Source of the DNA: Mytilus trossulus
Taxonomy: Eukaryota
Reading direction: 5' to 3'
Length of the DNA: 64,000 nucleotides
Assembly (NCBI RefSeq): GCF_036588685.1
Contig: NC_086380.1
Span: 74,896,001 to 74,960,000, forward strand
Position numbers and translations under genes: made by a program. This document shows, in pieces, positions 1 to 64,000 of this stretch. Each line of letters begins with the position of its first letter. Positions within the stretch are counted from its first letter, which is position 1. Below the pieces are notes generated by a model, which saw only the letters and a program-made list of their open reading frames with translations, did no database searches and had not been told where the DNA came from.

Positions 1-224
1 CCATTTTGATAACATGAATTGGTACAAGACGAAATATTTTAAAATTTCAAAGCAATGTACGTCTTTTATGAATATAATCAAATTAACTTCCATGTCATTA
101 ATATTATGCAATCATTCATGTAAAATTTAAGTTAAAAAAGAAAAACTTTTAGAAATAGCATGACTTATCGTTTCTATCGGTGTGACATATATAGTTATCA
201 AAGGTACCAGGATTATAATTTAAT

Positions 225-268
225 ACGCCAGACGCGAGTTTCGTCTACATAAGACTCATCAGTGACGC
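225..268 (-). ncRNA. Type I minimal hammerhead ribozyme, intact core
   Basis: Minus strand reads GCGUCA-CUGAUGA-GUCU(uaugu)AGAC-GAAA-C(ucgc)GUC-UGGCGU: stem I, stem II, conserved core and GUC cleavage triplet are all present. Confidence 0.85.
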
Positions 269-671
269 TTAAATCAAAACTTAAAAAGCCAAACAAGTAA
301 ATAATTGAAGAGCATTAAGGACCGAAAATTCCAAAAAGTTGTGCCGAATACGGCTAAGGTAATCTATTCCTGGGGGTTTGTTAACTGGAAAGAGATAGGG
401 CCAATTTGCCGGAATTTTTTTTCATTCAATAAGATAGGTTAATCATGTTCAAATAGCCCGATAGATGATAATTATAGTACATTAAAATACGTGACATCAT
501 CTATTTTCATACCTTGAGCGGGTATTCCTACAAAACAAGGCCAAGACTATTGATTTTCTAATATTGATTTTATTTTATTATCAACATCCCTTATGCAAGG
601 TACCATACCACGTTACTTGTCAAGGAGCCAAATAATATCAAACAAATTCAAATCGTGTTTTTCTCATCCTA

Positions 672-900
672 AAATTGAAAAAGGAAATGGGGAATGTGTC
701 AAAGCAACAACAACCTGACAATAGAGCAGACAACAGCCGAAGGCCACCAATGGGTCTTCAATGTAGCGAGCAACTCCCGCACCCGTAGGTGTCCTTCAGC
801 GGGCCCCTTAAAAAATATGTATACTAGTACAGTGATAATGGACGTCATACGTAACTCCGATTTATACACAAAAACTAAAATTAAAAATCATACAAGACTA
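672..900 (+). repeat. Dispersed repeat (aaaattgagaatggaaatggggaatgtgtcaaag family)
   Basis: An inverted copy lies at 15298-15419, with degenerate copies near 3310 and 10010. Confidence 0.65.
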
Positions 901-960
901 ACATATAACTATATGTATATCTGTATTCGTCCTTGCCTTTTAATGTTTTATCGTCTATAA

Positions 961-1640
961 GATAAGATAAGATAAGATAATACATGTATATATTTTAACC
1001 GGAGAACATCTTACATCAGTTGGTCATAGATCACCCTGTGTTACTAACACATGTTATATTGCCTTTCCTGGCATTTCAACAAATCGGGCCCTCGTTGTGA
1101 TACTGATGCAACAGCTTCTTGATGTTTTACCTACAATCACGTAAGTGTAATTGATTTGTTCTGTTGTGTTTTGTTTTCTGATGACTTAGGTACCGGTGTG
1201 AGGGACGGTGGTAAACATTTCAGTGCTAGTATCTACACATTTTGTGAATTGGCTACAAAATTGCTGTTGACTGCATTTGCTACATATAATACCATGTTCC
1301 AAAAAAAGTTTCGAAATTTTGTTGTTGTTGTTTTGAAACTTGTCTACAATGGCCTTTTTTATGTTATGTTACTATACCCGCAACATTTGGTCTTCATTGC
1401 TATAGAATCAATTCTCGTGTTATTGTTGGTATGTATAGGCACTTACACCAGTTTGACGGCAGTTGTTCCTGGAATATACGTAATAAGAATAAACACATAT
1501 ATAGAAAGTAAGTCAAGAGTAGAGACAGTCATAGGAATGCACACAATAAGCGATACATTATTTTTTTCTTTGATAAATGTAAAATGATATAGTTCTGTGC
1601 TCTACTGATGGAGCCACGGCGATGCTTATCCAAATATTTC
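961..1640 (-). mobile_element. Possible highly decayed LINE 3' fragment with (TTATC)n tail
   Basis: (GATAA)4 at 961-980. Broken minus-strand peptides (IPGTTAVKL, YSNEDQ, IKKLLHQYHNE) loosely resemble a LINE ORF2 C-terminus, with many stops. Confidence 0.25.
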
Positions 1641-2254
1641 TTATTACAGCGCTTTATCGGTACAATTTAGCGATGTTACAATCTTTTCTTTAAAAAAACA
1701 TAACTTTTTGTGGTTTAAAATGTCCTTCTGGGGGGATTCCCTGTTTTTCCCAACTAAAAAAACCCGAAATTCTGCATATTTGACTTTAATCCTTTTTGAG
1801 GGTTAAATTAACTATTGATCACACATATTATAATCTATGTAAATCAAGATATTGATCAAAAAGTATTTTAATTCTTTGTTTTTGTAGTAAATTTCATTCA
1901 GTCGGCACTTTTTAAAATTGGCCCTTCTGTGAAAAAAATTCCCGGCAAATTGACCCTACCTCTTTATAAAAATGACCATATAATTGATATTCATCTCAAC
2001 ACCGAAGTGCAGCTTACTGAGCTGGTGATACCCTCGGGGACGAAACGTCCACCAGCAGTGGCATCGACCCAGTGGTGTAAATAGTTATCAAAGGTACCAG
2101 GATTATAATTTAATACGCCAGACGCGCGTTTCGTCTACATAAATGTTTGTGAATATTCAGCTTATGCATTTTGATTTTGTTTTTTGTTTTTTGTCTTCAA
2201 TTTGTATCAGCAAGTTTTAAATTGATTTCTCGCTTTCACTTCATTTCATTTCTA

Positions 2255-2445
2255 GGAATAGATAACCTTAGTTGCATTTGGCAAAACTTTTAGGAAATGT
2301 TGGTCCTCAATGCACTTCAACTTCGAACTTTATTTGGCCTTTTAAACCTTTTTTTATATTCGATCGTTACTGATTAGTCTTTTGTGGATGAAACGCGCTT
2401 CTTGCGCCAAGACAAAATGTTAATCATGTTATCTAAGATAAGTTT
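2255..2445 (+). repeat. Degenerate retrozyme-family copy with mutated hammerhead
   Basis: cgtta-CTGATTA-GTCT(tttgt)GGAT-GAAA-cgcgc-TTC at about 2364-2407, with flanks similar to the 191-375 repeat in opposite orientation. Confidence 0.6.
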
Positions 2446-2578
2446 GTTGCCTATGAAATTACCTTTCACTGCTCTTCAACATAAACTTTTAATTATATCA
2501 CGGAACGCTACTTTTATTCGTAATGAAAACTAAACGCTTGATAAAAAAAGAAGCAGAAACTGGTTTTGAGTTGGGTTT

Positions 2579-2790
2579 CATGTTAATACAATGAGGATTC
2601 ATGTTATCAAGTTATTACTATATGCAGTCAAAGTATTGCAATATGAAATCATGTTATTACAATGCGGAGTCATGTTATTAGAATGTCGAGTCATGTTATT
2701 ACAATTTGGATTCATGTTATTACAATGTAGATTGATGCTATTATAATGTTTAATTCCTGTTATTTCAATGTGAATATATGATATTTCAAT
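2579..2790. repeat. Degenerate 21-bp tandem repeat (catgttattacaatgNNgaNt)
   Basis: Successive units catgttattacaatgcggagt / catgttattagaatgtcgagt / catgttattacaatttggatt / catgttattacaatgtagatt. Confidence 0.8.
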
Positions 2791-4399
2791 GCAATAACAA
2801 AATTTCAATATAGTATTATGTATACTGTGTTTCTCGTTTTTGTCATGCCCATGTTATTGTCTCTCTCTCTTCGACGGACAGCATTATTTACAATTCTATT
2901 TCCCCAACCCATTTCGGAGATGTATACATACTGTTGTTGCAGAGAAATCCATTACGACGTTCAATTCATTCAAAAATAGTTTTATGTTTTTATCTTGTTA
3001 TCGCATCCATTCAAATGTATTCATTGTAATGTTAGACTAGACATGCTTTGTTCGTAAAAATCGCCATCTAAAATTCTCGTTGTTTACGTCCCAGTGTTCA
3101 ACTCTAAAAGTACCTATAATACTACTAGTAAATGGAATACTACATGTAATACAAAAATTTACATAAAAAGAAAACTATCTTTGCATGATATACCAAGGTG
3201 TATTGCTTCATACCACATCAACATTGTACATATTATGTATTATTAGCGAAAATATGGCAAAGTGTTTTTGTTTGATGTGTTTTGGTAAATAAAATAAAGA
3301 GAAGAGACTGTAATCGGAGAATGCGTAAAATAGACAGCAACCCGACCAAAGAAAACCCATTTTTCAGGGATTTGTTAATAAATCTATCAAACTAATATTA
3401 CATTACAGATTGTTGTTTAGACGATATATTTGCGCACATAAAAGTAAACACGTATTTTTATAGCGTATGCAACGTATTACATGCTGTTAGTTTTTGAATA
3501 TAAAACTCTTATATATATTTGCAACTTATGGAATTGTTAAAATGATACGTCCTTCCCTGTTGTATGTTGCATCATTCCGTGAATCCTAGCATGTATGGCA
3601 TTGTTCAGATCTGATGAAGTCATATTCAAAATCCATTTTGGACAATTATGTTTTACTCCCCAGAACATATTATGACCTCTGACCTTCATTTGGAAAATTT
3701 CATACATAATTCACTTTGTGCTCAATCGTTTGTTTTCCGTACTGCTGTTTGTCTTTTTTTTTAAACAGCTGTATACTACTGTTGCCTTTAATTGTCTTTA
3801 TCGAGTGCGAAACGACATTCATCATTACAAGCCAGTTAAATGATATTATTCAAATCTCAAAACATGAGGCTCGCTGAGTGTTTTGACTGTTAAACATTTA
3901 ACTGTCGAGAATGGATATTGCACAAGATTTGGTGATGTAATCTGTTTCTCTAATAATTTTTAGACAATATGCAGTCAATCTCCTTTTCCCAAAACACTGA
4001 ACTGTAACTTACCAAATACTAAAAGAGGATACACAATGAGATAATAAAACAGCAGGTGGTGTTTTGGATATGAACATATTTCTTATTCCAAAAAACTTGT
4101 TCATTACCCCGATTTTGTTTTTTGTTCATGGATTTATGAGTTTTTAACAACGGTATACTACCTTTATTCATTACTGAAATCCTATTATAAAAACGATTAT
4201 ATAAACCAGTCCCATTTATCATTAAATGCTCACGTAGATCTCGATAATTATTTTCTAAACAGCGCATTATAAGATTTGAACATCAGATTACAATAATTAG
4301 TGTAACTGTCATTTTCTTCGCTTATATAAACGTTTAAATATCCATCAAATTCTATTTCGAGGCGAAATAAGCTGTTGTTCATTTCAGAAATAATTTTGT

Positions 4400-4520
4400 T
4401 TTACACGGAATTAGGAAGTAAACATTACCTTTTTATGTAAGTACATTGATATGGTAGTATTGTTTACACGGAATTAGGAAGTAAACCTTACCTTCATATG
4501 TAAGTACTTTGATGGTAGTT
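4400..4520. repeat. Tandem duplication of about 63 bp
   Basis: tttacacggaattaggaagtaaac...gtaagtac...gatggtagt occurs twice in succession. Confidence 0.8.
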
Positions 4521-5411
4521 TAGTAGGATTTTGTATGAATTCAATTACTGACAGTAATTTCTTTAGACCGCTGTTGTAATATATCAGTTGAAAAACTTAT
4601 AGGTTTTCATGGCTACTCATTTTTGGGGTATTGTAAGTAAATTATTAGTTTAATGATAAAAATTGTCATGTTCTCTTTTTACAAGTATACCAACAGGATT
4701 TTGAAATTGACGAAATTTATAGACGCCATTATTAATATTGCTATATCGTATTTTCTGAACTTTTGATGGTCTGTTTGTCTGTTTTTCCCTTATTTGTTAG
4801 CCCTGGCGTTGTGAATTTATTTTTTACTTATGACTTTTAATATCTCTTGAATGTTTCGCCTCTGCTCTACAAAAGTTGGGAGACATCTAAAGAAAAACCT
4901 ATAACGCTATCATTTCACATCGTATTTGTAGAAATAGTCTTCAATTGATAATTTTTAACAGTGTGTAGCTTTCACAATCGTTTGACAAAATATATCTATT
5001 GTCGAGTTTTATAAAATGTTATAACTGTATTCCGTGTGTAACTCTCAGATTATAAATTCAGGTTTATCGTAAATGCTTCTAAACTATTTTCTAGATTCTT
5101 TTATTTATATAAATGTTTTGTAATTATTAATTATGATTCCTCATTCTAATAATGAACAAGGCTATCCATATTTTAAGTTTGTTAATGGAACCCTTACACA
5201 TTCTAGTTGTTCTGATTAACTGCTAAGTTTTGAACTCATGATTAATCGTTAACAATCGATCTTTAAACTAGAAACAATAATCATAAATATTCTAAGATTT
5301 GTCACTAGTATTTTTTATCTTTTTGTTACTTTGTGGATACTTAGGGATGTTTTCTGTAGTTCCTATATTTTTATATCTACATATTTAAACACAATGCTTT
5401 GATTTTGATTT

Positions 5412-5634
5412 TTGGTGTTTTAACTCCACTTTTAAGCACCGCATTTAGGCGGTCAGTTTTTATTGGGGGATGAAGCCGGAGTGCCTGGAGAAAACCGCCG
5501 ACCTTCGATAGGAAAACTGACAATTCTAGTCAATTAAGATTGGATTCGAGTGCACCTGCACGAACGGGGTTTCAGTGTTGACTGGCTAGTGATTACAATA
5601 GTAACTACTTCGGCCACTCGGCCATTGAGGCCCC
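5412..5634 (-). mobile_element. tRNA-derived SINE with V-domain-like body
   Basis: Minus strand starts GGGGCCTCAATGGCCGAGTGG (A box), followed by ggttttctccaggcactccggcttcatcccccaataaaaactgaccgcc, which resembles the V domain of bivalve SINEs. Confidence 0.7.
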
Positions 5635-6891
5635 TAAAACAAAGATGGAAAACACAGCTCAAAACAGACAAGAGGTGTGTATGATAATGATGATAGAAAT
5701 ATCAACAACACCAAGACAAATGAATACGGAGGAATTACGAAATACAAAGACAACTTTAAACAGAATAAATCAAATGTGCAGATCGAAAGACGATAAGAAA
5801 TGTGTGAAATGACGAAATAATTTCAAACAGAAATAAAAGACCAGATCAAACAAGAAAATAGACAAATATTTATTTACAGAATAACACTCTGTATTTTTTA
5901 CATTTAATTTTGATGTGTCTGTTGTGGTTTCGGATAGTCGGTATGTAATACCTTGACGTTTGTTGACTTTCCATACCATCATTGTTATGAACATTGATTG
6001 GACAAACATTGTGAAAATAATTGTTTAAAGTTCGAGATTGCCTGTTAGTTACGTCAACGCATCACTGTTTTTAATATTATGCGGTGTTTGTCGCTGATGA
6101 TCTATGTTTGTTGTTGTGTCGACTATAATATTATTTGTTTGTGTCGTTCTCTGTTATGAATGATCGTGCTTGTGTTTGTGCTATATTTCTGTCACGAATT
6201 ATGTTCCTGTTGTTCCTTTGTTGTCGTCTTATGATTGATGTGTTTGCCTCGGTTTTCGTTTGTGGCCCGGATTATTTTGTCGGACGATTTGTGAATTTTG
6301 AAGACCAGTAAAAATTGCCTTTGGTTTCAAACATATGGAAAAGGGAAATACAGCTTTAAACTTATTTCATCGTGTATTTATTGGACAAAGTATGATTAAT
6401 GACGAAGACAAATTCACCAGACAAAACGACTGATAAAAATATAATATGACAATGTTAATATAAAATGTAATGATACAACAAAGTTTAACGAAAAAGAATA
6501 GCCCGTTTATAGTTTGTGATGACCTCAAAATTACCACAGTTGATATAGGAACATGGGGTAGATGTATATGAGTGCCAATGAGAAAACTCTCCATTCAAGC
6601 AACAATTTATAAAAGTAAACTATTATAAGCTTACACCGAACAGCAAGCTATAAAGGACCCCAAAAATAACTAGTGTAAAAGCATTCAAACGGGAAAACCA
6701 AAGGTCTTATCTATATAAAAACGGAAAACAAGAAACACTTACAATGTACGAACCACATAAACAGACCAAAACCACTGAACATATACAAAGATTTTTCGAG
6801 GGGGAATGGCTCGTTTGGAAATTATTTATTCATGTTATTAAATTTTTGTCTGATAAGAAATAACCCAGTGAATGTTACAATAACATAAACA

Positions 6892-6935
6892 GCACCAGAT
6901 GCGCATTTTGACAATACATGTCTCTTCAGTGATGC
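6892..6935 (-). ncRNA. Variant type I hammerhead ribozyme (second subfamily; GAAA changed to AAAA, probably inactive)
   Basis: Minus strand reads GCAUCA-CUGAAGA-GACA(uguau)UGUC-AAAA-U(gcgc)AUC-UGGUGC. All stems co-vary relative to the 225-268 copy. Confidence 0.7.
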
Positions 6936-7139
6936 TCGTGGCCAAAATATTTGAAACCCAAAGCTTATATAAAAGATGAAGAGCTATAATCCAAATGGTA
7001 AAAAAGGTAATGCCAAATCCGTTAAAACAATCAGAGCTTTTTTTTTTAAATTCCTTTATTTCCATCAGTTGCTTGTTACATTGTCTTCAACAAGTCCAAG
7101 CTCCTTGTGAAGAATACATATAAATTTCAATTCTATATA

Positions 7140-8050
7140 TTAATAAATAAAACATCAATCTAATAAATGTTTCTTAACATTAACTAAAAAATTATCTTCT
7201 TTTAACTTCTTTGAATAATACATTCGTTTTGTAAATTCTCTAATAAATAAACAAAAAACATCAAGTCTTTTCATTTTCTGATCAGATCCATAGTAGGATT
7301 TATAAATTGAAAACCCAATAATAGTTATAAGAAAGTTAAAGCCAAAGTAATATTTATCAGATATTTTATAGCCAAAAACAATATCTTTCAATGTTAAATC
7401 TTTTTCTATATTTACTTTTTGCAATAATTTATGAATTTTTCTCCAAAAATCGTGCAAAACAGAACATGACATAAAGTAATGTTGATAATCTTCTTCAGTA
7501 AAATATTTATTACATAAATCATTGTCTGTTACCTTCCATCAAAATAATAACTTTTTGGTTGGTAAAATGCTTTGTAAAAGTTTCCATCGATACATCTTTA
7601 ATTTATTTTCTTCTAAATAGTAAAAAATAAAGTTGTACAATGGTTTCAAATGAAATTCTGTCTGTAATGGTAATACATTTAACCATACATGCATACCAAT
7701 AGGTTTCACAATTTTTTTCTTTACTAATCTGTTATATAATAACTTATTTGTCAAAAAAGAAATGTCAATATATTTACCATTTATTGACAAACATTGTCTT
7801 TTTACATTGACTATACTTCTTGTTGAATTCTCTGATCTAAGACATTGTAACCCATCTTTTGGAATTGCTTTTTTTAGGGATGTCAACTCAGCTATCCAGT
7901 TGGATTTATTTTCATTTTTTGGCAAAATTACATCTTGTGAAATTTCGCCATTTAAAATATATAAAAGAATCAGAGCTTTGCATGAGGGAGAAACATTCCG
8001 TAATCTATAATAATTTCTAACATTTTGTAAGAGCAAATTTTAATAACACA
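7140..8050 (-). mobile_element. 5'-truncated, frameshifted L1/Tx1-clade LINE ORF2 C-terminal fragment
   Basis: ORFs 7539-8036 and 7155-7472 contain KLKMYRWKLLQSILPTKKLLF, HYFMSC...FW and FNFLITIIGFSIYKSY, typical of the zf-RVT / C-terminal region. Confidence 0.75.
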
Positions 8051-9463
8051 AACAATCCGTATTTACAAACGTCGATTTTACACCTTATCACAATAATCAA
8101 CCCTAATTGCTATCATTGACCGGCAACTAGTGTTTTAAATAATCAGGGCAGACACACTTGAAAGGCAATTTCAGATGATTAGTGTAACAGTGATTTTTTA
8201 TAAGTCAAAGTACGGCCTTCAACGTGAAGCTTTGGCTGACACCGAACAGAAAGATATAAAGGACCCCAAAAATTACTAGTGTAAAAACAACCAAACGGGA
8301 AAACCAATTAACGGTCTAATCTATATAAAACGATAAACAAAAAAAATTATGAACCACTTAAACAGACGACAACCACTGAACATATACATAGATTTTTCGG
8401 GGGGAGGGGGGAATGGCTCTTTCGTAATTTTGTTTATTCTTGCTATTTAAACTTTGTCAGATAATAAACAACCATGTAAATGTTATAAACGTCGATTTAA
8501 CACCTTATTACAATAATCAATCTAATTACTATTATTAGCCGGAAACTAGTGTTTAAATAATCACGGCAGACACTTAAAAGGTAATTTCAGTTGATTAGTG
8601 TAACAGTGATTTTCTTTTTTATAAATCGTGCTTAATTTCCCACAAAATTGTTTTTAAATGTATAAAGATAAATGTTTCAATGAGATAAATCGTAATGCGA
8701 AAGTAACAAAAAAAGTGCGAGCAGAAAACAGCTAGTAAGAACCAAAGATGTTTGAACACAGCGAGAAAACTACGCAACCAGAATCGTTCTTTAGCTTCTC
8801 TCTTAAAAATACTTTATGATCAAAGACAATCCAAAAACCCAACATGAACAACAAAGAAATTCAATTTCATAAGTGAATAATGGACTGACCAGGCCGTTAA
8901 CCAGTGTTTAACGAATAACTATATAGAAAAGACAAACAAAAGTATACAAAATACAATTTAGAAACATGAAGACTTAGCATTATAATGTAACAAAAAAAAA
9001 CAGGGGTGATTTTATGTGATTCGATGGGATGGCAGATCCTGTTCCACCAGGGACACCCTTAGATTTTTTTATGTAGGTATAGGTGCATTCTCAATGACAA
9101 TGGTACGCTACCATATATATTACCTCGAAATAATGTTATTAGCATAATGATAGTACTTTCACTGAAATATTTTTTTGTAGTAAACACAAGTAATGATGGT
9201 TGGTTTCACGTTTAATGTGTTCATGTTATGTTGTACGTTTGTGATTGCAACTCATGGAAAGATTATTATATTTTATCGCACCACTGGTAAAATATCACGT
9301 TGTGATTGGTTTAGCGCCGACACGTCGTAAGTAAATTTCAAAGGGGGTTCATGACGTCACGTCTTCTGTTAATGCTGACGTCGTCTACTGATGTTGTTGT
9401 ATTTCATTGTTTAATTTCTACAAAACGGGGTAGGATAAGTCCTGCGTGCAATAATTTCGTTAT

Positions 9464-9597
9464 ACGGTTCACTACTGACCCCCAACGAATCCATAGAGGG
9501 TGAATGAAATATATAGGGTACTCGGCCTACGACCTCACCTCTATCGATTTTATTTACCTTCTATGGATTAACAGGGGGTCAGTAGCGAACGATATAA
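9464..9597. repeat. Long imperfect palindrome, end of a foldback/MITE-like element spanning about 9265-9600
   Basis: gttcactactgacccc...atccatagagggtgaatgaaat pairs with attttatttaccttctatggat...ggggtcagtagcgaac. Confidence 0.7.
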
Positions 9598-10290
9598 TTT
9601 ATAATGCAAGACTAATGGGAAAATATTTACTGCTAGATTAACATGACAGATGCCGCGCCAAGGTAACTTTTTGAAGCAACTAAAGCAATATTGTTTCGAT
9701 TATGTTTACTTTTTGAATAGTTTATTTCCATATGTTTATGTCCATATGTTTTATATTAAGTTTCTAGTTCATTTTAATTTTGTTTACTAAACACACTATT
9801 ATCGCGATGATAAATGTAAAAATCATTTTTTTTTATAAAACTGCAAACTCTGTTAGCTAAATCCTGTAGTACCATTTTGTAAACTAGTAATTTGGAGCAT
9901 GAAACTAATTTTCACAATTTATTGACGTTTGAAATAAAGAAGATTTTTAAACACTTAAATATCCTGATAACTTTTAAAAAAACTCTTTAAATAATCTTCC
10001 AGTCAACACAAATCGGGAATGTGTCAAAAAGACATCAACCTGACCAACGAGCAGAACACAACCAAAGTCGACTTATGGGTCATACAGCGAGTGTAGACAT
10101 AATATCTGCTAATACTTTCTATTCAAGTTATAACTGTTTTGACCCGACATGACCACTGCTGTCTATCATGTAGTACGAAGTCTGAATATGTGTTAAATAA
10201 AGTGAACGAATCTTGTAATCAACTAAACCTTGGTGTGTACAATATTGCATCTTTGTGTAATATTGACTATTAAAGCATTCCACTATGTAT

Positions 10291-10600
10291 CAAAAAGAAG
10301 ATGTGGTATGATTGCCATTGAGACAACTATCCACAAAAGACCAAAATGACAAAGACATTAAAAACTATAGGTCACCGTACGGCCTACAATAATGAGCAAA
10401 GCCCATACCACATAGTCAGCTATAAAAGGCCCCGAGAAGACAATGTAAAACAATTCAAACGAGAAAACTAACGGCCTTATTTATGTAAAAAATGAACGAA
10501 AAACAAATATGTAGCACATAAACTAACGACAACCACTGAATTAACAGGCTCCTGACTTGGGACAGGCACATACATAAATAATATGGCGGGGTTAAACATG
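10291..10600 (+). repeat. Abundant dispersed repeat (aagaagatgtggtatgattgccaatgagacaac family)
   Basis: Near-identical copies at 29362-29710 (+) and 32430-32953 (-); diverged copies at 13820-14265, 6550-6790, 8200-8390, 19680-20095, 31695-32180 and 54640-55000. Confidence 0.85.
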
Positions 10601-11259
10601 TGCTTGTATATTTAGGTCTATCAATTACAAAGTACGCGGAGTTAGAAATGACCAAAGGCTGTATTGGACAAGGTGCAATGTTGTTTTGTGAGAGACCCGT
10701 TGCCTGATTATGAATGGTTTAAAGATGGAGTCAAACTAGAACATGGTGGTCGTTTTAACATCAGACGACATCCATCGGGATCATCAAGGTAATTCTCACA
10801 AAACCACATGACAAAACTTATGACAAACCACGTGAGTCAGTATATAAAATGCGGAATATAAAATTATAAACTAAAAAAGAGACCGACAAATCTTTGACAA
10901 TCTGTCAAAAAACTAATTAATTTACAAAAAACTACCAATTACAATAAAAGCTGAGAAACACAACCACTACATAAACAACCGGTGATTTTACTTAGTTCTA
11001 AGAAAAACAAATATTTTCAAACGCATTATATAATATAGGACGACTCTGTTTACCTTATAATTAGATGTTCCAACATCAGACATTGATCAGTAAGTGATGA
11101 ACATAAATATTAATAAATTATTTAAATGGCATTAGTTAAGGATTTTCTTATCCCAGATATAGATTACATAAGACGTATTTGGCACAAATTTTTGGAATGT
11201 TAGATCCTCAATGCTCTTCAACTTTATACTTGTTTGGCTTTATAAATATTTTGATTTGA

Positions 11260-11303
11260 GCGTCACTGTTGAGTCTTATGTAGACGAAACGTGGGTCTGG
11301 CGT
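11260..11303 (+). ncRNA. Type I hammerhead ribozyme with core substitution (CUGUUGA), within retrozyme fragment 11135-11340
   Basis: GCGTCA-CTGTTGA-GTCT(tatgt)AGAC-GAAA-C(gtgg)GTC-TGGCGT. Confidence 0.75.
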
Positions 11304-12473
11304 ACTAAATTAATCCTGGTACATTTGATAACAATTAGTTATCGTGAGAAGTATGAAAAATGTTATTCTATATATAAAACGTCTGCAACTTACTGCTGAA
11401 TAAATTCATATATATGTACCCCATATCCTTTGTTTTCTATCACCGGTATATTCGACATTTTATGATGCAATTCTAAATATTAGAACTGTGCAGGATTTAA
11501 CAAAATATTTCGTTGTCATATTTTCCTCATTATATTACAAAATTGAACAAGGATTCTACAACCAACTTTAAGTGTGAATATATAGGACGCATAGATCTAA
11601 AGATGAAGATAGAGATGTACAAAAAAATCTTAATGTGGAAATTAGCAACCTTTTAGTTTTATTTAGACAATATATGCTGTTTAATTTACTATCTTTTTGA
11701 TTTCGAAGGGTGATAATAGTAAATTTGAAAGATTCTGATAGTGGAGTGTATGTATGTAAGGCTTCTAATTCGGCGGGGACAGAAACCAGTAGTGGTACGC
11801 TCAGGTTTACAACAGGTAATAATTACATTAGATGTATGTTTCATAATAATACTGTATTTTGATTGGCTAACTGCACATCACGTGTTATTCTGTAGGCAAT
11901 TGCATCACTCAATAACACTTTTCATTCATGATAGCATATGGTCCCACAATAAAGTGCACAGGCGAATAACATACAAAATTGATAAAATCCGTGTGTTTAT
12001 GGTCATAGCTAAAAAATGTAATTATAAGTATTGAATGCTTCTTTTTATAACTTTATAGGGTTGTAAAAGCGTTGACCGAATTACATTTTGTATGAAGCGC
12101 GGAACACCCCAATAAATTTACAAAAAGAAGCATTCAATTCTTAAATAATTTGGTGAATGAAGTGATAGTGTTTACTTACTTTTGAACATAGTAAAATTCT
12201 TAAGTTTCAAAATTTTATAAAATTCAGACAGGAAAAGACTAAAAGTATCAACAACTTATATGATTTTATAGAAAATATACGAGAAAAAATAGTTATATGT
12301 AACAATGAAAAAAAAAAACCTTTCAAATTAAAGTTACATTGTATGAAATTGTGTCATTTGATAGACAAGATTTTTAACCTACAATCAATATACTGGATAA
12401 TCCCCGCTTGTCATTTATAAACACATATAAGGTAATGGAAATATATTTTTTTTCTTCGTGAAAACAGGTTTTT

Positions 12474-12682
12474 ATGTGGATTCTTTTTTTTCGTGGGTAC
12501 CAATTTTCGTGGTTCGAGGAAAACTTGCATATTCGTGGATATCTAATTTCATGGTTTTGGCAAAGTCTACCCGCATTCCTTTAGAAAATTCGTTATTCGT
12601 TGAACATTTGAATTCGTGATTCTCCTGTACCCACGAAATCCACGAAAATTTGTACCCAACGAATATAAATGAATCCACAGTA
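12474..12682. mobile_element. MITE with long TIRs (Tc1/mariner-like)
   Basis: tgtggattc...ttcgtgggtaccaattttcgtgg pairs with ccacgaaaatttgtacccaacgaa...gaatccacagta. Confidence 0.6.
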
Positions 12683-14947
12683 TAACTAATCTGTTAACTG
12701 AAACGATATATATGTGTCTTAATTAACGAGTCATGTTGATCTAGGATTCGCCAGAATTCGTCTAATTTGTAAATCTACATACATATCACAGAGACATTAC
12801 GTCGACTGGTTCCTTCAATGTTTTCACTTTGTTCGTATTTTAAAAATAGATTGTCGAGATTTTAACTTCAGTTAGTACAGCTTTATAAATACACGATATT
12901 TCTTTACTCTTTTGCAGATTGCTTATCTAGTGCAGTTGAAGCGAAATATTGTTTCATGCGAATACAAAAAAATAAAGGTATTTTAAAACCTGCAAATACC
13001 ATTCCTTTATCATTTGTTTTTTTCAAGATAATTGATAAAAATAGAAATAAATGGAATACGTATTAATCAAAATGCGAAATCCAGGAGAAAAAGCAGAATC
13101 CATCAACACAAATGAAATTACCATATGTGAACGTTAAAAGACTATACTATACGGTTAGTCTATTTATTCACTGGGCAAAACATGTGTTCGTACATGTCAC
13201 ATTTCAAGATCTCAATTAATTAAATATATTGAAAAGTAAAAAAAATAAGAACTCCGAGGATTGTTTTAAACGAAAAGTCCTTTATCAAATGAAAAGAAGA
13301 AGCCCAAACACAACAAGCGAATGGAAAAAAGGTCATATTTCTTCGCGACACTGAACAAATATTTCTTTATGTAGAAAATAGTGGATTACACCTGGATAAC
13401 AAGCACTTTAGGGTTTCAATACTTTAACTCTGGGCAATGTTGAGTTAAATATATGGTTATAACAATGATGTGGATGGTTCTTATATTATAGTGAAGAGGT
13501 GCTCTCATAATGCATTATAGTTTCAAGATTGTAGTATAATGTACACCAATCAGATGTATCTTCCTGTACTCTTTTTTTTCCAGTTCAATTGTGGTTCGTA
13601 TTTAGGTTTGCTTTCAGTCATACATTAAAATTCTTGTTTCGTTGTTTACCGAATGTCAATAATTTAATTAATTATTGTGATATGTACTCAGCGATGTACA
13701 TTCAACTTAAGGAAATATGCTACGACAGAGGTAAATATAAAGAGTGGTAATATCATCTTATGTTGGTGTAGAATGATTTGATTTCGTATTCAATTAGAGA
13801 GGAATCTAAAGAGGAAAACATACCCAGCCACGTCAACTTGTATTATTGTCCATCTGATGACTTAAGCCTTTTTACAACTGATTTTTATAGTTCGTTCTTT
13901 TGTTGTACTGTTTTACCACTGTTTAAAGTTAGAAGACGGTTGTGATCCCGCTAACATGTTTAACTCCGCCACATTATTTATGTGTGTTCCTGTCCTAAGT
14001 CAGGAGCCTGTTATTCAGTGGTTGTTGTTTATTCTGTGTTATATATTTGTTTTTCGTATTTTTTTATATAAATAGGACTTTTAATTTTCTCGTTTAAATT
14101 GTTTTACATTAGTAATTTTGGGGCCCTATATAACTTGTTGTTCGGTGTGCGACAAGGCGCAGTGTTGAAGGCCGTACATTGACCTATAATGGTTTACTTT
14201 TATAAATTATTATTTGAACGGAGAGTTGTCTTATTGGCACTCACACCAGATCTTCCTATATCTATTTAAGTAACAAAATATGTCAGTACTGACGTTCTGA
14301 CTACTGAGTTCGTGAAATCAATAGGAACTACACTATCTATTGGGGATAGAAGTCCTAGTAGTCTTGGGCACTTGATGTCACAATAGAGATTTCTATTCGC
14401 CGTTTCAGAACCTAATGCATTATGGGTAATATTTTCAAAAGCGTACACCAAAACGTTGTGATTGGTTAAAATCGTTCTAAACAATGTAAATTCAACCAAT
14501 GACATAACGGTTTTTTTTTTCTCATTTTGGTGTAAAGAACAATGAGATTAACTATAATCCTTTAAATTCCGAAAAGGCAAATTGGTTTATTGTTCCTATT
14601 TCTTTATTTTCAATACTGAGATTTCATATTTGTCATGGCCGTTATTGGATTTTAGTTTCGTAATCAATATTTAAAAATATAAAAAACAAAGATATGGTGT
14701 ATAAATGTCAATGAGTCAACTATTGACAAAGTTAGAATGATATAATTGTAGGCAATTAAAGGCAACTGCACGGGGTTTAGATTTAGATTTAGAAAACTAA
14801 CAGCATAATTCATAACAAAATCATTAACGGAAAACAAAATATGACCGAAATGATTCAACGACAACCACTGAACTACAAACTTCTGAGTTTGGACAGGAAC
14901 ATATAGAATGTGACGGGATAAAATCCTTTTGTAAACGCTCAAACTTC

Positions 14948-17196
14948 CCCTTACACAGTGATGTAACAGAAGAAACCATTAAAATCAGTCTTAAAAGACA
15001 AACTTGTCATAAGGATGCAAATAGAAACAAAGACAAAATACAAAGTGAACATGTACGGGCACTTATACATCCCAAAATTAAAATAACACCAAAAACAGAG
15101 TTCTCGCAGTCATGGACAGACAATTCAAGGCGAATAAAGCCTTTTTATAACATCATGATGTATAGTTCTGGATGCGTACGATAGTTTGTTATATATCAAA
15201 GGTAAACATATAGATATAGGAAGATGTGGTGTGAGTGCCAATGAGACAACTCTCCATCCAAATAACAATTAAAACCAACAAAAAAAAACAACAACATCCT
15301 CCGGGTGCGGGAATTTCTCGCTACATTGAAGACCTTTTGGTGACATTCTGCGGTTGTTTTTTTTTTATTTGGTCGGGTTGTTGTCTCTTTGACACATTCC
15401 CCATTTCCATTCTCAATTTCATGTAAATACACATACAACATACATGCTACTATTTATGCATCTATCTAGGTGTGATTAACTATAGGTGTTCTTTTTAATT
15501 TTTGTGTCGTTCGGATTGTGTCGCAATTCATTTGAAACGAATAAGATATATGATATGAGTGCTTATGAGCTACTCTCCATCTAAGTAAAGCCGTTGAAAA
15601 TGTTTACAACTATATTTCAAAATATAGCCTTCATCTCAGAGCCTTGATTCACAACAAACAGCAAGATATAAACGACGAGTGTAAATCAAACGAAAAAGGA
15701 AAACCAACGGTCTAATCTATAAAAAAAAATAAGTAACGATAAACACCAATCATCATTAACAACAAATAACAACCACAGAACGACATGCACAAGTCTTAGG
15801 ACTTGAGCATAAACATGCACCGGGTTTAAACGTTGAACTTGCACCAACCTTCACCCTCACCTGTGAGAGAATGATTTTTGTGATAGTGTCTCTTTTTCAA
15901 TGTGTGTTGTAATATATTATTAATGATTGACTGAATATAAATTGTCGAGCATTTATCGAAACTAAGACCTTACACCTATGCTTGGAACAATACGTAATTT
16001 TTAAGGAGTTATTTTATTGTTTAAATAGTAGTAACATTAATTCTACATTTTTCTAATGATGGTTTATCATAAGTCTCTACATAAATAACTAGTCTGGTAT
16101 CTAAAACAAAGTTTGGGGAAATGAACATCCCCTTTCACAGTGATGTAACAGTAAAAAAATAGAAGAAACCATTAAAATCAGTCTTAAAAGACAAACTCGT
16201 CATAAGGATGCAAATAGAAACAAAGAAAAAATACAAAGTGAACATGTACGGGCACTTATACATCCCAAAAATAAAATAACACCAAGAACAGAGTTCTCGC
16301 AGTCATGGACAGACAATTCAAGGCGAATAAAGCCTTTTTATAATATCATGATGTATAGTTTTGGATACGTACGATAGTTTGTTATATATCAAAGGTAAAC
16401 ATACAGATATAGGAAGATGTGGTGTGAGTGCCAATGAGACAACTCTCCATCCAAATAACAATTAAAACTAAAAAAAAAACCAACATACATGTAAATGACA
16501 TACAACATACATGCTACTATTTATGCATCTATCTAGGTGTGATTAACCATAGGTGTTCTTTTTAATTTTTGTGTCGTTCGGATTGTGTCTCAATTCATTT
16601 GAAACGAATAAGATATATGATATGAGTGCTTATGAGCTACTCTCCATCTAAGTAAAGCCGTTGAAAATGTTTACAATTATATTTCAAAATACAGCCTTCA
16701 TCTCAGAGCCTTGATTCACAACAAACAGCAAGATATAAACGACGAGTGTAAATCAAACGAAAAAGGAAAACCAACGGTCTAATCTATAAAAAAAAAATAA
16801 GTAACGATAAACACCAATCATCATTAACAACAAATAACAACCACTGAACGACATGCACAAGTCTTAGGACTTGAGCATAAACATGCACCGGGTTTAAATG
16901 TTTAACTTCCACCAACCTTCACCCTAACCTGAGACAGAATGATTTTTGTGATAGTGTCTCTTTTTCAATGTGTGTTGTAAAATATTATTAATGATTGACT
17001 GAATATAAATTGTCGAGCATTTATTGAAACTAAGACCTTACACCTATGCTTGGAACAATACGTAATTTTTAAGGAGTTATTTTATTGTTTAAATAGTAGT
17101 AACATTAATTCTACATTTTTCTAATGATGGTTTATCATTAGTCTCCACATAAATAACTAGTCTGGTATCTAAAACATAGTTTGGGGAAATGAACAT
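14948..17196. repeat. Recent tandem duplication of about 1.07 kb (14948-16127 and 16128-17196)
   Basis: Both copies run from cagtgatgtaacag...gaaaccattaaaatcagtc to gtttggggaaatgaacat with few differences. Copy 1 has an extra 122-bp repeat fragment at 15298-15419. Confidence 0.9.
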
Positions 17197-17495
17197 ACGT
17201 GTTTTCACTCTTCTTGTTCGTTAATAAAGCTACACTAACAAAACGAATTTATAAATAAATGGAATTTATTTTTAATCGCTCACGAGGTTTACGATTTAAA
17301 AAAACTTTTCTAAAATTGTCCGTTAATAAATTTTGAAATTTTTAAGAAACTAATGTTTCAACTCCCTCAGGCAAAGTTGACTTTAAAATAATTTGGCTAT
17401 TTATTTTAGGTATTTTTGGCTTTGGGCGTTCATGATAAAAGTAAATCCAGAAAAGCGCTTCGAACGTATGAAATTATTAAACGTGTTGTTTTCAA

Positions 17496-18445
17496 TTTTT
17501 ATACGCCCGTCGTCTTTTAGACGGGACGTATTATGGTATACCGTTGTCCGTCCGTCCGTCCGTCGTCCACACTTCGGACAATAACTCAAAAACACTTTCA
17601 CCAATTTCCATGAAACTTAAGTGAATTGTTTATATCTATTGACATAAGCTCCCTTTCATTTTTTTTTAAATTTCAGATTTTAAGTTTTGGATTTATGGGG
17701 CTTTATTCATAAAAAAGGGGGGATTTTCAACAGTTCGGACAATAACTCAAAAAGGCTTTCACCAAAGTCCATGAAACTTTGGTGAATTGTTTATATCTAT
17801 TGATGTAAGCTCCCTGTCAATTTTTATAAAATTCAGATTTAAAGTTTTGGATTTATGGGGCTTTATTCATAAAAAAGGGGGATTTTTAACACTTCGGACA
17901 ATAACTCAAAAAGGCTTTTACCAATGTCCATGAAACTTTGGTATAATGTTTATATCTGTCAATGTAAGCTAACTTTTAATTTTTATAAAATTCAGATTTT
18001 AAGTTTTGGATTTATGGGGCTCTATTCATAAAAAAGGGGGATTTTTAACACTTCGGACGATAACTGAAAAAGGCTTTCACCAATGTCCATGAAACTTTGG
18101 TATATTGTTTATATCCATTGATGTTAGCTCTCTTTCATTTTTTAAAAATTTCAGATTTTACATTTCCGTGTTATGAATTTTTATGCTTAAAAAAGGAGGG
18201 ATTTTCCAATTTTGGGACAATAGCTAACACTTTCACAAAATTTTATGCAACTTTGATAAATTGTTTATATCTATTGACCTTAATAAAGCCAATTTTTTGG
18301 TGCATTTTTATTTATTATTTGGGGGGGGGGGGGGTATTTGACAGGGCTCACACTATTTCTAGTTGATCATATAAATTCATTTAAAGCATAAAAGACAAGT
18401 TAAAAGAGCAACGGGCGTATCATGCGCTAAAGTGCAGCCCTTTAT
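17496..18445 (+). mobile_element. Helentron-type non-autonomous element (HINE/DINE-1-like) with a core tandem repeat of about 160 bp
   Basis: T-run, subterminal IR ATACGCCCGT (17501-17510) and ACGGGCGTAT (18411-18420), 5' hairpin cccgtc/gacggg, (GTCC)n microsatellite, about 4.5 units of 159-161 bp, 3' stem-loop tgcgctaaagtgca, then a T-run. Confidence 0.85.
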
Positions 18446-19003
18446 TTTACATCACTGGATCGATACCTCTGCTGGTGTACTATAAGTTCCTGAGGATATC
18501 ATCAGTAGTCAGTACGTCGGTACTGACATGGTTAAACAAACTTTTAAAAAATTATCCGACTCTTTTTCATCTAAAGAGTTGACGAATCATTTTATATAAA
18601 CTAGTAATATTTCCAGGAATAATATGACCACATTTTAATTACGTTTATTTATTAAAAAATAAATGCTGCTTTGTATACAGAAAATCAAAGAGAAAACTTG
18701 ATATAATACAACAATATGCACGCACCGACAATTGTTCAAACCTTAGAGACTTGAAATTACTATTTGTGCAGTAATGTTTTGTCTCTTGTTTTTATGAAAT
18801 AATGATGTTCAATTAAGTTATCTTGTCGTGCATGTAGGAGAACATAGGTATTTTATATACAATTTCAAAGTCAAACTTTATTTTCTTCAATTAAGAATTC
18901 TTATTGAATTCTTTTCAAACCCATACTGATATCTTTTTTTTCAAGTCTAACAAATATGTTTTTACCTGAATAGTTATAAAAAGTACCAGGATTATAATTT
19001 AGT

Positions 19004-19047
19004 ACGCCAGACACGCGTTTCGTCTACATAAGACTCATCAGTGACGC
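19004..19047 (-). ncRNA. Type I minimal hammerhead ribozyme, intact core, in retrozyme fragment 18970-19115
   Basis: Minus strand reads GCGUCA-CUGAUGA-GUCU(uaugu)AGAC-GAAA-C(gcgu)GUC-UGGCGU. Confidence 0.85.
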
Positions 19048-20115
19048 TCATATCAAAATATGTATAAAGCCAAACAAGTACAAAGTTGTAGAGCATTGAG
19101 GATCCAAAATTCTGAAAAGTTAAAGTTTAATAATCATTTGTTTAAGGAGAAATGGTTTCAAATTACATTCCTTGTACATTTATGCTATGTTAGACACTAT
19201 ATTGATATATTTCCAGCAAATTCGAACTCAGACCATAATCCTGTGCCATTGTGAATGCAATTTGTTTCAGAATCTAAATGGTTATAATTGGCATTCTATA
19301 CAAAAATAAAGACCTGGTGCAATTTAGCAACATAACTTTTGCAAAAAGAAAAGATCTACCGCAAATTTATAAACTTTATCTTTTATATATCTCGTCTTTT
19401 ATATCTCTCGTGTTTTACATCCTGAGATCACCCCCTAGTTTTTGGTGGGGTTCGTGTGGTTTATTCTTTAGTTTTCTATGTTGTTTCATATGTACTATTG
19501 TTTTTCTGTTTTTCTGTTTGACTTTTTCATTTTTAGCCATGGCGTTGTCAGTTTGTTTTAGATGTATGAGTTTGACTGTCTCTCTGGTATCTGCCGTCCC
19601 TCTTTTATACGTGTGTATATTTTTCTATTTGACGGCATTTTGTTTCAGACTATGGTTGTTTTTGACATCTCACACCTAATTTTATTATTTCGTATTTACA
19701 TTGTGTCGTAAATCAAATTTATTCGCTCGATGTATATTCACTTGTTTGTGTTAATATGTCTTTTGATTGAGTTAAGCCATTACAATTGATATTTTATAGT
19801 TGGCTTTTCTATGGTGTGATGTTACATGACTGTTTCTGGAAAAGGTAAAGGTTGTTACCTATAAAAACGTTTGAACCCACTGAATTTGTTTGCATCCGTC
19901 CTTATACAGAAACCTGATGTTTAGTGGTTGTCGGTTGTTGGGCTGTTTCTTGTTTCTTGTTTTTTACACAGATTGTACCGTTGGTTATTCCCATTTGAAC
20001 AGTTTTAGAGTCTAGTCACTTTGGGACCCTTTATAGCTTGCTGTTTGTTGTGAGCCAAGACTACGTATTCAAGACCGTACTTAGACCTATAATTTGTTGG
20101 CACTCATAAAAGAAA

Positions 20116-20432
20116 GCCGTGGTGTAGTGGTTAGTGCATCGGACTACTAACACAAAGGTTCCTGGTTCGATTCCCGTTAAGGAACTTAATTTTCGGCTCT
20201 CCCTCGACACCATTTGCGGGTATGGTCTTGATGAAACGATGATAGTCCGTCGGAAGGGGACGATAAATAGCTGACCCGTGTTAAGAGAGAGCCATAACTC
20301 TTGCACGTTAAAGACATCCTTGTAGATTTTGAAAAAGAGTAGGATAATGCCGCTACAAGGCAGCACTCACACCCGCAAAATGAAAAGGGATTGATATAAG
20401 ATGCAAAACTTGTTTCCCAATCCACTATAGAT
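20116..20432 (+). mobile_element. tRNA-derived SINE with Meta-domain-like body
   Basis: A box TGGTGTAGTGG, B box GGTTCGATTCC, then a body containing gcacgttaaagaca. It interrupts the host repeat at ggcactcata|ccacatc. Confidence 0.75.
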
Positions 20433-20739
20433 AACTATGTTTAGACCACATCTTTTTACATACATTTTACAACATTGGGTTTCCCTGAATAATCCTATAG
20501 TCTAATATATAACTTTCACCCATGTTGACAATCACTATTTTGTAAATAACAAGTGTTAAAACGGGCATATCGTCTATTTATTCATAAAAAACAAATAGTG
20601 TTTTCAGTTGTCATACTTTTGTGAAGATAAACAGCTTTTTTACGCCTCGAAAGTTCAAATAAAGGAATAAAGAAAACATGTCAATGTTTTGTATAGTATT
20701 ATTAAATTCATTATCCAAAATTGCATTATCATTTATAAA

Positions 20740-21300
20740 AAAATGTCGAATAATGGCGCAGCTTGATATGACTGCAAAGGTGAACTCTGAACAGTTGGGA
20801 AAAGATACAGCTCTGAATTTGGATTGTGGTTAAATATCTGACACAACATAGGTTTCTGTTACAGAATGATGTGGTCTAGTTGAACTTGAAAAAATCAAAT
20901 TTACCTATTATGGGCCAATATCTAAAATTTAAATACACGATTTGACTCAGCATATCAAAGAATCCGAAACATTTAAACAAGGTTTAATTTTGGACCCTTT
21001 TGACCTTAATGTAGACCAATTTAAAACAGGACCTCTAATCCAAAATATAAATAAATGTTTAGATTCAGCATATCAAAGAACCCTTAGATTTCAATTTTTG
21101 TTAAAATCATGCACAAGGATAATTTTGAACCCTTTGGACCTCATGTGAACCAATTCAAAAACAAGGCCCAAATTTCTAAAACTTAATACACGGTTAGATT
21201 CAGCATTTAATCGAACCCCAAGAATTCAAAAATAGAACTCCATTGATATTGGTCAAGAAATGAGCAATCTTTACCAAGTATTAGAAAAGTCTTGGTTTTT
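20740..21300. repeat. Satellite-cored dispersed repeat (units of about 115-120 bp, ttagattcagcatatcaaagaacc)
   Basis: The motif recurs at about 20940, 21060 and 21195. Inverted multi-unit copies lie at 29760-29930 and 30640-31430. Confidence 0.7.
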
Positions 21301-21369
21301 TGCCACTTTTTTTTTTTATCCCAATTCACCCTCAAAATTAATGTATATAATACTACCATAAAAGATTAA

Positions 21370-22600
21370 ATGTGAAATACCTGAACGCATAAGATGTCTG
21401 CATGTTTATTTATATTTACGAATAATCGATGGTAAAATTGAGTAAATAATTGAAAAATCATCTCTTTTGTCATAAATTTTGGTATTTTAAGCATTCCGCT
21501 AAAGATAAATATACCAAGATCCAGGAAAGAGCAGTGTTCATTGATAGTTTTAGCTTTATTTGATTTCAAATCGGCAGGATAAATTTCTTTATTATACATA
21601 CTGCAGGCTGCATTATTGAAAACCAATATATCATCCAATTATCTAAAAGTATTTTCAATTAATTTGAAATCAGATGTTGTTTCGATGGGTCTTTGCTGAT
21701 TTTAATCATAAATTGTAACTCATAACAATACAGAAACATGTCTGCAATAAGTGGTGCACAGTTTGTTCCCTTGAAATAACGATAACTTTACGATATACAG
21801 AATCTCGATAGCGATCAAAATGTTATCAAGTGAAAAATCAAGAGCAGTTAAGTATCAAAGCAGGTCCAATTGACATAGTTTTTTTTGTTTGGTGTTACTT
21901 CAATATGACATAAAAGAGTTTCAAAATATATGTTCGCATTCTGACTTTTTAAATGTCCATTTTATGAGGTGAGTGAATTTTTCTTAATAAAATTATAAGT
22001 CATAGTGGTAGATAGGGTTGAAAAATTAAAAATTTGAACAGATTTAAAATCACTAATATAAGCATGTAATTTATCAAGTACTTCCAACAAATTTTTTACA
22101 GTCCAAAATTAAGGTTATTAATTCCACTATTCTTAAAGGCCTTATTTGAACAATTTATTATCAGGTTTTTGATTGTATCAAGTGAACTAGTAAGTAGAAT
22201 ATATATTTTAGAAGTGGAACAATGGCTTGAAGACATAATAAATCTACATTTTAAGGAGTTTTGTGCAGCTTCAAATGCCAGTACATAGTTGGAACTTTCT
22301 TTTTTTTCTTTCTGCTTGTAAAGAAGTAGCTTTTTTCCGATAATGGAGTCAGTTGAAATGAAGGTGAATTCGTGATTCCCTTTTGCGGAACCTCAATGTA
22401 AAATTTACATCAAACAATAATGATATTATTAGCAGCCTTAACATCCGGGAATAAAAAAAATATCCTTTACGAGTTCTTTTAGCTTATGTTTGATATGAGA
22501 AATAGGGCTATTATGGTTGATGTACTGAATTAAAAATAGAATCTAAGGATTTCTTTTCAGCTTGCGTTTTATCCATTTTGAACAGTATGTATGAATGTAT
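21370..22600 (-). mobile_element. Decayed Penelope-like element reverse transcriptase
   Basis: Minus-strand motifs in the expected order: MYWHLKLHKTP (~22270), FNFSTLST (~22020), GTNCAPLIADMFLYCYE (~21750), DDILVFNN...EIYPADL...FLDL (21366-21638). Stops and frameshifts throughout. Confidence 0.85.
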
Positions 22601-23231
22601 GTACCGTATGGCACAATGACAAGCTCAAAATTTTATTCTTAAATACGAAATATTTCATCTGCCTAAAAGTCCAACACTGAATATAGAGCCCTTATCAACG
22701 CAGCCTGTGTAAGTTATTTGAACAACCTATAAAAGACAAATTAACCTGCTAATTATCAAACGTGTGTTAGTATAGTAACTGATAAATCCTCTTTTACTTT
22801 CATCTGGATCCGTGACATAATAAAAATGCCGTTAGACGAAAAAAAAAAAACTAATATATTTTAACTCACTGGTGTAATTGCAATTGCCTGCAGACGTCTC
22901 GCTCTCTTAAATTAATTATGAGCTAAGTTATTACAACATTTTCATTTCAATGTTGAGTTCAATCGTGGAAAGACGTTTTTTATAAGGTTTAATTGAAAAT
23001 AAAATCTTTAAAAAAACATGTTTTAATTTAAATGCCTTTAATTTGACTTCGTTAAATGCGCACACAATTGCTATTTTATTTCATTTTGACAACTGTTGCA
23101 ATAGAATACCCTATATTTGAATTAACTGCAGTTTATCGAATGGATCAAAATTAAATGAATTTTCAGTATTTTTCGAAAATTTAAAACTTAACATTTAATA
23201 TCAAAATAAATATTCATTGTTTCAGACAGTC

Positions 23232-26200
23232 ATGCAAATATTTGAAATCGCTTTGATAATGAGTTTCCTATTTCAAAACGTGAGGCTTCATGTTAAAAAA
23301 TATCAGACAACTAAGGAATTCTTCAGAGTAGATAAAAATAAAGAAATAAGGTCAATGGATCTCGAAGTTATAGGTAGTATGTCTGAAATTCAATGTGCCG
23401 CATTCTGTGAGGAAAACAGTGATATCTGCTGTGAGATTACTTATGTTAAATTGAGTAGAGAGTGTAAACTGGTACCCTCTGGTTGCTGTCAAGTGGAATT
23501 TAACAACGTTTCTGGTTCTAACATTCTACATCCCGGTCGAAAATTTAGCGGTAAGTCAAACATGTGCTTTTTGATCTTATGTAAACCGAGAAACTTAATG
23601 ACAGAATAATAGAACCCCTTGACTAAAGACCATACATACATGCTTTCAATATGGATAAATATATTAAATCTTTTAAGCTCTACCCGTGAAGCTGTATGTA
23701 TTTCCGCAGCCACAAATAATAATAGCTTTAAACTTTAGAACAAACTCTCGACATTTTGAGTACGTGACGGAATTAGTTGTTTTTTTAGCTTGGATATTTG
23801 TAAGTATTGTGATTGTCATCTGATTAGATGGACAGTTTTCTTCACATTCAATATCTTTCCGAACCGTTTTTTCAGTCCTGTTAAGCGTTATTGGAAAAAA
23901 AAGTAGTATTACATTTCCCATCAGGTTGGCCTTTCATGTACCCAAGGTAGTTAAAGGAAGTCAACTAAGGAGTGCTGTGAATGATTAGGTATAATATGTT
24001 TGTGGTTTTTTTTTAATTTATGAATATCTGCAGTATGTGTTTTCATAATATAAACTTTGAAACACATTTTGGGAGAGTATTTGAAAAGGCTTACAAATGT
24101 TCATAAATTTGATATAAAATTACGGTGGGCATGAATACCATATATAAGCTCCATTCGATGATAGTCATGTTACCATTTGACGTACATTTCTAATACAGAA
24201 TAATAAAGAACTAATACCACGCATACCTGTTTGGTCAAGGTTTGTACTGTAAAAAGTGGTAAATGTCGAAAATGTAAGTATTGTCACCTATGGAAGAATA
24301 AATACTACCATTATTTCCTATATTTTACAAGTTACAACTGTAGGGTTGTTTGTAAAAATGTAAACCTACTCTTAAAGTGAGTAAACTAAAGTGGCACTTT
24401 AAACTGATTCATTTATTGTGCATACGATTTTATTCGTATACCGTCTTCAAATTTGCTGCGTGTCTTGTAAAAATGGCAGGAAACACATGAAAAAAGGAAG
24501 GAGTATGTCTACAAAATCCCCCCAATAAAAATTACAGAAAGGACACTCAAAAATCATTCTGTTTTCCGAAATTTCTCACTAAAATCTCGAGAGGAATTAT
24601 CTTCAAGAAATATAACAAACTAAAGTTGTCTTCTAAGTCTACCGTTAGGAAAGATAGTCAAATGAAGTGGTACAATGCGACTATATGTCTCTATTCCCTA
24701 ATCATGCTTATTATTTTGACGATTATTTTTTATTTTGTAAACCCCATCAACATACCGTGTACTAAGATATGAAAGGCCACGTCATAACAAATTAGAATAA
24801 ATTCAAACGAGAAAAAAACAACTTATTATTATAACCAATAAACAAACAATAGAAACAATGACCTCAATTGAAAAAGAGGAGAATAAGAATGATGGTGTGC
24901 CATATATGTGAGGCGATCAATAATGGGCGAATAATATAAAGTGGATTATTCGAAAAAGGTTTTTACCTAAGACAGTTAAGGATGCAATTTGGTGGCATTT
25001 AAGCATATTTGCTAGCAATGAATTTCTGTGTGCCTGTTCAAAACCAGAAATCTAGTACGTGTTCGTCTTAGACCTAATGGTTTTGCTATCAAAAAAAGTT
25101 CGTGTCGATTGCAGAACATTAATAGTTCCTGTCTAATTGTTACTTTGAGTTTGTTTAATGGGGCGGAGGGGGAGGTGCTGGTGTTGCTTCAACTTATATT
25201 GTACACATACCTTTTTATTGTTGCATAAAGTGTGTATTGATTTTTAGAGGTCTTTGATTTGTGCTGTTGTGTCTGCTGTAACATTAATCGTATTTATAAA
25301 ATAACTTATTTTTTTCAGACTATATCTCAACATTGTCAGTAACAAATGGTGGAGTTTTTGGTGATTGGACATACCAAGAGTTTTGTACGAAAGGTCATTA
25401 TGCCGTTGGTTACAGAATGAAAGTATGTATATGTCCATGGTTACTATATTAAGCTTACAGTTGTGTATCGACGTCACTAAGAAGTACGCACTACATGGTG
25501 TGGAGGCGCGAGAGTTTCATTTTTATTTATTTGTTTAACGTAGAGAAATATCAAAAGCGAAAATAGAAGTTATCAATCTTTCTTTTTTTATTTTAACAGA
25601 AGGAAGTCAAGAATGATTAATGTAGTCAGTGGTTTTGTTTAATCTGTGGGTTTGTTTTCGACAGCTGCTTCAAATACCAATTTCTGGAAATTAAAAAGCA
25701 GGAACGTAATGAAAAGTCTGTGTCTTCGTTTTTGTGATACAATCAATTGAAAATGTGGCGAAAAATGATTCTCTCCAGATTTTTCATACATATAACGCCG
25801 GTTCCTTTTTTTCTCAAAAACTATGAAAAATAACAAGGATTGTATATAAATGGCTATTACTTTATCTAATAAAATTATGCATAGAAAGTGGAGGTTGGTT
25901 GGCATAATTTCTATTAGAACATCATGGATAAAACTATAGGATTTTAGAATATCTGACATAAAGACATTAACAAGAGTAGCTATACATTGATTCAGAGTGT
26001 CTATGCTTCCTGGTATCGTCATAAATAAATTGAATATGGTTGCTCGAGTATATCATTTATTTTCAATATCACCAATTTAAATCTTAATCTCCCCATGCAT
26101 GCCTTTGTATGAGTCCTTTACGAGGTTATATCAGCCTAAGAATGTAACAGAAGCACATTGACTGAAGACATATTCCCGGGTCAACACACTTCTCTGGATC

Positions 26201-28368
26201 GATATCACATCATAGTTACCTTATTTAAAGGCTACACTTGTTATATTATTAATCAACAACTATTGAATGAACAATGTGAAATTTCTAGAATGTTTTTTTT
26301 AATAACATGCACGGTGTATGTGCCCTATGCAATACGCTGTTGTTGACCTACAAAAAGCTTAAACACAACAGTATTGGCAGGCAAACTGAGTAATTTAAAT
26401 ACAAATGTACATATAATGGTTTACCTTTTTTTTTCTTTTTTTTTTGAATTGTTATTTGGATGGAGAGTTGTCTCCTTGGCACTCACGCCACATCTTCCTT
26501 TGTCTATATTATCATGTTATAACCGATCACACATTTTTAGAAATATTCGATTAATGATATCCATCTGTTTGGTATGCTCTAAAATTAATGAAAGTGAGAA
26601 AATAAGAATATCATGTATATTCATACGTTAAATCATCCCGACACTCCCATATCAGCACGAGGCTTTAGCTGAGGGACGATATTGGTCGAGGGATGATACC
26701 GGGACCTATATGGAAAAGAAATGTTATAATATATTTGTCATATTTTTAAGTTCGGCAGAAAAGGGAAAAACGTTCAATTAAAACTATTAATTTAACCCCA
26801 ACAGGTAAAATCTGAAAAAAATCACAATTCCATTATATTTTTTTTTATTATTTAGTGCAAACAAATTTATTGTACCAGTTTTCTTTATTTTTTAATAAGG
26901 TGATGCACAAAAGCGAGAATTTAGCATAACTAGGGCTAAATCGATTATAGTTGGTTGGACATTGTCACTTTTGGCCATTGTAGCAGAATTCCCATATTTA
27001 ACGTCACGCCATTTGGAATCGGACACAATAACAAAAAACCACCATTCGTTTGCCCAGGACTGCAATATGAGTAGGACAATTTTGCGGTTATTACATATGC
27101 AAAACCTATTTGTTTCGTAACAGATATGTGATGATACGATATATATACGGGGTCCGTACATTTGCATGGGATGAGTAGGTGTAAGATAATATAATTGCTC
27201 GTTTTTTCCCTTGAATGACAGATTGAAGGGCCAGACGACGATAGAACAGAACTGACTGCTATCGAAATTATCTGTGGAAGCAGAGGTGGTTTTCCTTGTG
27301 GTGAAACATCAAGTTCTGGTCAGCAGGGATGGGGTGATTGGACAGAGGAAGTACATTGTCCAACTAAAACATTGTTGGTCGCATTCTCCCTGCAAGTGCA
27401 ACAGTACAATGTAAGATGTTCACACTATAATAAATATATATGTGTTTGGACAGAAATTTAACGCGTCTATATCTATTGTTTACACTGCATAAATTACTAA
27501 ACAAGAAGCTATCAAAAAATCTCTCATTGGAGTAACTTTTTATTAAATATACAATTATAATTTTTTATTGTTTAGTGTCTTTAAATATCATTTTTATTTC
27601 ACGCGTCTACATCTATTGTTTACACTGTATAAATTACTAAACAAGAAGCTATCAAGTTGTTTGTATCATCGTTTGCGAGGTATAACTCCTGTTTCGAGCC
27701 GGGTACAAATACAGCTGATATGTAAATCCATCTATTTGATCACCAGTCAAGGTGATACACTACTGAAAACACATATATTCATAATTACTCTAAGTATCAG
27801 CACAACAATGTTTAATCTGCGAACTTTAAAAATCTTGAAATTATAAATCAAAACCGAAAACACATAATATATATAGCGCGCCGGCCAAAGTGTAAGGCGA
27901 TTTGGGGCCAGAATATTTCAATTGCATGAGTTCAATTCCCAGCCAGGGAAGAACAAAAAATTTGCTTGACTTATTTAGAAATCTAGCATTGTTAGGCTGT
28001 TATATATAGAAGTATTATATATAACTTCATTTGGACCCATATTTTACCAACTTATTTTTGTATGTTTTCTCTGTTAAGCAGCGTGAAATCAGATCTTTCA
28101 TCTTTTTTCAATTGTTTTATAGGTTGGAATTGATAACACAGGTGCCAACTACGTCAAATTCAAGTGCAGATATTTTAAATATGACGCCGGTTACTTTGAT
28201 CTGAGCTATCCACCCGGTTATGGTACGTACGGTTCTTATGGCGAATGGAGTGACGCTTGTCCAGTAAACAGTGCGATATGTGGTATACAAACTAAAATCC
28301 ATGGCGGAAGTCCTTACGGACAAGACGATACCGCGCTAAATGATGTTAGATTTTTCTGTTTTGAATAA
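23232..28368 (+). CDS. VMO1-like: Vitelline membrane outer layer protein 1 (VMO1)-like protein with N-terminal PAN/apple-like Cys-rich domain, 285 aa. Exons 23232-23550, 25319-25422, 27222-27410, 28123-28368
   Basis: Canonical GT-AG introns in phases 1, 0, 0 give an open 858-nt CDS. VOMI motifs: VTNGGVFGDW..EFC..GHYAVGYRMKIE, GWGDW...C.....VAFSLQV, DNTGANYVKFKC, YGEWSDACP...AICGIQTK...DDTALNDVRFFC. Exon 1 has a hydrophobic leader and SEIQCAAFC...CC...Y....ECKL. Confidence 0.92.
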
Positions 28369-29050
28369 AAGACTACTGCATGTCACTATAGCAATATGTA
28401 CAATAATTATTCTAATGCATTTTTATGAAAGAATCATTTTCATTGGCTAAAAGATATCGTTAAATCCACAGTTGACCAGTTGTAAGTTCGTAACTATGGA
28501 GAGATTCCCATCTTGAATTCATTGGATCAACAAATGTTAATCACTGCAATATTCTGATGTTGTTACGGAATGTCAGAAATATAGGATATAATACAAAAAA
28601 GTTACCTTTACTTGTTAAATAAAAAGCCCGGTCTTTATTTTTTCACAGCCGAAAGTCTGCAGGGTGTTCATTCACGAATTTTCCTTATTCAACACTTTTG
28701 TAGTCAATCAGTTATTAACACCAGATGAAACCAAACCAAAATGGGAAAAGATTACACTTTCACATACGCAAATTTTCAAATGTTTTACATTTAAGAATTC
28801 CTCATTTTACGAAGAGGGTAGACAACAAGAACCCAAGTGTGTTGAATTGCACCCCTTCCTCTTTACTCGAAGATGTATATGCATAACGCTATATAAATTT
28901 GTAAAATGTAAATAGAAAAGTAAAGATTTATCAACTTTCATCATCAATTTGTTAACTTCATTTTACAGATCTTTATGATTTTAACAATAAAGTCATTATA
29001 AACATCTGCCGATTTGGAATGAGATCTGGACTATCTTTCAGCTTTTAGTT

Positions 29051-29236
29051 AATGAAAACATTCAACAATACGGCTAAAATTCAATGAAAACATTCAACAA
29101 TACGGCTAAAATTTAATGAAAACATTCAACAATACGGCTGAAATTTAATGAAAACATTCAACAATACGGCTAAAATTTAATGAAAACATTCAAAAATACG
29201 GCTAAAATTTAATGAAAACATTCAACAATACGGCTA
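29051..29236. repeat. 32-bp minisatellite, about 5.8 copies (aatgaaaacattcaacaatacggctaaaattt)
   Basis: Head-to-tail units start at 29051, 29083, 29115, 29147, 29179 and 29211, with no spacers. Confidence 0.95.
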
Positions 29237-29749
29237 TTTTAATGGGTACGGGGAAAGTTCATACGTGATACGGGTTACACACATTTTTCACCGTACCAGC
29301 TGTCAATATGATTTGCAAACACGTGCTTAAAGTAAACTATCTAATAATGACGACCTTAATATATAAAAAAGAAGATGTGGTATGATTGCCAATGAGACAA
29401 CTATCCACAAAAGACCAAAATGACACAAACATTAGCAATCGTAGGTCACCGTACGGCCTTCAACAATGAGCAAAGCCCATACCACATAGTCAGCTATAAA
29501 AGGGCCCGATAAGACAATGTAAAACAATTCAAACGAGAAAACTAACGGCCTTATTTATGTAAAAAAAAAAGAACGAAAAACAAATATATAACACATAAGC
29601 AAACGACAACCACTGAATTACAGGCTCCTGACTTGAGACAGGCACATACATAAATAATGTGGCGGGGTTAAACATGTTAGCGGGATCCCAACCCTCCCCC
29701 TAACCTTGGGGTTATGGCCCAGGGTATTTAGAAATTGGGGCCAAAAAGG

Positions 29750-32700
29750 GACCGAACAAATAATTTTCTTGTACTTTGTAATTTTTGCTCATTTCTTGAA
29801 CAATTTCTATGGGGTTTTATTTTTGAATTCTTGGGGTTCTTTAAATAGCTGAATCTAACCGTGTATTAAGTTTTTGAAATTTGGGACATGTTTTTTAATT
29901 GGTCCAAAAGGTCCAAAATTAAACTTTGTATTGTAATGAAAAATTATGTTCTTTATTGTTATTGTTCAATATCATGATGAAAATCTAATTATGTATTCTG
30001 AAACAAATAGCAGATGCGACATAAAGTTTAGTAGTTTGTGTTTCAAGTACTGCACACATTAGATTAATAGTAGTTAAACAATTAGCGTAAACATCTGTTT
30101 GTTATGTCCATATTTCGAAATTCTTTCAGTAGTGGTCAAGACTTCAAAGATAATTTGATAATCCATAATTACAATAAAGTCTATAAAAGCCTAGGTTTAC
30201 GTTTTGTGTTCAATTCGAACACTTATTGTATTCTAGATAGGTTTGAAATAATTTGAAAGAAACTATTTATTTTTAAGATAATTTCTAATAGTTAAAATAA
30301 TTTATTTTTCATTTAGGAATGTTTTGAGATCATAAGTATTGTTATTATTATAACTATTATATTAAGAATATTAAAAAAATGTATATTTTATTTCTATCAA
30401 TGTTTTAAATTTATAAATGCTTTAAAAAACAATGTATCAATTATTATTAAATATTGTAATGTCTTAACTTTATTCTGCATTAAACAATTCAAACACTTAT
30501 TGTATTATAAATTTTCCTATTGCTGATTCCGGCCTCTCTATAATTGATTGTGATTTTGTTTCCCCCTTTATGCATACGTCAATACTATAGCTATTGTTTC
30601 ATGCTACAATAACAATTGACACAATAGAAGTTGAATTATTGAGGTTCTTTGATACGCCGAATCTAATCTTGTAACTAGATATTCAATTTTGGGTCCGGTC
30701 ATCAAATTGGTCTACATTCAGGTCCAAAGGGTCCAAAATTAAACTTGATTTTAACAAAAATTGAATTATAGGGGTTCTTTGATATCTTGAGACTAAACAT
30801 GTCTTGAGATTTTTGATTATGGGCCCAGTTTTCAAGTTGGTTAAAACTAGGGTCCAAAATTTAATTTTGTTTGATTTCAACAAAAAGTGAATATATTGTG
30901 TTCTTTGATATGCTGAATCTAACCATGCATGTATTTAGATGTTTTTTTTTTATTTTGTGCCCCTTTTTTGAGTTCGTACCCATTGAGGTCAATAGGGTCC
31001 AAAATTCAACTGATTTTAACAAATATTAAATTTTTGGAGTTCTTTGATATGCTGAATCTAAACATGCAATACAATTTTTGATTATGGGCCAAGTTTTCAA
31101 GTTGGTCCAAGTTTGGGTCCAAATAAAACTTTGTTTGATTTCAACAAAAAAAGAATATATGGGATTCTTTGATATGCAAAATCTAACCATGTATTTAGAT
31201 TTTTGATTGTTGGACCCTGTTATCAAATTGTTGCACAGAGAGGTCAAAATGGTCCAAATTTAAACTTTGTTTGGATTTTGGTATTTTTTGATATGCTGAA
31301 TCTAACCATGTATTCAGATTTTGGATATTGTCCCATACACATTTAATAGGTAAATTTGATATTTTTAAGTTCAAATAGATCACATTCATTCTGTGTCAGA
31401 AACCTATGCTGTGTCAAATATTTAATCACAATGAATAATGATACCATACAGTACATTGACATGTTTTCTTAATTTCTTTATTTTAATTATTGAGGTGTAA
31501 AATATCCTATTTGTTAGCTTTTATCTTCACAAAAGTATGACAACTGAAAACACTATTTGTTTTTTATGAATAACAAGACGATATGCCCATTTTAACACTT
31601 GTAATTTACAAATAGTGATGGTCAACATGGGGGAAATTTATATTTGAGACTAAAGGATAATTCAGGTAAACACAATCTTGTTAAATAAAAAAAAAAAAAG
31701 ATGTGGTATGAGTGCCAATGAGACAACTCGAGATCTCCATTTCAGACTTATTTATAAAAGTTAATCATTACAGGTCAAAGTTCGGTCTTCAACACGAAGT
31801 CTTGGCTTTCACCAAACAGCAAGCTAAAAAGGGCCATAAAGGGCCCCAAAAATGACTTAAATTATGAACCATTCAAACGGTTTAACCTTTATAAAAACCG
31901 GGAAACCAGAAACACATCAATAACCGACAAACACTGGACATCAGTTTTCTGACTAAGGACCGGTGCAAACAAATGCAACGGTTTTAATCGCGTTTAAAGG
32001 TATAAACCTTCACCTTTATCTGAAACAATCGTGTAACATCACACCATAGAAAGACCCAGTATAAAACATCAATTGAAATGGCTTAACTCAATCAAAAGAC
32101 CTTTATACACCGAACGAATAAATTTGATTTAGGACACAATTTATAAATACAAAATAAAAAAGAGGGTGAGATGTTAAAAATTACAGAAAGATAACGATAG
32201 CCTTAAACAAAATTCCGTCAATTAGAAAAATATACAAAGGTTATTGAAAATAATTTTGTTGTATGGAATACCGTAATGGAGAACAGAAATAATTTTTACA
32301 AAATAATTTTGTTGTTCATAGTACGATCTTTTTTTTTGCCATTTATCATGTTGCTAAATTGCACTATGTATTTCTTTTTGTATGGACTGCTTAATCTTAG
32401 AGGCATTATTTTTTTATTAGTTGTTAATGGCTTTAAACTAGCTGTCAGATAACTGCGAGTACTCTCAGATCTGTTCCTTGTGTCTTTTTGTGTCGGGATG
32501 TATAAGTTCCCGGCCACGTCCACTTTTATTGTTTGTCTATCTGATGAGTTAAGCCTTTTTCAACTGATTTTTTTATAGTTCGTTCTTATGTTGTACTGTT
32601 GTACTACTGTACAAGGTTAGGGGAGGGTTGGGATGCCGCTAACATGTTTAACCCCGCCACATTAATTATGTATGTGCCTGTCCCAAGTCAAGAGCCTGTA

Positions 32701-34142
32701 ATTCAGTGGTTATCGTTTGATAATGTGTCACATATTTGTTTATCGTTAATTGTTTTACATAAATAAGGCCGTTAGTTTTCTCGCTTGAATTGTTTAACAT
32801 AGTCTTATCGGGGCCTTTTATAGCTGACTATGCGGTATGAGCTTTGCTCATTGTTGAAGGCCGAACGGTGACCTTTAATTGTTAATGTTTGTGTCATTTT
32901 GGTCTTTTGTGGATAGTTGTCTCATTGGCAATCATACCACATCTTCTTTTTTATAATTGAATTCCAGTTATAACCATCTAGATTCTGAAACAAATTGCAG
33001 TCACAATGACATGGGATTAGAATTTGCTGGGAAAATATCAATATAACAAATGATTATTAAACTTAAGTTTAAAATAATTCTAAATGATACATTTGTTAGA
33101 TTTTAAAAAAATATATCAGGATGGTATCAAAAAGGGTTCAATAAGAATTCTTAATTGAGCAAAATAAAGTTTGACTTTGAATAATAAAGGCAACAGCAGT
33201 ATACCGCTGTTCAAAACTCATAAATCCATGGACTAAAACAAAATCAGGGTAACAAACTAAAACCGAGGGAAACGCATTAAATATAAGAGGAGAACAACGA
33301 CATAACACCGAAACGGACCAAGCATCAGACAAAACACCACGAGAATAACAAATATAACATGAAAACCAAATACATGAATTTGGGATAGACAAGTACCGTG
33401 CCACGTCTTATCTCAATATCTCAAAAATAAGAGAAAACACAAACGACTCAACGTTAAAATGCAACACACACATAAACGAACAATAATATAACAATGGCCT
33501 TCTTCCTGACTTGGTACAGGACACTTTTAAAGGGAAATAAAAGTGGTGGGTTGAACCTGGTTTTGTGGCATGCCAAACCTCGCACTTTAATGGCATAGTT
33601 AAATATAACATTGAGATGACAACATAATATTACAGGACTACAATACAAATAAATAGGAGAACATATTAAACAAAGAAAAACATGATTAATAGATTACAAA
33701 AAGCATCAGGTTTAAAATTCAATACGCCAAAAACGCGCCTTGTCCACACAAAAATCAACAGTGACGCCCAAATATAAAAGATCGAAAGTGAAAAAAGTAC
33801 AAAGTTGTACAGCACTGAAGATCAAAAGTTGAAAAGGTTTCGCCAAATACGGCATTGTTATTATATATAAAATACCTCTGTTCTCCTACATGCAGGACAA
33901 GATAACTTAATTGAACGCCATTATTACATAAAACAGTACATGTCTTGTCATATGAGACAAAACATGACTGCACAAATAGTAATTTCAAGTCTCTAAAGTT
34001 CTTTTGAACAATTCTCGCTGCTTGCATGTTTTTGTATTATATCAAGTCCTTTCTTTCATTTCATGTACGAAAAGCATATATATTTTTGAGTGAATAAACG
34101 TAATTAAAATGGGTTCATATAATTCCTGCAAATATTACTAGT
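29750..34142 (-). repeat. Right arm of the inverted duplication, with arm-specific insertions (about 29930-30640, 32390-32953, 33183-33860)
   Basis: Same anchor pairs as listed for the left arm, collinear in reverse order. Confidence 0.8.
33183..33860 (-). mobile_element. Penelope/retrozyme-related repeat with decayed hammerhead at about 33724-33768
   Basis: Minus strand gcgtca-ctgttga-ttttt gtgt ggac-aagg-cgcg-ttt-tggcgt plus retrozyme-like flank. It is absent from the left arm. Confidence 0.55.
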
Positions 34143-35158
34143 ATATATAAAATAATTCATCAAATATTCAGATGAAAAAAAGTCATGTGTTGAAAACTGA
34201 AAAAGCTGCCTACACAAGAACCAAGCAGGAATTTGACAGACAATGCACAACTGTTGTTGCGGATTTTCAGGAAAAGAAATACATTTTCAAAAGAAAAAAA
34301 GACCAAAACAAAATGCTTTTATTCAATACCATTAAAATAAGAATGGAAATGACGATTGTGTCAAAAGAATCAAAAATATAAAATGTTCATCTGGTATCTA
34401 TGCATGCTATGGTTTATATGATATAGATTTAATTTCAGACTACTCTTTGGTTTCGATATACGGTGTTCTCCTATTATCATTTTTCAGCTGTAAATTTTAA
34501 ATTTGCCACAATTTTGACGGTTACAATTTTTCAAAATTGTGGTTTTCGGACATCTTCTGTTCATTTTAATCTGATGGTCACTTAAAAAAAATATAAAAAC
34601 CTTCAAAGGTCAACGTTGGGTTGTTTTGCTAAAAATCTGAGTAAACATTGAACTAAATTTTTTTTCTGAAGGACTTTCAAGGTAAATTGGTTCATTCGTT
34701 TTTATTTTAACAGTTGGTCAGTTCGTTAATTTTTAACAACATGATTATAAATATTACGTCGCGTCAATTTTGTAAATGTGTATCGAAAGAAATAGTTTCT
34801 AGCAAATCGATGGATAGGTTAAGCTCACATAGGTTATGGAGAAAAAAATCTATTTTTCGGTAAGAATTACGAACTCTTGCACTAAAATCACTAGAGGTCC
34901 TATGTCTTTATCTACGGTTCTAACTTTATCGGACAGCACTTTTTTATACTTGCAGTCCTGAATATTCAGCATGTTCAACATCGTCAAACTTTTTTTTTAA
35001 ATCTACACCTTCATGCTTTAATATTTTGAAAAATGAAATAAGATAAAATGTGTGACGCTTTTCAAAAATATAACGGCTTTTTACAATAAGGGTTAATGTT
35101 ACACATGCAAGTATATTCAAATTAGTAAGTTGTCTACAAGGTTACACAATTTAACAAC

Positions 35159-38100
35159 TTAGAAAAGTTTTGTACTCATTGCATCGGCGTAATGTGAGGC
35201 ATTTGAGTCTTCAAAACGATTTATTTCTTTCATGAAAGCAATATCCTTCAATGCCGGCAAACACTGTCTGTACAGAGATAAAATAAGTAGCATGTTCACT
35301 TTTATGCCCGTCTTGCTTGAAAAGTTGTTATACTTCCTTCTTAAAATGTACATGAAAAATATTATCAAAAATTTGTTCTTATCGATTTCGGTTGGCGTTT
35401 GTAATAATAGACTCAGTATCTCTTTATGTCCATGATATAGGGCCAAATGCCATGGCTTGAGACGAGCAAAATTTGTTTCAACATCTGTATCAGCGCCAAA
35501 TTCTAACAAGACCCTGCATTGTTCTGTACTACCATTTTCTGCGCAAATGTGTAAAGGATACTTCCGAACTTTAAAATGATACAAGAAGAAGAATTTTACG
35601 ATTGTGTTGTTGTTTTCATAAATAATCGCATAAGGCGCATCTAAGTTTGCCAATGTGTTACTGTCTGCACCTTTTTTAAGTAACAATGTCAAGATGGAAA
35701 CATTTCCGCATAAGCAAGCCACATGGAGAGGTGAAAGCATACATAAAGCGTCCCTGTTTTCAGGAAAAGAGCATAAAGTATCCACATATCTGTACTTATT
35801 CAAGAACAAACATATATGCCACACAGATATTGAACATATGTCGTCCATTGTTTTAACTTGTGATGAAATCATTCTGGTTAATGTTACGTTTTGCATTAGG
35901 CAGGCCAAATGTAAGGGAAACATTTTTGAATGAGTAGGAATTGTCACAAGTTCAGATAATTCGAATTCTATTGATAATTTAGCAGACAACTTCAGATCGG
36001 CATTTCGTCTTATGAATAACTCCCCAATTTGTATATTTTCTTGAATGCATGCGATGTGAAAAGCTGTCACTTGAAATGACGAATAAGTGGTTATCAACTG
36101 AGCAATTCTTTCGTTGTACTTGAAATTCATATGGAGAGGGAAAATTTTACAAACAATGTCCGTTTTATTTGTTTTTCTCAATAATAATTCAGTAATTTCT
36201 GCGTCATTAATGAGGCTTGCAATGTGCAATGGTGTTAACTCCGATAAAGTGCTGTTATGTTTTTCGCTTTTCTGTACGAAAAGATATTCCTTGGTGAGGA
36301 ATTGTAAATGCAAATAAGTAAGATTTGTAGCTTTGCTGTCGAAATCACACTGTGTATGTGATAAACCTTTTATTCCATCATTGTTTTGTCTAAAACATAA
36401 AATATGGACAGGAGCCATTTGTCCCATTTGTGGGAAGTTCTCATTTATAGCGTATTCTTTCAAGTATTGCGTATTCCCAGTAATCAAAATAATATGTAAA
36501 GAAGATAGGGTTGCGAATGAGTTCACGTTACATTTCATCATTAATAACTTCAATACACGTGATTTCAAATCTTTAAGGCATGCAACATGTACAGATTGAA
36601 GTTCTGCATTCAAGCTTAAATTCATCATCTTCTCGTATGGCATCATTTCTAATATTTCAATTAAACTCATTTCAAGGAAACAAATAAGATGCAAACATGG
36701 AATGGTATATGTAATGTTCATATCGACATTCGAGTTCAGTAACCATTTCAAATTACGTTTATTGTTATGCAAGCATGCTGCAATTGCAGACGTAAAGAAC
36801 ACCTTAATTTCTTTAGCCTCAGGCATTTCAAATAATATATCGGAAATGTTTCCACAAGTTAAAAACTTCAACTCTAATGCTGATGTCATAATTCCATGTT
36901 GGGGAATCCCACAGGAAAAATCTACAATGTCAATATCCCGTAAACAAAATAGATCAACCATGCCAAAACGTATGTAATAATTTGATAAACTGGTAAAATT
37001 CATTATGTTTAGGACGGTATCCCATTCATTGTTAAGACATGCAGATAAAACTATACTAAAATTGACAGATGTGCACAATCCTAAATGTTTGAGATCTGTT
37101 AATATTTCATCAGTTTCATCGATATCCAAATCTATGATGGAAACAATGAGATCGGAATCCTCAATTGCACATATTTTCGGCAAATCTGCAACTACAAAAT
37201 CGGGCAAATGGTAACATATTTCATCAAAATGTGTCTTGCGATACAATAACCAAGCAAGAAAACAAATAGGAAAACTGCTTTTTAACTTTTGCCTATCTAA
37301 AAATAAGGATGGTGGTTTTTCTTTTCCAAAACACAGTGTTAACAAACACGGTGTTACATATACAGATGTCTGCATTATACTCGGAAGTTCTAGCAAAGTT
37401 TGTAAAATATAGGGATCAGTAAATAAGCAACTGAATTCAAACAATGAAATGTTTAAGGCACACTGGTTTCTGTTCCATGGTATCTCACAGTCAATAAAAT
37501 TATTAAGGTAATCGTCATCTGTCAATTTAGAAATGCACAATAAATGTGAACATTGTATCGTAAACATGTGGTTTGCATTTATGTTACTATTCAAAATCAT
37601 TTTTAAGTGATCACTGCATCCTCTTAAGCAAAGAAAATGAATTATAGTCATATCTGTGCTGTCATTAAAACTCCCCAAAAATGGCATTACAGTTGCTATT
37701 ACATCTTCGTCGTTTTTAAGTAAAGCAACAAACAATGTATTTAAACTGCATCTAGATGTTAGGGCAAAAATGGCGCGGCGAACTAAAATCAAAGATGTTA
37801 TTTCTGGTTGAATTGATATTATGTCAAGTAGACTTATATCTGTTGAATATGTAGTTGATGCATTATTTTTTAACAAAATATTGATGAGTTCAGAATTTTC
37901 CATTAAAGTCGCATACAATAGAGGTGTGACCTCAGTCTTGCAATGTTCCTCTTGTAAGTTATAAGTTTCTAAAACCTCAATAAAAGATGAATTTCCAGCT
38001 AGTGACGATAAGAGTAAAGGATTTATATCAAATTTACTATTTACATCAATAAAACCATAATCTACAAATATTTGGACTATGTCATTGAATCCTAATATCA

Positions 38101-41100
38101 ATGCTACTTGGAATGGTGTTAAGTTCAATTTGGTATGATAATTTGTTGTTCCATCAAAAAAATGATTCTTTTCTATCAACGTGTTGCTAAATATAGACAC
38201 GTTTCGTATAGACGAAGGATGATACGAATTGATGAACAACATATTAAGCATCTGCTTGTTGTTTGACAATACAGCTATATATACTGAAGAAAGTTCTTCA
38301 AATTGAAATTCATGGCTCAAAGAATAGTGGTACATTTTAAAGCTTGAACTACAATCTGCATTTCTATTCAACAAAACACTCACTATCTCCTCATTATCTA
38401 GCAAACACGCCAAATGAATTGGCAATATATTTTCCATTTTTTCTATAGAGGTTTTTCCTAGGAGATTTTGAACACCCTGTCCATGAACATCATTTGAAAC
38501 GTTTAGAGTGGCATTTGCATCTAGTAGAATGAGAACAATATTTAGATTCTGCTTGGAAATAGCAATGAGAAGCGGTGTTTCGCCAAACGCATTTGTACTA
38601 TTTACGTTTGTATTAGCCGTTGTTAAGTTATATAGAAGTTCTTCGTCCTCCATCCTGCAAGCAAAGTGAATTACAGTATCTATGGCGTTAATTGAATATC
38701 CTACTTGAAAGTAACAAAGCATGTCTTTCAATACAGATCTCATAGATATGTAAAATTGTTCTAAAAATGACGTATTTATCTGCCAGAACTGCAGTAAAAT
38801 GTCATAAGGTTTAAGTTCATACAAAACCGATAAGACATTGTCATGTGAATATGAACAAGCTAAAAATAACGCATTTGCACCAGACGCCGTTGTGGCATTA
38901 ACGTTTGCATTTCCTTCGATTAACAATCTCACAATTTTAAAGTGGCCATTTGTGATTGCCAAATGAAGCGGTGTGAGCTTGTCAGAATTTGACTTACCTT
39001 CTGGTTTTATATTTTTACAACTTAATAAAAATTTAACTACCTCTTTATTACCTGCAGCACACGCAATGTGTATGGCCGTATGACCGTCTTTATTGCGTTT
39101 TTTATTAACATTCAGGCCTAATTCATATAAGAAATGCATACATTCTTCAGTACTACTTTCTGCAGCCTGAAACCACCCTTCGTATAAAACGCTGATGGTC
39201 GTTGTTATGTCTTTGAAATAGGAATCGATGAAGATACTTATAAGAGATATTTTTGATTGTCTGCAAGCCCAAATAAATTCGTTTTCAACTGACTGCTGGT
39301 GTACCGACGTAATATTCAAAATATAAACTATGTCACTAAGTTTTCCATGCAAACAAATAAGGTGAAATAATGAAGAATGATTATTAATATCTGCCCCAAG
39401 CTTTAATAAAAGTTTCCAAATTTCTACATTATTCGTTTTTAGACTTGTGTGCAACAGTGTCTCACCATTGAAAATAACCTTATTGATCTCAATTTCATTA
39501 TGATGTTCAAGTATAAGTTTCATTAGATCATAATGTCCTCTTTTACAGGCAAGATATAAGAAGAAATCGCGTTCGTGTTTGCAAACGTTCAAATCGGCAT
39601 TGTTGTTTAGAAGGCGTCGCACCATATCTATGTTCCCATCTTCAAAAGCAAAATAAAGTGCTGTTTCACCACTATAATGGCAGTAATTGACATCTGCGTT
39701 GTACTGCAATAATAAATCTACAATGTCAGGGTGATTAAGTTTACAGGCCATTATCAACAAACTTTCAGTATTCCCTAATACAAAATCCACATTTGCATCT
39801 TTTTGCAATAACATTTTTGCAATTTTAACATTATTATTCATGCAAAGATGGTAGAGGGGACTATAACAATCATACGAGTTTATATTCACGTTAGCATTAT
39901 TTTCAAGAAGTTTACATGTAATTTTGTCATAATTAAGACAACAGCTTATATAGAGAGGTGTTTTGCGATCAACATTATAGACGTTCGTGCTTGCCGATTT
40001 TTCAAGCAGAAACGAAACTATGTCTTCTTCTCCATCTTTGCATGCCTTAAACAACAATGTTTCTTGTTGTAGTCCGTATATGTTATCGATATCGGCACCC
40101 TTCAGAATAAGAATTTCTAATATATTTTTATTTCTGTTATTATATGCAATAGAAAGCGGTGACATTCCTGAGATATTTTTCGTATCTATATATTTTTCAT
40201 AATAATATTCTTCATCAATAAAACTATTTTCAGTAAATTGAAAAAGGAGCAGTAAGCATTCTGCATTATCTTTCATGCATGCTATGTGAAATGAATTGTC
40301 GCCATCATTATTTGTAAGCGACGGGTTTCCGCCATTTCTTATCAAAAATTCAATTATTTGTGTGCACTCATTTCTAGTAGCTATATGAATTGGAGTTTCA
40401 CAATCCATAGCTCGGCAATTCACTTCGGCTTTATGTGACACCAGCAAATCCACTACTTCTGCATGGTTGGCCTCGCATGCATAATGAATCGCAGCTTTAT
40501 TTTTGTAAATGATAGATAAATCTTCAATGATGTTTACAAGAGTTCCAACGGTTTGTAGATCGCCTGTATAGCAGCTATTGACAAAGGTTTCCAACATTTT
40601 GTTAAAATGGTCTGTGTCTATCTGGAGTCCTAAATCTTTTAAGTCTCGTATTATACTGATATGATTGAACTCATACAAAATGTTTTCAACTGATGTTTTA
40701 TATATTGTTTCTTTATATTTGAAATCATGTGAATCCTTAACTTTTCGGTTGAAGCAAGCCATTAATGTGTTTGATATTTCGCAAGTTTCAAATATAACAG
40801 ACCCATATTCAAATAGCTTTTTCAAAATAGTCCAGTGACTACTAAAACATGCAATCTGAATTGGCGAAAGCATAAATTTCTGCTCTTGATTTGGAATTAT
40901 GTCAAACTCATCTAGTAAACCATGGATACACATAACCTGCTCTGTGTTAAGTTCAACTAAACTCTCCGTATAGTAAGGACCGTAATCAGTATTGTTTTGT
41001 AATAAAATCTCAACAATGTCATCATTTCCTATTAAACAAGCTATGTGGAGAGGAAGAACATTGTGAATAATACTGCATTTAGCATGGCTACTTGGAGATA

Positions 41101-43935
41101 CTTCATGCCTTTCAGCACTCTTGATTGTTTTACTTAACACTTTAAGTACCATTGGACTTATAGAACATTTCACATAAGAATTTGCCTTGCTATTTAAAAG
41201 CATCTGCACGATATTAATATTATTGCTGATGCTTGCTATATGCAATGGTGATAATGGAAATGTAGGTATATCAAACTGTTTATATGCGATTTTTTCTACA
41301 ATATCCACTATGTTACCACATTGGAATACGGCATTGCATATATCGTCAATGTCAGTAAACGTGTTTACGTTAGACCTGTTGTTCAACAGAAGGTCGACCA
41401 TTTTCTCGTCTTCAAAGATACAGGCCAGAGCTAGTGGAAAACTTCCCGAATGAAAACAGATGTTAGGATCTGCACCATTGTTTAGCAGAAGCCTCATTAT
41501 GTCTATGTTTTGTTCTAAACAGGCTATTTCTAAGGGAGTGACATAACAGTTATGCCATTGTCCAACTTTTTCCAATAAGTCATCTACATATTTAGTAGTT
41601 CTAATTGCATATACGGTATTAACAGTTAATTCTACACTTTTATTAATATCAGTGCTAACAGAACTGTGTAGAAGAAGTGAGCACATCTCATAATTATTTA
41701 AAAGGCATCCTATATGAAGGGGTAATGGTAAAATTGTTGACTGATTTGAATCTACTATTTTAGCACCTTTAGTGATCAACAGTTTTACTAAGTCACAGTT
41801 TGAACTGAGGCATGCAAGCTGAATTACTGTCTCGCCTTTCGTCGTACAAGTATTTACATTTGCCTGATTTTCTATTAATAAATTTGCAATATCTAGGTCA
41901 CCGTTTAAACACGCTATGTGAAGTGCGGTTTTTCCTGAATCCATGAACTCGTTGATTTCTGTGTGACGACTTTTTATTAAAATTTCAACAAGATTTTTAT
42001 CATTTTCTTTAAGAGCATATTCAATTATTGAATGCATTTCATCTTTTGAAATAACATTCCGCAGAAGACTGACTAATACCTCACTGTTATCTCGTTGAAG
42101 AACATTTAGAGGTGTCAGTCCAGTTTTTCCTGACCGAGCCATAAGGTCGGCCCTCTTAGCAACAAGCATATTCATTATATTGTAGAACGATGTAGAACAA
42201 GTTATATGTAAAGGCGTTTCACCATCTGAAGAACACTCGTTAGAATTTGCTCCGTTTTCTAATAATAGTTCGACGATTTTCTCATAACCACTGCTGCAAG
42301 CTTGATGGAGAGCAGTAATACCTCTACTGTCTTGTTTATTTATGTCTGCCCCGAATTCTATTAATAATTTGGCAATTTCCAAATTTCCTTTTTCACTAGC
42401 AAGCAATAAAGGTATTAAACGCCTACCACTACACAGATTTGGGTCTGCTCGATTCTCCAAAAGATGTTTTACAACTTGTATTTTTCCAGACATGCATGCT
42501 CCAAATAATGCAGTAAATCCTCTTGATCTATAAGAATTTACACTTGCACCTTTCTTCAACAATAAGTTGACTAACTTTTCATTCTCATACTTGCACGCAG
42601 TATGTAATGGGGTCATTCCTATGTCGTCATATTTATCTATATTTACACCTTTTTCTATACAGAATAAAGCAAAATCGATGTAGCCACGTTTGGATACGAG
42701 ATGAAGGAGATCGATCCCAAAGTATGATAGTTTCATTATTCTAAATATTTCTTCAGAATCAAAATCTTTACAAAATGCAAGGAATTGTGCTCTGTATGTT
42801 GTGTCATTCATTTGTTTGCAATCAAAAATATCAAGGAAATTATCATCATTTGACTCCTTTAATAATCGTTCAAAAAAGAAAATCTCAAAACTACTTGGTA
42901 CGAAAAATTGATAGTGTTGCCGACTTTCATCTAAGCACTCAAGACCAAATTTATCACAAAGCATTGATACTTTACAATGCTTGATAATGCATTTCAAGAA
43001 TGTTTTAGCCATAAAGGTGAATGTCATTTCAAATAACCTTTCATTTGTAAATCGGTAAGAATTGTCTTCGAACATTAAATAAACTCCAATCAATGTGTCT
43101 AAATGATCTTTGATTAGTTTTCTTGAAGTTCCTCGTGTTTCACCGCATTCCTCAAGTATATTATCTAATGTATTACGATCGCTTAAATCTATGTCATCAT
43201 TAAGCAATGTATTATCAAAATTATTGTTAAATATAGTCACAAGAAGTAAAGCACACAAATTTAGTTTCTCCCTACTTTTCATCTGTTGCAACTCTTTTTC
43301 AAAAACACTAACTGGATTAACTAAAAAGGTTAACGCTCTACTAGACTCCCATGTTTTGGACATTCGGCATAATAAAGGAAAGCAATCATAGGCTTGGATA
43401 CATTCATCAGATAATTCCTTTATTACCTCTTCGGATAAATATTTTGATGCAATCAAACGTTTTTCAGATATTGTAAAGTCACTGGTCAGTATATTAATTT
43501 GGCACTTTCTCAACAGTTGCAATGACTCAAATTCTTTACTTTGAAATATTTGTAACCTACAATTACACAATATTTTTATATTTTTCCCAAATATACAATT
43601 TGCAATGTCGTCCGAATATCTTTCCCAGTCTTCGATCTCGCTGTGTAATAAATGAGTCTTTCCGCAGACATCGTCAAAAACAAATATAGTTTTCGCATTT
43701 TGCGAGACAAACTGTAAAATATCGAACGGTTTTCTGACAGGCAAAACATCATATCCTTTAGATTGCAATTTTAATGCTACATGCTTTGTTGTAAACGATT
43801 TACCTACTCCAGAATTACCTGTGATGGTCAAAACAGCTTCAGTTTCAAAATATTTTAATATTTTGTTTGACTGTTCTGTTGAAACAAATTTCGAATCCTC
43901 TTGCTTCCACCTTGAAATTTCGTTGTGGTACAGAG
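35159..43935 (-). CDS. Terminal 8777-nt exon of a giant STAND NTPase (nSTAND3-like) plus ankyrin-repeat protein
   Basis: Uninterrupted ORF with Walker A GNSGVGKS, Walker B IFVFDD, CRLQIF sensor-like motif and FPLLC (GxP-like), then dozens of ankyrin repeats (e.g. GMTPLHTAC...LLLKKGASVN). Acceptor ttttatttatttattAG|CT lies at 43937-43936. Confidence 0.93.
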
Positions 43936-46004
43936 CTAATAAATAAATAAAAATTGTAAGTGACTTGATGTATCTGAAACATATTGAATAGTAAGTTATA
44001 ATGTGCAAATTCAGCATTTAAAAACAGCCTGCTTGAGTGTAAAGTCTTTAAAGCAATATGTGTTGTCTGGTGGACTATTTCAACGATTTAATCATGAGGA
44101 TTACGAAATCACCTACAATAGGATATACAAAACAAAATATAGCAATACAAAATCAACGATATCACAATTTTTTACACAACATCTGATCAAACTTTCAATC
44201 ATTGATAGTCAAAAATTTCGCGTCTATGAGACATGTTTTTTGTGTAAAAAAAAATATGATAATTATTAGTATGTATAATTCCGATGTATTTTGATTTAAA
44301 AGCAACATTGTATTTTTCTTTCTTTTAAGAAACGTATCCCCAGTAGTTATTACTAATCACCCGGTATATAAAATAAAACACGTCCACTAATCAGGTATTA
44401 ACTGTAGAAGTCTGTTTATACACTGTTTCCAATTTTATTCGATTTTAAACAATTATAATTCTATAAGTCTATAGAAAGTAAGAGTTATATCCACACATTG
44501 CTTAACTTCACACTACTAGTATGTCGATACAATACTTTCCACATACAGTGCAACCGGGTGTTAAATCTTTAGATGTTGGTTTTTGTTTTCCCTTAATATG
44601 TAACTGTTGAAATCAATCAGGGTTGAGGTTTTCAGCTTGAAGTTTTCATTAGAATTTACTGTAGAGGGAACATAGTTTTTTTTTTAAATTCGACAAATAA
44701 CCTTTTTTTTAAATAAAGAAAAAAATGTTGTTTTATTCTTTGTTTAATCTATATTATTTGTTGATTGGTCTGTCTTTAGTTATATATTTTTATTTTGATA
44801 TTTTTATTCATTTTTTTTAATAATTTATGTACGTTGTTTTTGTTTCTTATTCTTTAAATTTCTTCTTGGTAATAACCTCGAGTATAAACAAGGATTTCTA
44901 TTACATCTTTGGTAGAAATGAAAAATTGAAGATAAGTTTTTGACTTGCATTTAAAACGTTTCAACAGAAAATCCTTAAAATAATAAGTAATTATTGTAAA
45001 TGATGTAAATTGTATTAAATTGTTAGTTTAAATGATGAAATTATTTATTATTAGTTATAACTTATAATCATGCAAATGATATGTTTAAACAGTTTAAAGG
45101 AACTATGAAGCAAGTGATTTAACAAGCTTTTTTTAACAATATTTCAATAAATTTTGATAAAAAGTTGTACAAGCTGTGCAGGGAAATACAAATATCATTA
45201 TACAATTTAAGAAAAACTATTTTTGTTTCAAAACAGGAGTTGTGCATGAAGAATTACTTTAATTTTTCAAATATCCACCTAGTTATCAATATTCGATAAA
45301 TGCTCATTAAATATGTTTAAAATGCTAATCATTATGAAAATATTCTTCTCTCAGAAAAATATGAATTTTATGAAGAAGAAAAAATTAATGAAAAGAATTG
45401 TATTGCTTTTTGAAACAGTTGTAAACTTTAAGTTTGACCAAGGATACAAATCCATTGTTTGATACATATCTGTCAGTTAAGAGCTAAAATCAGAAAAAAA
45501 ATAGAGTACACTTATAGATTGTGATAATTTTTTACAAGAATGTTTCACTCGACCCATGCATTTTAGATAAAGTTATGAGTTGCTGGGGCTTGAATGAATG
45601 CAGACTCTTTGAAGTCCTTGACTTAAAAATGAATTTACAGAAAAAATATAGATATTTCTGAAAATATAATAGAAATTTATGATGTGAACTTAACTGTAAA
45701 CTTAATTGTTTCATTTCGGAAAGAATAGTGGTCATAATGTAGGCAAAGAAACTAGTTGATAATAGAAAATTCCAAAGGAGAATAGAAAATGTAAACGGTA
45801 CCACGAGCTGGATAATGAGGAACACTTCTTCCTTGATTGTAAAATTAGAAAAAATAACTTAGATATAATTTATTTCAAAATTGTTTACCTTCACATAATA
45901 ATGTCTCTTTAATACTCATGTTATTCAAGAACACAAAGTAAAGGAAATGCTAAACATCTGTATAAACATGGAACATGTTTGAAATATTGGCTCATTAGAA
46001 CTGA

Positions 46005-46588
46005 AGGGAGATCCCCTGTCTACAGCCACGTCCTATTTGAAAAAAGTCTGAAAGATTTCCTCTCTGAATGACTGCAAATGAGATATTATTATAAAATACT
46101 TTAACCCAGTTGATAATAGATTCACTAAAATTAAAAAATTGCAAAACTGACAACAAAAAGTCCCAAGATAGAGAATCAAATGCTTTTTCAAAATCAATTA
46201 AAAGCAAGAAACCTGGAGAATTGTGTTCTTCTGTATATTGTAAAAGATCGTAAATCAATCTGATGTTATCCCCAATAAAACGCCCACGTATAAAGCCAGT
46301 TTGATTTAAATCCATCAGTTTGTCTAAAACTTTTTTAAATCTACTAGCAATAACCCCTGAACCAATTTTGTATACAGTATTAAGTTAGGAGATTGGTCTC
46401 CAACTTTTGAGTAAATGCATTGGTTTAATGTCTTTTGGTAGGCATGTAATGATTCCCTGCCTTTGAGTCACTGATAAAGGTCCCAAATTTGACCAATAAT
46501 TCAAAGATTTAACAAAAGCTTTCAAATCCTTCCAGAAAAAATCTGTTGAAAAACCATCTAACCCTGGTGATTTATTATTATTCATTTT
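46005..46588 (-). mobile_element. Inverted 5' segment of an L1/Tx1-clade LINE (RT N-terminal half)
   Basis: KSPGLDGF...WRPIS...QTGFIRGRFIGDNIR...IDFEKAFDSLSW...GCRQG, from ORFs 46385-46627 and 45995-46315. Confidence 0.88.
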
Positions 46589-49327
46589 GGCAATTAGAAT
46601 ACGAGGGAATAAAAATATTACTGGCATAACTGTGGCTAGGATAGATCATGAGATATCATAGTATGCAAATGAAACTTCACTTATTTTAGATGGAAGTGAA
46701 CACTCCTAAAATCAAACTTTAAATGAATTAGATTGGTATGCAAACCTCTCAGGGCTTAATATATTTTTTCTAAAACACAGGTAGTTTGGATTGGGAGTAA
46801 AAGATACTGCAGTGACAAACTTTGTCCAAACATAAATTTATCCTGGGGTGCAACATCTTTTAAGTTATTGGGTATTAATTTTGACGTAGATCTTCATAAA
46901 ATTATTAACATCAATTATAGTGAGAGAGTTTTGCAGATAAAAAATCTAATCAACATATGGTCAAAAGGAAATCTTACAGTAATTGGCAAAATTACAGTTG
47001 TGAAAACTCTGATTTTACCTGTCCTTAATAACCTTATACTTACATTGCCAAACCAAAATCAAGAACCTGTGAAAAAGATTAATGAGCTATTTTTTACATT
47101 TATTTGGAATTCAGTCAAGAAAGAGCTGTTACAAAAGGATTACAGTGAAGGTGGATTGAAAATGACCAATCTAAATTCCTTCATCATAGCACTCAAATCT
47201 ACATGGGTTAGAAAACTTTTCAATCTAACAATAAATGGAAAAATGTTTTATTTTCCATAATAAATCAAGAAAAAATATTTAAGTTTGGAAATAGTTATCT
47301 GTCAAACATTAAAAAGTAAAGATGAAAAAATAAATCTTGGCAGGATGTATTGCATTCATGGGACATTATTGTTGATAAAGAAGAAAAGAATATGTGGGAA
47401 TATTTTTTGTCAAGTCCACTGTGAATGAATAATTGTATAAAAATAGAAAATAAACCTGTATTTTATAAAAACTGGTTTAATAAAGGTATATTTTTCATTA
47501 ATGGCATTGTATCAGATGCTGGAAAAATTTTCAGTTTAGAACAGTTAGAAGCAACATTTAAATTTGATAGAAATATTATGAAATATAACAGCATAATTTC
47601 TGCTGTAAAGTATGCAAGAAAGGGATATGTTTTTGGTAATTATAAACTAGTCACATCCTTTATTCCTTCATTTGCCAAGATATTTTTTAAAAGCTTAAGG
47701 GGAACTAAAGACATGTATTCACTGTTAATTAAAATTAATATAGTTTCAACGGGCCAGAAAAAATGGGATCAAATTGTAAAGGAAGATGAAGAGGAATGGA
47801 ACTCTAAAATTTTCAAATTACCTTTTTTTAAAGTCACAAAAAATACCAAACTGCAGTGGTTGCAATATAGAATTAATCAACATATTTTAGGTACAAATAA
47901 ATTTTTGAATAAAGTTAAGGTCACTGACAACCCAAATTGTACTTTTTGCCAAGAAGAAGTAGGAACTATTGTACATTTATTTTGGAATTGTGAGATTGTT
48001 CAAACATTCATTGATGAAATTGACTCATGGTTATTGTCAAATGGTATAAGTGTTCCATTTACCATAAAATATTTTCTATTTGGGGATATTACAAAATCAT
48101 TTAAGGGGGTTCGCGGGTCTAAATCATTTATAAAAAAATTCTCTATATTTTTTCTACAAATGAACTTTATCTTATAGTTAATAGAAAAATAAAATATAAA
48201 AGTGGGGTCACCGTTCATTTGCGCTCACAATCTGCTTTCGAAAGAGACATACTTTTTTGTAAAAGTTTTTTTTTCTGTTGAAGTAATAGGAAAAATAAAG
48301 TTAATATCGAAATAAAAAAATAAATTTATTACAGTAATCGCTCAAATTTTACAATGATTTAGTTTAAGTACAGCTTATATGTAAATTATATTAAAAAATA
48401 TAGGTCACCGATGAGTTGAAAAAGATATTTCAATTTTGAAGCAACACAATTGCATTGTTTCACCAAAGGGAGATAATTTGGAATTTTTTCAATGATGTAT
48501 ATATTTTAAAAGTCATCTGGGGCCAACACAAATTAATTGTTTTGAATGATTTTTGTACCTTATGATAAAGTAACAACTAAAAAAGGTAACAAATCAAATT
48601 TGTAATGAAAAACAAATGTTTGATTTTTTTCTAATTTTTTTATACCCTCGAGCTTTCTTAAGGGGAATGCTGCAATTTTGATTTATATGCAGATAAAACA
48701 ATATATTTTCAACTGCAAATATTTTTTAAGAAATCTCTATCAATGCAGGCAGTGCAAAGTAAAATGAAATCTTTATACAACACTGAAACAAAAGTTGGAA
48801 TGCTTTTGCCATTCTTTTTGATAAATGATCAGATATTTTGTTTTACATTGTATATGTGTACATAAATTAGTAGAATTAGAACAAAACACTTTTTATTTCC
48901 TTGAAATTGAATATTTATCTTTCAATTATCTATTAACTTATCTATTTAATTTTGTTTCCTTTTTCCTTTTCCTTTAATCTACAGACATACCTAAAAATAT
49001 ATAGCTTATATATATATATATATTTTATTACTTCAACTACTCACATTATATATTTTTTCATAACCTATGCATTTGTTTTATTAGATAATTATGTTTGATT
49101 ATCTTAATGGTAAACTTCATTTTTTGATATTACTGATATAGTATATAATATTTTCAAATATGGAAAATTGTATGTATAATACTAACAAAAACTAACAGTT
49201 GTATATATATATATATATATGTTATTTACTAATGTTAACGAGGCCGGGATAAGGTACCGGTACTTGATGTTTTAAAACTAACAAATGTACAGATTTCGAT
49301 AAAAAATGATAAATTAAAAAAAAAAAA
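46583..49327 (+). mobile_element. Forward 3' segment of the same L1/Tx1 LINE (degenerate YADD region through zf-RVT and 3' UTR; right end approximate)
   Basis: ILAIRIRGNKNITGI...IS*YANETSL, LTVIGKITVVKTL, GGLKM, LQWLQYRINQHILGTN...CTFC...TIVHLFWNC, and IKQYIFNCK after the MITE. A-run at 49316-49327. Confidence 0.8.
48105..48657. mobile_element. TTAA-specific MITE (Kolobok-like) inserted in the LINE
   Basis: TTAA at 48101-48104 and 48658-48661; imperfect purine-starting TIRs (ggggttcgcgggt / gaaagctcgagggt). Removing it restores the LINE frame TKSFK-GNAAILIYMQIKQYIFNCK. Confidence 0.75.
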
Positions 49328-50379
49328 TCTTATCATATCTTGCTTTAATGAATGTAAAATTTATTTAATAGAGAAATAATGAATTTCCTCAATTTTATCT
49401 AGAAAAAGTCATAAAGACAATCTTAAACATTTGTTAAACAATGTTGAATGTAGATCAGTCTCTCTAAGTATAGACATTTTTGATTTTAGAATTATGAAAA
49501 TTTGCATTCTATTAAAAGATAATATATATTTATTCTCCAATTGTAAAAAAAAATACATGATAGAATTATTTATAAGGTATAACATCAAAACAAACAGTCA
49601 TGAGACAATCTTAAAAAAAACGTTTTTAAACTATATGATCAATAAGGCTTAATATTTAATTTTACATTTTATTTTTGAATTTCCTTGTCATAATCACAGT
49701 AATTAAATTTGTCAATTATCTGATACACTGGTCCTGTTAGTTTTAACACTTCAACCTTTATCCTTGACTTGTTTTTATTTATACATTGTGTATAAATTAA
49801 GCAACAGGGGTATAATGATTGACATGGAGGGCCATCATGACGGACATATTTTTTAAGGCCATCATTAATAAGATAAATTTGCCCAAGACCACAATTAATG
49901 ATCCCGCTTTTCGTTGTCCACGAATATAGTTCCCTTTTTTAAAATTATAGTGTATTTTTTGTTTATCTGTTTTTCTTTCCCTTTCTCATACATTTCTTAG
50001 TTTTTTCTGGGGTGGAAATAAACTTTTGGATGTTTTATTTTAATTGATTTTTGATATGGAATGAATGATTAGGCCAGGTGCAAAAAGGTGATATTTACAG
50101 TTTTCGGAACATCTCTTGACCTGTCCATAGGGGTATGGATGTGTTTTGACTAAATTTCACAAATACAGCAGAGCAATCTTTCTGAATGTTGGATATATTT
50201 CTGGACTATAACTGTTCTTTAAACACACACAAAATTTGACAAAAAGATAAGGTGCATTTTTAATGAAACAAAACGTGATAAAGAACTAATAAAGAACTTA
50301 ATTGTGGTATGTGACCAATTCACAGATAGTACTATACGGTTACCTTAAATAAGTTTGTTGAATATTATTAATATTTTAC

Positions 50380-50596
50380 CTCTAATATTTTGAGGAACTG
50401 TGTCTTGCAAAATGTTTTCCATGTCAATTGTTCTTTTTGTCAAGGCTTCAATCATATTTGCCATTTTATGTGATATTTCATCTTGGGAATGGCGTATATT
50501 CAACAGAATGTCTTGATAGCATCCACTGTCTAAATTGGAACTTTTTAAAGAAAAGCATTCTTGCTGGAAAACAATACCACCAAGTCTTCCCACTGC
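50380..50596 (-). CDS. Upstream coding exon of the STAND-ankyrin gene (HEPN-tail / coiled-coil linker)
   Basis: Polypyrimidine tract then tgtAG|GCA GTG GGA (AVGRLGGIVFQQECFSLKSSNLD...VPQNIR). Donor G|GTAAAA is phase 1 and joins in frame to CT at 43935 (NIR-A-LYHNEISRW). Confidence 0.85.
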
Positions 50597-50696
50597 CTAC
50601 AGTATACAAGAAAAGAAAAATAAACAGTTACCACAGAGATATGTCTCGCAGTTTTGTAAATTTGATTATGCAAATGTTGAAATTATTATTAATAGC

Positions 50697-51070
50697 AAAT
50701 AGAACACACCCGTGACATCGCAGGTCCGTGACTGAATTAAAGTATATAACTATGCGCAAGCCTTATTTTAGTATTGGTATTGTCATCTGATAAAGTCATG
50801 CTGATTATAAGATACACAGTTTTCTCTGCTTTCAAACTCTTTCTGTATGAACCTGTCAACCTCAAACTTATTAATTATTGATAATATTAATTATTGATGA
50901 TATTAATTTTTTTGAAAACAAAAAGTCCTGGAATGGAGTATTTTTAGCAGCATTATCGTCCTATATTAGCTATAAATAAAGCTGAATTATTTGATTCGCT
51001 GTTTTACGTCATGTCCGCTAACAAATTGAAAACTGTACCAGTACACCTTATATTAAGTCCAGATTTTTTG
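50697..51070 (-). mobile_element. Possible non-autonomous Helitron fragment (3' end near 50700)
   Basis: Minus strand ends with hairpin cctgcgatgtcacggg followed by tgtgttCTAT, resembling the Helitron hairpin plus CTRR terminus. Confidence 0.4.
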
Positions 51071-53979
51071 AATTCGTAGCATCTGTATATGTAGGTACGG
51101 ATGTTTTACTTGTTTCTAACAGTACAGCTTTCACATAGTTTTACATTCAACCTAGTTTGACATTAGTGTTATACAAATTTCGAAACAAATCAACAATATA
51201 TACGCTTTACTATTACTACTGCTTAACACTTTACTACCAAAAGACGTTTAAAAAAATGTTTTCGACAAATGATTAAATTTTAGATCTAAAAAAACATCTT
51301 TCAATCTTACTTGTAACGTATCGAAGTAATATTCCAAATTAAAATTTGGTCAAAGTCACTGTTATTTAACAGCTGTTTAAACATTTTAAATTTGCACGTT
51401 AAAGATAAACAAGTCAATATAAAGTCATAATGCGCGAAAAAAAATATAAAATAAGTTTTCAATGTAAAAACAAAAGATTTTTTTTATAAATTCAAGTATA
51501 TATATTTGTAGGAGAAACACGCTATCTGAATGTAACTCTGCATTTTCCTTAAAATTTTGCTTTTACCTTTGATCCTGAAAAAAGTTACCATTGCGGACAA
51601 CGACGACAACGGTAATTCGATGAGGTTTGATCTCCACTTTCCAATGATATAAAGATAGCCCGTTGTTATTCCGTAAACCAAAATCAATCATATTCGTTGA
51701 TTGGGCACACTACTATGATACAACTGCATACCAAATACCATTTCATTATCATAATTCGTTCCCTTCAAATAAACCTAAACACGAACATTTGCTTGTAAAC
51801 TATGTTCAAGTTTCAAAGTCAATGAACCATGAAGAGGGGGTGGAACTATATAATTTCAATGTTTACCATACTCAATCTCCGGCGCAGAGATCACATATCC
51901 GTTCCGTTCAATACTACGTAACACTACACTCAATATGACCTCTGCCATACCTTTTTTGGCGTACGTTTTCTTCTCAATCTCTAAACAAAAATGAAATGCC
52001 TATGATGACTTGTTTTATCAAAATTTATCAATCAATCTTCAATTTTAAAAGAATAACAAAAGTTTTAATGAAATTTAATTAAAAAAATTATATTTATCAA
52101 ATAAAAGCTGATTGTCGCACTTCTGTTATAGATTGTATTTCCTGTCAAATTATGTAAACAAAGTAGTCTGCAAAGGGATTATTTTTATTTCTGTAGCGAT
52201 GTTTTTTATACATATTTCACTTTTTTATGGATTTCTTCTTCGATTTAAATAATTTGATATGTCTTGCAATGCTTGTTATACCACAAATTCGTGGAGATTT
52301 CATTCCTTGAAATCTGACCTTTTTTCTTTTTTCGACAAATTTACAAAGAATTTTGTATCAGTTTACATTCCAACTACCAAAAAACAAACATTGTGTAACT
52401 CCTGCTATTGTACGTTAAAGAAATTGAAAGAGTGGAGTGAGAACATATACAGGTAACTCAAGTGCTTAAATTGTCTACATAATGAACATTTCCGTATACA
52501 TGTACACTAGATATATTATACATAAATGTCTTTCGTGAATTTGTAATCCATGACCATGTCTTATTAAATAATAATGATCTGGACCTCTGAAGTTAAAAGA
52601 AGTCCATATGAATAGCCCCCAAAATTAGTTTTTAATTTTTATCAAAAAAGCAAAATAAAAGGTGTAAAAAATATATATATAGTGCATGCAGTGGACCATG
52701 TTTGACCAAGGAACTAGCCACTAAAGACTGTTATTTATCAGTAGCTATGATATCTCTATTTAATATTGAAAACAACATAGCTTCAGATAATTATTAATTA
52801 TTCTTCAACTTGGTGTAACTGATATTCTTATAATCACATTCTTCGTAACATTGCAATTTTGCATGTTTGACAAACAGAACTTCTTATTTTCCTGACCAAA
52901 ATTGAGTGGAGGTTTAAGTAAATTATATAGGTAAGGGATTTAGGCATTCCTAGCTATTTAAACAAGAATACAATATTTTTTTAAAGATTTCATTGTTTCT
53001 TCACTTCTCTATGAAAAGATTGTGTAACTTATTGATGTTAATTTCTCCTTCCAGTTAAAATTGAAAGATACAAAAAATGTTTATCATATGAATTACATGT
53101 ACTTTATCTGTTGATTTTCTTGTAGAACTGAGAGAATTGATACATTTAGTGATCATGCTGTGTTTCAGGAACAACATGTCAATCAATTGGTTACTGAAAC
53201 AGGGTATGTGTAGATAGTTGATGAATATGCATGAAATGTGTTCATGTCAACAATTCAGCTATCACTACACAAAAAAAAGACTTGAAAATACTTAAATAAA
53301 TATTATGAATATTAACAAACTTTTATTGCACTTTTTGTACTTTTGACCTTTGTTTGATATTAGATAATTGGTCTCAATTGCCAATGATACACTAAGTGAC
53401 ATGATTGAAATCTTTTTGATTATTTAGCTGCTATTTAATATAAGACATAAAATAAGACCTTTATTGATCTCAGTAGAATATTAAAGATAATATTATGTTG
53501 GGTAGCACTCAATGTAACAATATATACAGTTGGACTATATAATTATTCAATTGTGAATATTGGTATATACTTATGTGCTTTCATCATGTTTATGTCATAT
53601 AAATTGCATAGTTCTAATTCTGATTTTAGAATTCCACCTGATCCACAGATAATTGATTGTTTAAGGAACGGTCACTTTGGTTCCATTGAGTAAGTAACTT
53701 ACCTTTATTATATATGTATACTGTGTGATTCATTAAATGCTAATTATTCATTTTTATAAATATAGTACAGGTATAAGAGATTTTTTATTTAAATTTTTCA
53801 AAATTTTAAAAGTTAAAACATTATAGAATATTTATTTAATTAAACCTTTTTGAATAATGAATGCACCTTTGCATTTTTTGTCATGTTTATTTCTAAGGCA
53901 TATATAATGAAAGCTGTATAATGTATATATAATTACATATGCTATGGTTAAGATGGCTCTACTAACAAAATTCTACTTA

Positions 53980-54215
53980 GGCCAAATGAAAAAGTATGTG
54001 TGGTTCCAGTTACATCTGAAAAAAAGTTAGGGTAGGTAGTTTTTTATTTTACGTTTTTTTTTTACATTGAGTCTATGGCATGTATGTGAGCAACATTCTG
54101 ACTTTAACAGTGCTTAATGAAAAATGACAATAAAATCTTTAGGGCAGGCTATTTTCAAGCCAAAAAGGTAGGGACGGTAGGGTTACTGGAACCACACATA
54201 TATTTTTATTTGGCC
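53980..54215. mobile_element. PIF/Harbinger-type MITE
   Basis: TIR ggccaaatgaaaaagtatgtgtggttccagttac / ttactggaaccacacatatatttttatttggcc, with TTA TSD at 53977-53979 and 54216-54218. Confidence 0.8.
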
Positions 54216-55475
54216 TTATAACAGGCTATAGTTTAAACTTGGAATAATTTTTAATAATGACATTTGCATAATACAATGTACATTTGATTAATTTGGCTGT
54301 ACAAATATATGAATCTAGTCAAGTGCTTGAAAAATTTGATAAATTCCATATTTATTTTGTACTATTATGTAAGAGAGTAGTTTTCAATAGAATGTACTGT
54401 GCCGCTCACAACAATATCTATACAAAATACAATGTATGGGAAGGGTCATGGACTGCTCAAAACAAATAAACAGAGAATTTATTCAAAAAGTAATACAAAT
54501 ATATTTGTTTGAAGTCTAGAACCTGGTCTATCACATACAGTTGGTCCAGCATGGGATGCTGGCAGTATAGACAAATCAGAGTAAGTAATTATCTGTAGGA
54601 ACTTTAGAATAAGTGATGTCAACACATTTCATATTATATTAAAAGAAGATGTGGTATTATTGCCACTATGACATGTATGAGACAACTTTCCACAAGAGAC
54701 AGATTGACACAAAAGAAATCACAGCTATAGGTCACTGTCAAGTCTTTAACAATGAGAAAAACTGTTATGGCTTAGTCAGCTAAAAAAAGACAAAGTAATC
54801 ACAAATGTAAACAATTCAATTGACAAAACTTATGGCCTAATCAAAATGCAAAAAATAGATGAAAAACAATTATGGAGCACAGCAACAAACAGCCTCATTT
54901 AAATTACAGGATTTTGGCTTGGGACATGAAAATTCAAACAGAATGTGGTTGGGTCGAAAATGTAACCAGGGACAGAGGTGTTACAGTACACAGTACATCA
55001 TGAACATGACAAAAAATATGGTCTACATGTCAATGAGATAGCTTCCCCCAATTAAAAAAACATTTAGAAGCAATAGATCCATATCCTGTGACATACATAA
55101 ATAACAAAGCTATTGAAATACCAATTTATATATGAATATGAACATGAATATAATATTATAGTTGATTGTTTAAAATGTAGTCTGAAAAGCAACCAACTTG
55201 CAAAAAAGTCCCAGGCACAAGGAATAATTGTAGGAAAAATGGAATATTCATCATTTATGGGAATCTGAAGAAAAAAAATATCACCTATCATTTTGTACTT
55301 TTTTAGATAATGTGAAATTACAATGAATTATGAGTATGCACATGTGGTTACATTCATATCAACAGTTTTATATAACTTTTTTCAGTCTAAATGACACAGT
55401 TATTCCAGAGGAGGATTGCATACTATCATCAGGAGTAAAAAGATCTTTTACAGAGTATATATCATCACACTACAG

Positions 55476-58400
55476 CAGGGATGGGGTAATCGTAATCTGT
55501 AATGGTAATCGATTGTAATTGATTACATTTTTTCAAGTAATAGACAGTTATCTGTAATCGAAGACGATTACTTTTCAATTACATTTCGATTACTTTAGTA
55601 AAATAGTTTGATGAAAAATAACCTATTTCAGAGGAAAATATGTTTATTATCACTTTGTAGTACTTCCCCAAAAATTATGCATCAACAATACTTGTTGAGC
55701 AAATGCCTTATTTCTTTCTATTGTCTCAAGCTGCATTATGAGTAACCAGATCCCCTACCTAAATTAACTTTATATCTAGCTTTTGAATGGATGTATGTGC
55801 TTGTCAATAATTCAAGAGCTTTAATATTTGAATAAGAAATAGATTTGAAATAATAGAATAGATCTTTAATAAGAAATGTGTCTGTCTTTCGTTAAGTTCT
55901 GTACTACATTTTTTAAAAGTAGTAAGCTTATTTGTATTAACTTTCCTGAAAACATCATTTTCAATCAGAGTTGAAATTAAAGCTTAGAATAGATAAACAG
56001 TTGATTTTTAAATGTTATGATATACATGTATATAAACTAAATTAAAAAAGGACACAAAATCCTTTTAACAATGAACCAATGGCAATGCATAGCAATTCTT
56101 TGTATCCCTTTAACACTATAAATATATTTTGTATATAATTTGATTGCAGAAGTTACAAATCTTAAAAAAATTTTGCCTTTACTAATTAGATGATCAAAGT
56201 CTTCTAATCAATAACAAACATACTTCCTAATTATCTTATGTCTAGTTAAGAAGGAAATTTACAATATTTAGCACAACTGCGCATGTGTGAAAAAAAGAAA
56301 TGTCGACTTTTCTTTCTCTCTTGAAAATTTATTTTAAAATGGAATAAGATGGACTAAAACGGAATTCAACATGAATAATTTAAGTGATTTATGTGAAAGG
56401 AACTGTTAAATTTCTATATGAGTCCAAAAAAGAAAGCCAAAAATCCAAAGAAAAGGAAAAACACGAGTGGTCAAAATGTAAGTGGTCAGAAACGAAGTAA
56501 AAAGACACTGAAATCAACTCACACGCCGAATGAAAACAAAAACAATGCAAGTCAAAATAAAACCGATAGTAATGTAATTGAAAAGGCGAATATGGACACG
56601 TTTAACGTTCCAGCTTATGATTCCCCAATGATCCAACAAAACAGATCACAATTCCAACAGTATGTGGTATCGCAGCATCCGATTCAAAATCCAAATTTCA
56701 CTCAACTTTAGCCAACACTACCAGCTGCCGGGTTTTACACAAGTACCCCACACAACTTACAACCTATGATGAATCCTAATATAGATGCAAATAATAAACT
56801 TGATATGCTTACCCATAAAATCCAAAAATCCCAGGGAATTTTGGAAATTATTTAACAAAGGTAGACAAAGAGAAAAAAAGCAATATATCTATTGAAACTT
56901 TATTTGATTTTTTCAAAGAATTAAATGAAAACAAATTTGGAGACAAGTTTGTCATTAATAATGATCTGAACTCAAATCTTGTAAATGAGACACTGAATGG
57001 TGTAATTACCCATGACAAAATTATTAAAGCTATCAAAAAGGAGAAAAATAACAAATCGCCAGGTGAAGATAAAATAATCAATGAATATGTTGCAAATTCT
57101 TTTGACAGTATGATTGATGTATATGTTAATTTGTTTAATCTTATTTTTGATACGGGTATCCTGCCGGAGGCCTGGCTTATTGGAAACATAATACCAGTAT
57201 TCAAGAACAAAGGATGTAAATTAGACGCCAAAAAGTATAGGCCTATTACTTTATTGTCATGCCTTGGTAAAATTTTTACATCTATTCTGAATGATAGATT
57301 GGGGGAATTTGTTGATGAACTTAATATCTTGAACGAAAATCAAGCAGGCTTCCGACATGGATACTCTACTAACGATCATATTCTTTCATTGTATGACTCT
57401 TTGAGTTGCTATGTGTTGAACGAAAAAAATTGCATTGTGCATTCGTTGACTTTGAAAAAGCCTTCGACTTTGTTCAAAGAAACTCTCTTTTGTATAAGCT
57501 TGTTTAAATAAGATAACTGGTAAATTTCTTAGAGTTGTAGAAAATTTGTATAAAGATGTGAAATCAAGAGTTGTACATAACAATGAAGCATCTGACATGT
57601 TTGTTAGTGATATTGGGGTCCGCCAAGGGGAAAATCTTTCTCCTTTTTTATTTTCTTTATACTTAAATGATCTTAATGAATTTTTGGAAAATAGTGATTT
57701 AAAAGGTATACATTCAATTACATCTGATATAGAAGATGAACTGGATATTTATTTTAAGATATTTGTCTAATTGTATGCTGACGACTCGATTTTACTCGCT
57801 GAGACAAGCACAGATTTACAATTACTTCTAAATAGTTTTTCAGAATATTGTGAAAACTGGAAACTTAAAATTAATATTAACAAGACAAAGGTTATGATAT
57901 TTTCAAAAGGTAGACCACAGAATAATTTGAAATTTTATATTAATAAAGAAGAGATAGAAATTGTTAAGAACTATAAATACCTTGGTGTTATATTCTCTAG
58001 AAATGCATCTTTTTTTGCAACTAGAAAATATCTTAGAGATCAAGCTACTAAAGCTATGTATTGTGTTATTAAGAAGTGTAGATCAAACCATCTATCTATA
58101 GAATGCCAGCTTGACATGTTTGACAAAGCTGTTTTAAATATACTTTTATATGGGGCCGAAATCTGGGGATACGAAAATCTTGACAATTTGGAAAGAGTAC
58201 CTTCAAGTTTTTGTAAGCATGTTTTACGGTTAAAAAGGTCGACTCCAAATTTTATTGTTTACGGGGAATTGGGAAGATATCCGATTTCTTTATACGTTAA
58301 ATTACGGATGATAAAATTTTGGTGCAACCTTCTTAATAACACACTTGATAACAAGATTTCGACAATGTTATATAAGTTGATATATATTAATTATAATAAG

Positions 58401-59736
58401 AATGGAATTGAAAACAAGTGGTTGTTATTTATCAAAAGTATCTTTGATAATTGTGGTATGTCAAACATTTGGCAAAATCAAGATTGTATCTCAAAAAATT
58501 GGATTATATTAAGTATTGAACAAAAGTTAAAAGATCAGTTTAGACAAGAATGGTTTGCAAATGTAAATCAATCATCAAAAGGTTTATGTTATAAATTATT
58601 CAAAACAGAACTTAAATTTGAAAATTATATTACAGTTTTATCGTTAAAAAAATGCACTGAAACTATGTACATTTAGATGTGGCAATCACCGTTTGCCAGT
58701 GGAGACGGGGAGGTGGCAAAATGTTCAAAGACAAGAGAGGCTATGTCACCTTTGTGAATCTGCTGACATCGGCGATGAATTCCATTATGTAATGTCTTGT
58801 CCTTTTTTCAAAAAAGAACGATATAAATATTTACCACACTATTGTTGTACAAATGTTAATATTCTTAAATTTAAAAATGTATTCACTACAGTCAATATTT
58901 TCTTGCTAAAAAACTTGTGTAGATTTATTAACTATATATCAGTGGAAGTCTGTCCTCCTGGTTAAACTACATTTATTTATGTATATTTCACACATGCAAA
59001 ATATGTTGTATTGTATATATTATCATCTCTGTAACTATGTTATTTAGTTAATGAGAATAAAGATCTATCTATCTAGCCCCAGGTTATACATTGTACTCCA
59101 GTGGCAGTTAAATAATCTGTAATTAGGGTGGTTATCCAAACAAAAGGTTTAAATCATGCATGTCATTATAAAAATAAATTTTGATCTTAAAAATTAGCCG
59201 AACTAATTAATTATTCTACTTTTGTTATATTTTCTTAAACATTATAATTAACTATGCTAAAATAATTTTTTTTTATAAAGAGTAAAAACAAAAAGCTAAC
59301 GTAAGTTAGTAAAAAAGCTAAATTTTGGAAAAAAAGATAGTTATGAATAAGTGATTATTGCAATGCGAAGACATCTTTCATTTATGTTGAAAGTCAAAAT
59401 TTCAAGATTTTAAAAATATTTCTAATCTTCACCAAGAGATTTTATCTAAAAAACTGCTATTAACTTATAATTTAGAAACAATGCTTTGAATAATGCATTT
59501 TGTAAAGTTCTTAATTTCCACTATACAAATGTTGAGCAATATAATTGTGTTTTTAATACTCATGTTGTTTTTTGTTGAAATGTTGAGGTATGTAATTGAC
59601 AGTAATCGAAAAGTAATCGATTGTAATCGATTACATACTAAAATTTGAGTAATCAATTATTAATCGATTGCACAAAAATCCTTCATGTAATCGATTATTA
59701 ATCGATTACATTTGTCAGTAATTGTGCCCATCCCTG
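55476..59736. mobile_element. Non-autonomous hAT transposon carrying a nested LINE
   Basis: Perfect 8-bp TSD CACTACAG (55468-55475, 59737-59744); TIR CAGGGATGGG / CCCATCCCTG; subterminal GTAATC/GATTAC clusters at both ends. Confidence 0.92.
56270..59075 (+). mobile_element. Internally deleted LINE (RTE-X/CR1-like): ORF1 N-terminus fused to RT-bearing ORF2, frameshifted
   Basis: Basic ORF1 start (56418), then NPREFWK, KSPGED, YRPITLLSCLGKIF, QAGFR, GVRQGENLSP, *LYADD, YLGV, YGELGRYP, PVETGRW...CHLC...DEFHY. The 3' end is aataaa plus (ATCT)n at 59057-59074. Confidence 0.88.
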
Positions 59737-59919
59737 CACTACAGCTCAGGTTGATTTTACTTTGTCCACTCTTCCACAGTGGGAATTGGCACTGGGTGGG
59801 CAAAATTCCAGCTTGTCCAGTCTGCCCACCAATAGGAGTGGGCATGTAATTTCTATTGTTTAATCAAAAGACAATTTTTGCAAGTACAATCAATTGAAAA
59901 AAGCAGATAAGCATTTGTA

Positions 59920-60078
59920 AATAAGGAATAACAGTACTGTTATTAAAGAGTTGTCACCGTTAATTGTAGATTTGACGGTCACAAATGCAGTTTTATTGGC
60001 GACCGATATTTGCTGCCGTCAAATCAAAATTGACAGTGGCAACTCTTCAACTACAGAACTGTTATTCTTGTTCTAATA
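59920..60078. repeat. Long imperfect palindrome (foldback/MITE-like)
   Basis: gaataacagtactgt...aagagttgtcaccgt...gatttgacgg pairs with ccgtcaaatc...acagtggcaactctt...acagaactgttattc. Confidence 0.7.
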
Positions 60079-62337
60079 CATTTAAAAAATAAGATATGTT
60101 ACAAGTTGAGAAAATGTATAAATTTGACATACAAAAAAAAGTCAGCAAAACGTCATGAATATTTTTGGCCTATAAATGTCATTGCTAAACGTGACGTCAA
60201 AGACTGTACATACCCTTAAACTAGATCATTTATGAGTTTGAATAAAGTTTATGCTTTCATAACTTTTAAATGCTTAGTATCTTGAAAATTTGATATGCAA
60301 TAGTACTTCTATTTTTCAACATATATATACTCAACTCTCATACAAATCTTGAAGACTTAAGTCAATGTCTATGAAATATCTTTTACTACCATTAAATGTT
60401 TATTTTTACAGTGACCATTCATATATCAACCCCAAAGGGCACAATGCAAGTGATTCAATTGACCATGAATAGTCCTGTAACTTGCACACAGAAGAGGATG
60501 AAGAAGATGATGAAGACGTCAATATTTTATGTCAGGATAGAAAAAAACAAATATTAAAACTACTCAATTTAAAGAGTAATGCTGCATATGACTACCCAAG
60601 GATGTTAAGGACTTGTAGTCAGACAGATCTTAGTGAAAAAGACATCTTCATGAGCATTATTGAAGAAATGAAAACACGGTATTATTAACATCATCATCAT
60701 GATGATCATCATAATTTTCTGCAAGCATTTCTAGGTCAGATTTTCTCAAAATGATTTTTGATATGAAATATGGAGATTTTGCATGATTTTCAATGAGACT
60801 ACTATATTGGTAGAGATAATTTGACTAAGATACAAACTACCTTCAACAATAAGCATAATCTTTACCTTTTAGCAAATGAAATAAAAAATTTAAATAAAAT
60901 ACCAACAGTCTAATACATACAACATCAATGATTCAAAATCACATGTGGCAGAAAAACAAAACAAATTTCAATTGATTTATTCAGACAGATAGTTATAGAA
61001 TTTTTAACATAAATATCTGCAAGAATAAATACTTCTTTGTAAGACATTATCCATTTAAACGTTATTTTTTCAAATAATAATTTCAAAAATTATTGTTCTT
61101 TTATCATGTTTATCTCTGAATTTTGAGGATGAAGATTGAATCATTATCTTTCTAGACCTGAAATCTATTTTGTGTACATACATTACCATTAAGAATACTA
61201 TTTATTTAATTATTGAAATTCTTTGAACTTATATTTATTAATACATTTGTACTTAAATATTTAATAATACATTTGTACTTAAATATTTAATATAAATTCA
61301 CTTGTATATTTGAATACCAATAGATGTCCACAACTGCTTGAAATACTGTTATCAGTATGTGTGAAAGATACGACAAAAGTTAATTTAAGGCAAATTAACA
61401 GTGTTGCTGTTGCATATTCATCTCTAATGTTTGCTAGAAACAACAAAAACTCTGGTATACAAAGATGTATTACCCTGTTAGCTGTTAAAGGAGATGCAAA
61501 TAATGAGGTACGAAATAATCATGGTGATGTAATACAATATAGTTTGTATAAATGTCATATAAGATACATTTTCTTCAGCAGGAGACCCAGTGATGATTAT
61601 TTAATGATAGGGGCTGATGTTATTGATGGAGTTTGGTTATTAAAAGTCGCACTTTGAAAATACAGCTGTTTCTCAAACCACACTTCTTTTGGGGAGATCT
61701 AAAATATTCATAAAAAAATAATTGTGTTTATATACTGGTTCCCAGTTCTGATCTGTATGTTGCATCTAACAGAGACATATCTTGGGAATGTTACCAGTAA
61801 ATATACATGTGCATATTGTTTATATTGAAATCTGTTGTAACCCTTCATTTGAGATACGGGGTAGCAAAGAAAATGAGTGTTAGTTTAAAATCTGAGAAGT
61901 TCAAGGCATATAAACGTTGAAAATATGCCGCATACCGCTGTATTTAGACCTTTGAGATTAATTGAAGTGCATATGAACTTGACATTCTTCGATAAGATTT
62001 TTTTCAAAACTTCATAGTAAAAGTGTTACAGTTTTAGCCGTAAAAGGAGTTCCAACGGAAATTGCATTCTCAATATTTACAAAAATGCAACCTAAATCTC
62101 AGTAAATTGAACAGCTTATGACTGGAATTGTACTCTATACCTAGATATTCTTATGTTTTTATGATTTTTTACTGGTATGCCACTTGTTTTGCTCCCTCAA
62201 TGCTAGTTCATCTGTAACTATTACTGCTTATTGCCTAATCTTTCCCTTTTTGCTGTGTCTCAAAATATAAAATCTGTTTCTTTATTCTATCACTTATGAA
62301 AGCAATGAATACAAATAGATTTTATGTTTTCCTTTAG

Positions 62338-62501
62338 GGCTGTTCCAAAAATAAATGTATGAGGGCACTTTTTATTTGACCCCACAATGCATGAATTTTT
62401 AATTGAAAATTTCCTTTAAATGGTAAAGTTATAAAACACTACCCATCAAATTGTATTTAAAGTGCCTTATGACCCCCATACAATTAATTCTGGAACAACC
62501 C
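62338..62501. mobile_element. Small MITE (Harbinger-like TIRs)
   Basis: gggctgttccaaaaataaatgtatg / catacaattaattctggaacaaccc. Confidence 0.55.
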
Positions 62502-63147
62502 TTCTTGTATACTGTAAATTCAGACATTGAACTGACTTATCCCATGAAAAACAAATATGTGTCTAATTAGATCAATTATTGGAAATTCTATACAAGTTGA
62601 TAATTATAGATATATGTACAGGATATAAGAAAACTAGTTAATTTTCTTTGATATATGGTTACCAAGTTGCATAAATCATAATCATTTCTGAATTTACAGT
62701 ATAATTTTGCTTCCTATTTAGGTTACAGCTTTACTTTCCTTTCACATTAACAAAATACATTATATGAAAGTCTGTATAAAATGGTAAATACACCTGCTGT
62801 ATGTTGGTTGGAATCCAACTGCAGACAAACCAATGTATCTTAGTCTAGCTAGCTATTAACACTTAAACTGTGAAATCATTCTTATGAGCATTTTGGTACT
62901 TGTAATATGAAAAATGTTATTCAATATAACATTTTCAAAATTCTTTTCCTATGATTCCATTTAAAAAAAATTAATTCAATGAAAAATTACCTTTTATTAT
63001 AAATTTACAATATTTCTGATTTTCTGATTTTCAACTATTACAAATAAGGACAAATACAATTTATTATTGATAAGAATGACTTCACAGTGCTTACTGCTAT
63101 TTTTGGTGAAGGTGCTTTATTAACTAGTTACAAATACATTAGTAATA

Positions 63148-64000
63148 ATTAGGGCCCCGCCTTTAGGCGGTTCGCCCTATAGTGATCAATCTGTCCGTCC
63201 GTCCGTCTGTCCGTCGTACCGTCCGTCTGTCCGTCCGTAACACTTTCGTGTCCGCTCCATATCTAGAGAACCATTATGATTTCATACTTAATACTTAACA
63301 TGATTATTAACCAACACCAGAGGGTGTGTCACGTTGTATGTACAACTTCCTAGGTCAAAGGTCATGGTCAAAAACTTTGGTTTCAGTTGACAGCCCTGTG
63401 TCCTATGGTGAAGATTGTGTCCGCTCCATATCTAGATAACTGTTATGATTTCAAAGTTTATACTTGACATCCATTTTAACCACCACCAGAGGGCGTGTCA
63501 TGATGTATGTACAACTTCCTAGGTCAAAGGTCAACGTCAAAAAAACTTTGGTTTCAGTTAACAACACTGTGTCCTGTGGTGAAGATTGTGTCCGCTCTAT
63601 ATCTTGAGAACTGTTATGATTTCAAATATTATACTTGACATCCATTTTAACCAACACCAGAGGGTGTGTCATGATGTATGTACCACTTCCTAGGTCAAAG
63701 GTCTGTCTGTCTGTTGGTCTGTCCATCGCTAACAAATTTGATCCACACTATATTTTGAGAGGACAGCTGTTATTATTTCATACTTTATACCTGACAAACA
63801 TTTTCAACTTAACATATATATTAATCAACACCAGAGAATGTGTCATAATGTATGCATCCTAGGTCTAAGGTCAGTCTGTCCATCCGTTCGTTGTTCTTAA
63901 CAAATTGTGTCCGCTCTACCTCTCGAGAACCGTTAATATTTCATACTTTAAACTTGGTGGGTCATAATATATTGAAGGCATAATTCTAAAAATATGTGAC
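63148..64000 (+). mobile_element. Second HINE-type element with (GTCC/GTCT)n and core repeats of about 170 bp, running off the window
   Basis: 5' hairpin ccgcctttaggcgg, microsatellite at 63192-63238, and units beginning gtgtccgctc at about 63248, 63417, 63588 and 63907. Confidence 0.8.

Follow-up and report, generated by a model that had tools for sequence, protein, structure and literature searches.

What is the element at positions 191-2142 of this 64-kb stretch of mussel DNA (the window), and which kind of enzyme wrote it there? A preliminary description had read it as a retrozyme monomer bounded by hammerhead ribozymes, and had named as its mobilizer a Penelope-type reverse transcriptase (RT), a remnant of which lies near the copies. 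Our analyses support the retrozyme identity, as the type I hammerhead, the 353-nt unit, the two ribozyme variants and the copy number agree with the published Mytilus family (PMC7229834). They also reveal that 191-2142 is a dead, 5′-truncated, partial-tandem copy of a 353-nt repeat, comprising ~1.2 units.

An ungapped scan of the whole window with the motif at 19004-19047 recovers all seven type I hammerhead motifs of the preliminary description at the places given there, and a check of cores and stem pairs bears out their grading as intact, changed at one position, truncated or decayed:

225-268, minus strand: type I hammerhead with an intact core and a GUC site; the stem III loop is no longer palindromic
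2115-2142, minus strand: hammerhead 3′ half; C3-A9 and both 5′ arms (stems I and II) are absent
2364-2407, plus strand: decayed hammerhead (G8U)
6892-6935, minus strand: second, diverged hammerhead variant with one core change (G12A) and a compensatory change in each stem
11260-11303, plus strand: hammerhead with one core change (A6U)
19004-19047, minus strand: intact hammerhead with the full core
33724-33767, minus strand: decayed hammerhead, an old copy

The full core together with 11 of 11 stem pairs is present in two of the seven window copies, 225-268 and 19004-19047, both on the minus strand. A structural type I scan of the window gave two intact-core matches, compared with none in 30 dinucleotide shuffles, and four matches when up to one core change was permitted, compared with one in the 30 shuffles. 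The Rfam check proposed earlier gave a divided result: the Hammerhead_1 model (RF00163) matches both intact copies, with 29.4 and 25.0 bits (E values of 0.0035 and 0.11), but both scores fall under the gathering score of 34. Rfam matches to MIR9746 and CRISPR-DR35 were weak and are put down to chance. Searched for more widely, the hammerhead motif was found at no locus in viral contigs and at only three short loci in metagenomes.

The motifs display the conserved core, three helices and open stem I of type I hammerheads. They are not, as had been stated, minimal: the minimal PLE (Penelope-like element) type is defined by the absence of helix III (PMC6155905), whereas the window hammerheads contain a helix III of 2 bp with a tetraloop, and their stem I reaches ~14 bp. 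The palindromic stem III ascribed to them is perfect in two of the seven window copies (2115-2142 and 6892-6935), and also in the related sequences L001 and L002, but in neither copy with an intact core. Comparison of six window copies and L001 reveals two-sided changes at three of the 11 stem pairs, one per helix, which 5 of 500 shuffles reach; all three come from the single copy at 6892-6935 and represent one lineage.

The element itself is built from the following parts:

188-391, minus strand: 3′ portion of the retrozyme unit; ~34 nt of the family unit are absent here, between 374 and 375
191-230, minus strand: tail from the cleavage site (after C at 231) to the fixed 3′ end
392-1962, no strand assigned: 1571-bp insertion with terminal inverted repeats, a Spy-like DNA transposon between AAA and TTT
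670-905, no strand assigned: very high-copy repeat nested in the insertion, its approximate edges placed by depth and by loose ends at 670
1963-2142, minus strand: 5′ part of the unit plus a truncated second lap
2078-2142, minus strand: terminal direct repeat of 188-252, with the hammerhead 3′ half 2115-2142

Read along the minus strand, the element begins inside a hammerhead at 2142, continues through one unit and a whole hammerhead, and ends at 188-191; its 65-bp direct terminal repeats (188-252 and 2078-2142) are identical at 63 of 65 positions. The 188-391 part matches L001 at 164 of 181 aligned letters. The description of a monomer bounded by hammerheads does not hold: with only the 3′ half of an upstream ribozyme, the 191-2142 copy is unable to release a monomer or a circle, and this locus contains no tandem with two whole ribozymes.

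When 392-1962 is omitted, exactly 319 nt lie between equivalent hammerhead positions. The 319-nt unit reported earlier is therefore exact as the length of this copy, but the family unit is longer. In three of four public runs, contigs (11, 7 and 1) join 374 to 1963, and the loose ends flanking 374/1963 overlap to supply a 51-nt segment, which gives a family unit of 353 nt. Positions 375-391 are the decayed last 17 nt of that segment, matching the family loose end by eye at 14 of 17 letters, and therefore ~34 nt have been lost from the 191-2142 copy. An insertion spanning 375-1962 with 51 nt lost was rejected because 375-391 is decayed retrozyme sequence. Thus, two separate events account for the 319 nt, a Spy-like insertion of 1571 bp and the loss of 34 nt, and the circles of ~320 nt anticipated earlier are not expected from a family with a 353-nt unit.

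Placement between AAA and TTT without target duplication defines Spy transposons (PMC4122938). The 392-1962 insertion resembles them in its terminal inverted repeats, its AAA|TTT site and its lack of a target duplication, for which the family loose end before 1963 gives the empty site, and its size is near the typical 1-1.5 kb (PMC4122938). In contrast to Spy elements, which are characterized by a DDE transposase and GGANNNNG termini (PMC4122938), 392-1962 contains no transposase that we could see, its sole ORF of at least 100 aa being without a Pfam match, and its termini begin GAG instead of following the GGANNNNG consensus. It is assigned as Spy-like only. Further pieces of the repeat at 670-905 lie near 3304, near 10010 and at 15298-15419.

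For Mytilus galloprovincialis, Cervera and de la Pena (2020, PMC7229834) described ~5000 type I hammerheads of two families, the repeats that hold them measuring 350-390 bp. These repeats self-cleave, with a kobs of ~0.1 per min for a cloned repeat, and give rise to abundant circles; one construct is named Mg353 (PMC7229834), and the published clones have the accessions MN642551-MN642576. The window family has the same hallmarks, with a type I hammerhead in two variants, a non-coding 353-nt unit (no ORF of at least 100 aa over the unit), low GC (~0.3 for the window, below 50%) and very many copies, as indicated by the very high summed family depth in public-run contigs. The 353-nt repeat is very likely the published Mytilus retrozyme, the match having been made on its published description. 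Of the 24 public runs listed as carrying the family, some are labeled mollusc metagenome, and the contigs of five were analyzed. The family is also carried by contigs of two RNA runs, which reveal neither strand nor circularity and may stem from DNA; by the published work (PMC7229834), and not from the window copies, the family is taken to self-cleave and form circles. Unlike the M. galloprovincialis retrozyme, 191-2142 is dead, with one whole and one half ribozyme, the 34-nt deletion and the 1571-bp insertion. The fixed 3′ end and the Naiad hairpin considered below are not described for the M. galloprovincialis retrozyme in the available text of that paper, which names PLEs only as candidates (PMC7229834).

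The remaining hammerheads of the window lie in further copies of the repeat:

2244-2441, plus strand: decayed 5′-truncated copy in the opposite orientation, holding the hammerhead 2364-2407
6860-7030, minus strand: copy of the second variant, holding the hammerhead 6892-6935
11137-11337, plus strand: 5′-truncated copy, holding the hammerhead 11260-11303
18969-19122, minus strand: 5′-truncated copy, holding the intact hammerhead 19004-19047
33689-33866, minus strand: old decayed copy, holding the hammerhead 33724-33767

Comparison of the copies reveals a common 3′ end. Those with ends at 191, 11335, 18969 and 33689 extend 38-43 nt beyond the cleavage site, and with a family edge from the public runs included, five copies end 38-45 nt past it. 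L001 and L002 end at the same motif, and the 5′ ends differ between copies. The edge is unclear in two of the seven copies; 6860-7030, which matches L001 at 92 of 124 aligned letters, appears to continue ~11 nt into the hairpin arm, and decay prevents placement of the 3′ edge of 2244-2441. The public runs display the same boundary. Loose ends with mixed AT-rich flanks accumulate before 2076-2079 in all four (191 + 219 in X1, 180 + 243 in X2, 106 + 149 in X3 and 6 + 8 + 9 in X24), and summed depth rises stepwise at 2080 in each. The contigs that gave the 374-1963 joint place the boundary likewise, at 2078-2080. The pile-up and the depth step place the family edge ~40 nt beyond the cut, not at the cut. 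Loose ends are also found behind 2076 (124, 129, 74 and 4 in the four runs), which fits unit-length copies and equally a transcript beginning at the hairpin.

Partial tandems, 5′ truncation and tails of 30-40 bp are traits of PLEs and Naiads (PMC8557442), and the family harbors a fixed 3′ end with a tail, variable 5′ truncation and a partial tandem. A cleaved linear monomer would be unable to yield a copy that runs from this edge through the cut into a second lap, whereas a circle or an uncleaved multimer could do so. The copy at 18969-19122 is missing from an old inverted paralogue near 33 kb, and no clear target duplication was apparent at the one empty site examined. For 33689-33866 the paralogue alignment is too poor for exact placement of an empty site. 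The two regions belong to an old inverted duplication or large-repeat pair (18558-21229 and 34184-30631), ~67-86% alike and with different later insertions in each arm.

A gap of 101 bp separates the inverted copy at 2244-2441 from the main element's 5′ end, an arrangement that recalls the inverted copies of Naiads (PMC8557442). The inverted copy matches L001 at 152 of 188 letters, compared with 164 of 181 for the main element, and because it is more diverged the two are probably separate events. In L003, positions 12-330 represent a deleted tandem form with two partial laps, the second without most of its hammerhead.

Directly beside the fixed end lies a candidate signal, and a second copy of it was located elsewhere in the window:

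2016-2076, minus strand: predicted hairpin with bulges (core 2032-2058), adjoining the fixed end of the family on its 3′ side
18446-18530, plus strand: decayed second Naiad-type hairpin copy, from a related repeat (motif 18469-18495)

The hairpin motif occurs these two times in the window and in none of 100 shuffles. In the circular fold, the pairs of the hairpin form mostly with probabilities of 0.84-0.97. Folded alone, it is only modestly better than shuffles (z of -2.03, 8 of 200), and its two other copies show no gain over shuffles (z of -0.91 and 0.00). The stability of the entire 319-nt circle is also unremarkable (z of -1.09, 14 of 100). A role for 2016-2076 in pairing with and blocking the hammerhead was rejected, as the duplex does not stand out from shuffles (38 of 500) and, in the circular fold, the segment pairs internally. 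A short stretch at 14280-14329 (plus strand) matches sequence beside the 18446-18530 hairpin copy (E of 0.0008), without the hairpin core.

The hairpin core recurs in Naiads. Its 9-mer TGCTGGTGG occurs 13 times in the supplement of Craig et al. 2021 (PMC8557442), and 11 of these occurrences are at Naiad 5′ ends; of the other two, one is inside a coding stretch and one is in the Chlamys file, which also holds both occurrences of the reverse complement. Naiad_Olur carries TGCTGGTGG as well, across a line end. The core opens at least 12 of the 54 published Naiad consensus sequences, the count being a lower bound since the search was for the exact word. It is present in 8 of 11 bivalve Naiad families, including Naiad_Mgal and Naiad_Mcor, both from Mytilus, and beyond the bivalves in a fish and three hemichordate families. 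On visual inspection, the core CTGCTGGTGGA...TCCCC(G/A)AG and the bulges are kept while helix pairs are changed on both sides, with C-G to T-A and A-T to G-C in Naiad_CGi and GGAC/GTCC to GGAA/TTCC in Naiad_Tgra; Naiad-1_Skow fits the pattern more poorly. The Naiad hairpin immediately precedes the ORF. Moreover, the element's 3′ end in Naiad_Pmar is followed within a few letters by the next copy's hairpin, the same geometry as in the retrozyme.

The RT remnant that had been placed at 21370-22600 is real, and its extent and probable identity can be given more exactly:

21379-22466, minus strand: dead, probably Naiad-type Penelope-like RT remnant, interrupted by stop codons and frameshifts

A 48-residue open piece of the remnant led to 13 relatives, and one of these to 1240 longer proteins. 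All 120 of the proteins listed among the 1240 match the window only within 21379-22466, on the minus strand and in several frames, and 10 of these 120 are ~26-47% identical to it over longer pieces. The motifs DFSTLYT and QxVGIPMGTNCAP are present in all seven relatives checked, and Naiad_Pmar encodes the same words. The Naiad DKA motif is found in two of four relatives examined, the other two starting later, and the window remnant reads VKAANN at this position. Profile searches added little. RVT_1 matched three of 11 relatives with E values of 0.005-0.05 and one strongly, outside the matched region; the 11 relatives scanned gave no GIY-YIG match, the 13 relatives no Pfam match above the cut-off, the 48-residue piece neither a Pfam match nor a match in a word-based search, and one long relative no match among solved structures. 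No endonuclease part was found in the window. The remnant is probably a dead Naiad-type copy, which would place the clade in the same DNA without implicating the remnant itself in any movement. Indeed, its nearness to the retrozyme copies, from which its role as mobilizer had been argued, is no evidence for that role, and the remnant's reading frame is repeatedly broken. A PLE mobilizer is better supported by the fixed 3′ end and the Naiad-type hairpin than by this nearness.

We consider it probable that 191-2142 is a broken retrozyme copy written by a Naiad-type enzyme for which we predict binding at the RNA hairpin and a start immediately 5′ of the hairpin. Several features are present in the DNA itself: hammerheads, a 353-nt unit, a common 3′ end with 5′ ends that vary, a 65-bp repeat and a hairpin core also found in Naiads. 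Binding by a Naiad protein and target-primed reverse transcription from a fixed start would add the copying step. The template would be a circle formed by cleavage and ligation, or an uncleaved multimer, in either of which the hairpin and the start are joined to a further lap. A Naiad protein would bind this RNA at the hairpin, and copying into AT-rich DNA would begin just 5′ of it. Most copies would end early, and that at 191-2142 would have run ~65 nt into the second lap. The copy has since lost 34 nt and gained the Spy-like insertion, and no circle can be made from it. An anole PLE provides a precedent, as it starts internally, 5′ of a required RNA stretch (PMC11167929). Hammerhead cleavage is dispensable for that element, and unprocessed RNA is its main template (PMC11167929), so a circle would not be required here either.

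The most serious rival explanation would make the hairpin a signal for transcription or a leader, or a relic of a Naiad 5′ end, and would have another PLE (a hammerhead-bearing Penelope/Poseidon, Neptune or similar element) copy the retrozyme. This is possible, though we regard it as rather unlikely. The hairpin motif does lie directly before the start of the Naiad ORF, Penelope has an internal 5′ promoter, and some contigs depart from the element behind 2076, as would be seen with copies or transcripts starting at the hairpin. Moreover, retrozymes of Xenopus resemble the pLTRs of PLEs, and Naiads were found only in coral among 35 genomes (bioRxiv 10.64898/2026.07.22.740005). However, the fixed 3′ end adjoins the hairpin in both the retrozyme and Naiad_Pmar, and the compensatory helix changes seen by eye point to a role at the RNA level near the start of copying. 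Spread at the DNA level, by satellite expansion, DNA transposons or duplications with the hammerhead as a passenger, is very improbable. In its favor, the window is rich in other repeats and includes an old inverted duplication, but the copies share one 3′ end, differ in their 5′ ends and lie in both orientations; in addition, the copy at 18969-19122 is missing from the paralogous site, the element with terminal inverted repeats lies inside the retrozyme and not around it, the hammerhead stems contain compensatory changes, and the loose ends already suggest polarized truncation and single-copy flanks. We give least credence to a viroid-like, ambisense RNA that would replicate from RNA to RNA and have a second hammerhead at 2016-2073 on the other strand. 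The stretch 2022-2047 (plus strand) does mimic the true core spacing (CTGGTGA, 13 letters, GAAAC) and lies in a 6-bp stem in most family copies, and a review mentions negative-polarity retrozyme RNAs (PMC7761336). However, this stretch is not a canonical ribozyme: A6 is G (with A there in fewer than 4 in 100 in all four runs), a G10.1-C11.1 pair is missing, no NUH site abuts stem I, and the stretch was flagged by neither Rfam nor the structural scan. Its resemblance to a hammerhead core is accounted for by the Naiad hairpin, of which it is the reverse complement.

Other features of the window are noted for completeness. An uninterrupted reading frame of 2952 aa at 35159-44017 (minus strand), long for a single exon, encodes an nSTAND3 NTPase and more than 20 ankyrin repeats. 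Broken LINE-type RT pieces (RVT_1, zf-RVT) are located at 45995-48177 and 56819-58676, with opposite orientations at 46-48 kb, and 7155-8039 resembles such pieces by eye, the piece scanned being without a Pfam match. A tRNA-like stretch seen by eye at 20115-20180 (plus strand) heads a possible SINE. Tandem arrays are present at 17569-18277 (159 bp), 29049-29236 (32 bp) and 63248-63703 (171 bp), and imperfect palindromes of ~130-140 bp at 9460-9597, 12020-12150 and 59926-60067; that at 12 kb is the source of the weak MIR9746 match.

Returning to a Naiad-type enzyme as the writer of the copy, comparison with known PLE systems reveals both likenesses and differences. As in the Naiads of Craig et al. 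2021, the retrozyme forms partial tandems with a terminal repeat, is truncated at the 5′ end, has AT-rich flanks and carries the 5′ hairpin core (PMC8557442). Naiads, however, are 3.4-4.4 kb long, encode an endonuclease and an RT and, in the available text, are without canonical hammerheads (PMC8557442), whereas the retrozyme is non-coding and carries a hammerhead. The Anolis Poseidon element PAc likewise has a fixed internal start downstream of the hammerhead site and required RNA 3′ of the start (PMC11167929). In contrast to the retrozyme, PAc is autonomous, belongs to another clade and starts 111-118 nt into its ORF, and its cleavage is dispensable in vitro (PMC11167929). A study of vertebrate retrozymes proposed that they hijack the PLE machinery and resemble PLE termini; in its accessible portion, no mollusc was sampled and no cis-signal named (bioRxiv 10.64898/2026.07.22.740005). 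The retrozyme element, its circles and the general link to PLEs are already in print (PMC7229834; bioRxiv 10.64898/2026.07.22.740005). We found no publication on the Naiad hairpin in retrozymes, in a search that was thin on subscription papers and supplements.

By itself, 191-2142 is an ordinary dead repeat copy, and its value is as a record of mechanism. The mobilizer of animal retrozymes is still only proposed in the literature, and the way in which Naiads choose their RNA and their start is not described in the portions of the literature examined. The shared hairpin beside the fixed end merges these two questions. We lean, by a little, toward the view that the mussel retrozyme is a two-part parasite, in which a circle-making hammerhead is combined with a hairpin from the Naiad 5′ end that recruits the Naiad enzyme and fixes its start. 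If true, this would name the mobilizer of an animal retrozyme and, at the same time, the signal that Naiads use on their templates, which is conserved across bivalves, hemichordates and a fish.
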